Part shown: piece after piece, positions 1-64,000 of the stretch
How the letters are laid out: each line of letters starts with the position of its first letter
How positions within the stretch are numbered: position 1 is the stretch's first letter
Source: Mobula hypostoma
Lineage: Eukaryota
Length of the DNA: 64,000 nt
Assembly: GCF_963921235.1 (NCBI RefSeq)
Contig: NC_086097.1
Span: forward strand, 154,940,001-155,004,000
Direction: 5' to 3'
Program-made: the position numbers and the translations under genes
The notes under the pieces: generated by a model
What the model saw: the letters and a program-made list of their open reading frames with translations, nothing else
Told to the model about the DNA's origin: nothing
The model's database searches: none

Positions 1-1167
1 TTTAAAATTAGCCTTTGTTGTTGAAGACAGAAGATTTTACTTCTGAAGTAGATAACATTTTTCAGATGTAACCATTGTAAGGCTGAGATCTTCCTGGTTG
101 ATTCTTGGACTACAATGTTTTCTATGACTAGTTTCCTAACGTTGCCTCCCAACCCCCACTTTTTATACAGCTGGGTCACCTAGGATCACATCTTTAACCC
201 ATTTTAGTTAGACCACAGCAAGTTACTCTGTATACCAATACGAGTGGTATTGCAGCAAGGCAATAAAAATAAGCTAGCCCAGTGACCCAACCTGAGAATT
301 AATACAAAAAAAAATTATACAGAGGTAAATCTGGTTAATTCATGAATGGCATGAGAAGTTCTGGCAGATACATCTGTGAATTAGGAACAGATGTCCACCA
401 CAGAACATTTGATGGTCACTCTGCCCTGAAAATGTTGTTAGTTAGAACAGGGTCATGCATAAATCTGTCAACATAAGATAAGAAATCCTGACAAGCCTGG
501 CAGCTGGGTGAGTGGAACACTTCTTACAATACCCTACTGTGCTTCAGATGTGTTCTTGTTTATGCTTTCACACATATATTGTAGAGCCACAATTAAACAT
601 CTGAGCACCTGATAGACTAAGCAGCAGAGTTCATATGGACAGTTATAGTTCAATTAACTGCTATTTTTATCTGTGAGGTAGTGGTTGAGCCAGATGGAGC
701 TGAATGAGTCACATTTATTTCAGGATGACACTGCCTGACCCATAGACCACAGGGAGCCACCGGAGCCAATAACAGCCCTGGTGTGAGTAGTGGCAAGACT
801 GAAAACTGACAGTTAACTGCTTAAAAATCTACAAAAATAATGACATGGGCTAAAGTGCGTTAGTTGTCAGGCTGACAGGGGCAACAGTCAAAGGCAATGC
901 TTATTAGGTTTCAAAATGTATTGTTAAAATGAAGCATGGCACAGATATTTCCACAAGTTTTCCTCAGAACTCATGCCTATTTGGTTTTAAATTGTCATCT
1001 CCCTTGATCTGCCCAAGAGCATAAATAGGAGCAGGAATAGGCCACATCACCTTTCAAGCCTGCTGCTAACTTTCAAAACATTTGGCTGACCTGATCTCAT
1101 TTTCAGCTCCACTTTTCTGTTTATTTAGCAACATACTTGGTTCCCTAATAGTCCATGAAACTTCACT

Positions 1168-1845
1168 GTGGAAGACAATAGCAGTATGCCAGAAATTCCA
1201 GACTGTCAGGAAACAGAAGTGAGCCTAATTGCTATTGCTAATGTAAAGGTGCTTTTTAAACAGAAAGGTCTGAGGATAGACATATCATCAGGATCATATA
1301 GACTACAGCCCATAGTTCTGAAAGAGATAGCTGAAGAAATTGTGGAGACATTAGTAGTGATCTTTCAAGAATCACTAGATTCTGGAATGATTCAAGAAGA
1401 CTGGAAAATCACAAATGTCACCTAACTCTCACAGAAGGCAGGGAGGCAAAAGACAGGAAATTATAGGCCAGTCAGCCTGATTCAGTAGTTGGGAAGTTGC
1501 CAAGGCACTTGGAGGCACATGACAAAATCGGCAGAAGTCAGCATGGTTTCCTCAAGGGGAATTCTTGTCTGACAAATTTGTTTGAATTCTTTGAGGAAAT
1601 AATTGGCAGGAGTTACAAAGGAGAGTCAGTGGATATTGTTTACTTAGATTTTCAGAAGACCTTTGACAATGTGCCACACATGATGCTGTTTAACAAGTTA
1701 AGAGCCCATGGTATAACAAAAAAGATATCAGCATGGACAGGAGATTAGCTGACTGGCAGAAGGCAAGAGTGGGAATAAAGGGTTTTTTTTTTCCAGTTGG
1801 CTTCCAGTGACCAGTGTTGTTCCACAGGATTCAGCATTTAGTCAG
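1168..1845 (+). mobile_element. CR1-clade LINE, decayed ORF2 RT, part 1 (continues at 5502-6177 and 17007-17260)
   Basis: Motifs VLKEIAEEIVE..EDWK.TNVT and QHGFLKGNSCLTNLFEFFEE..VDIVYLDFQK, with stops and frameshifts. Confidence 0.92.
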
Positions 1846-4800
1846 TGTAGAGTATATAATATTTCAGTAATTTTGGAGTAATAATATAAATATACAGTAT
1901 TGTTTGATTAAGTATTCTTTGTTGTTTACATAATTCATAATGGGTTTTATGTTAAAATATGTGAATAGTATATGTCATATGTGAGCACCTTACTAATGAT
2001 GCTGAGATATATCCTAGGTTACACTAGGACACATCATCAGTGATGTAACCTGAGGTCATCGGGTGTTTCAGGTCTTTCAACATCAGACACAGTCGCCCAG
2101 ACAACCCAGCAAGGGTTGATCAGTCCTTGGCTTGTGTCACAGCAGCATTGGTCCATGGGTCACATTTCTTGATCCATAGCCAAATGGAGGCTTGCTCAGC
2201 AGCCTCTGTGATGGCTCTGATGGCACTTTTCTTTGCAGTCCCCATAATACCAAGTAGGTTCTGCACAGCAAGCAGCCAGTAAAACTTCCACACCCCACCT
2301 CTCTTCACTCACATTGTCCCTCCACCTCTGTCTCTGGCACTACTCTACCAGCTCTTGGTATTTAGCTTCCTTTCGTTCAAATGCCTCCTCAATCTGGTCT
2401 TCCCAAGGAACTGACAGTTCTACCATGACCACCTGTTTTCAGGTTTCTGACAGAATGACTATGTCAAGCCTCTGGGACGATGATGCAATGAAGTCAGGGA
2501 ACTTTATTTGCTTGCCAAGGTAGACTATCAGTTGCCAGTCTGACACTGTGGCAAGCAAACCACCTAATGATCTGGACAGAGGTTGCAGTTGTTCTCCAGG
2601 TTTGACGAAGGCAATGGCTTTCTGGGTTGGTGGAGGTACCTACTGTTGTTAATGATTGAGGAGATAGTTTCTGCCACTTGCTTCAGCACCTGGTCAAGGC
2701 ACCAGCAGTAGCAGCCTTCTCCCAGGGTTTAGGCAGCTAAAAATAAGAGGAGTCATGTTATCCTCAGCTCTGTGTTTTTCTTTCGATTAATTTTATGTTT
2801 CAGAGTTCATAAACATAACAGTGGTGACAAGTGAGTTTTAAAACAAACCCAAGATGACCACCGACCTGCTGAAGCACAGCACATTTTTTTCTTTGCAAGG
2901 GGAAAAAGATGTTGAGCTAAAAAAAGACAGAAAATGGATAAAATTCATGGGTTCATAAACAATGGGTACTGGATGATAATAGTGGTAAATAACAAAAATG
3001 CAGAAATGGCTGGCTACATCGGAAAGATAGATGAACTCGATTACACAACAGATAACTGGGTTATGTATATTTGCAATAGCAGATGAGAAATGAGTGCCAG
3101 TTTTGCTGAGTAAAATTGGTGGCAGAGCATAGAGTTTGCTTAGAAGTTTAACTGCTCCTACTAAACCAGCCAAAATTAGCTTTGCACTATGCTCCACTCC
3201 TTCAACTCATTATGATGGATTGGGAATAAATGGCAATAGACAAAGCAGTGTGAGTTGGCTTTCCAAAAGGTAAAGCAAATGGCAATGTCACATACTGTAC
3301 GCACACATTATGATCCACATTGTACAGAAGGGTTTGCTGTGATGTCTTGCCTTATGGTACAGGTGCAGTCATGTCACATTTTATGAGTGATGGTAGTGAA
3401 TGCTTCGTAGTCTTTATATCATGTTCCCTTATTGCTGCAGAGTAAAATTGCACACAAGTTGACAGTGAGGCCTTGAATCTGGTTTGAGGTGCAAAATGTT
3501 TCAACCAGTACTTGTGTGGGGAAGAGTTTTCTCTTGTTACTGATCATCAACCAATATGTCCATTTTCAATGCACAGAAGTGCATTCCACTAACAACAGCA
3601 TCACGAATACAGAGATGGGCTCTGTTTCTTGGAAGACAGAATTACAAGATTGAATTCAAGAGGACTGATCATGAAAATGCTGATGGATTGTCCTGTTTAT
3701 CCTTGGAAAGGGAAATACCTGAAAAATTTATAAAAGAGAACATTCCTCTTGACGTATTCTCCCTAATGCAAAGCTAAAGTTTCCCTATTATGGTAGAGAT
3801 GTTCCAAAGGGAAACCAAAAAGACCCGGCACTGTCTCAGGTCTACAAGGCCACCCAAAATGGATGAAATCTATTGCAGAAATTCCAGTGCCCTCATTTGA
3901 ATCAGCAGTGGGAGGTGCTTGCCCTTGATGCTGGTTGCCCTACTTGGGGATTGAGAGTTGTTCTACCAGACAAGCTGAGAGCTAAATTGCTGGAGGAGCT
4001 ACATGCTGGTCATCTAGGTATGGTCTAGGTATCATCAAAATGAAGCTTTATCTGATGGCCTAGGATAGATTGGCAAATCGAGCAGCTTGCCATGCACCAT
4101 TTGGAATGCTAACAGGTCCAGAAGATACCAAGGGCAGCGTCTCTCCATCCCTGGGAATGGCCTGCATGGTTTGCTAGAGGATTCATGTGTATCTGCTGGA
4201 CCATTCATGGGCATAAATATCTCGGTAGTAGAGAATGTAGCTACAAGGAGGCCAGAGTGTTCCCAATAGCCTCCACTACAGCCTCACACAGTGTCGATGT
4301 GTTGAGAAGCCTCTTCTCAAGGACTGGGGTACCAGAATAATTAGTCAGTGGCAATAGATCAGTTTGTTGCAGAGCTGTTTCAGTCATTCCTGACAATGAG
4401 TGGAATAAGATATAATACATCTGCACCATACCACCCAGCTATAAATGGCTTGGTGGAAAGGTTTGTCCAAAGTCTAAAGAACACAGTGCAAACAATGTCA
4501 GCAAAACACATTACACTGGCACTGAAAAGAAATGCTTCAATTTCCTGCTTGCATATTGTAATGCAGCACACTCCACAACCAACTACACAATAGCTGCTGT
4601 AAGCTGCTCCTGAGTCATCCTTTGTGCTCACCCTTGGATCTCCTTAAACTCAGTCTCAGAGGAGCACGCAGCACAAGCAGCTGAGACAACAGCTGACAGC
4701 TCCTTAAACAAGAAGATTCGATGTTTCACTCCTGGACAAGCAGTCCTGGCAAGGTACTACAGAGGTGATCAAAAGTGGGTACTTGGAAAGATTAAGGTCA

Positions 4801-5501
4801 GAAATAGACCACTCCCTTAAACAGTGGAGATTGTGCCTGGAGTCATCTGGAATTGACACATTGATCAGTTGAGGAGAGCAGAGTCAACTGTGAGAGAAGA
4901 AAGGTGTCCAGAGCTGTCAGAACCACATTCTGCACCACTGCAGTCAATGCCTACAACCACCATGGAGGAGGCCTCAGAACCTGAGATTGTTTCACAGCCA
5001 TAAGTTTCTCCGGCCAAGCTGGGTGATCCCCCTTGCCAGGAAAGACATCCCACAAGAGTAAGAAATCTTCCACAGCAATTAAAATCTTCCACAGCAATTA
5101 AATCTTTAGGCCTGAATGAGACAATTTAAATTTTACTCTGCTGTGGATGTCTATATAGTATATAGTAGACTGTATATATACTGTAGTTATATAATATATA
5201 TATGACTAGAGAGGAATATGTTGCATATTTGAGTTGAGATACATTCTGTATTGTGTTGGAGCTTACAGCTCTGCAGGGAATGTTGTGTATTGAATATTAC
5301 CATAATATTTGAGTAATATTGCTTGATTAAACATTCTTGGTTGTTTACATAGTTCATTATGGATTATATGTAAAAATACATGAATGGCAAACGTCATACA
5401 TGACCACCTCACTAAAAGTAAAATTAAGAGTAGACACATTATCCCTGTCTCTGTGTTTTTCTCTCAATTAGTTTTATGTTTTGGAGTTACAAAACATAAC
5501 A
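1846..5501 (+). mobile_element. Gypsy LTR retrotransposon 1, internally deleted and decayed (5' LTR 1846-2820 split by Hero; 3' LTR 5281-5501)
   Basis: TG...CA LTR pair and PBS-like gtggtgacaag at 2821. Gag N-terminus, RNase H (RIQRWALFL..NADGLS) and integrase (SAPYHPAINGLVERFVQSLK) remnants. 5-bp TSD gtcag/gtctg. Confidence 0.9.
1997..2736 (-). mobile_element. 3' end of a Hero-clade (restriction-like endonuclease) non-LTR retrotransposon
   Basis: Minus-strand reading gives DQVLKQVAE..DWQLIVYLGKQIKFP..VELSVPWEDQIEEAFERKEAKYQELVE..EAAEQASIWLWIKKCDPW. It interrupts the Gypsy-1 5' LTR. Confidence 0.82.
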
Positions 5502-6177
5502 GTCTGCTAGTTTAATGATGCGGATGAGTGAATTGATAATTTTGTGACTAAGTCTGTGGTTGATACAAAGTCAGGCAGAGGGGCAATTAGTGTTGAGGAA
5601 GCAAGGAGTCTGCAGGAGAATTTGGACAGATGAGAAGAATAGACCAAGAATTGACAGTGTAAATGTAGAAAAGTGTATGGTCATACACTTTAGTAGAAGG
5701 AATAATGATGCATAATGTTTTCTGAAGGGTGAACAAATTCAGAAATCAGAGATGCAAATGGCTTTAGGAGTCCTGTTTTAGGTTTTCCTAAAGGTTAACG
5801 TACAAGTTGGGTTGGCAGTAAGGAAGGCAAAGACAATGTTAGCATTCAATTCCAGATGACAGAATATAAAGGCAGGAATGTAATGCCGAGGCTTCTTTAT
5901 AAAGCATTGGTCAAACTGCATTTGGAGTATTGTGAGCAGTTTTGGGTCCCTTATCTAAAACACAATGTGCTGGGATTGGGGAGGGTCCAGGGGAGGATTA
6001 TGAGAATGATCTCAAGAAGACAGGGTTAACATCTGAGTAGCCTTTCGTAGCTCTGGGCCTGTACTCGCTGCATTGTAGAAGAATGAGGGGAGATCTCATT
6101 GAAACTTACTGAAAGGCCTAGCTAGAGTGAACGTGGAGAGAATGTTTCCAATAATTGGAGAGTCTAAGATCAGAAGG
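5502..6177 (+). mobile_element. CR1 LINE part 2
   Basis: Resumes the CR1 RT (degenerate KFADDTK region and LEYCEQFW) directly after the Gypsy-1 3' LTR. Confidence 0.88.
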
Positions 6178-6265
6178 TGTTGTGTTCTTTATATTTATAC
6201 ATACCGTGGGTTAACAATAAGGAATTAGAACTTTTATTTACAGCAACAAAACCAAACCACATTTT

Positions 6266-7574
6266 AAAGTTGCTGGTGAACGCAGCAGGCCAGACAGCAT
6301 CTATAGGAAGAGGTACAGTTGATGTTTCGGGCCGAGACCCTGCGTCAGGACTAACTGAAGGAAGAGTGAGTAAGAGATTTGAAAGTAGGAGGGGTAGGGG
6401 GAGATCCAAAATGATAGGAGAAGACAGGAGGGGGAGGGATGGAGCCAAGAGCTGGACAGGTGATTAGCAAAAAGGATATGAGAGGATCATGGGAGAGGAG
6501 GCCCAGGGAGAAAGACAAGGAGAAGCGGGGGGAAACCCAGAGGACGGGCAAGGGGTATAGTGAGAGGGACAGAGGGAGAAAAAGGAGAGAGAGAAAAAGA
6601 ATGTGTGTATATAAATAAATAACGGATGGGGTACGAGGGGGAGGTGAGGCATTAGCAGAAGTTTGAGAAGTCAATGTCCATGCCATCAGGTTGGAGGCTA
6701 CCCAGACGGAATATAAGGTGTTGTTCCTCCAACCTGAGTGTGGCTTCATCTTTACAGTAGAGCAGGCCGTGGATAGACATATCAGAATGGGAATGGGACG
6801 TGGAATTAAGATGTATGGGAGATCCTGCTTTCTCTGGCGGACAGCGCATAGGTGTTCAGCAAAACGATCTCCCAGTCTGCGTCCGGTCTCGCCAATATAT
6901 AGAAGGCAATATACATCGGGAGCACCAGACGCAGCATATCACCCCAGCCGACTCACAGGTGAAGTGTCGTCTCACCTGGAAGGACTGTCTGGGGCCCTGA
7001 ATGGTGGTAAAGGAGGAAGTGTAAGGGCATGTGTAGCACTTGTTCCACTTACAAGGATAAGTGCTGGGAGGGAGATCAGTGGGGAGGGATGGGGGGGACA
7101 AATGGACAAGGGAGTTGCATAGGGAGCGATCCCTGCGGAATGCGGGGGGGGAGGAGGGAAAGATGTGCTTAGTGGTGGGATCCCATTGGAGGTGGCGGAA
7201 GTTACAGAGAATAATATGTTGGACCCGGAGGCTGGTGAGGTGGTAGATGAGGACAAGGGGAACCCTATTACTACTGGGGTGGCGGGAGGATGGAGTGAGA
7301 GCACATCCTCTCATATCCCTTTTGCCAGTCAACTGTCCAGCTCTTGGCTCCATCCCTCCCCCTCCTGTCTTCTCCTATCATTTTGGATCTCCCCCTCCCC
7401 CCCCACTTTCAAATCTCTTACTAGCTCTTCCTTCAGTTAGTCCTGACGAAGGGTCTTGGCCCAAAACATCGACTGTACCTCTTCCTATAGATGCTGCCTG
7501 GCCTGCTGTGTTCACCAGCAACTTTGATGTGTGTTGCTTGAATTTCCAGCATCTGCAGAATTCCTCGTGTTTGC
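6266..7574 (-). mobile_element. Penelope-like element (PLE): GIY-YIG C-terminus plus pLTR, with an inverted pLTR copy at about 7307-7574
   Basis: RHFTCESAGVICCVWCSRC..YIGETGRRLGDRF..RLEEQHLIFRLGSLQPDGMDIDFSNF read across frameshifts. Inverted terminal copy. 12-bp TSD aaaccacatttt (6254-6265) / aaaccatatttt (7575-7586). Confidence 0.9.
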
Positions 7575-8537
7575 AAACCATATTTTTACCAAGCCATGTT
7601 CCAGATCATTCTATCATTTCTGCTCATGCTCAGAACTCTCTCCAATCACGTTCTGACACATATCACCACATTTTCCTTTCCTTAAAAAGCAATTAGCAAC
7701 ATTAACCAGAACAAATGCATAATTTAACATGTTTCTATCAGTCTATCCGGGGGTTTACAAACACGAGTAAACTTTCTAAATGGTTCACACATTTCTTGTG
7801 TTTCATTGTTACTTCCATGTTTTGTCTGGTCTGCATCAGTTAACTGAAACTCTGAAGTTGGCTCTTTCTTGAGGTCTTTGCGATTTCTTCTTAACACTGC
7901 TCCTTCTTATGTTTGGTCCATGTAGGATCTGGGTTCAACTTCTTCAAGTACTGTAGCTTTCTGTGTTCATGTGTTCATTTTGTCTTGTATCCTTACTTCA
8001 TCTCCTTGATGCAGTTCAGGTAATGGACGAGAACATCCGTCAAAGTATGTTTTTGGCTTTGCTTTGCGTTCATCTTTCCATCTTTTTACTTGTTCACCTT
8101 CCTCTGTTCTCAGAAGGCTCTCATCTATTGGCAGATTGGATCTCAAATGACGTCCCATCAACAGCTGAGCAGGTGAAAATCACATTCAAGTGGAGTACTG
8201 CGATAGGCTGACAAAGCTTTATAAAAATCACCTCCACTATCTTTTGCTTTGTGCATCAGTTTCTTGATAATTCCTACCGACTTCTCAACTAATCCATTGA
8301 ACTGAGGGAAAAATAGACTAGATGTTTTATGAACAAAGCACCATTCGTGAGCAAAATGTCTCATGCACTCACCATTGAATTGTGGACCATTGTCTGTGAA
8401 AACTTCATCAGGTACACCATGTCTGGAAAAAAACTGATTTCATGCATGTAATTACATTCTCTGCAGTTGTTCTGCTCAGACCACATACTTCAGGATACAA
8501 TGAATACTAATCTGTTATTAATAGATATTCTTTGTTG

Positions 8538-9551
8538 TGTCACGGACCCCATGACGGGGATAAAGAAACCAGCAGAAATAGAAACCACTTTAGAGCCTCG
8601 TATTTCTATTAACTACTAATATTTATTAGTAACTACACAATACAGTAATATCAAAGTAAATAAATCAAACAGGTTAGCAATGATTATATATAAAAGTAAG
8701 TATGGAATATATATGTATGAAAAACCAAGCTTCTTTAAGTCTAGGGGTAAAAAGATACAGTCTTACGATGTTGAGTAAAGTTCAGTTCAGTTCAGTTCGT
8801 GGTATTTAGTTGAGTAGTGATGGAGAGAGAGAGAGAGAGAGCGAGTTGAGTCTTCAGGTGAGCTGATGCCGTCGATCTTCTCGTTGTCCTCCAAAATCCT
8901 TTACAAGTCACCGACTGTGACTTTAAGCGGGGGACCAGTTTTCCTGCGGTGGAGCTATCACCCCGGCAAGGGTGGACACCTAGACAACTCCCCATCAGTC
9001 AACCACTTCTCCTACATTGGAATAACAATTTGGATCGATCTGCCTGATCGATCCTCCAAAACCCACTTTCTCTGCGGGCACAACAATGCTCATTCAGTGT
9101 CCAGATCATGCGTCTGAGGTCTGTATCATCTGACCTCCTATTTATCTCACCAGGCTGAGCATCACCTGTCATTCAAAGAGTCTCTCCTTCCTATGTCTGT
9201 AAAAGAAATGCACAAGCAGGCAACAAGTCCTTGAAGAAATATCAACAACCTGCTGAAAATCATAACATCGAGTGTCCATTAAATAATATCGCCTTCGGTC
9301 ACCATAGCAACTTACGAGCTGCTCGGTGCTGTCTCCAACTCCAAACTCAGTAAAAATCCAAAGTTACTTCCAATGCCTTAAAGTGACAGTCCAACCGTTG
9401 ATCTTCGTCTCTCTCTCTCTTTTCAAAAGCAACATATCGGTGGTAAATAACTCTGTCTCTCTCTCCTTTCCAAACAAACCATCAATGATAAATGTCTCTC
9501 TCTCTGTCTCTCTTCAAACAGTTAATAGGGGCACTCCTGGATCCCCTCACA
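8538..9551 (-). mobile_element. Solo LTR (about 1.0 kb) of another LTR family, inserted in the Gypsy-2 integrase
   Basis: TG...CA ends and 4-bp TSD gttg/attg. Minus-strand AATAAA lies about 85 nt from the end. Removing it restores DLFVTDN-KEYLLITD. Confidence 0.8.
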
Positions 9552-11418
9552 ATTGTCAGTTACAAAAAGATCAACGCCTATCTTCTGATAAGGTCTCTGA
9601 GGACTAGGATGTGGATGCGGTGGCTCCTCAGGGTTGCTAGGTTGGTATTTAAGGCATATTTGACAAGAAGACACCAATTCTACAATTTATTGATTCATCC
9701 TGGGCCAAAACATCACTTCCCGCACCCTTTTCTTACATTTTTCAATACCTAGGTGGCCTTCATGAATTTTCCCAAGCATTTATTTTCGGAGACTTTTAGG
9801 AATCACAATTCTGCTACCTTTGTACAATGTCCCATCCACAAAAGAAAGTTCTGATCTGTGGTTCCAATATTCTTGTACTTCTGAGGTACAGTCATGCTTA
9901 TTATCTGGCCCTCTGTCCATCACCACTTGTATTACCCGACTGAGAATTTTGTCCTTCTCTGTCTCAAGATGTAGCAGTTTAAACTTTTCAGTAGCAACAG
10001 GTACAGTCTCTGTGATCATATCAACAAATGCCTGAACATCAACAGCATCCCTGTGAATGTCTTTTGTTGTTGGATCCACAGCTCTGGAAAGTGTATCAGC
10101 CGTGTACATGAATTTTCCAGGTGTGTATGACACATTCAATGCATATCTTTGTAATTTGATCATCATTCGCTGAATTCGCAAAGGACAGTCACTTAAAGGT
10201 TTGCGAAACAGTGCAATCAGAGGCTTGTGATCAGTTTCAACATCAATAGATTGCCCTGACACAAAATGATGAAATCTCCCGCAAGCAAACATAATGCTGA
10301 GCAATTCTTTTTCAATTTGGGCCTACCTTGTTTCTGGATCAGATAATGAACGAGATGCATGGGCCATGGTAGCCATTCCTTATCATGTTTCTGGAGTAAC
10401 ACTGCCCCTAAGCCTGCTTGAGATGCATCACATGAGATTTTGAGGGGCCTCTCAGCATCATAGAATGTCAACGCAAGTTCTTTTGTGAGCACTTTCTTGA
10501 GATTTTGCCATGCCTTCTCCTGGTCATGATTTCAGCCACATTCATTTCTCTTTTCTGTTAGCTGCCCCAATGGAGCAAGCTGTTCCGAAAGATTGGGTAT
10601 GGATTTTCCCATGTAGTTGATCCTTCCCATGAACCTTTGAACATCCTTTTTACATTGCGGTCTTGGCATGTTCTCAATAGCAGAAACCTTCAATGGATCA
10701 GGACACACACCCTCATTGCTGATGATATCACCCTCAAAGGTAAGTTCAGTCATTCCTAGCTGACATTTGCCTTTACTCAACTTCAGGTTTGCCTTGCGTG
10801 TTGCGTCAAAGACTTGTCTGACTCTGGCAGCATGCTCTCGTTTAGATGATCCCCAAACAATAATATTGTCCATGGAAGTATCCACGCCCTCCATGTGCTC
10901 ATATAGCATGTGAATGGTTTTATGGTACACTTCAGGAGCTGATGCAATTCCAAATGGAAGCCTAAGAAAACAGTATCTGGCAAAAGGAGTATTAAAGGTA
11001 CACAACTTTGAACTCCGTTCATCTAGTTTAAGTTGCCAGAATCCAGAAGATGCATCTAATTTACTAAAGTACTTTGCATTAGCAAACAGTGACATAATTT
11101 CTTCATGAGTAGGCAATTTGAAATGCTCTCTCTTAACGGCTCGATTCAAGTCTCTTGGATCTAAGGAAATCCTCAGTTTTCATTAGTCGGTTCATCATTT
11201 TTTTTATGACTCCTAGCCGTTCTATTCTGTCAAGCTCTGTTTTCAGTTGATGACGTAATGCAAAAGATACTTTTCTACATGGATGTACTATGGGTTGCAC
11301 TGTGTTGTCGATTTTAATTTGTGTGCTCTCCTGGAAGACAACCAAGCCCTTTGAACAAGTCTTCATACTCTTTCATCAGGTCACTGTATTCTGACTCTGT
11401 GTCACTGTCCAGGACTAT

Positions 11419-11499
11419 TATTATGATTATGACGACACACAGTCCTCTTTTATTGTCATTTAGTAATGCATGCATTAAGGAATGATAAAATGTTAAAAT
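11419..11499 (-). mobile_element. Very short LINE 3' tail inserted in Gypsy-2 pol
   Basis: AATAAA followed by a (cataat)n-like tail on the minus strand. 6-bp duplication gactat at 11413-11418 and 11500-11505. Confidence 0.7.
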
Positions 11500-12705
11500 G
11501 ACTATAACACTTTTCACCAAATTCAATCCCTCACAGGCAGATAAACCCGGTATTGACTGTACATTCTTTGGCACCACTACAAATGAAAGCATGTGCACAA
11601 TATTTTTGTGTGATACTTCTGCCACACATGTTCCTTTTAACTGGAATGTCTGTACCTGAATACCCAGTCACTTTAATATTTGTCTTCTGTAACTTTAGTC
11701 TTGACTTTAGTGCATTAAACTCATATTCTGCAAGAACATTTACTTGTGCTCCAGTATCAAGTTTAAACAGAATATTGTTTTGGTTCACTTGCAGTGGAAT
11801 AGTCCAGTCATTCTTACTTTGTTTGTTTTCACAAAGCACTTCTATATAAAACTCAAGTTCATTTTCAAGCACTGCATTTACTTGTTTTATTTTCATTCTA
11901 CCTCTGTAACAGCATGAAAAATGATTACTCTTACCACAGGTGTTGCACATTTTCCCACATTCTGGACACTGTTTAGGCCAGTGCGGCCACTCACAGCGAT
12001 CACATGGCTTTTTTATCTCGGATGACGTCTTGCTCTCTGTCGGTTTTGTCGTTACTTTTTTACTTTTTCTAATATTTTCACAGTTCCCCACAGCATCTAC
12101 GTTGTAGTTTTTAATGAAAAGTTCTTTAGCCTGTGACATCACAGTTTCCGAAGCTTTGCAGAGCATCAAAGCTTTTCCCAAGTCTAAATCTTGTTCTCTT
12201 AACAGTCTTTCTCTCAGACCACTATCCCGAATGCCACAAACAGTTCTGTCTTTAATAAGAGAGTCTGTCAATTCTGCAAACTCTCATGTTTTGCTCTGGT
12301 GTCTCAATTCAGTAACATATTGATCAATTGTTTCAGCAGCTCTCTGCGTACATTTGAAAAAGTTATACCGCTCCTACGTCATGTTACTCTTCGGTATACA
12401 AAATGCTTCAAATTTGTCCATTATCGACTTCAAATTTAAATTAACTCCATCTTCAAAAACAAAGTGATTATATACCTCAATTGCATCATCACCTACTATG
12501 TGGAGTAGAAGCGCAGCTTTCGTTTTTTTCCCCATTTTCCATCAGCTTCGATCGCTGATAAATATATTTCAAAACGCTGCTTAAATTTTCTCCAGTTCTC
12601 AGCTAAGTTCCCAGTCAGCTGAAGTGTTGGTTGAGGTTGCAAACCTTCCATTTTTAAAACTGTTAGCAAACACCAAAACAGTTCAAACTCTTTTTCCTTC
12701 GATTA

Positions 12706-15700
12706 TAGAACATAGAACAGTACAGCACAGTACAGGCCCTTCGGCCCACAATGTTGTGCCGACCCTTAAACCCTGCCTCCCATATAACCCCCCAACTTAA
12801 ATTCCTCCGTATACCTGTCTAGTAGTCTCATAAATTTCACTAGTGTATCCGCCTCCACCACTAACTCAGGCAGTGCATTCCACGCAGCAACCACTCTCTG
12901 AGTAAAAAACCTTCCTCTAATATCCCCCTTGAACTTCCCACCCCCTTACCTTAAAGCCATGTCCTCTTGTATTGAGCAGTGGTGCCCTGGGGAATAGGCG
13001 CTGGCTGTCCACTCTATCTATTCCTCTTAATACCTTGTATTTTTTTTTTATAGGTGGCGCCGGTGACTGGCGACTTTGCGCGAGCTCTCCGGAGCAAACT
13101 GCCCTCTCCACTATCCTATACCCGAGAAACCTTTCTAAACCTCCAATTTAGCAAGATCAAGATCAAAAACACCCTGGCGAAGCTACTGACCCAGCTGGAG
13201 ACCACCGCGCCAGAACTGCTTCTTAAACTCCGGACCGCACCAGGACCCGACCAACGAGGCGCACAACGTTCCCGGAGACCCGCGGTCTAAGACCGTGCCG
13301 GAGAGCTTGCAGACACGGCCCATTCCGACCAGCACCTCTCTGGAGCAGACGACCACACAGAAGTGATGGCAGAGACCTCAAAGGTGCCCCAGACGCTTAC
13401 CCAGAGCGACCATTGTAAAACCCCGCTGGTGGCCATCCACAGTTGCCGGAAGTGAGGCCTCCGCCGCCGACCTCGGAAATCGAGCCCGAGGCTCGACGGA
13501 GTGGAGGCCTCCGCAACTGTGATTCAGCTTAAGGACTTGTTTCAGCCAGGAGCCCGGCCCTCCAGGATTAAGTGTCAGCTTTGGGGCCCGATCCAATCGA
13601 CAGCCCGGGCCCACTGCAGCTGGAAGTGGCAGTGGAGCCTCCCACGTCACTCGGCCTGACCCAGAGCGCCCGACGACACGACCCGCCGATCGATCCCCTC
13701 GGGATGCGTCCACCAACCTCAAAGAGCTGTCAACAACACACTGCACCGATGGAGACCTGGAAAGATGCACTACTTACCGAGGAAGCGTGGGAAAAGACCT
13801 GGGCTGCTGGTCAGATTGAAGCTGAGGGGCTTTCAGGGTCCCTATGTCCACCATCCTACTAGCTAATGTGCAAGCTATAGGGAACAAGGTGGATGATCTT
13901 AAAGGGAGACTCACCTACTGCAGGGAGATGCAGAACTGCTGTGTATTCTGTTTCACCGAGACCTGGCTCTCCCCTGCCACCACCGACTGTGCCATCCGAC
14001 CGGAGGGATTTTCGATCCATCGGATGGACTGCACGGCGTCTTCGGGCAAGACGAGGGTAGGTGGTGTCTGCCTACTGATCAACACTGGTGGTGCTCGGAC
14101 ACAGTGGTACCGACAAGCTCCTGCAGCCCGGACCTGGAGCACCTGTCGGTGAACTGTCATCCCTACTATCTGCCATGGGAATTCACCTCGATCATACTGA
14201 CAGCGGTCTACATTCCCCCCACAGGCAGACTTGGAGTGTGCTCTGAACATATTGTATGCCAACATCAGTGAACTTGAGACTGTAATGGATTTGCTCATTA
14301 CAGTCGGGGACTTTAACAAGGCCAACCTCAGAAAGGCACTGCCAAAGTTATACCAACATGTCTCCTACCCCACTAGAGGCCCGAATATACTTGACCACTG
14401 CTACACTGCAGTCAAGGATGCCTACCATTCCGTCCCACGACCTCACTTTGGAAAATCGGACCATCAGGTTGTACTCCTCCTCCCGGCTTACAAACAGAAA
14501 CTGAAGCGGGAGGTCACGGTGACAAAAGTACGGTCGCGTTGGACGGAGGAAATGGATGAGGTCCTCCATGACTGCTTTGAACCGGTGGACTGGTTAGAAT
14601 TCAAGGACTCGGCAGCTAACCTCAATGAGTATGCCTCAGCTGTCACGGACTTTATTTGGAAATACACGGAGGACTGTGTGTCTCGCAAGACGATCCGGGT
14701 ACTCCCTAACCAGAAACATTGGATGAATTATGAGGTCAAGTCCCTTTTAAAGGCTAGGGCTGTGGTTTTTAGGTCCGGGGATACCAGTCGCTACACGGAA
14801 TCCAGGCGTGAGCTCCGGAAAGCCATTAAGGGCGCTAAGAGGCAATATCAAGCCAAGTTGGAAGCCCAGGCTAACCAAAGGGATGCCAGTAGACTATGGC
14901 AGGGTCTAAATGAGATCACTGGGCGCAAAGAAAAAGCTGGGAATATCAATAACTGTGGTGCTTCTCTTCCTGATGAACATAACATATTCTACGCAAGATT
15001 CAAACAGAAGAGGAGCGTCCCGCTCCCTCCGGATGAACTGGACCTGGTGGCATCGAGATTCATCGTCACCGAGGAGGACGTTAGAAGGGCCTTCCTGAAG
15101 ATAAGTCCAAGGAAGGCAACGGGCCCAGATGGCGTCCCAGGAGGGGTTCTCCGGGCCTGTGCAAACGAGCTAGCTGGAGTGTTTGCTGACATCTTCAACT
15201 GCTCCTTGCTTCAGTCTAAGATCCCCTCATGTTTTAAGAAGGCAACGATAATCCCAATGCTGAAGAAGAGCAAGGTGGTATGCCTGAATGACTGTCGACC
15301 TGTGGCTCTGACATCAATTGCTATGAAGTACTTCAAGAGATTGGTTTTGGCACACATCAACCAAAGCCTACCGGTCAACCTCGACGCTTTGCAATTCACC
15401 TACCGGAGCAACAGGTCAACGGCAGATGCCACCTCTCTGGCCCTACATTCCTCCTTAGAACACCTGGAGAATAAAGACGCATACGTAAGGCTCCTTTTCA
15501 TTGACTACAGCTCTGCCTTTAATACTATTGTTCCAAATAAACTGATTCCTAAGCTCTGGAACTGGTCCTTAGCACTCAGATCTGCAGCTGGATCTTCAAC
15601 TTCCTCACAGACAGGACCCAGGGTGTAAAAATAGGGGACAAGCTCTCCTCTACAATCACTCTGAGCACCAGTGCCCCACAAGGCTGTGTACTCAGCCCCC

Positions 15701-16750
15701 TGCTGTACTCACTGTACACCCATGATTGTGCAGCCAAGTTTCCATCAAACTCAATATATAAGTTTGCTGATGGCACAACAATTGTAGGCCGTATCTCAGG
15801 TAATGATGAGTTTGAGTACAGAAAGGAAATTAAGAACCTGGTGGCATGGTGCGAAGACAATAACCTATCCCTCAATGTCAGCAAGACGAAGGAATTGGTT
15901 GTTGACTTCAGAAGGAGTAGTGGACCGCACGACCCAATTTACATCGGTGGTGCGCAAGTGGAACAGGTCAAAAGCTTTAAGTTCCTCGGGGTCAATATCA
16001 CAAATGACCTGACTTGGTCCAACCAAGCAGAGTTCACTGCCTAGAAGGCCCACCAGCGCCTTTACTTCCTGAGAAAACTAAAGAAATTTGGCCTGTCCCC
16101 TAAAACCCCGACTAATTTTTATAGATGCACTGTAGAAAGCATTCTTCTGGGGTGCATCACAACCTGGTATGGAAGTTGTCCTGTCCAAGACCGAAAGAAG
16201 CTGCAGAAGATCGTGAACACAGCACAGCACATCACACAAACCAACCTTCCGTCTGTGGACTCACTTTACACCGCATGCTGTTGGAGCAGTGCCAGGATAA
16301 TCAAGGACACGACTCATCCAGCCAACAGACTTTTCGTCCCTCTTCCCTCCGGGAGAAGGTTCAGGAGCTTGAAGACTCGTATGGCCAGATTTGGGAACAG
16401 CTTCTTTCCAACTGCAATAAGACTGCTGAATGGATCCTGACCCAGATCTGGGCCGTACCCTCCAAATATCCGGACCTGCCTCTCAGTGTTTTTGCACTAC
16501 CTTACTTCCCATTTTTCTATTTTCTATTTATGATTTATAATTTAAATTTTTAATATTTACTAATTTTAACTATTTTAATATCTGTAATATTTAATATTTG
16601 TAATCCAGGAGTGTGAAGCGCAGAACCAAATATCGCTGTGATGATTGTACCTTCTAGTACCAATTGTTTGGCGACAATAAAGTATAAAGTAAAAGTACCT
16701 CTATCATGTCTCCTCTCCTTCTCCTTCTCTCCAGGGAGTAAAGCCCTAGT
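12706..16750 (-). mobile_element. 5'-truncated CR1 3' end (12706-13038 and 16698-16750) split by the Rex1 element
   Basis: YKVLRGIDRVDSQRLFPRAPLLNTRGHGFKVRG and a (ttctatg)n tail. Nearly identical to the 3' end of the CR1 at 47970-50229. Confidence 0.9.
13039..16697 (+). mobile_element. Apparently full-length Rex1/Babar-clade LINE (APE endonuclease + RT), frameshifted
   Basis: TILLANVQAIGNKVDDL..CFTETWL (endonuclease), [47 protein letters not shown] and NSFFPTAIRLLN. 3' tail aataaagtataaagtaaaagta. Confidence 0.9.
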
Positions 16751-17006
16751 TCCCTTATCTTCGCTTCTTCCGTGTTAGCGAACGTATTATTCTTCCAGAC
16801 CGACTTCTGACACCGTGTTGTGTTTTTCATATTTATACGTACCGTTGGTTAACAATAAAGAATCATACTCTGGAAGAATTAGAACTTTTATTTACAGCAA
16901 CAAAACCAAATCACATTTTTACCAAGCCATGTTCTTGATCATTCTATCATTTCTGCACATGCTCAGAACTCTCTCCAATCACGTTCTGACACATCATATC
17001 ACCACA

Positions 17007-17260
17007 GAGGGCACAGTTCGGAATAGAGCAGAAATAAAGGAGAATCTGTGGAATTCATTGCCCACACAGCTGTGGCAGCCAAGTCATTGGGTTTATTTAA
17101 AGCAGAGGCAGGTAGGAACTTAATTAGTAAGGGTGTCAAAGGTTATGGGGAGATGGTAAGAGAATGGTGTTGAGAGAAAATATAAATCAGCCTTGATTGA
17201 ATCACAGAACAGATTTGATGGACTGAATGGCCTAATTTTACTCCCATATCTTATGGTCTA
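17007..17260 (+). mobile_element. CR1 LINE part 3 (3' end and tail)
   Basis: Continues gaggg-cacag after the Gypsy-2 LTR. Contains NLWNSLP and ends in tcttatggtct. Confidence 0.85.
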
Positions 17261-17304
17261 TCTATAAAGATGTATGAACTTCAGAAAAATAATTCAATCT
17301 TATT

Positions 17305-17615
17305 AAGTAAAGGCATCCGTTAGTCCTGCGAGACCATGGATCTGTGCCTGGAAAGTCTTCACTCTCCACGACAAGGGCAAGGTTGCATGGAAGACCAGCA
17401 GTTGCCCATGCTGCAAGTCTCCCCTCTCCACGACACCAACGTTATCCAAGGGAAGGGCATTAGGACCCATACAGCTTGGCACCAGTGTCGTCGCAGAGCA
17501 ATGTGTGATTAAGTGCCTTGCTCAAGGACACAATACATTGCCTCGGCTGGGGCTCGAACTCAAGACCTTCAGGTCACTAGTCCAATGCGTTAACCACTTC
17601 GCCACATGCCCACAC
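17305..17615 (-). mobile_element. tRNA-derived SINE, full length
   Basis: Pol III A box TGGCGAAGTGG and B box GTTCGAGCC on the minus strand. Perfect 15-bp TSD taattcaatcttatt (17290-17304 / 17616-17630). Second copy at 56294-56616. Confidence 0.9.
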
Positions 17616-17881
17616 TAATTCAATCTTATTTCCATTTTAAATGGATGAATAATTATTCTGAACTACCTTTCACCTAGTTTTGGATTCCCCCATGAGGAAA
17701 AAGTATTTTCTTAATATTTATTTGATCAAGTTCTTCATAATTTTGGTTTGAATAAGATCAGTTCCTATTCTTCTAAACACCAAAGTATCTTGTTCCAACC
17801 TTTTCAACTTTACCCCTTATAATACTTTCATCCCAGGAATCACTTTGGTGTCCCACTGCTTTAAACACACACAAACATACA

Positions 17882-18305
17882 GAGGGCGGAGCTAAGAATG
17901 AAGGCACCTAAAGGCTACATCTTTGCTTGCATTTTCAGAAACAGCTCTATTTCTATCTTTAATATCTCCTTTTTTCCTTTTCTGGGTTCTTTTGAAGACC
18001 CTGACCAGGAGTTACATGCTGACTTCGGTTCTTTGCGGAAATGGGACCTGCTCTCAGGGTCTTACGACCGGCTGCTTTTCGATATGCCAAGGACGTGGCC
18101 TGGAAGACTAGCGCACCTTTAGAATGCCGGATTTTCGTGGCTCTGGAGGTGGGCGGACTTGAGGCCGGTGCCGCCTCCTGGTGTGTTGTGGGAAACGGAA
18201 GATCATAAGCAGCGAGCTGGTGAAACGCGTCACCCCTTTTTCTCTTATTAGGGAGAGAGCCTGTGGTATGTCAAAATACCGGGTGAATGAGTAGTCTTTG
18301 GTTAC
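17882..18305 (+). repeat. Unclassified GC/CpG-rich segment, probably an interspersed repeat
   Basis: Abrupt compositional shift from the AT-rich flanks and no recognisable ORF. Only one copy in the window. Confidence 0.35.
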
Positions 18306-18398
18306 AGAGAGTGAGAAAGAAAATGAGAGAGTGTGAGAGTGAGTGAGAGACAGAGTGAAAGAGAGAGTGAGAGTCAGAGAGAGAGAGAGAGAAAGAGA
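18306..18398. repeat. (GA)n/(GAGT)n-type microsatellite
   Basis: Direct inspection. Confidence 0.9.
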
Positions 18399-18601
18399 AC
18401 AAACAAAGAACACATCGATTTTCAGTGGCGGGGTGGTGTGTTAGTGAGGTTGAGGGGAATAGGTAGAACAAAGGGACTAGCTCTGATAGGGTGAGACCCT
18501 ATCAGAACATTGAGAAGTATAATCTGTGCTGGACCCTTTCACGTCTTCAGATGTTGTTAGTAGACAGTATATCCATTGTTACAAATCAACATAGCTAGTA
18601 T

Positions 18602-21600
18602 TGTAGTCACGCTGATAGGCTACGACTGAAAACAACACACTAGTTGGGTTGAACTGTTTACTGTTTGAATCGGCGCGCGCTTAAGTGCCCGCTCCCAGCA
18701 ACTCCCGCTCTTTGCGGGGCAGAAGCGACATCGGCTTCCGGGCCAAGGTCTGCCCCGCACTCAGAGTCCTCTTGGTTGCTGTTGGCTGCGGGCTCGCCGG
18801 CGACTGCTGGAGCCAGTTCGCTTGAAGCGTGGGCGAGCCGCCACATGACCCCCCCCCCCCCCCAGATCCGGCGATAGGACGTGCAGAGTCCACAGCCTGC
18901 ACACTCTCACTTCTTTTAGGTGGTCGGCCTCGACGTCGTCGGGGCGGTACCGCAACCAGGCGTTCAAGATCCAGATGCGCCGGTTTGAGACAGTCAATGG
19001 TAAAAGTCTCGTCCCGACCACCGATGTCGAGAACGCAGGTCGCTCCATTATGGTGCACCACCTTGTAGAGTCCCTCGTATGGTCGCTGCAGGGGTGGTCT
19101 GTGCGTGCCTCGGCGAATGAAAACATACTTGCTCTATTGTAGGTCCCTGGGCACGAAAGATGTTGTTCCGTGGTAGGATGTCGGGACTGGAGCAAGTGTT
19201 CCAAGCCGCTCCTGGAGTTTAGTTAGGACCCCAGCAGATGTGTCCTCCGGGCCACGGGGTGCTGGCACAAACTCACCGGGAACTGTGAGCGGGCACCGTG
19301 AACCAGTTCGGCCGATGATGCGGCCAGGTCCTCCTTGGGTGCCGTGTGGATACCAAGCAGCACCCAGGGGAGTTCGTCCACCTAGTCTGGCCCTCAGAGG
19401 CGTGCCATCAGGGCCGACTTCAAGTGCCTGTGGAAACATTCCACCAGGCCGTTAGACTGCGGGTGGTAAGCAGTCGTTCGGTGGAGCTGGGTTCTGAGGA
19501 GTTGTGCCAGTGCAGACCACAAAGCCGATGTGAACTGTACACCTCTGTCTGAAGTGACGTGGGCTGGGAGTCCGAATCGTGCCACCCAGGTGGTAATCAG
19601 GGCTCTGGCGCATGTCTCCGCGGCCGTGTCAGCGAGTGGGACAGCTTCCGGCCACCTCGTGAACCTGTCCACCATGGTGAACAGATATCTCGCTCCTCTC
19701 AAAACCGGCAGCAGGCCGACGATGTCTACGTGGATATGTTGAAACTTCCTATGTGTCGGCTGGAAGGGTTGCAGTGGGGCCCTCACGTGCCTCTGGATTT
19801 TGGATGTTTGACAGTGCGTGCATGTCCTGGCCCAGTGCTCAACCTGCTTGCGTAGGCCGTGCCACACAAACCTGTCTGCGATCAGCCGGATGGTCGCCTG
19901 GATGGAAGGGTGGGCTAAACCGTGCAAGGTGTCAAAAACGCGGCGCCTCCAAGCAGTCGGGACAATGGGCCGAGGTTGCCTGGTGGACACATCGCAAAGG
20001 AGCTTCTTACCTTCGGGCCCAATGGGTATGTCTTCGAGGCGGAGTCCTGAGACTGTGGTTCAGTACGCCAGCATCTCTCCGTTCAGCTGTTGTGCCTCAG
20101 CTAACGTCGCATAATCCACCCCCGGAGACAGAGAGTACACTGATTGGACGGAGGTTCATGACAGTGCATCTGCCACTACGTTGTTCTTCCCCGAGATGTG
20201 CTTGATCGTGGTGGTAAACTCCGAGATGTACAACAGATGGCGTTGTTGGCGGCTTGACCACAGGTCCGACATTTTGGCAAATGCGAAAGTGAGGGGCTTG
20301 TGGTCTGTGCAGACCGTGAACTCTCTCCCCTCCAGGAAGTACCTGAAGTGCCAGATGGCAAGGTACAGGGCCAGCAGCTCCCTGTCAAAAGCGCTGTACT
20401 TAAGTTCCGGGGGGCGTAGGTGTCAGCTGAAGAAGGCAAGCGGCTTCCACTGGCCTTCGATGAGCTGCTTGAGCATGCCGCCAACTGCCGCATCGGAGGC
20501 ATCCACAGTGAGGGCAGTTGGGACGTCGACCTGGGGTGGACTAGGAACATGGCATTTGCTAGCGTGTTCTTGGCTTGTTCGAAAGCTGCCGTCGCCTCCT
20601 CTGTCCAAGTGACCTCTTTGACCTTGCCGGACATCAAGCAAAAAAGGGGCCACATGATCCGGGCCACCGAGGGCAGGAAACAGTGGTAAAAGTTAACCAT
20701 TCCAACAAATTGGGCGAATTGGCAGATGGCCTCAACTTTTGCCGGCAGAGGAACAGCTCCATGGCGGTCGATCCGGTGTCCCAAGAAGTCAATGGCGGAC
20801 AGGCCGAACTGGCACTTGGCGGAGTTGATAGCCAGGCCATAGTCGCTTAGGCGGCGGCAGAGCAGGTGTAGATGTGCTAGATGTTCCTGGCGGGAGAGGC
20901 TGGCGATAAGTATGTCATCCAGGTAGATGAACAAAAAGTCCAGATCTCGCCCTACTGCGTCCATCAAGCGCTGGAAAGTCTGCGCCACATTTTTGAGCCC
21001 GAACGGCATCCTGAGGAACTCGAACAGGCCAAAGGGGGTAATGAGGGCCGTCTTGGGTACATCATCCGGGTGGACTGGGATCTGATGATACCCTCGGACC
21101 AGGTCAATCTTCGAAAAGATGCGCGCCCCGTGCAGGTTGGCCGTAAAGTCCTGGATGTGTGGTACCGGATAGCGATCGGACGTGGTGGCATCGTTTGGCC
21201 TCCGATAGTTGCCGCACGGTCTCCACCCTCCCGTGGACTTGGGCACCATATGGAGTGGGGAGGCCCACGGGCTGTCGGAACGCTGCACAATCCCCATCTC
21301 CTCCACCTTGAATTCCTCCTTCGCGAGGCGGAGCTTGTCGGGCGGTAGCCTGCGGGCCCGGGCATGAAGGGGAGGTCCCTGTGTGGGGATGTGGTGCATC
21401 ACGCCGTGCTTGGGGTCTATTGATGAAAACTGTGGCATGATGATAGATGGGAACTACGATAACACTCTGGCGAACTCGTTGTCGGAATAAGTGATGGAGT
21501 CCAGGTGCGGGGCCGGTAACCTGGCCTCACTGAGGGAGGAAGTCTGGAATGTCTTCACATCGACCAATCATCGTCCCTTCAAATCCACGAGCAGGCAGTG

Positions 21601-23159
21601 CAGACGGAGGAAGTCTGCACCTCGCAATGGCTGTGACACTGCGGCCAGCGTAAATGTCCATGTAAAGTGGCTGGAACTGAACTGCAAGGGGATGGTTCTT
21701 GTGCCGTAGGTGCGGATGATGCTGCTGTTGGCTGCCGTAAGTTCTGGTCCTGTTCTTCTAGTTCGGGTATCGTGGCTCGAGGGGGGTACAACACTGATTT
21801 CTGCCCCCGTGTCCACCAGGAATCTTCACCTGGAGAGCTTGTCCCAAATGTAGAGGAGGCTATCACGGCGACCAGCCGCCATAGCCATCAGTGACGGCTG
21901 ATCCTGGCATTTCCCTGGAACGAGCATGGCAGTCAGCAGTGGCGGGCCCTGGAACCCACCATTGATGATAAAAACACCAAGACTCAGAAGTGGTGACGTC
22001 CCTTGGTGTGGGTGCTCGGTGCTCCACTGCTGGGGTGTGAGAGGGCTGGGCTTTCGGCCGTGCCACAGCACTAATTCTGATGGTGGTTCCGCCAATTTGT
22101 TTGCCGCGCCAAAGCATGTCCGTGCGGGTCTCTGAAGTCTTCATCTGCTGGCAGGAGGCGGATGTCTTCTGGCATTTGCTCCAAGAAGATCTGTTCAAAC
22201 AGCAGGCAAGGCTTATGGCCATCTGCCAGTGTTAGCATGTCGCTCATCAGGGCTGATGGTGCGCGGTCGCCCAGGCCGTCTATATGTAGTAACCGCGCGG
22301 CCCGTTCGTGGCGGGAGAGGCTAAACATGCGGATTAACAGGGCCTTGAGTGCCTCATGCTTGTCTGTTGCCGGGGGCTGACGCAGAAAGTCAATAACGCA
22401 GCTCGATGTCTCCTGGTCGAGGGCGCCCACCACGTAGTAATACCTGGTGGCATCTGAGACAACTTGCCTGACCTGGAACTGGGCCTCCGCTTGCTCAAAC
22501 CAGACCAGGGGTTGGGTGGTCCAGAAGGTTGGCAGTTTAAGGGAAACTGCATTCTGCAGAGCTGAGTCGATCATGCTTTTTTTTGAACAAAATTCTTTAT
22601 TACAAATGTCGGTGCTATACAATATTTACAAAACCAGTGACTAACATATTTACTACACTACAAACAGACAATACATGTTAAACCAATATATTGCCATCCT
22701 CATCAATGATGGCATTTACACCCCACGGAGCTCAACGGTCCCGGAACACCTCTACGGTCGCCATGGACTGTGCGTATTCCTTTTCAATGTTCACCCGGGC
22801 ACGAACATACCCCCTAAACATAGCCAGGCAGTCCGCCCGGGGAGAACCTGCTGCCACCCTTTTCCAGGAGCCACGGATGCCGCTGGACCGTCGGGGTCAC
22901 CAATGTAGTCGCGCTGATACACTACGAGTGAAAACAACACACTGACGCGAGCAGGGTTGGGTTGAACTGTTTACTGTTTGAATCGGCGCACACTTAAGTA
23001 ACCCACTCTCAGCAACCCCTGCTCTTTGCGAGACAGAAGCGACGTCGGCTTCCAGGCCAAGGTCTGCCCCGCACTCAGAGTCCTCTCGGTTGCCGCTGGC
23101 TGCGGGCTTGCCGGCGACTGCTGGAGCCAGTTCGCTTGCTGCCTGGGCGAGCCGCCACA
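18602..23159 (-). mobile_element. Gypsy LTR retrotransposon 3, full length, frameshifted (5' LTR 22904-23159; 3' LTR 18602-18845)
   Basis: LTRs are roughly 90% identical by eye, with a perfect TSD gtat. PBS tggtgaccccg and a poly-G PPT. Gag SLKLPTFW, protease FLVDTGAEISV, RT YLDDILIAS, RNase H TVDASDAAVG and integrase HHCC plus DIVG..SDRG..E. Confidence 0.96.
22577..22876 (-). mobile_element. 3' end of a Tx1-clade (L1-group) LINE with poly(A)
   Basis: Minus strand reads RADCLAMFRGYVRARVNIEKEYAQSMATVEVFRDR*APWGVNAIIDEDGNILV*, then AATAAA and A8. Flanked by atgc on both sides. Confidence 0.78.
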
Positions 23160-24039
23160 GTATATGTTTATACACAGTATCAATAAATATACCAGCTTTA
23201 GTTCCTCAATCATTAAAAGCACTTTCGGGAGTGAATATTACATTCATAATTCAGACCAGTGTGTTAAACATCTTAATTTTATTTGCAGTAGGATGCCTTT
23301 GTTTTAGACACTTAGTTCAATAACAAATATTCCTGGTAAGACAAAGAACTGTAAAACACCGAGAAGGCCCTGTACTTCATTTTTAAAATGTTCCACTTAA
23401 TACCAATACTGGGCTCAAATTAGTGCAAAAGAAAAATATTCCGCTTGTTGGAAATCTAAAATAGAAACAATGGATGTTGTAAATACTGGGAAGATCAGGC
23501 AGCACCTGAAGTTTAGAAAACAAAGGTAATATTTCAGGTCAATGAATTCACAACTGAACTACGAAAAGTTGATGATCTCCATGTGGATATTGGGAGAAAA
23601 GTACAGATGCAAGTGGGAGAGTTAGAAGCACATAAGACAAATCCAGGGGAGTTCTAGGTTGAGGAAGCTTTTCATCTCTCTGTAATTTAAAGGCTGTTAA
23701 CCTCTCTTCTCCCAATTACGTCACCTCTATTTTTCCACCAATGCTGCCTTATTGGCAGAATACCGAGAGCAGTTTTCCTTTCATCGGTGGGGGGAGGTGT
23801 GGCAGGGGAGATTTCTGAAGCAGTCTTCAGAGATGTGCAAAGAAATATATGATGCAAGTAGTACAGTGACAGAAGAGATTTCATTCAGTCAGTCTGGATG
23901 AATTTGAACACAGGACAAGTGAGGGAAAAGGACAATGTCTAATACAATATGACCCAGGCTCGCACTTTTTGGATGAATCTTAACCTGGTCAACTGTCAAA
24001 AAGTGAACTGCCTGTTACCAGGTCTGCTCTGCCATTTTG

Positions 24040-24235
24040 ACACTGGCACACCTTTTTGACTCTTACTGCGGGATTGTGATACCATTAGTGCTTACTATCA
24101 TGTGTGTGCTTTGTGCTGTGTGAGACTGTTGGCTCTGTGCTTTGCATCTTGACCCCAGAATAACGCTATCTTGTTTGGCTGTATTCATGAGTATTCATGT
24201 ACGGTTGAATGACAATTAAGCTTGAATTGAATGGA
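24040..24235 (+). mobile_element. LINE (Rex1/L2-type) 3' UTR remnant
   Basis: Ends gaatgacaattaagcttgaattgaa, a tail type that recurs in the window. Confidence 0.5.
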
Positions 24236-24739
24236 AGGTTGGAAAATATTCACTATGATTTCTTCTTTCTCTTGGAGGGGAGATAGCTGTTTTACATCCT
24301 TTTACAATGGAGTTTTCCCTCATATTCACTTTTGACAATAGAAGACCATTCCATATATAGATTCTGTTGTGCTTGCTCGCCTACATCTTCTGATGAGACA
24401 CATCGCCAGAACAAACTGTAATTCAAAATAATCCTTACTCAGTAAAACTACACCAGTCTCAAAACTCGACTCAAACTCACACTCCCACTCCCCAGAACAA
24501 CTATTTAAGTGGTTTACCCCAGTTCAATTGAGTCCTTGATGGGACAACGACCAATCAGCAAAAGCCAGTCTGGGATTGGTTTCAGCTGACCACCAAGTGC
24601 TGATGGTTTTGGCTCGCCATAATAGAGTCTATGCTGGACTTTACAGCATTTCTGTCAGTCTCATTCCCCCATTTATTTCTGTACAAGAATTCTCTCTTGG
24701 GTACCCAATAACTCCCACCCCTCCCCTGGCACCCACCTA

Positions 24740-24922
24740 CAAGAGGAACAAATTACAGGGAGCAATGAATCTACCCAGTCTGTGGAATGTCATTGGAAAA
24801 TGGACCAGTGGGGGGAACCCACACAGTCACAGGAAATATGCAAATTCCACGCAAACAACAACCGTGGTCAGGAATGCAAGCCAGCCACTTGAGCAGTGAG
24901 GCCGCGACACTAATTACACTGT
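24740..24922 (-). mobile_element. Degenerate V-SINE (HE1-like)
   Basis: Minus strand cctcactgctcaagtgg...tgcgtggaatttgcatatttcctgtgactgtgtgggttcccc resembles the V domain. Similar remnants near 50790-50910 (-) and 53890-54070 (+). Confidence 0.6.
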
Positions 24923-25221
24923 CTCTGTGAACTATAGGAGCAGGATGAAGCGTCAGACTGTGAGACTTTACAATGACATCTGTTTACAGCACAGCAGCTT
25001 CCAGCACACTTCTGTATCCATCGGACTCCAGCAGTGTGCAAGGCAGTTATCCTTATACAATACTACAGAACGCTGAGAGGTAGAGTGAAAAGATGTTCAG
25101 TAAGATGTATAAAAGTGAAGTGCTGCTGCTGTTATTCAGTGGAATGGAGTGGTTTACTCTGAAGTGGGTAAGTGGAATGGAACAAATTGACATCAAGGCT
25201 GCAGCTTGTTCTGTCACTTAC

Positions 25222-25321
25222 TTTGTCATTTGAACTATGGGCATTTTTCCAAGGCGAACATATCCTCCATTCCTCACTTCAATAATGCTTCTCACGTGGA
25301 ACAGCTCCATTAGGTCAAACC
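25222..25321 (-). CDS. col22a1: Internal coding exon (100 nt, phase 1-2) of a collagen XXII alpha-1-like gene; start of the TSPN/LamG domain
   Basis: Acceptor tttcttttttgttgtgcag and donor AA|gtaagt. Translation GFDLMELFHVRSIIEVRNGGYVRLGKMPIVQMT aligns with remembered human COL22A1 GFDLMDLFSVKEILGKRENGAQSSYVRMGSFPVVQST. Confidence 0.9.
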
Positions 25322-26027
25322 CTGCACAACAAAAAAGAAAATTAAGTTGAAACCATGAAGATTTTTTCAATTCAAAGAAGAAGCAGAAAATGGAAGGTTG
25401 GTTGGTTTCAGGTGCGAGTGAGATGGCATTGCACCTTTTGTTTTACTTTTTTTGGATGATTGGGAATCGTGGCGGGCAGGTGACTAGGCTGAGCCGATGG
25501 TGGGTGGTGAGATTGATAGTTGGTTGGGTCTGTTCTGTAGTTGGGATTAAGAAGACAAAGGATACAAGGCAATGGATGTGGGGCCTACCTCAGCGGAAGT
25601 CCACATCTTCAGCTACATAATGTAAACTGAGTAATCCTGGGAATGAGCAGTGCTGTTGGCACCCAGACACAATAAACTAATTTTCCTGACAAAACCCCAA
25701 AAGGTGCCGTGCAGAGTAAACTCATTAATTTAAAGCACTGATATTATGTCAAACACACCAATGCCACTCACACTGAACATAAATATTCAGTTGCAAGTGG
25801 TGGTTTCTGCATTTTATTCCAGGAAACATATATTTTCAATCAGTTATCACCGAAATGAAGAGATATATGTTTAAGACTATTTTATCATTGAAAGCACGAT
25901 GTGGAAATTGAATCCTGGTATCTATGCCTAATTTCCTGGCCATGCTGGAGAACCATTCCTTCCTAGCTAATAAGACAACATCTCACTCATTTATTGGATC
26001 CGCATTGTCAGTAGAGAGAACCGTCAC

Positions 26028-29000
26028 TATAAGTTTCCGCAAGTAAAATGAAGTGAGGTGTTTTACGTTTAACAAAACCTGTAACACATTTTATTGAACT
26101 CCAAAACCTACACAATAAAAGTGTGCTAAAAACCTTTTACATACTGATGTCATGACATCAAACCAGCAACGCAATGTCAGTGGTTGTGAATTAGGTACAT
26201 TTCTCCCATTGACGTTACCCTACACAGGACCCCCCAGAATTCACTAAAACCAGCATTGTGAGCCTGTCTGGAGCTCAGACAAGCCGCCCGGCTCGGATCC
26301 AGTGTTCTGTGGGTGGCGGAACCACAGGTGCCTCTGGCTCGTCCAGAGGTGTATTGACACACTCATGGTCATGTTGTGACGCCAGGGGCATGGCAGCGGA
26401 ACACTCCAAAGCTTGGTGGGCCGGTTTAAGGCGATCTACCAAAATACGTTCAGGTTTACCCCTCTTATTGGTGATTAAAGTCTTTTCTCCCTGTTTCATA
26501 ATGCAGAATGAGCCGTCATAATGCGACCTTGGAGGATGTTGGTGGGCGTCATGGCAGATGAAAACAATTGAGGCGGAATGTGGGTCAACAGGGACCCAAG
26601 AGTGCTGTACACCATGGTGGAAGGTAGGAACAGGTGAAAAAGAATTGAATTTACTGAGAAGGGTGGAACGCTGCTGAGAGGTTGACCAGACAGTCATGAC
26701 ATCAGGAATTAAATCATCTGGTACTCTTAATAGCTGCCCGTTTACCAACTCAGCTTCAGACAACTGCAGGTCCTCCTTTGGAGCTGTTCTGAGCCCCAAC
26801 AGGGCCCATGAGAGCCAATCATGCCAGCACTCATCGGTCAGGGAAGTCCTCAGAACAGCCTTTAAGGAGTGGTGAAGCTGCTCGGATAGGCTATTGGACT
26901 GCAGGTGATAAGCTGTGGAGTGAGATATCCTAACACTAAGATTCTGTGCCATCACAGCCCAGCGTTCAGAATGAATTGGGGACCGCGGTTAGAGGAAATA
27001 TCAGATGGGGTGCCAAACCGAGCAACCCACGTGCTGATAAACACTGAGCCACATCTGCGGCCGCCGTCAGAGGGACGACCTCTGTCTACCCGGTGGTACG
27101 GTCCATCATGGTAAGGATGTGCGCGAAACTGCAGGAGGGGGGAAGAGGACCAACAAGGTCCACATTGACATGGTCAAACCTTCGCTCAAGGACATGAAAA
27201 GGTGCTAATGGTGCCTGAACATGACAGTTAATTTTTGCCCGCTGGCACTCCACACAAGCTGCAGTCCAATCATGCACATCCTTTCTGCGACTGTGCCAAA
27301 CAAACTTTAGTGCACCCCGTTTCTGTGAGGCCTTCCAGCCCAGATGTGAGAGGCCACGTATGGAGTCAAAATCAGTCCTTCTCCAGTTTGTGGGCACAAT
27401 GGGGCAAGGGCGACCGGTTGAGATATTGCACAGGAGAGAAACCGTAGCCTTCACAAACTTAATGTCAGCCAACCGCAGGCCCATGACAGCTGTTTTGAGA
27501 ATGTCCTCCGAGCACACAGGCACCTGATGGTAATCCCTAACTAGATTGACTTTGGAAAAAATTAAGGTGTGGGACCAGGTAACGACTGGGAATGATAGCC
27601 TCGATAAGACATCAGAAATCACCGCATGGGCAGCAACTACCCTCAGATTGAGGGACCATATGGAGGGGTGAAGCCCAGGGGCTATTCCACTGGCATACTA
27701 TGGTCTTCCCACATTGGAAAACAGCCATCGCGGTTGCCGGCTTTTCTGGGTCCAGTCTACACACGCGGGCTTGGACTGGTGGGCCGATTGTAGAAGTGTA
27801 CTGCTCAACCCCATGTTTTGCAACTATAGTTGAGAATGTGGGCTTGGTGAGGTCGCAGAATTTGCCCAGCATTCGAGTAAACTCACATGTGGTGGTTCAT
27901 GCATTTGACAGAGTCGTTGTGGGGAACTTACTGGGAAAGCAGGGTAACAACATTGACATCCACAAGCCGGCAGTTCTTAAGACAGACTAACAGCCCTTGG
28001 GCACACAGGAAATCTGTGCCAAGCAGAGGTCTAGCCACTTTAGCCAGGACAAAGTCCCATGTGTATCATTGCCCACTGAAGCAGTGTTCTCGATCTGTCC
28101 CGTAAGTCTGGATCGTGCTGCTGTTGGCGGGCTCCAGCGAGGTTTTGTCGCTCTTTGCTTTCTCATCAATAGGCAATGCTGACAGCACATTCACATCAGC
28201 ACCCATGTCTCACAGGAAGTGTCGCACTGAAAGGGTGTCCATAATGAACAGTAGACAACCCTGGCAGCTGGAACCCATTATGTTGACAGAACTCTGATGT
28301 CCTGATGCGCTGGCACTGTCGAAGCTGCTCGGCAGTTGGCACTTCCTAGTGTTTCTATCAAAGCGAGCATGGTAAAAGCATAGTCTGGGCATCATCTTTT
28401 TCACAATCGCAAGCACCCTTATGTTGGGGGCTTTGCAAATCAGGCTTATTGAGTTAGAGAAAGGAGGAGGAATGATGCACCTCTGCTTAACTGAGTGTAG
28501 ACTATCAGCTATTTTAGCAAGCTCCCTATAGTCCTTCTTGGGCGCATTAGAGAGGGTCACATGAACTGGATCGGGTATTTTCTGCATGAAGACTTCTTTA
28601 AAAATAAAACAAGGATGGTGATTTCCCAGGGGAGACTGCATGTGGTCCATTATCTCCAAAGGCTTACCATCACTGAAACCGGATAAGGAGAGCAATTGTT
28701 TGGCACGCTCAGACTCTGAAATGTCTGTAAAATGTGAGTTTTCAGCGATCGGTATTTATCATGTTCAGTTGGGTATCAAGCAGACTCACCATTCCTGCAG
28801 CTGTGGAATTGCTGGGCAACACTACTATATGGAAATAATCGGTGTTGTCGGCAGAGATTTTAGAAGTGTGGACTGGACCTCCATTTGTACGAACCAAGTG
28901 ACAGCGTTTTGCTCCCAAACCTCTGGCAGTTTCAAAGCAACTGCCTTGGCCGACATATTCAATAACTCCAGACTCGCGGTCACCAATGTAGGTTTCCGCA

Positions 29001-29196
29001 AATAAAACAAAGTGAGGCATTTTATGTTTAACAAAACCCCTAACACATCCTACTGAACTCCAAAACCTACACAATAAAAATAGACTAAAATTCTTTGACG
29101 AACTAACATTATCATGTTAGACCAGCCTCTTAAAGTGAAACCCCAACTCAAGTGGTTGTGAATTATGTACATTTCTCCCAATTACGTTACCCTACA
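26028..29196 (-). mobile_element. Gypsy LTR retrotransposon 4, internally deleted (5' LTR 28987-29196; 3' LTR 26028-26224)
   Basis: LTR pair, PBS tggtgaccgcg and TSD tcac/ccac. Gag ALKLPEVW and RT N-terminus (SPWASPLHMVP..KTAV) joined directly to pre-integrase and integrase sequence (DLVGPLP..HLQSNSLSE). Confidence 0.92.
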
Positions 29197-29297
29197 CCAC
29201 TTTAAATATAGAAATTAAATATAAGAGAGAATAATGTTCTAGGCATAAAAACCTGATTTCACAAAGATTTGTCCAATTTCACCTCATTCAAACCATT

Positions 29298-29606
29298 GTG
29301 CTAATGGAACCGCGTATCTTCGGTGGGCAAACAAAAGGTGTGTACAGAGATGCTGTGGGTCTACTCCGCCTGTTCTGGGATTCAGGTCTATACGCTCAAC
29401 TTAGTTCAGAGTTATGTTCCTTGCTTTTATTGTTTGTATGTTTTGTATATTTTCCTCCTCTTTCTCCGCGCATTGATGTTGGTCTTTTCTATTAATTGGG
29501 TTCTTTCGGGTTTTTTGTTTTGTGGCTGCCTGTAAGCAGACGAATCTCAAGGTCGTATAATTTATACATACTTTGATAATAAACGTAGTTTGAATCTTTT
29601 GAACTT
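29298..29606 (+). mobile_element. Non-coding retroposon 3' part with a LINE-type tail
   Basis: Ends atacatactttgataataaacgtagtttgaatcttttgaac. A related tail occurs in reverse at about 39100-39170. Confidence 0.55.
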
Positions 29607-29635
29607 AATTGCAACACATTAGACAGTATCTTATT

Positions 29636-30058
29636 TGGCAAGTCCACCACTCCAGGAAACAATCTGGTGAATCTTTTCTGTTCTCTCCTTCTATTGCAAA
29701 GGAAGGAAGGTCTGACATGAGCACAGTATTTCAAATACAACCAGACCCAGGATTACCAGGTCTCATTCGGCTAGCACAGTTGTGGTTACTACACCTTGGA
29801 AAGTTATATTTGCCTTCCAGCCAGTGCAGTGAAAGGTGTGAAAGTTCACCGCACTGACTCCTAAGATAAGGGAACTGTTAAATTAACAGAGGTTGAGTAA
29901 GATTGTCATATGCTCACAGAGGCTAGCCGAATGAGACCTGGTAATCCCTGGTCTGGTTGTATTTGAAATACTGTGCTCATATCAGACCTTTCTTCCTTTG
30001 CAATAGGAGAGAACGGAAAAGATTCACCAGATTGTTTCCTAGAGTGGTGGGCTTGCCA
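29636..30058. repeat. Inverted repeat: arms 29636-29775 and 29922-30058 with a 146-nt spacer
   Basis: The arms are reverse complements at roughly 90% identity by eye and derive from an old CR1 segment (YLKYCAHV..KRFTRLFPG). Confidence 0.92.
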
Positions 30059-31825
30059 TATCAGGATAGATTGTAACACAGTGGGTCTATAGTCTTGTGA
30101 GCTTAGAAGAAACGTACAACCCTCAGAAACTTAACAGGGAAGATGTGCAGTTGATGCTTTCTCTAGATGAGGCATTTTGAACTGGGCAGGGAGGAAGGTG
30201 TTATAAAAAGGATTATGTCCTTAATTCACGGAACTGTCAATTCAATCCTAGATGAGAAGAGATGCTGAGGTTTGTGATTTGTGGAATTCAATATTCAGTT
30301 ACTCACTATATTCAAGACAGACTTTGATACCTATTTAGATTTCCTGCACTATTTTCCTGCACTAACATCCAAGGATCCACTAAACCCAGCTTTGATTTAA
30401 ACCGATGACTAATCTTGCCAGTGTAGAGAATTTCAAAGATCCTGCCACATCTGAGTGAAGAATTTTTCCCTAATTTCTGAGTTTTAAATCTATGGAATTC
30501 TCTACCTCGGATAGCAATGGAATATCAGTTCTTCAACACATTCAACACTGAGATTAACAGAATTTAGGACACCAAGGGAATCAGTGGATGCACTGAATAT
30601 GGGAACATGGATTTAATCTTATTATTGATTTTTGTATTATATGCTTTAACTAAGAAACCCAAGTACATGGAATTTTAAAGTTAATTTTATTTTCTTTTTA
30701 TTGATTACCTTTCATCCAGAATCAGACATTACTTTATTGGAAAACAAAATAGATACTATATGACCTACTCTTTCTTCTACTTCTAATGTCCTTTGATGAT
30801 TCTACATATATGGACATGTATCTTTGACGTCACATAATCAATACAATTCATTTTTGGTCATGTCAAAAGTAAGATTGTCCATGGTGCATTCTGATATCCA
30901 AATGGTTTAACTACTACAGCGACACTCACATTATGTCCCACGTTTGGATAATGGACATCCACCCTTAAAAAATTCAAAACTCACAAACTAAAAGTTTAAG
31001 ATTCAGAATAAATTTCACTCTTATGGAATTTATGTGGAAAGATCAAGAGAGAGACATATTTTATCAATATTTATATTTAGTTACTTAATAGTCTAGGCAG
31101 TAAGATTTGGATTTGATGTCATTGTATTGATTGAGTCTACAGTCATTGCCAAGCCCCCCCATGCCACTCCCTCTCCAGTCTGATGACATGTGATTAGATA
31201 TCCGAGAGTGAAGCACTGTAGCACTTGTCATTTGCAAGACTTTTTCACTGATATGCTGCTTTGTTGGGAACCACAGTAACCATGGCTAGCTTTACAGTAG
31301 CACTTTAAAATTATCCCTTGGCTATCACTGCATTTCCACGAAGTCACCACACTTTAACTCATTGCCACTGCCATGTAACTCTTTCTATACTACCTTTCTC
31401 CCTTGAACTCTGGTCATCAAATCTCATCCCTTTTCGCTGACATGCTGAATGTAGGACATTGGGACCAGCTGGGTGGGCACTGGGGTTGGCATGGACTCTT
31501 AGGCCAGTGAGATTGTATCCATGCTGTGTTGCTCTGTGACTATGCCCAGTCTCTAAACCCTTTCCTAATCTATGAGCCTCTTCCATCCCAAGCCTCATGT
31601 TGGTCTCAACTATTAAGTAACAGTAGTGGATTATCACTGATAAAAGTGTTTAATATGAGGGAAAAGCATTCCATAAGAACGCATTTATATTTATAGCATG
31701 CTACTCAATGGGTATAGGGGATTCATGTTAAGGGAAATCATGATACATATCACAATTTTCTAGGAAGGCAGTACACCCCTAATGCCGTGGTTACCTGTAT
31801 GTTCCCTGCAATCAGATTCACTTAC

Positions 31826-31900
31826 CTGGGACATTAGAGGAGGCCTTCTTTGCTGTGTTGTAGTGATTCCCCTCCAATCTAACGTTAGGGCACAAAACAT
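31826..31900 (-). CDS. col22a1: Internal coding exon (75 nt, phase 1-1) of a collagen XXII alpha-1-like gene; VWA-to-TSPN linker
   Basis: On the minus strand the acceptor is ttgtatttttttaacag and the donor CAG|gtaagt. Translation (D/N)VLCPNVRLEGNHYNTAKKASSNVP(G) matches my recollection of human COL22A1 NVLCPSVRVEGDRFKHTNGGTKEITG. It splices in frame to 25222-25321. Confidence 0.88.
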
Positions 31901-32311
31901 CTGTTAAAAAAATACAAATGTTACTCAAAACATATTCTATGACACTGAAAAGCAAAAAAAATTCAAATGCTGGAATTCTGAAATAGAAATAGAAGGTATA
32001 GGAAGTGCTGAATATTCTCAACACATCAGGTAGCATCTAAAGTGATAAATATTTTAGATATTTTATCTGATTTTTTTACGACTGCTTCCTGTAAATCAAA
32101 TTTACAATTTTATAATCTCAAGAATACTATATCCCATAGTGTATGGTATAAAATTATTTTAAAAAATTAATGCTTTAACCGATCTGTAACCTTAAGACTG
32201 GAAGCTCAGAATTCAGGTAAGTATTTAGTTGTAGATCTGGGAAGGTTGCATATTGAGCTATAAGCTGCAACCTCCATTCCACAGTCACCAGTTCTATCCC
32301 TTTCCATAGTC

Positions 32312-33052
32312 CAGGGGGTCCCCAACCTTTTTTGCACTGCAGACCGGTTTAATATTGACAATATTCTTGCAGACCGGCCTACTGGTGGGCGGGGGGGTGT
32401 GTTAATCACGACCGGAATATAAGTCACTTATAAGTGGCTAATACACTCAATTTCATTTCTAAAAGGGTTTATCTAAGGAATTTAAAATTAAACACACAGC
32501 GCATATTGTCCCCGTATGAACATATAAAATCATTGCAACACATCAATATCGCTGAATCAGTGGGAGCCCTGGGCTTGTTTCCCTGCAACAAGATGGTCCC
32601 ATCGAGGTCTGATGGGAGACAGCGCTACTTGAAGGGGGTTCCTCATGTCCAGTCTATTCCGCAATTTAGTTTTCATTGTATTCATTGCCCGCTTTGCAGA
32701 GATATGTTGTTGGAAATGGAAGCAATGTTTTCAGTGCTTTTGTGGCTATCTCAGGATATTCAGCCTTGACTTTGATCCAGAATGCTGGCAGAGATATTGT
32801 GTCAAACATACTTTTCAGCCCACCATCATTTGCAAGCTCAAGGAGTTGATCTTCTTCACGCTCTGACATGGATGATGCATGGGTAATGACCTCGCGTGCG
32901 TTCAAGTTCCAACAGGGGCATGACAGGGAATGAGGACAGGTGCAGCTGACTCATATCGTTTCATATCGCCAAATCATATCGTTTCCTCGTTGACAGGTAG
33001 CACAGTTTTGCAGCCCAGTACTGGTCCGTGGCCCAGTGGTTGGGGACCACTG
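32312..33052 (-). mobile_element. Non-autonomous hAT (Buster/Charlie-type) DNA transposon with a transposase C-terminal remnant
   Basis: TIRs cagggggtccccaacc / ggttggggaccactg and a perfect 8-bp TSD ccatagtc (NNNTANNN). Contains LPAFWIKVKAEYPEIATKALKTLLPFPTTYLC (hAT dimerisation region). Confidence 0.93.
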
Positions 33053-33742
33053 CCATAGTCATATTCTTAGTTTCAATCAGGCCATTTCGAGCCTTGGCCC
33101 CTTATTAGATCCTGTAATGAGCTTTAGTCTTTATATCTGTTCCATCATCATAGCTACCAATTTTTACCTCTTGACAAAGCTCAACTACCTCCACATCTTC
33201 TGCAGTTACAGTTATCACTTTTACAAGTCGTGACATTTCTATTGCTCTTGGCAGTTCCTCTAATTTTGAACCTCCATCAAGTTCATATTAGATTCTTTGT
33301 CTGTATCTTAAGTGGAACTGAATCACATTTAGTGAGCTCATTGATCTATTGGCTCACAGTTCAACCATATCTCAGTTTTTAAAGTGTTTTCAGATCTCTT
33401 TTTGGTAACCTCTAATCATCTTTGACCTTTGTCCTCCAATTCCTATGATTTATATGCTCCCAATTTTCATTGATCTGACAGCCTAGACCTAAGCTTTTGA
33501 ATTATTTCCCTAAAATCCTACAGTGACTTACACTTCTCTGAGCTGAAGCTTTCAGCTTCTCTTTGACCACTATTATTTGTGGTATATAGACATGTTTTTG
33601 ATGAAAATGTAATCTGTCTGATTAGTAGAGGCACAAGAGACTTGCTGATGTTGGGACCTCGATAATATCTAATACAACTCAAACATAACGTCGCAACCCT
33701 TGTATTCAGAGTCTGTTCTATAAAAGAAAACATGTCATCTGG

Positions 33743-34510
33743 GTTAATGGTAACATACAGGGTTAATGGTAAGGCAGTGAGGAGTGCAGTGGAACAGAGG
33801 GATCTGGGAATACAGATATAAAGTTCCCTAAAAGTGGCGTCACAGGTAGATAAGGTCGTAAAGAGAACTTTTGGTACATTGGCCTTTATTAATCAAAGTA
33901 TTGAGTATAAGAGCTGGAATGTTATGATGAGGTTGTATAAGGCATTGGTGAGGCCGAATTTGGAGTATTGTGTTCAGTTTTGGTCACCAAATTACAGGAA
34001 GGATATAAATAAGGTTGAAAGACTGCAGAGAAGGTTTACAAGGATGTTGCCGTGACTTGAGAAACTCAGTTACAGAAAAAGGTTGAATAGCTTAGGACTT
34101 TATTCCCTGGAGCGTAGAAGAATGAGGGGAGATTTAACAGAGGAATATAAAATTATGATGGGTATAGATAGAGTGAATGCAAGCAGGCTTTTTCCACTGA
34201 GGCAAGGGGAGAAAAAAACCAGAGGACATGGGTTAAGGGTGAGGGGGGAGAAGTTTAAAGGGAACATTAGGGGGGGCTTCTTCACACAGAGAGTGGTGGG
34301 AGTATGGAATGAGCTGCCAGACGAGGTGGTAAATGCGGGTTCTTTTTTAACACTTAAGAATAAGTTGGACAGATACATGGATGGGAGGTGTATGGAGGGA
34401 TATGGTCCGTGTGCAGGTCCGTGGGACTAGGCAGAAAAATGGTTCAGCACAACCAAAAAAGGCCAAAAGGCCTGTTTCTGTGCTGTAGTTTCAATGGTTC
34501 TATGGTTCTA
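33743..34510 (+). mobile_element. 5'-truncated CR1 3' end
   Basis: LYKALVRPNLEYCVQFWSP..RRFTRMLP..LERRRMRGDL..FFTQRVVGVWNELP, with tail tggttctatggttcta. Confidence 0.93.
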
Positions 34511-35290
34511 TCTGCCTTCTTTGCTACTTTGTCTACCTGTGTCACCACCTACAGGGAACTATATATTTGTGGCTCTAGTTTTCTCTGTTCTGCAAAACTC
34601 TCCATGCTCCTGCTGGTCAATATGTAAGTACCAACGTGATATAACTTCCAAACTGCACTGGTTCAACACTTGCCCGAGTTGAATTCCATCTTCCATTTAT
34701 CCATTTGCCCAGCGATCAAGGTTCTGTTGTAACCTTAGACAACCTTTTCTTGTACACCACACCCACCAATTTTGGCATCACCTGCAAGCTTACTAATCAA
34801 GTTATCCACATTCACATCTAAGTTGTTCAAGCAAAATGCTATACAACAAAGGATCTGGCACAAATCCCTGCCAAACTGGTCACTGGCCTCCAATCTAAAA
34901 ATTAATTCTTCACTGACTCTGACTCCTTCCACCAAGCCAATTTTGTATCCTATTGAGTATTCTCACCCTTGACCCCGTTGATTTAACCTGCTGAACCAGA
35001 CTAGCATGAGGGACCTTGTCAAAGGCCTAGATGTTAATGTCAAATAACTGAGGGCATAGGATTAAGACGACAGGGAAAATTTTAAAGGAGATTTATGTCA
35101 GGTTTTTTTACGAAGAGGATGGGAAATGCTGCTGAGGGAACGGTAGAAGCATTTATTTAGGCGCATAAAGAAGCAGAGAACAGAGAGATGTGGACCTTAT
35201 GCAGGAAAATGGGATTGGCATCATGGTTGGCACAGGCATCGTGGGCTGAATGGCCACTTCCTGTCTTGTACTGTTCCACATTCTATGTCT
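34511..35290. mobile_element. Older CR1 remnants (minus 34511-35030; plus 3' end about 35050-35290)
   Basis: NNLDVNVDNLISKLAGDAKIGG on the minus strand and a CR1 3' UTR on the plus strand. Confidence 0.7.
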
Positions 35291-35535
35291 TCAGTCATCT
35301 GATGTAACGTCTCCCTTCCTGATTGAAGTTTTAAAATTCTGTTTAAGAATACTCCTGTGAGCTGACCAAGGCCACTGAATAAATGGAAAATTTTCTTATT
35401 GGGCTTTTATTAAGCTATAAAACCAGGAAAGTTAAAGGATTAGGAATTGCAGTGACAAAGCACATGACCACATTGGTAACAGCCCTTGGCAAATGGGATC
35501 AACAGGTACTTACACCCCAAGATCAAAAATATGGA

Positions 35536-35706
35536 GTAACACAGATAAGATGCTGGAGGAACTCAGCAGAGCAGACAGCATCAATGGAGTCTTGACCCCC
35601 ATAATGGTGAACGTTTTTTTCTCTCCATACTGTAGATGCTGCTGAGTTCCTCCAGCATTTTGTGTGTGTAACTCTGGATTTCCAGCATCTGCAGAATTGC
35701 TTGTGT
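35536..35706. mobile_element. Miniature PLE-derived foldback (two inverted pLTR ends)
   Basis: Perfect 20-bp inverted repeat atgctggaggaactcagcag (35550-35569 / 35639-35658). Tail ttccagcatctgcagaatt is shared with the PLE at 7545-7574. Confidence 0.75.
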
Positions 35707-36959
35707 TGAAGAATATGGGGTGTATCTTTTCACAAATATCACAAGTAATTTAGGTATCCTTTGCAAATGCATAGTGATAACTACACATGTTCATGGATCT
35801 GCAATGCCACCAGTTCTTGGAACCTGTTTTTTATTAGTATCAAACAAAAACTCAAGCACTTATGCTTTGTATTCTCTAGTGTAAGAGTTAATGACCACCT
35901 CTCCCATCACACAGCATGCCCTTTCCTGAATAACATCACTGCAGTCACAATAACTCTCCAAATACTCCTAAAGATCGACCCAGGACAGATGGAGAGGTCA
36001 AACTGTCGCCAGTAATGACAGCCCAAACAAAATGCCCCCTTTTCTGTGTTTGAAATCTGAGGATGGGGATGTTCCGGAGGTGAAACAATGGTACTGTAGG
36101 ATACTGTAGATGCACTTTGAGAAATCGGAACACTGCTGACTGCCCTTTGGAAATTCTCGAGAAGTGTGCTGAATTATAAAAAGTATGCAGCTGTCATTTT
36201 TAAATAGTAGACTGACTCAGTACACCATATCAAGTATTGGATTTAACTCACGGTTCTCTAAATAATCTGTTAAATATAAATCCACCATTTAGTAGATACC
36301 TTATCACCAGCTTGGCTGTCGGCCTGCATTTTATGATTATAAATGACCAATTTATCAGCAATGAGATCTTCTAACAGCTGCCAATCCCAGTGTAACATTA
36401 ATTAAGGCAACATTAAATCTTCATCTCCCCAATTTTTACCAACTAACAGTAAGCCATCAAGTGATATATAATAGACAAATTACAACAAAATTTATTGAAC
36501 AGAATCCTGTTCTTTGAAGGAATCAGATGTGGCGGCAATGTGGCTGAGACTATCAGTGTTTATCCATTCACAAATGAATGTAAAATTAATAGGCAGGCAT
36601 TCACAAGTATCATGGGAGTTGATTCCATATATGTATGCTCACAATTGGATCTGACATTTTGGGAAATAGTGGAACTCTAGCCCAAATGACGAAAAAATCT
36701 TTGGTTACAGGTTTAGAAGCACTTTAATTCCATTCACAAAATGTTTTCTGAAGGGAATTATTTAAACTATGAGGGTACCACATCTGACTGACAATTGGAC
36801 ATCATTGAACACGAGTGGACCCAATGAACGTTGCAACCATGCTGTTGAGCCCTGTGAATAATGAGCACTTGATCACCCTAGACTCCAGCAGAGCAAAGTG
36901 TAGGGTGCAGTGCTGGCCACTGGCCTTATTTATAGGAACAGATTTAGCATGATTTTGTT

Positions 36960-37410
36960 ATAAAGTCATACAGAATGGAAGAAGGTTCTTTACTTCAACT
37001 TGTCCAGGCCATTCCATTCCATTCGCTTGCCTTTGGCCCATATTGATTTCCTACCATTGTACCTGTCCAAATGTTATTTAAATGTCATAATTGAACAGGC
37101 CTCTATCATTTGTTCTGGCAGTTCATTCTATATACTCACCACTCTCTGTTTGAAAAAGTTGCCACTGAGGTATCTTTTCACTCTTTCTCTTCTCAATTTA
37201 AACCTATGTTCTCTAGTTTTGGACTCCCCCGCCCTGGGGAAAAGACTGTAACTATTTGCCTTTGGTATGTCTCCTGTAGTTTTATAAGCTGCCACTTAGA
37301 CCCCTGTGTTCTAGAAAAAGAATGACCTAGCCTATCCACCACTCCTCACAACTGAAACCTCCAGACTTTATAAGAGTCTCATAAAACCTTTTTTGCACCC
37401 TTTCCAGACT
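36960..37410 (-). mobile_element. Degenerate CR1 3' end
   Basis: Reverse complement of a CR1 ORF2 C-terminus and 3' UTR. Confidence 0.7.
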
Positions 37411-40400
37411 TGATAGATACAGTAGATTTTAAGTAAAATTAAAAGTTGCAATGTCTCCACGCCCACCAAGTAAGGCATATTAGAAGTCTCTGTACCAATT
37501 CAGGTCATTCAGTGCCTGTAACTTACAAACACGTGTAACTAATCCAAAGTCATTGGGGATGTTGGACAAAAATGCTTTGTTCTTTCCTCATTTTATGAGG
37601 TCTTAGCCTTGTTAAAATGCTCACTCCCTTCACCTTACTTCCCAATAGAGACTGTGGGCAGGTGATGTCCCACCATCCTGGCAACTCTCTTTTACACGAA
37701 GTCACTACTTATATGAGAAGGATGGAATACTATAGTGATCTGGCTTTGGTCAATCCCCACAGAACTGAACAGCAGCAGAATCTGAGTGAAGAATGGAACA
37801 ATAAATAAGCTTATGTAATACCTCTTTCACATGGACTAGATCTGAAACATAAGTATTCAGCTAGGTGTACACTGCTACTACTGGTGTGTATCACAATGAT
37901 TTCTAAACCAGAGTGTGCTGCTGAACAGAGGTCATTGGGTACATTTGACTGAAGTATGTGGAACAGGCCATGTGATTTCATGAGGCAGCAAATTAATTGT
38001 TCCAACAATAATCGATTTGTCCAGACTGGAGTGAAATTTTTAAATTCAATCTCTTGCTGTTTTGTTTAAAGTTGTTAAGGTAATGATGTAATAGTTACAG
38101 TGAAGCTAACTGACAGCTACTGACTAATGTGATACAGGTCTCACGAAATTTTAGATATCAGTGTGTGTGGGGGGCCAGAGTTTCTGTTTGATTTATTTCT
38201 TTTCTCCTCACAATAGCAGTTAAGTTGGAAGATGCAAAGACTGTTTAGTTTGATCAAATTACACCAAGCTCTCAACATGTACCAACGAATTAGCTATAAT
38301 GGTTCCAATAATGTCTCAGATATAATGGCATCTGTGTGTGTAGAAAAGAACATGCATGTTTAAATAAAGACCCACTGGATGAATAAACCATGATTTCAAG
38401 GGAAGGAAGGTAGCTAATCTGGGATAATTGGGAGACAGCTGGACCCATTCCTATTGAGGTAAAGACCACAATGATTGGGAAATCATGAAGAAACATTTGA
38501 CTTTGTTTTAGGGAAGATGGTGTATGAAATGCAGATCACCATGTGGGAAGGAAAGGCTCAGTATAGAGCACATATGTGGGCTTTAGATTGATTGGAGGGT
38601 ACTATGTGAGGTTCATTCTTAATATTGTTACATATTGTCCAAAATATAATATCCAGACTAACTCAGTTGAACTGGTAACAGGCACAATATCACGGGCTTC
38701 AGGACCACTTGGCAAGATAAAGGGCATGTAGAATCTCAGCTGAGGTGAATGGTCCTGATCAATGTCCAAGTATTCCTACCGAGGTGCAATTACTGACACA
38801 AACCTGAAAATACCGATAAGATCAATCAATTCACAGATGTTGGTAATCTGAATAAATGCAGGCCAGGTAGCATCTCTGGGAAGAGAATCAGAGTTAACAT
38901 TACAGGTCTGAGACACAACTCTATTTACTCTACTCAAATTCTGCCTGATCTGATCAATGTTCTAAGGGCACTCTGGTCTAATTGCATACTATATATAACA
39001 CGTGGTAGCTTTGGCTTAAAATGTCTTGTTTTCATTTGATTAATCTGATTAATTCTAACTCCAAATCTACGTAGCTTACGTATTGTAATATCACGTGAAA
39101 CTCAAAGTTCAAAGTAAATTTATTATCAGAGTACTAACACGTCACCACACACAACCCTGAGATTCTCCAACAATTCAACATCAGAGAACAGTATTGATTG
39201 CAGAGGACACATTTAAATAGTTACAAATAGGAAAGGAGGTCAAGTAGAATTAATAAAACTGTATTACAAATTTCCAGAGAATTTGGAGAGTGCAGTGAAG
39301 TGGAGTAGTAAATGGATGTGTTTCTCAGAAGGTATAAAGCAACATGGTGAGTGTAAATAGGTATGTACCATTGTTGCTCAGAGTATGTAACATCGTGCAC
39401 ACGTGTACAGTCTAAAATAGAATTTTAAATACACCAGAGATCTGTTAGAAGTCACCATGTTTCCCATATGTTACTCTGCAAACTCTGCATGTCACTTCAC
39501 ACAAGAACCCACATTACGACATACACTACAAGTGTATGAGGAATGATTGAAAAAGAATTGGAACTTCTCAAAGTAGAAAGCACTACATCCTTGTAGCAGT
39601 GAGGTGTTCCACAGCAACTTCAACATGCAGACTAGAAGCAACAGCACTCAGACTTGGATTTGAGTACAGGATAAGAATCGGCTGCTGTAGGGGATCACTG
39701 AGTTAAGCTATGAAGCTGTTAAAACGAGAACAGTACAAACTGGAGCTGCAGACACAATCCAGCAACATTAGAAGTCCTGGAGACTGTGATAGATCTTGGA
39801 GCTTTTCCATTCTTATGTAGTAGAAATTGTGGTTTCTTATAGCAAACAAAGTTGAGGTAAAAGTGGTGTCAAATCAAAGTGTAGCCATTATAATCTTGCT
39901 TATAGAAATAGACTCAGATAAGAGTACTAATTTAATGGACCTCTTGGCACTACACATGTCAAAACTGGTCTTCTTTTATGCAGTGAAAGAGATTGTAAAA
40001 TCATTTGAATTCACCACCCACAGCAATTACATATGGTCATAAATTCAAGGCCAGATACAAAAGGTCAGGTGAGCCCACTGGGAATTATATAGCAGTATTG
40101 AAGAATTTGTCACAGCATTGTGATTTTGGTGTCTTCCTGAGCAGAATGTGAGGGCTGTGGTTTAATGAAGAAGCAGATTTGATCATAATGATTTATTCAA
40201 TTGTTCGAGATGACTGTAATGTGACCACAGTGAAGGAGATGATTTCTAGGATGACCACAGATTGTCGATAAATGGTAACATCAGCGGGAATTTCTTGTAA
40301 CAAAGCTACAACATGACAAAATATTAGCTCCAGCATTGGACTATCCCACTTACCTATACAAGTTTTGTGCAAAAATGAAACAGGTGGTGAAAACTACTAT

Positions 40401-41095
40401 GGCTTCAAAAGCAATCATCCATGACATTTATGCCAGTTTAGAAAAGTGAAGTCTTAACTATGAAAGTGCACGTTGCTTCAGTATAAAAGGCTGGAGTCAA
40501 TACAGCAAGTCAGATACATTCTCAGTACAAGAGAAACACAGGTGACAGAAAGCTTGTTTAATATTGAAGCTACTGAATAGTCTCAGGAAGACAGTTTAAG
40601 CTGCACACAATGCTTAACAAATGTCGTTATCAATTTTCACGATATATGCTGGTGATATTAGGCCTGGTCTGCTTTGATATTGGCAATCAAAATCAAACAG
40701 AATCAAAATGAGATTTATTAACACCAACTCACATTAAATGTGTTGTTTTGTGGCAGCAGCACAGTGCAAAGACATAAATATTATAAAAAGCTCAAATAAA
40801 TTAAAGCGTGCCTGAAAAGGAATTATATAGCTCTCGTGCTTAAGGCTAATGACAATAATAGAAATGTAGTACTTTTAAAATTGAAGTGAATTGAATGATC
40901 AGTATATTAATATGAGCATTGACAGAGCTGACAATAGTGTAACTATGAGCAGAGATTCAGTCATAATGTCAGAAATAATGATTGGCTGGATGCAAGACTG
41001 CATTGTCCCAAGGGCGCTACAGATGGTGGCACGACCAAGACCTAAAGAAGCTGGTGGAGATCCTGGAGACCTGGTTAAGGTTTTCATTGCTATGC

Positions 41096-42510
41096 TGTAG
41101 TTACTTCATTTTAGCAGTTTTGTAAAAGCAGTGTGTTCTGCTTTTGGATGTTTGGCCTTGACTAAAAGAAAAGAGGCTGTGATATTCAAATTAGTAATGT
41201 TGAGTCTACTAATCAAGATGACGGAATCGAGAGAAAGCTTGAGGAGGCAGGGTGTAGAGAGGTTTGTGTCGGACAATGTGGTTCACGGGTTTTTTTGGCG
41301 AGAGCTATGGAGAGGACAGTGGGGGGGGGTGGGGGTGATGGCTGAAGATGTCGTGGGAAGGAGCATCCCTGTTGTACAAAGTGCATTGTGCAGAAGAATG
41401 GCTCTAAAGAGGAAGGGCCAACATACCTGAGAAACAGCCTATTTGTTCAAAATGGATTTCGAGCGATGTTTGGAATGTGGTGTGTGCTTTCACGCAGACC
41501 ACGAGTCCAGAGTGTGAATAAGAAGACAACTTCAACATGAGCTTCAATGATGTGCACATTTAGACTAGTCGAACTATAATAGGTTCTTTTATTTTCCCCT
41601 TTTCTTTTTCCTACTAACTGTTCAATAAAGCTGAAATTTGTAAATATACTTTATTTTAAATTTTTTACGGTGTATGATCTGTTATTTTACACCAACCAGC
41701 AATTGTGCATGGGCAGTACTTACGCAGCATTTACTCAAGTCGAGGTTTCTTTGATTGGAACATCATAACTTCCCTGTTTGGCTGATCCCAAATCATACCG
41801 ACCCTAGACGTATATTGTTTATGAAAGGTGGCCTTCTCACCGCTGAGTACCGTGGCTGTTAGCGGGGCTGGCAACAAGCCAAGTTTCCTTACGAACCCGG
41901 TGGAGGAGCTTCATTGTGGGGGTGCCTGAAGATTTTCTGAAGGCTGTGCAATTGAATCACACCAGCTCTTAATTTCTGCGGCATGGATAATAAATTACTT
42001 CAGTTACTTTCCGCGGCACTACTTTAAACACAGGTTTCCACACAGAAACCGCTTAATCAATTCTTAACAGCAATTACACAGCATTCAGCATTTAATGCTT
42101 GTGTTTTGAGTGGGGTGTATATCCACAAATTATCTACAAATTTGTGGATAATTTTCCACAAATAATGCTTGTGTTTTGAGTGGGGTGAATGTCCAAACTC
42201 CCAATGAACAGGTGTTCAGAGTGCTGAGTTTTATAAAGGGTTTGGTGAAAGCTACACTGATTTGTGGCATTCTGACCAATTGGCTGGTAAGGATGTCGTG
42301 CTAGTCCAGAAGACGTGCCTCCTGATAGGATGGGAGACCCTGGAGAGACGGGGCTAAGGGCACTCCATATGTTAAGAGAAGGGTGGCGTGTATCTGAGGT
42401 CAATGACTTTAATGGTAAGTTGCTCTCGTTTCTGCAAAGTGAGGGAAAAGAATTCTCTGACATGAAAAGTTTAATGGGTCCTTCAGCAGTTGATTTAAAT
42501 TTGGAACTCC
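41096..42510 (+). mobile_element. Truncated Gypsy-like element: LTR (about 41096-41876) plus a partial PNMA-like gag
   Basis: TG..AATAAA..gcaaca LTR-like block, then ACVLSGV..DFNGKLLSFLQSEGKEFSDMKSL, which resembles the N-terminus of Ma/PNMA-type gag. No pol and no second LTR. Confidence 0.6.
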
Positions 42511-42754
42511 TCAGTCCCGACTTCTCTCTGAAGGCTCACTCCACCTGTGTCAATTCTGCAAAGTATCAGCACAATTCATCCCTGAAAGTCACTTTGCTTT
42601 CGCTTGCCTTTTCATTTCTTGCAGTGATAATTTACTACAATTTACTTCAGAAAAAAAGTGTTATTAATAAAGATTTTAGTCAAATTTCTTGTCTTTTGAA
42701 CTACCAGTGAGTTGTCACATGTATTCAGTGGCGCCATCGTAAACCAGAAGTCCA

Positions 42755-42975
42755 GGGTGTGTTGGGATACTTCCTACTTGTCTAGATGCATGCAGTCTCA
42801 ACAACACTCAAGAAGCTCAACATCATACAAGACACTGTAGCAGCTCCCTGGTAGACACCCATCCACTGCACTATTGACACACAGAAGCAGCAGTTTGTAC
42901 CATCTACAGGATGCATAACAACAACTCACCACAAATCTTTAGACAGCACCTTCTAAACCCATGACCTCTACCAGC
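42755..42975 (+). mobile_element. Old LINE ORF2 C-terminal remnant
   Basis: TTLKKLNIIQD..YRMH..SPQIFRQHLLNP-like degenerate reading. Confidence 0.5.
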
Positions 42976-43071
42976 TGCAAGTTGCCCTCTAGGCCATTCA
43001 GTATACAACTTTATTCTGTAGATATAGACCATATTCAGCTTCTGAATTGGCAACATATTGAAAAACCACAT

Positions 43072-43192
43072 TACTAGCTCCTCTTTCAGTTAGTCCTGAC
43101 GAAGGGTCTTGGCCCGAAATGTCGACTGTACCTCTTCCTAGAGATGCTGCCTGGCCTGCTACGTTCACCAGCAACTTTGATGTGTGTTGCTT
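43072..43192 (+). mobile_element. Solo PLE pLTR fragment containing a hammerhead motif
   Basis: Close match to 7418-7538. Confidence 0.88.
43091..43128 (+). ncRNA. Minimal type-I hammerhead ribozyme motif (near intact)
   Basis: TAGTC CTGACGA AGGGTCTTGGCCC GAAA T GTC GACTG: both core boxes are intact, stem I is TAGTC/GACTG, and there is a C>T change in the short stem III. Confidence 0.72.
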
Positions 43193-43734
43193 AACCAAGT
43201 ATCTTTTTTTTTATGAACACACTGCAAATGAATCCAAATTGTCTCAATTCCAAATGAACAGCAAAATTCTAAGTTAGATCTGACTAAATATTCCTAGTCT
43301 CAGTATTATTTTCTATGAACATTTAGATAGCATGAATAAGAGTAGGTTGTTAATACTGGTGGTCTGTGTAAATTCTTTCAGCAGCTTAATTTGGTGGATT
43401 TGTAAGGAATTTAGGAATCTAGAATAATTCCTTTACAATCAGTATACACGTATAAAGTACATATCTCATTTTCATCAATCCCATCCCACCACCATTCCTG
43501 CATTCCTGCTCTCCCCAGTCACAACTTAATTCTGAAGGTCCTAATAAAGATTATTGTTCATCTTATGAACAACAACTGTTTTCCAACAACTTTCCCAAAT
43601 TTTCTGGAAGATTTCATAACAGCAAGGGCTACAGAGTCAACTTATGACGGAAGTCACAATTTAACACAATCTTTCTAAAGAAGACTGAGTTTCTGGTCAC
43701 CACAGTACAAAGAAAGGCAGACACAAGAAGGACA

Positions 43735-44050
43735 GTGTATGCTAGAAGTCTGGAGTAACACACAAGATGCTGGAGGAATTCAGCAGATCAGATGACATTT
43801 ATGAAGGGAAATGGATAGTTGATGTTTTGAGTCAAGACCTTTCATCGGGACTTGAAAGAAAGAGGGGAGATTGCCTGTATAAACAGGAAGAAGAGATTGG
43901 TAAGTGGGGAATAGGGGAATGGGAATGATAAAAGCTTAGAGGTGATTGGTGAAAGTGACAACGGGGTAAAGAAGATGAAATCTTACAGGAGAGGACAGTG
44001 GGCGATGCAGTAAAGAGAAGGAGATGAGGAGGGGAACTGGAAGGAAGAAA
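43735..44050 (-). mobile_element. Older PLE pLTR remnant with a degenerate hammerhead
   Basis: Minus strand gtcccgatgaaaggtcttgactcaaaacatcaac followed by ctgctgaattcctccagcatc. Confidence 0.7.
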
Positions 44051-44489
44051 GAAAAGTAGACCAGATTAAGTATTGTAAAAATCAGTCTTGAGGCATACGC
44101 CAGCCTGAACATGTTGAAACAAAATTCTGATGACAACATAAATCATCAAAGCAACTAAGACATTCCTTCAGAGTTGTAGATTTAAGCAGATGAGAAAATA
44201 TGCATAAAAAAACAATTTTCCGAAATTCCATTAACTATTTCGCTTAGTCTCTCTGCTGTTGACAAAAACAGCACTTGGATTATATGAGGAAAAACTAAAA
44301 GAAAGCAATCACTTCTGAGATAGATTTTAAAGGGGACAATTTGTTAACACAAACAAGATATTACTGAACACAAATGAGATGGAGTGGAAATTACAGGAGT
44401 CGTTGAGCAGGTGAGGAATAGGAAATGTGTGCTTCAATGATTGCCAAGATTTTTGAAAGCATTTCTGATAATCCCTCCAATATTTCTGA

Positions 44490-45565
44490 CATAGAACATA
44501 GAACAGTACAGTACAATACATGATATTTGGCCTACCTTTTAACTCAGCCTAACCCTTCCCTCCACATAGTCCTCCATTTTTCTTTCATCTGTGTGCCTAT
44601 CTGAGAGTTTCTTAAATGTCCCTATTGTATCTGCCTCTATCACCACCCCTCTCCATGTTAAAAAAAATCGACATTGGACATTCCCTACGCTTTCCCCAAA
44701 TCACTTTAAGATTATGCCACCTGGTGTTAGTCATTTCCACCCTGGGAAGAAGTCTCTGGCTATCCACTCTACCTATGCCTCTTATCATCTAATGCACTTC
44801 AACCAAGTCACTGCTCATTCTCATTTGCTCCAAAGTGAAAAGCTCTATCTTGATCAACCTATCCTCATAACACTCACTCTCTCATCCAGACAGCATCCTG
44901 GTAAATCTTCTCTGCATCTTCTTTAAAGCTTCTAGATCCTTCCCATTATGAGGTGACCAGAAGTGAACACAGTACTCCAAATGTGGCCTTACAAGAGCTT
45001 TATAGCGCTGCAACATTACTTCCCTGCTCTTGAACTCAATCCCCTGACTAATGAAGGAAAACATACTATATGCCTTCTTAACCACACTATCAACTTATGT
45101 GGTAACTTTGAGGGATCTGTGAACAAGGACCCAAAGATCACTCTATTCTACCACGCTGCTAAGAATCCAGCAATTAACCCTGTACTCGGCCTTCAAGTTC
45201 AACCTTCCAAAATGTATCACTTCACACTTTTCCAGATTGAACTCTATCTGCCACTTCTCAACCCAGCCCTACATCCTATCAATATTCTGTGGTTACCTAT
45301 GACAACCTTCTACTCTATCTACCACACCACCAATCTTCCTGTCCTCTGCAAATTTACTAACTCACCCTTTCACTTATTCATGCAAATCATTTATAATTAA
45401 AGAACAGGGTTCCCAGAACAGATGCCTGTGGAACACCACTGATCATGGACCTCCAAGCAGAGTCTTCTCCATCCACTACTACTCTCTGTCTTCCGCAGGC
45501 AAACTAAATTCCCAATTCATGCAGCCATGTTTCCCCGGATCACATGCTTCCAGACTTTCTGAATC
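44490..45565 (-). mobile_element. 5'-truncated CR1 LINE
   Basis: YKALVRPHLEYCVHFWSP..RRFTRML, with a (ttctatg)n tail at 44490-44505. Confidence 0.9.
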
Positions 45566-47414
45566 CTGATGTCATGATAAGGTTCCTTTATTGGAAATAT
45601 TTGACAGAACGGGTACACTACTGCTACTAAAAGGTTAGTTGTCAGGAGATTATCAGAAGGGCTGTTGAGAAGGAGAAACACCAAGGTCTCCCTCATTGAT
45701 GAAAGTGTGCCTAGTTTGATCTTATTTGCTTCCACAAATAGGTCAATTTTCTAAAGACATCAGGAATGAGCTCAGTGAGATGAATGAGCAAAGATTCCCT
45801 TTCTGCTTGAGTGAGCCATATTTGCCAAGAAACTGGATGAATTTCCTGCTCCTTTTCAAATAATAAAATGGGGTTGTTAATGTCTTCCTGAAGCAGATAG
45901 TTGGTGAGGTCTCAGGGAAAGATATGAGTTCCAACAATACAACAATCCCTAAAGATTGCACTGTAGAGCAGATAGATGAGATGTAGAAGACCGAGAGTGT
46001 GACCTAACCTTTCAACCACATGAAACAAAGTCCAGATGAAATACTGTAAAAACTAATCTGGAGATGTAAATCAGCCTATCTTAAAGCAAATTCAGATGAT
46101 GATATGAATAAGCAAAGCAACCAAGACATCCCTTCAGAGCTGTAGATTGAAGTAAATTAGAAAATAATGATCAAAGTCAAAAAAATGGCAGAAGTTGGAA
46201 ATCAGAAATAAAAAGAAGAGAACCTAATTTGCTGAACATTTCCATCCTCTGTTTTGATAACAACTAGTTAGGCACTGAACAATACTAGATTAATTTTATT
46301 TGTACTTACTGATAGGAAACTAATAGGATGAACCGCTCTGAATATTACTCCATTGCTTTCAATATGTAGCAAAATTAGTTAGGGGAAAACACAGCTTCAT
46401 TGCTTTTGGGTCAAGTTGTTCCTTCCCATCTGTAGCAACTGTAGCGTTAATAAGAATGTTTGTAAGTTTTATGACCAGCTGGTATGTTTTCAACATACAC
46501 TGAACTTTATTTTTAAGTATAGTATCATTTAACTAAAGAATTTGGAAGAGATTCAGACCACAGAGGATGTCAACTTTCTCTATTTCTGTCTCTTAGAGCA
46601 AGAAGTTTTTAATTTTCAGCTGTTAAGAAGGAAGGGGAACAGAGTTACATCATCCTGCAATCTCAAGTACTCTCTGGCAAAAGAAACTGGGCTCATGCAG
46701 GCCATACCTAGATATATGCAAGAACAGGTCGCACGCTGTACTTTATCAGAGTAAGATTCATTGTTCATCAGTTTGTTCAACTACTCCCACTCCTCTCTCC
46801 ATGGTATCTTTGGTTTCCTTCTGGTGTATTTTTTCCCCATGGTTCAGCCCTCATTCTTCACTCCTCCCGTAATGCCATATTTCTGGCCCATTGTTGAAGA
46901 CATTTCCCTCTGCTTTGAAAAGGAAACACTGCAGATACTGGAAATAAAAAAAACCTGAAGATGGCACTGGAATCATTTGGTACGCAAGGTACTCTAGCAT
47001 CTGCCTGTCTCTCCGGAGAAGGCAGGCTAATTGGACTTTAGATCTGTAGGTTAGTGGTAGAATCAGAGGGCAGATGATAGGAACAAGAGGAGAACAGAAG
47101 GGTTAGTATACATGGATGTTTGATGGCTTGCATGGATGGTGAGCTGAAGGGACTACTTCTGTATAATTTTGTGTGTCTGTGAAACATACCTGACCTTCAT
47201 AGTTTTTTCACTATTCTTTGTTGTGATCCCTGTCTGTTTTTCCTCCATATCTCATCAGATCCTGCTGAGCTCACCTTACACATCAGACATGTTTACTCCC
47301 ATTTCTATTTTCCTGCATTACTTAAAATTGTTTCCTGGCCCACCCCTCCCCTCCCCCTTTCAAAACATATTGCTCAGAATATCTTTTCGATCTTCAAACA
47401 CCTCCTTTACTCTA

Positions 47415-47850
47415 ACAACATACATCAAAGTTGCTGGTGAACGCAGCAGGCCAAGCAGCATCTATAGGAAGAGGCGCAGTCGACGTTTCAGGCCGAGACC
47501 CTTCGTCAGGACTAACTGAAAGAAGAGTGAGTAAGGGATTTGAAAGCTGGAGGGGGAGGGGGAGATGCAAAATGATAGGAGAAGACAGGAGGGGGAGGGA
47601 TAGAGCCGAGAGCTGGACAGGTGATAGGCAAAAGGGGATACGAGAGGATCATGGGACAGGAGGTCCGGGAAGAAAGACAAGGGGGAGGGGTGACCCAGAG
47701 GATGGGCAAGAGGTATATTCAGAGGGACAGAGGGAGAAAAAGGAGAGTGAGTGAAAGAATGTGTGCATAAAAATGAGTAACAGATGGGGTACGAGGGGGA
47801 GGTGGGGCCTTAGCGGAAGTTAGAGAAGTCGATGTTCATGCCATCAGGTC
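47415..47850 (-). mobile_element. PLE 3' end and pLTR
   Basis: Minus strand PDGMNIDFSNFR* followed by a pLTR homologous to 6266-6690. Confidence 0.9.
47476..47515 (-). ncRNA. Minimal type-I hammerhead ribozyme motif with an intact catalytic core
   Basis: Minus strand TTAGTC CTGACGA AGGGTCTCGGCCT GAAA C GTC GACTGC has CUGAnGA, GAAA, the GUC triplet, stem I, stem II and the palindromic ACGT mini stem III. Predicted cut between 47482 and 47481. Confidence 0.8.
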
Positions 47851-47969
47851 ATTACTCTAACCTTACTTTTTTTTAAACTTATCTCACTGAATATATTATC
47901 ACCAGCCTATCTACTTATAATACTTCTTCTCCTCTGCTATTAGACTTCTGAACCAGTCATCTCTTTCAC

Positions 47970-50229
47970 AGATTTCTCAGTGGGCGAGCATCTGGGGGAC
48001 AGTGACCACCGCTCCCTGGCCTTTAGCGTTATCATGGAAAAAGATAGAAACAGTGAGGACAGGAACATTTTTAGTTGGGGAAGGGGAAATTATGAGGCTA
48101 TAAGGCTAGAACTTGCGGGTGTGAACTGGGATGATGTTTTTGCGGGGAAATGTACCATGGACATGTGGTCAATGTTTAGGCATCTCTTGCAGGATGTCAG
48201 GGATATATTTGTCCCGGTGAGGAAGATAAAGAATGGTAGGATGAAGGAACCACAGGTGACAAGTGAGGTGAGGCAGCATACATGAGGTTTAGGAAGCAAG
48301 GATCAGATGGGTCTATTGACAAATATAGGGTAGCAAGAAACGTGCTTAAGAAGGGGCTGAGAAGAGCAAGAAGGGGGCATGAGAAGACCTTGGCGAGTAG
48401 AGTAAAGGAAAACCCCAAGGCATTCTTCAATTATGTGAAGAACAAAAGGATGACAGGAGTGAAGGTAGGACCGATTAGAGTTAAAGGTGGGAAAATGTGC
48501 CTGGAGGCTGTGGAAGTGAGCGAGGTCCTCAATGAATACTTCTCTTCGGTATTCACCAATGAGAGGGAACTTGATGACAGTGGGGACAATATGAGTGAGG
48601 TTGATGTTCTGGAGCATGTTGATATTAAGGGAGAGGAGGTGTTGGAGTTGTTAAAATACATTAGGATGGCTAAGTCCCTGGGGCCTGACGGAATATTCCC
48701 CATGCTGCTCCATGAGGCAAGGGGAGAGATTGCTGAGCCTCTGGGTAGGATCTTTATGTCCTCGTTGTCCACAGGAATGGTACTGGAGGATTGGAGGGAG
48801 GCGAATGTTGTCCCCTTGTTCAAAAAAAGTAGTAGGGATAGTCCGGGTAATTATAGACCAGCGAGCCTTACGTCTGTGGTGGGAAAGCTGTTGGAAAAGA
48901 TTCTTAGAGATAGGATCTATGGGCATTTAGAGAATCATGGTCTGAACAGGGACAGTCAGCATGGCTTTGTGAAGGGCAGATCGTGTCTAACAAGCCTGAT
49001 AGAGTTCTTTGAGGAGGTGACCAGGCATATAGATGAGGGTAGTGCAGTGGATGTGATCTACATGGATTTTAGTAAGGCATTTGACAAGGTTCCACAGGGT
49101 AGGCTTATTCAGAAAGTCAGAAGGCATAGGATCCAGGGAAGTTTGGCCAGGTGTATTCAGAATTGGCTTGCCTGCAGAAGGCAGAGGGTGGTAGTGGAGG
49201 GAGTACATTCAGATTGGAGGATTGTTACTAGTGGTGTCCCACAAGGATCGGTTCTGGGACCTCTACTTTTCGTGATTTTTATTAACGACCTGGATGTGGG
49301 GGTAGATGGGTGGGTTGGCAAATTTACAGACGACACAAAGGTTGGTGGTGTTGTAGATAGTGTAGAGGATTGTCGAAGATTGCAGAGAGACAATGATAGG
49401 ATGCAGAAGTGAGCTGAGAAGTGGCAGATGGAGTTCAACCTGGAGAAGTGTGAGGTGGTACACTTTGGAAGGACAAACTCCAAGGCAGAGTACAAAGTAA
49501 ATGGCAGAATACTTGGTAGTGTGGAGGAGCAGAGGGATCTGGGAGTACATGTCCACAGATCCCTGAAAGTTGCCTCACAGGTAGATAGGGTAGCTAAGAA
49601 AGCTTATGGGGTGTTAGCTTTCAGAAGTCGAGGGATAGAGTTTAAGAGTCTTGAGGTAATGATGCAGATCTATAAAACTCTGGTTAGGCCACACTTAGAG
49701 TACTATGTCCAGTTCTGGTCGCCTCACTATAAGAAGGATGTGGACGCATTGGAAAGGGTACAGAGGAGATTTACCAGGATGCTGCCTGGTTTAGAGAGTA
49801 TGCATTATGATCAGAGATTAGGGAAGCTGGGGCTTCACGCTTTGGAGAGAAGGAGGATGAGAGGAGACATGATAGAGGTGTACAAGGTAATAAGAGGAAT
49901 AGATAGAGTGGACAGCCAGCGCCTCTTCCCCAGGGCACCACTGCTCAATACAAGAGGACATGGCTTTAAGGTAAGGGGTGGGAAGTTTAAGGGGGATATT
50001 AGAGGAAGGTTTTTTACTCAGAGTTGTTGGTGCATGGAATGCACTGCCTGAGTCAGTGGTGAAGGCAGATACACTAGTGAAATTTAAGAGACTACTAGAC
50101 AGGTACATGGAGGAATTTAAGATGGGGAGTAATATGGGAGGTAGGGTTAAAGGGTCAGCACAACATTGTGGGCTGAAGGGCCTGTACTGTGCTGTACTAT
50201 TCTATGTTCTATTTTCTATATGTTCTATA
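47970..50229 (+). mobile_element. Relatively young 5'-truncated CR1 (end of APE plus RT and C-terminus)
   Basis: SDH, QHGFVKGRSCLTSL, GVPQGSVLGPLLF and KFTDDTK. There is a TGG>TGA stop at 49410-49412 and a few frameshifts. Tail ttctatgttctat. Confidence 0.96.
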
Positions 50230-51699
50230 TCCTTCCATGTGGTGCTGCCACGCTCTCTGACTCCTAATTCTCCCAGTGATTTTAATTCCCTTATTGTCAC
50301 TTTGGCATTCCTTTTTGCAATAGTTCAAACTGAACTACAATGCTTGTGTCATGCTGTTGTTTGTGCTTTTTGTTGCATTTACTGTTACATTTATAATTAC
50401 CATGTATACTATTGACACAGTGAGCTTCATATGAGCAAAGAAGTCTGTCCACATTGGTATGCATGACAATAAACTAAATCTGAATCTGATAGAAGGAGGC
50501 AATTTGTCCTATCATGTCTATTCTAACTCCCAAGGGAGCCTTCCCCCTCCCCATTGACCCTCTCACGTCATTGCACCCCTGCAGCCAATTCTCTCTGAAA
50601 TATTACAAAAGAGGGAAAAACTTGTTTTCTCTTTTTTTGTTTCTGAGGGACTTCAACCTGAAATGCTGATGTTTCTCATTCCACAGATGCTGTCTGACCT
50701 GCTGGGGTTTTCCAGCATTTTACAGAGTCCACGGCTTCCTTTAATTTTCACTTACTACCCATCAAGTCCTCTTGATTATTGTTCACTGTTAACCTACCCA
50801 AGGAGATGAGTTAAAATACCCAATAAACCTTCCAGCACATCTTCAAATCATGAGCGAAAACTAGAGCACCTAAAGAAAATCCATTTGGTCAAAGAGTGGA
50901 CATGCAGTTGGACCGAAGCCCTTGTTTCTGTATGACACTGTGGCTCTTCGACTTTCATACTTCTGTGTATTACCTGACAGATCTATTTATGTATCTTTCA
51001 ATTGTTCACACATTTTATATCTTGTCAGCACTATCCAAAATACTGGACGTCTACTGTAATTGGTGAAGGAGAAGGCATTATCAATTCACTAGCTGATTCC
51101 CTGTCTGATTTGAGATTGAATTCCCCATCAGGTGGGGGATATTCTAAATTGATCCAGAGCAGCAAGATCATTTCAGGTGTCAGCAGCTGGTTAGATCTGA
51201 TGTAGTCCTCAACCCTGGAAATGGAGTCTGAGCTCAGAGGTGGAGACTGACCATGCAACTTTATTGTGTGTAGTTCGGGGCAGAGGATGTGATCAGTGAT
51301 TGATCCTCAGTTGTTGCATCAAGAGAGTGATGGTCATGTATAAAAATTTTGATGGACAAAGTAAAAGTTGAGGGAAATGTTTCAAAATTGGAACAGGGCA
51401 GCCAAATTCATAGGGAAGACAGAAGATCAAATCCTGCTGATGCAGGCCGTGCATCTCATAAATGGCGCACTCAGCAAATTCTTTGATGAGTTTACCAGAT
51501 TACATATAAAGTGTTTCTTTTGTTTCCCCATAAAAAACTGGACTTCAAGGACATGCAGTATCAACAGGAGCTCCAACCTAGCTCTGCTAAAATGTCTCTG
51601 AATGTTTAACTTACAAATGCCCAACCCCAGACTTTGCCAGCTGCAAGGGCCAATAAATATTAGGAAACTAAACTCTCCCTGCTTATCCTTTTACTGAAT

Positions 51700-52960
51700 G
51701 TAACTGAAGAATCTCTTGGGCTTGTCGATAATCATGTCTGTCACATCCATTTTATACACCCTTTTTGCACTCCTGATTTTCTCTTAAGCCTGGTCTTAAA
51801 CTTTTTTTATTTTCATTGAGGGATTCCCAGCTGCCTAAACATGATGTACATTGCTTTCGTTTTTTTTCTGACTGGAACTTCAATAATTCTCATCGGTCAT
51901 GATTCACTGAACTTGGGATGTCTACCTTCATTCTAAAAGGAATATTTTGCCCCTTGGCTTTGATATGACCTTTCTAAAAGTATTCCATTTGCCAACTGTT
52001 CCTTTGCCTTTAAAAAGAGTCATCCAGTCAACTCCAGCTATATCCTGCCTAATGCCCTCAAAGTTGACCCTGCTCTAATTCAGGACTTTAACCTGTAGAC
52101 CTGTTTTATCTTTTTGCATAATTATTTTAAAACTATTGGAAGTGTAGTCACTAGACCCAAATTGCTGAAAAACTGCCACTTCATTCACATGGCCTACCTT
52201 ATTTCCAAAGGTGATATCCAGTATTGCTCACTTCCAAGTAGTTTCCTCTATATGTTTTGTGAGGGAACTGCCTTGGATCACTGTAGAAATTCCTTTCTGG
52301 CTTTTGGGAGGTCTATAATAAAGTCTAATGAAGGTGACCACCCCCTTCTTATTTCTAACTTCAACCCAAATGACCTCATTAGATGATTCCTCAGGAATAT
52401 CCTCTCTAAGCACTGTTGTTATGTCTTTCCTTATCAAACAGGAAACACCCTGGCCTGTTCCTCTGTCACACCTAAATCATCCGTATCTTGGGACATTGAG
52501 CTACTAGCCCTTCCCTTCTCTCTACCACGTGTCTGTTATGGCCACGATATCCCAATCCCTAAAGGTAGTCTATATCCTCAGTTTGTTCGTTTCACCTGAT
52601 AAGCTGTGTGCATTGAAACAGATTTTAAAATCTGATTAAAGTTGTGGTCCCATCTGTCCTTCTACTGTAATCATGGCTGTTCTGATTTCTGAGCTCTGTG
52701 GTGGCTTCACATACCCCTGTCTTCTCACTGACTTCACTCTGTCAAGTCACACTCCTTGCCAGTCTAATTTAAGAAGCAAAAGAAAATTTCCTCATTGGGT
52801 TATTGGTCCTCTTCCAGTTCAAGTACAACCTGTACATTTTGCAGAACTCAACTCTACCCCAGAAGAGATCCCAATGATCCAAGAACCTTCAATGCCTGTC
52901 CTCTGCACTAGCTCTTCCGCATGGAATCCAATGCTAAGTCCAATGCATAGATTTGGCATT
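51700..52960 (-). mobile_element. Degenerate CR1 5' part (endonuclease region)
   Basis: EVIWVEVRNKKGVVTFIRLYYRPP. Confidence 0.8.
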
Positions 52961-53027
52961 CCAAGCATCAGTAAATTTAGGACTTTTATGTTTGATAATA
53001 CAAATGCAGAAATCTTGCACTCAAGTT

Positions 53028-53800
53028 CATAGAGTTCATAGATGTAAACAAGCCCTTTGGCTTGATTGATAACGTTGACCAAGATGCACCATCCAAGCTG
53101 GTCCCATTAGCCGGCATTTGGCCTATGACCTTCTCAATCTTTTCTATCAATGTACCTGGGAGCTCATTCTACATACACACTACCCCCAGTGCAAAAAATA
53201 GTTGCCTCTAAAGTTCCTATTAAATCTTTCCCCTCTCTCCTTAAACAAATGCCCTCTAGTTCTTGATTCCTCATTCCGGAAAAGAAAGACTGAACATTCA
53301 CGCTATCAATGCCCCTATGAGTTCATACACTGTATACACCTCTATAAGATTATCTGTCAATTAGGTATCTGAGTAGCCAGGGCATCAAAGGTTATGGTGA
53401 GAAGGCAGGGGAGTGGGATAAAAGAGGAGAATGGATCAGCTCATGATAAAATGGCGGAGCAGACTCGATGGGCCGAATGGCCTACTTCTGCTCCTTTGTC
53501 TTATGGTCTTATCACTTGCACTCAAAGGAATTAGGTTCTAACCTGTCCAAACTCTCCCTATAACTCAGTCCCTCAAGTCCTGGCAAAATTCTTGCAAATT
53601 TTTTCTGCACTCTTTCCAGTTAAACATCCACTTATCTATAGCATGGCGAACAAAACTGATTATAATACTTCACGTGTTGCTTTATCAGCGGCTTGTACAA
53701 CTACATGGTGACCTCCCATCTTTTATACTCAATGCCTTAACTGATCAACACCATCATGCCACAGTCCTTCTTCACCATCCTGAATACCCATGACACCATT
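53028..53800 (-). mobile_element. CR1 3' end with a nested plus-strand CR1 tail (about 53362-53512)
   Basis: Reverse-complement CR1 C-terminus interrupted by a segment ending gtcttatggtcttat. Confidence 0.75.
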
Positions 53801-54604
53801 TCCAATTTCCAATCCTCGAACTATCATTTAAGCTGTTTCTCTGTGAAACCTCTGGCATTTATCAGCAAGGTCAGGGCAATAAGTCAGCAGCATGGGGGTG
53901 CATTATTATTATTATTTCCCAACTCCAGGGATCAGTTCAATCCTGTCCTCGGCTGCTCTCTCTGTGGAGCTTGCAAAATGTTGCATAAAGGCATGAATAT
54001 CCCCTTGGTGTTTCAGTTTCCTCCAAAACCCCAAATATGTGCTGCTTGGCTAATTAGCTCCTATGGTATGTCCTTAGATTAATGACAGAAACAAAGAAGT
54101 GAGAATAAATTGCAGGGATTTCAAGCAAATTGAGAGAGTGGAAACAGAATGAATAGGATTGCTTCATTAGAAGCAGACAAGGATCTGATAGTCAAATAGT
54201 CTCTTCTGCAACTTTATAAAACAAATAACTCAGAATTAAGTGTTATTTTTACTACTTCAAGAATTTTACTACTGTACATTGGTATAACCTGTAAATAAAT
54301 AGCTTCGTCCCTTGAATAAATGATGCTTTGTGTCTAAGGTATGAGTCATTTACATGAGTTGGTGATGGATGTGAAGAATGAAATGCAAGATTAGACTGTA
54401 GATTATTTAACAAGAGATAAAAATATTAATATTGCAAGTGGAAACTTTCATTTGTATTGGTCACCGCAAGAACCATTTCAGCAAATCGACCAAAACAATG
54501 AGCAAAAGTATAGATTAATCATTTAAAACAATAGCCCTGTCCTTGATATATCTTTATGTAAACTCAGCTATTTCAAAAACAAGTTGCTCACATTCTATTA
54601 AAAA

Positions 54605-54970
54605 AAAGCCCAATATTTACAATATGTTACACAGCCTCAGGACATCCCAAAACACTTCATAACAAACCAAGTACTAATAATGTGATGTTAGTCTTGTAGG
54701 AAGTGTGACAACTAACTTACACATAATGAGGTTCTATAAATACCAACGTGATCAGATGATTTGTTTTTCCTATAGTTGTTAGATAAGGGATAATATCCAA
54801 GACACTAGGAAAAGCTCCTCTGCATTTCAGAATAGAACCACAGACTTTCTTTATGTCAGCCCGAATGATCTTCTGAAAGAAGCATTTCCTGTGATGCAAT
54901 ACTCCTTCAGTACTATACTGAAGCATCAGCCTAGAACTTGTACTTGTCTGACTGATGTGGCTGAAACCCA
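54605..54970 (-). mobile_element. Ancient Deu-domain SINE remnant (SacSINE1/AmnSINE1-like)
   Basis: Minus strand gctgatgcttcagtatagtactgaaggagtattgca...gtgttttgggatgtcctgaggctgtg resembles the remembered DeuSINE core (cagtactgagggagtgctgca) and tail (gcgctttgggacgtcctgagg). Confidence 0.7.
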
Positions 54971-55809
54971 CAACATATTGACTTTAGAAACTTGTTCTTT
55001 TTAATTGATAAGGGAGGAACTGAACATTAAATGATATATGGCTTAAAATAGCTGTGGTTCCTGCAGCAGCAATAACCTTGAAAGATGGGCGTAATATCTC
55101 TGTAAACATCACTTACATTACACTGATTGAAGATTGGTTTTGTGGCTTTGGGAAGCAACCATGATTGCTGTGCATATTTGGCTCACATTGTCTATTCTTC
55201 AAGAACACTGGATTTACCATTTTTATGTAAAAATTCCAAAATGCGTGCATTAGAAATGGCATCAACAACCACATAAAAAGCCTATAGTGTATCATTACTT
55301 CTGCCTTTCTCTTAATTCTCTCATCAAGAAATTCTATTGTGATTTGAAAAGATTGCCTTGGCTAGAAACAATTTCATCAGCAACCTGATCTTCTGGTACT
55401 TCTGGCATAATTTGCTGAAGTATCAATGTTTCCTTTCAGAGTAATCCATGACTGCCAAGACTTGTGCAGTCACACCTGATGGCATGCAATGGAAGGCTGG
55501 ATAAACTTCTGCAAAATTCATTGACACATCTGAGGGCCATGGATGACGTGACCCACTCATTCAAAAGCAGGCTTTCCGAGCAATGAATGGCCTTTCCTTA
55601 ACCGAACATATCCACCCGAGCAGGTTGGGTAATTCAGGCCTGTTTTTAATTGACACATGGAACCCTCACCATGGTTTTCCATTTCATCACCATCCCTCCC
55701 ACCACCCCATCGAATCACAAGCCCCACTCTGTTGCTACCCCAGCAGCCAATGCAAGAACTTCTCTAAATGCACAAAATTAGGCCCACTGTCATCCTGCTG
55801 GAACTTTAA

Positions 55810-56150
55810 CTGTGATAAATAAATGCTCCATTGAATCAATATTAACCTACAACATCAGAGCATGGTTCAGAGCAATGAGCTCCATCAACCTCAACCCACT
55901 CAACAGAATTGTCAGAATAAGTGGTGAAATCATTGGCCAGGAACAAGAATCACCTAACAGCATCCATAAGAGACAGACAATAAAAAAGGATCAACAAATA
56001 GCAGAGGACATTACACATACGCTTCAAACATACTCAACTCTCATGCAGTCTGGACTCTGCTACAGGTCCCTGCCCATCGGCACCAAAAGAGTCTCATCCA
56101 GTTTTGTGCCTTCCGCCAGATGCCTCCTCAACACCCAATTCTGAATACAT
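55810..56150 (+). mobile_element. Rex1/L2-type LINE C-terminal remnant
   Basis: SIESILTYNIRAWF..SGLCYRSL..SSFVPSARCLLN, homologous to 16125-16440. Confidence 0.75.
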
Positions 56151-56293
56151 GGTACGCATTGCACCTTTGACAGTAAAAGCAGTCAGTTTTATTATGTGTA
56201 TTTGTATTTTGAATTACATGCACTAATTTTCAGTATTTATTATCTATTATGAGTATTTTATATTGTGTTTAGCTATATATAGTGTGGCATTGT

Positions 56294-56616
56294 GTGGGCA
56301 TGTGGCCAAGTGGTTAAGGCATTGGACTAGCGACCTGAAGGTCATGAGTTTGAGCCCCAGCCGAGGCAACGTGTTGTGTCCTTGAGCAAGGCACTTAATC
56401 ACACATTGCTCTGCGACAGCACTGGTGCCAAGCTGTATGGGTCCTAATGCCCTTCCTTTGGACAATATTGGTGTCGTGGAGAGGGGAGACTTGTAGCATG
56501 GGCAATTGCTGGTCTTCCATACAACCTTGCCCAGGCCTGCACCCTGGGGAGTGAAGACTTTCCAAGCACAGATCCATGGTCTCGCAAGACTAACGGATGC
56601 CTTTATTATTTATTAC
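56294..56616 (+). mobile_element. tRNA-derived SINE, full length (same family as 17305-17615)
   Basis: A box TGGCCAAGTGG and B box GTTTGAGCC. 11-bp TSD tgtggcattgt (56283-56293 / 56617-56627). Confidence 0.9.
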
Positions 56617-57019
56617 TGTGGCATTGTCCTTACCACTGAACTAACAAAGTTACTCACGGAAAATAAAGTGAATTGAATTCAATTGAATCTGAGTGTTCAA
56701 ACCATTGCTTGGTTTCTTACCTGGTAATTTGAAAGGGAGGAGGATCAGGACCAAACAAAACCTCGTTCTAAATAATTTCCTTTTTACTTTCCTCTGGATG
56801 ATATTGGCCTGTGGCTTGTTAATGATACTCCACAACTGGTTACACTCTACTGCAACTGAGGGAAGTTCAACATGAACACTGTGGTCTCCAATTGGGCAGG
56901 TATACATAATTATTTTTCTGTTTTGAGATTTAATGAATGTGGTTAGTGGAAAGGGCATGAATAAGAAGACTGCCATTTAATGAAAATTTCGCAAGTGTAA
57001 TTAAAGTTTCTTTACAAAA

Positions 57020-57800
57020 TCTTCATGGTAGTCTACTTAATGAGTTTATAAAGGTTGAAAAAAAGTCATGAGTTACATGATTTGGGTAGATAGACTCTGT
57101 TTTTCCCAGGATACAGAGTCTAAAATCAAAGGGCATTGCTTTAAGGAGAAAGAAGAAAGATTTAAAGAAGACTAAAGGAGTAAGTTTTTCACACAGAGGG
57201 TGGAGGGACATGGAACAAGTTGTCAAATGAAGTCATAGAGTCTTACAGCAAGGAAAAAGGCTTCAGCCTGACTGGCCCTTTGAAGAGCAACATGCCTATC
57301 TAAGCTAGTCCAATTTCTCTGCATTTGGCCCAAATCCTTCTAAACCAGAAGAGTTCTCAACCTTTTTTTATGCCATGGACCCTTATCATTAAACAAGCGG
57401 TCTGTGGACCACTGGTTGGGAACCCCTGCTCTAAATCTTTACGATCTATGTACCTCTTTGAAAAGTTGTTATTGTATCGTTCTCAAACATTTCCTCAGGC
57501 AGCTCATACATACCTTCCTCTGTGTCAAAAGCCTGCCACTCAAGTACCTTTTAAATCTTTTTCCTCTCATCTTAAACCTATAGTATGCCCTCTAATTCTT
57601 GATTGGCCAAACCTTTGGAAAAGCAAGTGTATTCAGCTTTTCTATGCCCCTCATGATTTATACACTTCCACATAGATATATTTGCAATACGACAGGTTCA
57701 TAAATAGGAATTGTAAATAGCAGTAGCTCTGGAAGTCACTTGATCAACATGGATGAGTTAGGCCAAAGGTCCTGCTTCCATGCTGTGTAACTCTATGACT
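57020..57800. mobile_element. Nested CR1 3' ends (plus-strand host, minus-strand insert about 57233-57670)
   Basis: CR1 C-terminal and 3' UTR motifs in both orientations. Confidence 0.65.
57346..57428. mobile_element. 83-bp hAT (Buster-type) MITE
   Basis: Ends cagaagagttctcaacc / ggttgggaacccctg are related to the TIRs of 32312-33052. Flanks ttctaaac / ctctaaat (6 of 8 match, central TA). Confidence 0.72.
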
Positions 57801-57883
57801 GCCTGATGTCACAATTAGTAACTGTGGAAATCAATGCAGAATGAAGCTGCTTCTTGATTAATTCCTGATCCATATTAAGTGAC

Positions 57884-58007
57884 ACACATAAAAGTTGCTA
57901 GTGAACGCAGCAGGCCAGGCAGCATCTCTAGGAAGAGGCACAATCGATGTTTCGGGCTGAGACCAGTGAGAAGGACAGAGGGAGAAAAAGGAGAGAGAGA
58001 AAAAGAA

Positions 58008-58041
<34 letters not shown>

Positions 58042-58337
58042 AACATCGACTTCTCTAACTTCCGTTAATGCCCCATCTCCCCCTCGTACCCCATCCGTTA
58101 TTTATTTTATCTCCATCCCTCCCGCTCCTGTCTTCTCCTATCATTTTGGATCTCCCACTCCCCCCCGCCACTTTCAAATCTCTTACTAGCTCTTCTTTCA
58201 GTTTGTCCTGACGAAGGGTCTCGGCCCGAAACATCGACTGTGACTCTTCCTGGAGATGCTGCCTGGCCTGCTGCATTCACCAGCAACTTTTATGTGTGTT
58301 GCTTGAAATTCCAGCATCTGCAAATTTCCTCGTGTCC
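57884..58337. mobile_element. ORF-less PLE unit: inverted partial pLTR (57884-58040) plus pLTR (58042-58337) with a hammerhead at 58203-58240
   Basis: GTC CTGACGA AGGGTCTCGGCCC GAAA C ATC GACTG on the plus strand. An inverted copy of its 3' part lies upstream. Confidence 0.85.
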
Positions 58338-58719
58338 ATGTTAAGTGAGCTGGTTTTGGCTAGAGTAACAGATTTGGTCCAATATGTTTCTAAAAACATC
58401 TTTTGCAAATCTAAGAGGATTGTAAGTTTATACTGGCTGTGATATCCTCTTTGCCAATACCAACCAGTTGTGTGTAAATGAATAATGGGCCTCATGGGTG
58501 ATGTGTAAGATGGCAAACTTCACAGTATTAATTGTACTCTGGGTTTTGCTTAGGGAGAAAATTAAGACAAATTTTATTTAATAAATCACTTGATATGGGC
58601 CAATAATTGCTGTCAGAGTAAAGGTGAGGTTACTAGCATATAGTGTTACTTGTGCAACTGTAGCTTAAGATGAATATACATTTAGGCATGGACATTGAAA
58701 ATTTCCATTGACCATGAGC

Positions 58720-59790
58720 CCATATGACATAGTAGCAGAATTAGGCCGTTTGGCCCATCGAATCTTCTCCACTATTCAATCATGGCCGATCCTTATTTTC
58801 CCTCCTCAGTCCCACTCCCGACCTTCTCCTTGTAACCTCTGATGCCATGTCCAATCAAAAACCTATCAAGCTCTGCTTTAAATACACCCAATGACTTGGC
58901 CTCCACAGCTGCCTGTGGTAACAAATTCCACAAATTGACCACCCTCTGGCTAAAGAAATTTCCCCGCATCTCTGTTTTAAATGGACACCCTCTATCCTGA
59001 GGCTATACCCTCTTGTCCTAGACTCCCCCACCATAGGATACATCCTTTCCACATCTACTCTGTGTAGGTCTTTCAACATTTGAAAGGTTTCAATGAATCC
59101 CCCTCATCCTCCTTAATTCCAGTGAGTACAGACCCAGAACTATCAAATGTATGATAACATTTGTGAACCTCCTCTGAACCCTCTCCAATGCCAGCACATC
59201 TTTTCTTAGATGAGGAGACCAAACTGTTCACGATAGTCAATGTGAGGCCTCACAGGGCCTTATAGTGCCTCAGGATCACATCCCTGCCCTTGTATTCTAG
59301 ATCTCTTGAAATAAATGCTAACATTGCATTTGCCTTCTTCGCCACTGACTCTACCTGCAAGTTAACCTTTAAGGTGTTCGGCACAAGGACTTCCAAGTCC
59401 CTTTGCATCTGAGATTTTTGGATTTTCCCCCCATTTAGAAAATAGTCTGCACATTTATTTCTACTACTAAAGTGCATGATCATGTATTTTCCAAGTTGTA
59501 TTTCATTTGCCACTTTCTTGCCCATTCTTCTAATCTATCTAAGTCCTTCTGCAGCCTACCTGTTTCTTCAGCACTACCTGCCCCTCCACCAATCTTTGTA
59601 TCATCTGCAAACTTGGCAAATAAAACATCTATTTCATCATCTAATTCATTGATATACAGCATAAAAAGAAGTGGTCCCAACACCAACCCCTGCAGAACAC
59701 CATTAGTCAATGACAGCCAACCAGAAAAAGATCCTTTTATTCCCACTTGCTGCCTCCTACCAATCAGTCAATGCTCTAACTATGCCAGTA
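58720..59790 (-). mobile_element. 5'-truncated CR1 LINE
   Basis: GVLQGLVLGPLLFMLYINELD..KFADDTKIGG. Confidence 0.92.
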
Positions 59791-60033
59791 ACATTGACAA
59801 CCACTGTTTTGCAAAAGCAGATCTCACTGTTGGTTTTTCTTTCAAATGAACTGGGATGATAGAAAATCCAGTCCTTGTATGACAAACATAAAGTAACCTT
59901 AACCTGAACTGTTAAGGCAATTGCAAATAGGATGTTAAGGGCATACTGTTATTGAACAGTTCTTAGCAACTTTTTCAAGTGTAACTAGTCCATATTAAAT
60001 TTCCATATTCCATTTCACCCAGAATTGAGCATC

Positions 60034-60575
60034 AAGAAGACAGGAGGGGGGGGGATGGAGCCAAGAACTGGACAGTTGATTGGCAAAAGGGATATGAGAG
60101 GATCATGGAACAGGAGGCCCAGGGAGAAGGAAAAGGGGGAGGGGGGGAAACCCCAGAGGATGGGCAAGGGGTATAGTGAGAGGGACAGAGGGAGAAAAAG
60201 GATCACCTCACTATGTTCCAAACCTATTCTGGTATCTGTCCCCCACTTTTCCTTCACTACATCGACGACTGCATTGGCACTGCTTCCTGCACGCATGCTG
60301 AGCTCGTTGACTTCATTAACTTTGCCTCCAACTTTCACCCTGCCCTCAAGTTTACCTGGTCCATTACCGACACCTCCCTCCCCTTTCTAGATCTTTCTGC
60401 CTCTATCTCTGGAGACAGCTTATCTACTGATGTCTACTATAAGCCTACTGACTCTCACAGCTATCTGGACTATTCCTCTTCTCACCCTGTCTCTTGCAAA
60501 AACGCCATCCCCTTCTCGCAATTCCTCTGTCTCCGCCGCATCTGCTCTCAGGATGAGGCTTTTCATTCCAGGATT
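60034..60575 (+). mobile_element. PLE fragment: inverted pLTR piece (60034-60202) joined to the PLE RT core
   Basis: FLHYIDDCIG..FHPALKFTW..LPFLDL..YYKPTDSHSYLDYSSSHP..RICS (PLE RT). Confidence 0.9.
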
Positions 60576-60989
60576 TAGGTACTCATTGACAAATATCAGT
60601 TAAAATCAGCCAACAAGGATTCCTCTCACTCCAGTCATCCTCTCTTCTCCCCTTTCCAATCAAGCAGAAGACACAAAAGCTGGAAAACATGTACGATCAG
60701 ATTCATTGCTTAATTAGATTCTGCTTTTGTCAGACTCTGAACAGACTTTCACGTGCTAACACTGAATTCTTAATCCCCTAATCTGCCTTATTGTGGCCCT
60801 TGCACTTAATTTGGTTACATGCACTCTACTTTCTCTGTAGCTGTTACACTTTACTCTGTGTTCCGTTTCCTCTTTACTAACTCAATATGCTTACTTCCAG
60901 CATCATCTGCCCAGATGGCATGCAAATAAATAATGCCCATTAAGAGATTCATAAGTAAAGGCAAAGAAGATGAAAACAGGGAAGTCATA

Positions 60990-61960
60990 GTGTCACAGAA
61001 CCTTACACCCATCTAGTCCATGCCAAATATTAATCTGTCCAGTCCCAAAGACCTGGACTCGGACCATAGCCCTCCATACCTTTCTCATCCATGTACCTAT
61101 CCAAATTTCTCTTAAATATTGAAATCAAACCCATATATACTGCTTGTGTTGGCAGCTCGTTCCACACTCCCACCAACCTGAATGAAGACATTTGTATTCA
61201 TCTTCCCCTTAAATAGTTCACATTTCACCCTTAACCCATGACCCCTAGTTCCAGTTTCAAAAAACTTCAGTTGAAACAGACTGCTTATGTTAACCCCATC
61301 TATACCCCTCATAATTTTGTACACCTTTATCTAATCTCCCTTTATTCTCCTATGGTCCAGGGAATAAAGTCCCAACCTTTTCAATCTTTCCCTATAACTC
61401 AAATACTCAAGTCTTGGCAAAATCAATTTAAATTTTCCCTGCTCTCTATCTATTTTATTGAAATATTTCTTGTAGACAGATAACCAAAACTGCACACTAT
61501 ACTCGAAATTAGGGCTCGCCAACGTCTTATACAATTTCAACATAACATCGCAGCTCCTGTATTCAGTACTTTGGCTTATGAAGGCCAATGTATCAAAAGT
61601 TGTCTTTATGACCCCATCTAACTGTGACACTACTTTCAAGGAATTATGGCTTTGATTTTCCAGACCCTTCTATTCTACGACACTCCTCAGTGTCCAAATA
61701 TTGACTGTGCAAGTCCTACCTCGGTTTGTCCTCCAAAGGCGTCTACATTAAATTGTATTTTCCATTCTTTTCAGCCCATTTTTCCAGCTGTTCCAGATCC
61801 TGCTGCAAGCTTTGATAGCCTTCCTCACTGTCCACAATGCCTCCAGTCTTGGTGTCCCCTGCAAATTTGCTGATCCAGGTTACTACATTATCATCCAGAT
61901 TGTTGAGATGGATGGCAAACGACAGACCCACCACCAATGCAGGAATCACAAGCCAACTCA
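60990..61960 (-). mobile_element. 5'-truncated CR1 LINE
   Basis: KFAGDTKTGG..LYKTLASPNFEYSVQFW..YKIMRGID. Confidence 0.9.
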
Positions 61961-62199
61961 AGTGCAGGAATCATAGTGACTTTGGCAATTCAAAGAAAAC
62001 CTAAGGTATATTACAAAAATTAACCAGAAAACTAACAAGAGCTCAGACAATATTCATACTCTCTCTCGTTGGAATTTCTATGAACTGATTAAGGAAAGCT
62101 TCCTGTACACGTTTGACAAGCTCTATCCCATTTAGCCCTTTTACAGTTTCAGAGTCTCAGTCAATATGTGTAAAGTTAAAACAATCTTATGTTTCTTGC

Positions 62200-62700
62200 A
62201 ATAGTCTGCATTCTCTATTGAAGTTTGCTGTCTAAACCCTCCTGACTATTGGGTGGTCTATAATATGAGCCCATTAATGTGGCCATCCTTTTCTTATTTC
62301 TTAGTTCCACCCGTGTAGCTTCAGTAGATGAACTCTGCAGCCCGTACTATCTGAGCACTGCCATGATATTTTCCCTGACTAGTAATGCCACTCCACCTCC
62401 TTTAATCCCCCTTGCTCTATGATATCTAAAATAACAGAATCCGGAATTCTGAGCTGCCATTCCTGTCCGTCCTGCAATCAAGTCTCACTAATGGCTACAC
62501 AGTCATAATTCCATGTATTGATCTATGCTCTAAATTCATTTGCCCTTCCTTCAATACTCCTTGCATTGAAATATACTCAACTCAGAACCTTAGTACACCA
62601 TGCTCAACCTTTTGATTCCTGGCTTTGTAGGTAAGCTTAACAACAGCTTTCCCCACAATTGCTTCACTATCTGCTCTATTACTCTGGCACCCATCCTCCT
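62200..62700 (-). mobile_element. Degenerate CR1 endonuclease-region fragment
   Basis: Minus strand reads VAISETWL-like and GGGVALL-like motifs. Confidence 0.65.
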
Positions 62701-63135
62701 GCAACTTTGCTTTTGTCCTTGGCATTTTATCCCTTTGATATATTTAGCAGTTTATATCAATATGTGTAGACAAAAGAAAACTTTACTGTCGACCAGGTCA
62801 CATACCTGTCAGTGCACAACATGGAGAAGCCTGTAATATAGTACTGCAGCCCACCCAGTGATTCACTAAACTGTCCGTTCCACAAATGTAGACACCAAAT
62901 TGCCTCTAACTATAGCAAAGAATGCAAGTGTGATAATTTGTTAAAAATATCTGTCGTTAATGACTTGTTGCCTGGCCCATAACATGTGTTTTAACTAAGA
63001 AGAGAATCACAGCTATTTTCTCAAATTAGTTTTTGTTTTTTTAAGAGCTATACCAAATAAAACAGCTGTCTTGATTAACCGATAGCCCAATTAACTGGAA
63101 TCCACTGTATATTATTATTTAGTTGTTTCTCCTAG

Positions 63136-63795
63136 CAGAAGGGGAAGTTTAGCTCTTGCTGTTCCATTGAACATTATAAAAATCCTTACACAGATATCTT
63201 GGATTTTGTACTGGATTCTTAACACGGACTTTTCCAAAATATTTGAACTTTTCAGCAGCCTGAACTATAACGCCAAGCATGGATTTAAGTACCTTGAACA
63301 AGAAATCTGCATCAGAACAAATGTGATTCCAGTTCAATTCCTTGAAGTCATAAGGCACATCAAACTCCCTCATAATACCACAGAACTAATTGCTAGATAA
63401 TTTGAAGGTGACATCAAATTCTTGCTCAATTTTTATGGCCTAGTCAATCATGAACTAACTATTTCAATTATTTTAATATATGGTGAGTGTAGTTTGCCTT
63501 CTTTAAGTATTGGATGTGTGTTACCCCAAAATTTGACTTTACTTCCTAGTCTTTCATTAGTCAGTGATAGAGACAGTCAATGCAGCTGCACTGGCTCGGA
63601 AAGACAAAAGTTAAACTGTTGCAAAGCTGGAGATCAGGTAAGTAATGCAAGAACATTTGCAAATGTGCCATTGATATGTACTTATAAAATAGCTCATTTT
63701 GCATTTTATTATTTTGCTCCCTTCAAATCATTTTCCTCTTGTCCTAGAGGAAGTGGCACATGCTGGATCTTGAAAGGTGGTTCTACATAAACTAA
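63136..63795 (+). pseudogene. Candidate three-exon fragment of an unidentified plus-strand (pseudo)gene
   Basis: Exon-like blocks 63136-63482, 63561-63637 and 63748 onward have consensus AG and GT(A/G)AGT sites, short introns (78 and 110 nt) and compatible phases. There is an in-frame TAA at 63398-63400 and I recognise no homolog. Confidence 0.3.
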
Positions 63796-64000
63796 GTGGA
63801 TTTGTTATAGTTCTAGTCTAAAACTTAATGTTGACTTCAGAAGTAAAGAATATAAGAGGTAGGAGGAGGAAAAAGCGGTTGTAACCCTTGCAACCCCTCC
63901 ATATTTCATGGTGGATCTTTTACCTCAGTGCTGTATTCTAAATGCACTATTCCTTTAACTCCTTCAAATGCAAAAGTTACATTTGTAAGCTTATGCAGCT

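Follow-up and report, generated by a model that had tools for sequence, protein, structure and literature searches.

A minimal hammerhead motif of a Penelope-like element in a col22a1 intron of Mobula hypostoma

Does a hammerhead motif lying in an intron of a collagen gene cut the transcript of its host? The question is raised by the minus strand of the window (the whole stretch of 64,000 nucleotides of Mobula hypostoma DNA analysed here, to which all positions refer unless another locus is named). An initial annotation had reported there, at 47476..47515, an intact hammerhead ribozyme in the sense orientation of the col22a1 pre-mRNA, and had proposed that the nascent transcript cleaves itself, or that the many related copies form a dispersed set acting on host introns.

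The motif, its element and its host intron

Read directly, the minus strand from 47515 to 47476 has the letters of a minimal type-I hammerhead, with the core, the stem I and the ACGT palindrome spelled as the initial annotation had them:

47514-47510 with 47481-47477, minus strand: stem I, 5 bp, one of them U.G
47509-47503, minus strand: CUGACGA box
47489-47486, minus strand: GAAA box
47486-47483, minus strand: ACGU palindrome (A-CG-U) in the place of stem III
47482, minus strand: last base of the cleavage triplet GUC; predicted cut 47482/47481
within 47476..47515, minus strand: stem II, GGGU/GCCU with a CUCG loop and an extra unpaired A after A9, from folding

The architecture agrees with the minimal type-I form described for Penelope-like elements (PLEs) in PMC4209133, in which a palindrome replaces stem III: the core CUGANGA...GAAA...UH is present in type-I order, helix I with 5 bp falls within the short range of 4-5 bp, helix II with 4 bp exceeds the minimum of 3 bp, an extra nucleotide lies between 9 and 10.1, and 15.2-16.2 is palindromic. 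The word "intact" holds for the core letters but not for the pair 10.1-11.1, which is G.U instead of the conserved G-C. This follows from the better fold of stem II, with the extra A left unpaired after A9 (-7.7 kcal/mol, against -6.3 for the pairing originally proposed). The missing G10.1-C11.1 is a highly conserved trait, lying outside the descriptor of PMC4209133.

Could such a motif arise by chance? The CUGANGA and GAAA boxes alone give 4 matches in the window against 2.35 expected, and 22 of 100 shuffles reach 4, which is not significant. The full structural descriptor is far more selective: in 1.464 Mb it gives 47 matches, against 0, 0, 1, 0 and 0 in five shuffles, and all 47 belong to the repeat family of the focal motif, no second hammerhead family with different stems being found by it there. 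The focal motif is real, beyond chance. Variation of the stems among copies is one-sided only (U.G/C-G in stem I, U.G/U-A in stem II). An Rfam scan of the window gave no hammerhead family at E<=10, and 11 unrelated weak matches; the minimal form escapes Rfam detection.

The motif sits in a short insert flanked by a perfect duplication:

47417..47851, minus strand: 5'-truncated 3' end of a Neptune-type PLE, 435 bp, from identity to the full-length element in locus L173
47852..47861, minus strand: target-site duplication, upstream copy, 10 bp, perfect
47407..47416, minus strand: target-site duplication, downstream copy, 10 bp, perfect

The insert comprises, in order, the last codons of the open reading frame and its stop, the 3' untranslated region, the hammerhead, and 65 nt to the element end. 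It shares 96.8% identity with the 3' end of the full-length element and 96.5-98.8% with each of the ten loci compared, and it is devoid of the extra tail found on 39 of 69 sampled element ends. The duplicated 10-mer occurs on the minus strand of the window at two places only, which are the two flanks of the insert. A target preference for GTTAG among the best matches was rejected as a ranking artefact (1 of 30 tail-less ends in an unbiased sample).

The full-length element in L173 (1506-5658 of that locus, minus strand) has a 1043-codon frame with a reverse transcriptase (RT), a C-X4-C-X2-C linker and a GIY-YIG domain. This linker is of the CX2-5CxxC kind found before the endonuclease in Neptune elements and absent in Penelope and Poseidon according to PMC8557442. 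The frame, like a 682-codon frame in locus L172, matches RVT_1 and GIY-YIG weakly, below the Pfam cut-offs. Its RT motif reads YIDN, which is YIDD in other copies. One hammerhead stands at the 3' end of the element and two in partial tandems 5' of the frame, 513 nt apart (5660-5040 of L173, minus strand): this is the pLTR location expected of the minimal form. The predicted cut falls 61 and 139 nt before the first and second in-frame AUG. The partial tandems, the inverted 5'-truncated copies (22 inverted pairs among the 197 copies counted below) and the optional tail are likewise features of Neptune-type elements, a clade assigned here by linker motif, not by tree. The PLE pLTR origin that had been claimed for the motif is borne out by insert, duplication and full-length structure; judging from these sequences, the motif is the hammerhead tail of a Neptune-type PLE inserted recently in the col22a1 intron. 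Its position 65 nt short of the 3' end means that 5' truncation always spares it, hence copies in tens of thousands.

The host features are as follows:

31901..64000 and on to window-equivalent 81065, minus strand: col22a1 intron after the VWA exon, 49,165 nt, donor 81065, acceptor 31901
31826..31900, minus strand: col22a1 75-nt exon, AG/GT bounded, from COL22A1 mapping and spliced contigs
25222..25321, minus strand: col22a1 100-nt exon, from the same evidence

The VWA exon maps 17 kb past the window end, which places the motif in sense orientation in the intron upstream of the 31826-31900 exon, as had been supposed; the predicted cut is 33.6 kb from the donor and 15,581 nt short of the acceptor. 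The best of 112 matches of the VWA exon is white-shark collagen XXII (95% identity; collagen XXII of other vertebrates reaches at most 72%), which points to a cartilaginous fish, and the exons map in order across at least 277 kb. Contigs in two of four sequencing runs join the 75-nt and 100-nt exons at CT..AC ends; the source animals may or may not carry the focal insertion. One spliced contig has 656 nt ahead of the 75-nt exon, a length which would fit the VWA exon. The unique flanks of the insertion at 46600-47383 have no coverage in the contigs of the runs. No Gly-X-Y exon of at least five triplets was found in the window, and a collagen-like plus-strand frame at 42291-42710 was rejected as a col22a1 exon, since it matched nothing in the COL22A1 mapping. 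Further upstream, 82 kb beyond the VWA exon, a 246-codon frame (C1:155,103,396-155,104,133, minus strand) looks similar on visual inspection to the first 300 residues of P0001, a model of shark collagen XXII; it may be one more exon of the gene, or belong to an adjacent gene that P0001 has fused to it.

Copies of the family and the activity of a lone motif

A pattern search for the 38-nt core finds 29,805 exact copies genome-wide, and a relaxed pattern with both boxes intact finds 86,220 matches, even between strands, with 0 in reversed controls. With C at 11.1 the core has 4,395 exact copies, against the 29,805 with U. The U at 11.1 (47490 in the window) is found in 48 of 76 young copies, compared with 30 C-to-T changes in 304 at other CpG sites, and in all 16 copies that resemble the query by 95% or more, a count biased by the choice of query. 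A CpG decay private to the focal copy is ruled out, U11.1 being common across the genome copies: the dominant lineage is without the conserved G10.1-C11.1 pair. A G.U at this place lowers hammerhead activity. No rate for a G.U at 10.1-11.1 was found in the passages of PMC544870. A C at core position A6 has 3,144 genome matches, and none of the 76 young copies is altered at A6; these sequences suggest that an older lineage spread although its core was broken.

One may ask whether the motif is dead as a ribozyme even for the element, being a protein-binding or structural signal, or simply drifting. We regard this as rather unlikely, and it would be compatible with an inert focal copy. The prevalence of U11.1 in the most amplified lineage and the matches with C at A6 speak for it, as do the ribozyme mutants which insert unimpaired in vitro (PMC11167929) and the Naiad PLEs which thrive without canonical hammerheads (PMC8557442). 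On the other hand, the remaining core letters have been retained, as have the extra A and the palindrome, and among young copies the non-CpG core cells differ less than others do (6 of 684 against 142 of 5650, p=0.005), a comparison confounded by base composition and sub-lineages.

At the observed density, the chance of at least one exact sense copy is 0.19 in the focal intron and 0.70 in the 277-kb gene. With 29,805 exact copies in the genome, a sense copy in a gene of the size of col22a1 is expected. The focal copy is an ordinary member of the known PLE min-HHR (minimal hammerhead) kind and, as one of about 30,000, of little weight in itself. We found no account of this hammerhead family in cartilaginous fish in the literature covered (Repbase, Lunse et al. 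2017 and supplements may contain one), nor any relevant title on the intron orientation of PLE hammerheads.

The five further copies announced in the window are all present, with the changes described:

6257..7570, both strands: inverted PLE insertion, with a sense arm, a GIY-YIG remnant and a broken core at 6316-6355 (CTGACGC), and an antisense arm at 7436-7475 (GAAA to AAAA)
43071..43189, plus strand: the element end in antisense, within the focal intron, whole motif included (43091-43128); 119 nt, 90% complementary
43816..43852, minus strand: old, degraded copy in sense, with neither core box intact; alignment score 26, where 500 shuffles gave no more than 15
57882..58306, both strands: inverted pair, with a sense remnant at 57886-58002 without CUGANGA, and an antisense arm at 58111-58306 (ATC triplet, 58203-58240)

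Two amendments are needed: at 43091 the palindrome is gone, ACGT having become ATGT, and the sense remnant 57886-58002 is a copy additional to those announced. BLAST missed the degenerate copy at 43816-43852, which direct alignment recovered. Other repeats in the window include an inverted insertion without the motif, where a minus-strand PLE 3' region abuts a plus-strand PLE RT fragment (60035-60578); a MITE-like fold-back element at 29630-30064, whose arms measure 88 nt (94%) and 60 nt (92%); and two 241-nt copies, 93% alike and in opposite orientation (17375-17615 and 56292-56532), likely a tRNA-derived SINE, with a weak tRNA match at 17546-17605. The introns are largely filled with broken frames, named by eye as LTR-retrotransposon-like (RT, integrase; 9780-12283, 18681-22625, 26275-28755) and LINE-like (14201-16440, 48267-50051).

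Which partners would a transcribed focal copy meet? There is no intact sense partner within its intron, and the nearest lies 51,966 nt away, beyond three exons. The antisense copy 43071..43189 is about 4.2 kb downstream in the transcript (nearest antisense distance 4,349 nt), and its duplex with the focal copy reaches -209 kcal/mol, against self-folds of -30 and -28; the duplex with the antisense arm 58111-58306, about 11 kb away, reaches -237 kcal/mol. According to these models the two antisense copies could mask the focal motif. The same disposition holds in the five-gene sample described below, where an antisense copy is nearer than a sense partner in 17 of 18 intact sense copies.

In folding, the focal 40-mer forms a rod in which the core GACG is paired with CGUC, and the stable monomer fold with helix III known from host ribozymes is absent. 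The probability of a hammerhead-like fold is about 1e-3 for the 40-mer alone and 1e-6 to 1e-7 in context, where upstream pyrimidines capture the core. In the window copy (pyrimidine-rich stretch 47530-47500, minus strand) and likewise in the two tandem copies of L173, folding predicts that this stretch pairs with the core, possibly as a built-in lock. A double hammerhead in trans costs +11 kcal/mol relative to two monomers, an inactive dimer of -31.7 kcal/mol being preferred. As the model gives P=3e-23 even to the double hammerhead of the natural L173 tandem, folding fails to separate active from inactive settings and is weak evidence.

Published work bears more directly on the question. A single min-HHR showed no detectable cleavage, and dimers and trimers a low one (Cervera and De la Pena 2014, PMC4209133); a review reports likewise on dimers, citing Lunse et al. 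(PMC6765202). The PLE hammerhead of the anole cuts only with the element protein and is dispensable for insertion in vitro, and no RNA-seq read starts or ends at its site (Frangieh et al. 2024, PMC11167929). In view of these inactive monomers, of the missing sense partner and of the nearer antisense copies, the self-cleavage of the col22a1 transcript that had been proposed finds no support.

We consider it probable that the focal copy is inert in the col22a1 intron, and that it would need both a nearby second copy and the element protein to cut. The partial tandem of L173, with its motifs 513 nt apart, is the layout where dimers are thought to form: in such a precursor RNA, a double hammerhead would form between two motifs via their ACGU palindromes and crossed stems I and, probably aided by the element protein, would trim the element RNA. 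A copy standing alone in an intron would adopt inactive hairpins or be bound by antisense copies of that intron, and splicing would remove it with the intron. At the mammalian elongation rate of 3.5-4.1 kb/min (PMC10919898), the next exon is reached about 4 minutes after the motif.

Orientation of the copies in host introns

If intact sense copies were harmful or useful to their hosts, their orientation might tell. The count covered col22a1 together with parts of three CSMD-like genes and one cubilin-like gene, all four with CUB domains, their strand and exon order having been confirmed: 211 copies were found in 1.864 Mb, and dropping the 14 outside the mapped col22a1 span left 197 in 1,677,470 bases. 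Over all copies, 91 are sense and 106 antisense (p=0.32). The strictly intact copies of this five-gene sample are level, 18 sense and 24 antisense of 42 (p=0.44), with a 95% interval of 0.28-0.59 for the sense share, which means that a 2:1 depletion of intact sense copies is still compatible. Exact copies (11 sense, 10 antisense of 21), unpaired intact copies (9 and 15) and the first 1.28 Mb alone (intact copies, 18 and 18) were also counted; intact copies and the rest are alike in orientation (p=0.73). Among the 22 inverted pairs the sense arm is the sole intact arm in 4 and the antisense arm in 4, and in young copies the core is changed in 3 of 297 sense cells and 3 of 387 antisense cells.

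These counts bear on the view of the initial annotation, that the copies are a dispersed ribozyme set whose trans dimers regulate host introns, that of col22a1 included. It can point to tens of thousands of identical palindrome-bearing cores, to three strictly intact sense copies within col22a1, to element-derived contigs abundant in runs guessed to be RNA, and to CPEB3 as a precedent for control by an intronic ribozyme (PMC10919898). The focal copy is nevertheless a young insertion with a perfect duplication, its placement is expected by chance (about 0.7), and sense copies are neither enriched nor better kept than antisense ones. The trans double hammerhead is moreover disfavoured against the inactive dimer, and sense-antisense duplexes reach about -210 to -240 kcal/mol. 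We find this view unsupported and very improbable.

A different picture came from 400 kb of giant introns, picked in advance as the place where slow cutting should cost most, in the three CSMD-like genes (C1:238.30-238.50 Mb, C76:18.40-18.50 Mb, C2:75.90-76.00 Mb). Intact copies there are 0 sense and 6 antisense (binomial p=0.031), against 5.6 intact sense copies expected from the rate in ordinary introns, whereas non-intact copies are 25 sense and 16 antisense (intact versus non-intact, p=0.007). None of the 5 intact copies lying at least 30 kb from the next exon is sense, against 18 of 37 nearer (p=0.06), and old and non-intact copies at that distance are 12 sense and 13 antisense. The farthest intact sense copy lies 24.6 kb from the next exon; 6 of 24 antisense copies lie farther. 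Thresholds of 10 and 20 kb give no orientation effect (p=0.53 and 0.26), nor does a rank test of distance to the next exon by orientation (p=0.11).

This deficit would be explained if intact sense copies cut the host pre-mRNA slowly, over hours, or only where the element protein is made. Such cutting would be costly only when the next exon is far, so that selection would remove or break sense copies in giant introns and the col22a1 copy, at 15.6 kb, would be tolerated. Besides the absence of sense copies among the six in giant introns and the five at 30 kb or more, with no gap in old or non-intact copies, this reading agrees with the report that fast intronic ribozymes abort splicing and slow ones do not (PMC10919898, citing Fong 2009), and protein-assisted cutting is known from PMC11167929. 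The signal nevertheless comes from n=6, with more than 25 subsets counted and p uncorrected, and the rank test does not confirm it. Five of the six copies come from two genes, and for two of the stretches the distances given are minimum values. The focal copy, furthermore, is without sequence past the element end, where the protein would bind by analogy with the anole element. We judge slow, harmful cleavage unlikely, and take the 0-versus-6 result as a lead only, which keeps it in play and counts against the inert reading that we prefer.

Were slow cleavage true, it would be a genomic proof that PLE hammerheads cut in vivo, the distance threshold, about 25-30 kb in our sample, would yield their half-life in vivo, and it might account for the weakened G.U pair in the winning lineage. 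The family is a test bed for whether minimal PLE hammerheads cut in vivo (PMC4209133, PMC8557442, PMC11167929): the 86,220 matches with intact boxes permit a count of sense and antisense copies by exon distance, with the broken copies as a built-in control.

Comparison with known systems

The focal motif shares with the min-HHRs of metazoan PLEs (PMC4209133) a helix I of 5 bp, the extra nucleotide between 9 and 10.1, the palindromic 15.2-16.2 and the lack of helix III, and also the occurrence as single motifs in truncated copies and as inverted pairs 100-700 bp apart. Such motifs are known in Neptune, Xena and Poseidon elements of fishes (PMC4209133). It differs by a helix II of 4 bp, against 7-8 there, and by the G.U at 10.1-11.1 in the dominant lineage, against G-C. 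The family has 29,805 identical cores here, whereas PMC4209133 gives about 4,000 in the coelacanth and about 9,000 in Xenopus, which are variable, and 97 identical of 130 in D. virilis.

The parent element resembles the Neptune-type EN+ PLEs (Craig et al. 2021, PMC8557442) in its RT, its CX2-5CxxC linker and its C-terminal GIY-YIG, as well as in the 5' truncation, the partial tandems, the adjacent inverted copies and the 30-40 bp tail on some ends. Like the Poseidon element PAc of the green anole (PMC11167929), it is a PLE of a vertebrate, and its hammerhead is close to the element end and to the start of the frame. In PAc the frame begins inside stem II, in contrast with the cut well before the AUGs here, and the clade is different.

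Non-LTR retrozymes (PMC7229834), which are related to PLEs, also have type-I hammerheads in very large numbers, with as many as 120,000 in the axolotl; the number in our family is high for PLE motifs but below this. Unlike the retrozymes, which are non-coding tandem repeats, the focal copy is a single stub with a target-site duplication, starting in PLE coding sequence. A recent preprint (bioRxiv 10.64898/2026.07.22.740005) has one chondrichthyan in its set and reports, for Xenopus, a mild under-representation of retrozymes in introns; no strand test was seen in its available part.

Host intronic ribozymes (the HDV-like ribozyme of CPEB3, PMC10919898, and the ultraconserved hammerheads of amniotes) likewise lie in sense orientation in an intron, 10-16 kb before the next exon. 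They are single-copy and conserved, and the CPEB3 monomer is active with a half-life of 2-3 min, whereas the focal motif is a young repeat without helix III; its 29,805 exact copies and perfect duplication are at odds with a single-copy, conserved site recruited by the host. The focal motif is thus neither a retrozyme nor a conserved host ribozyme. As far as sequence features define these classes, it has the tested features of min-HHRs except G10.1-C11.1, and its parent element has the tested features of Neptune.
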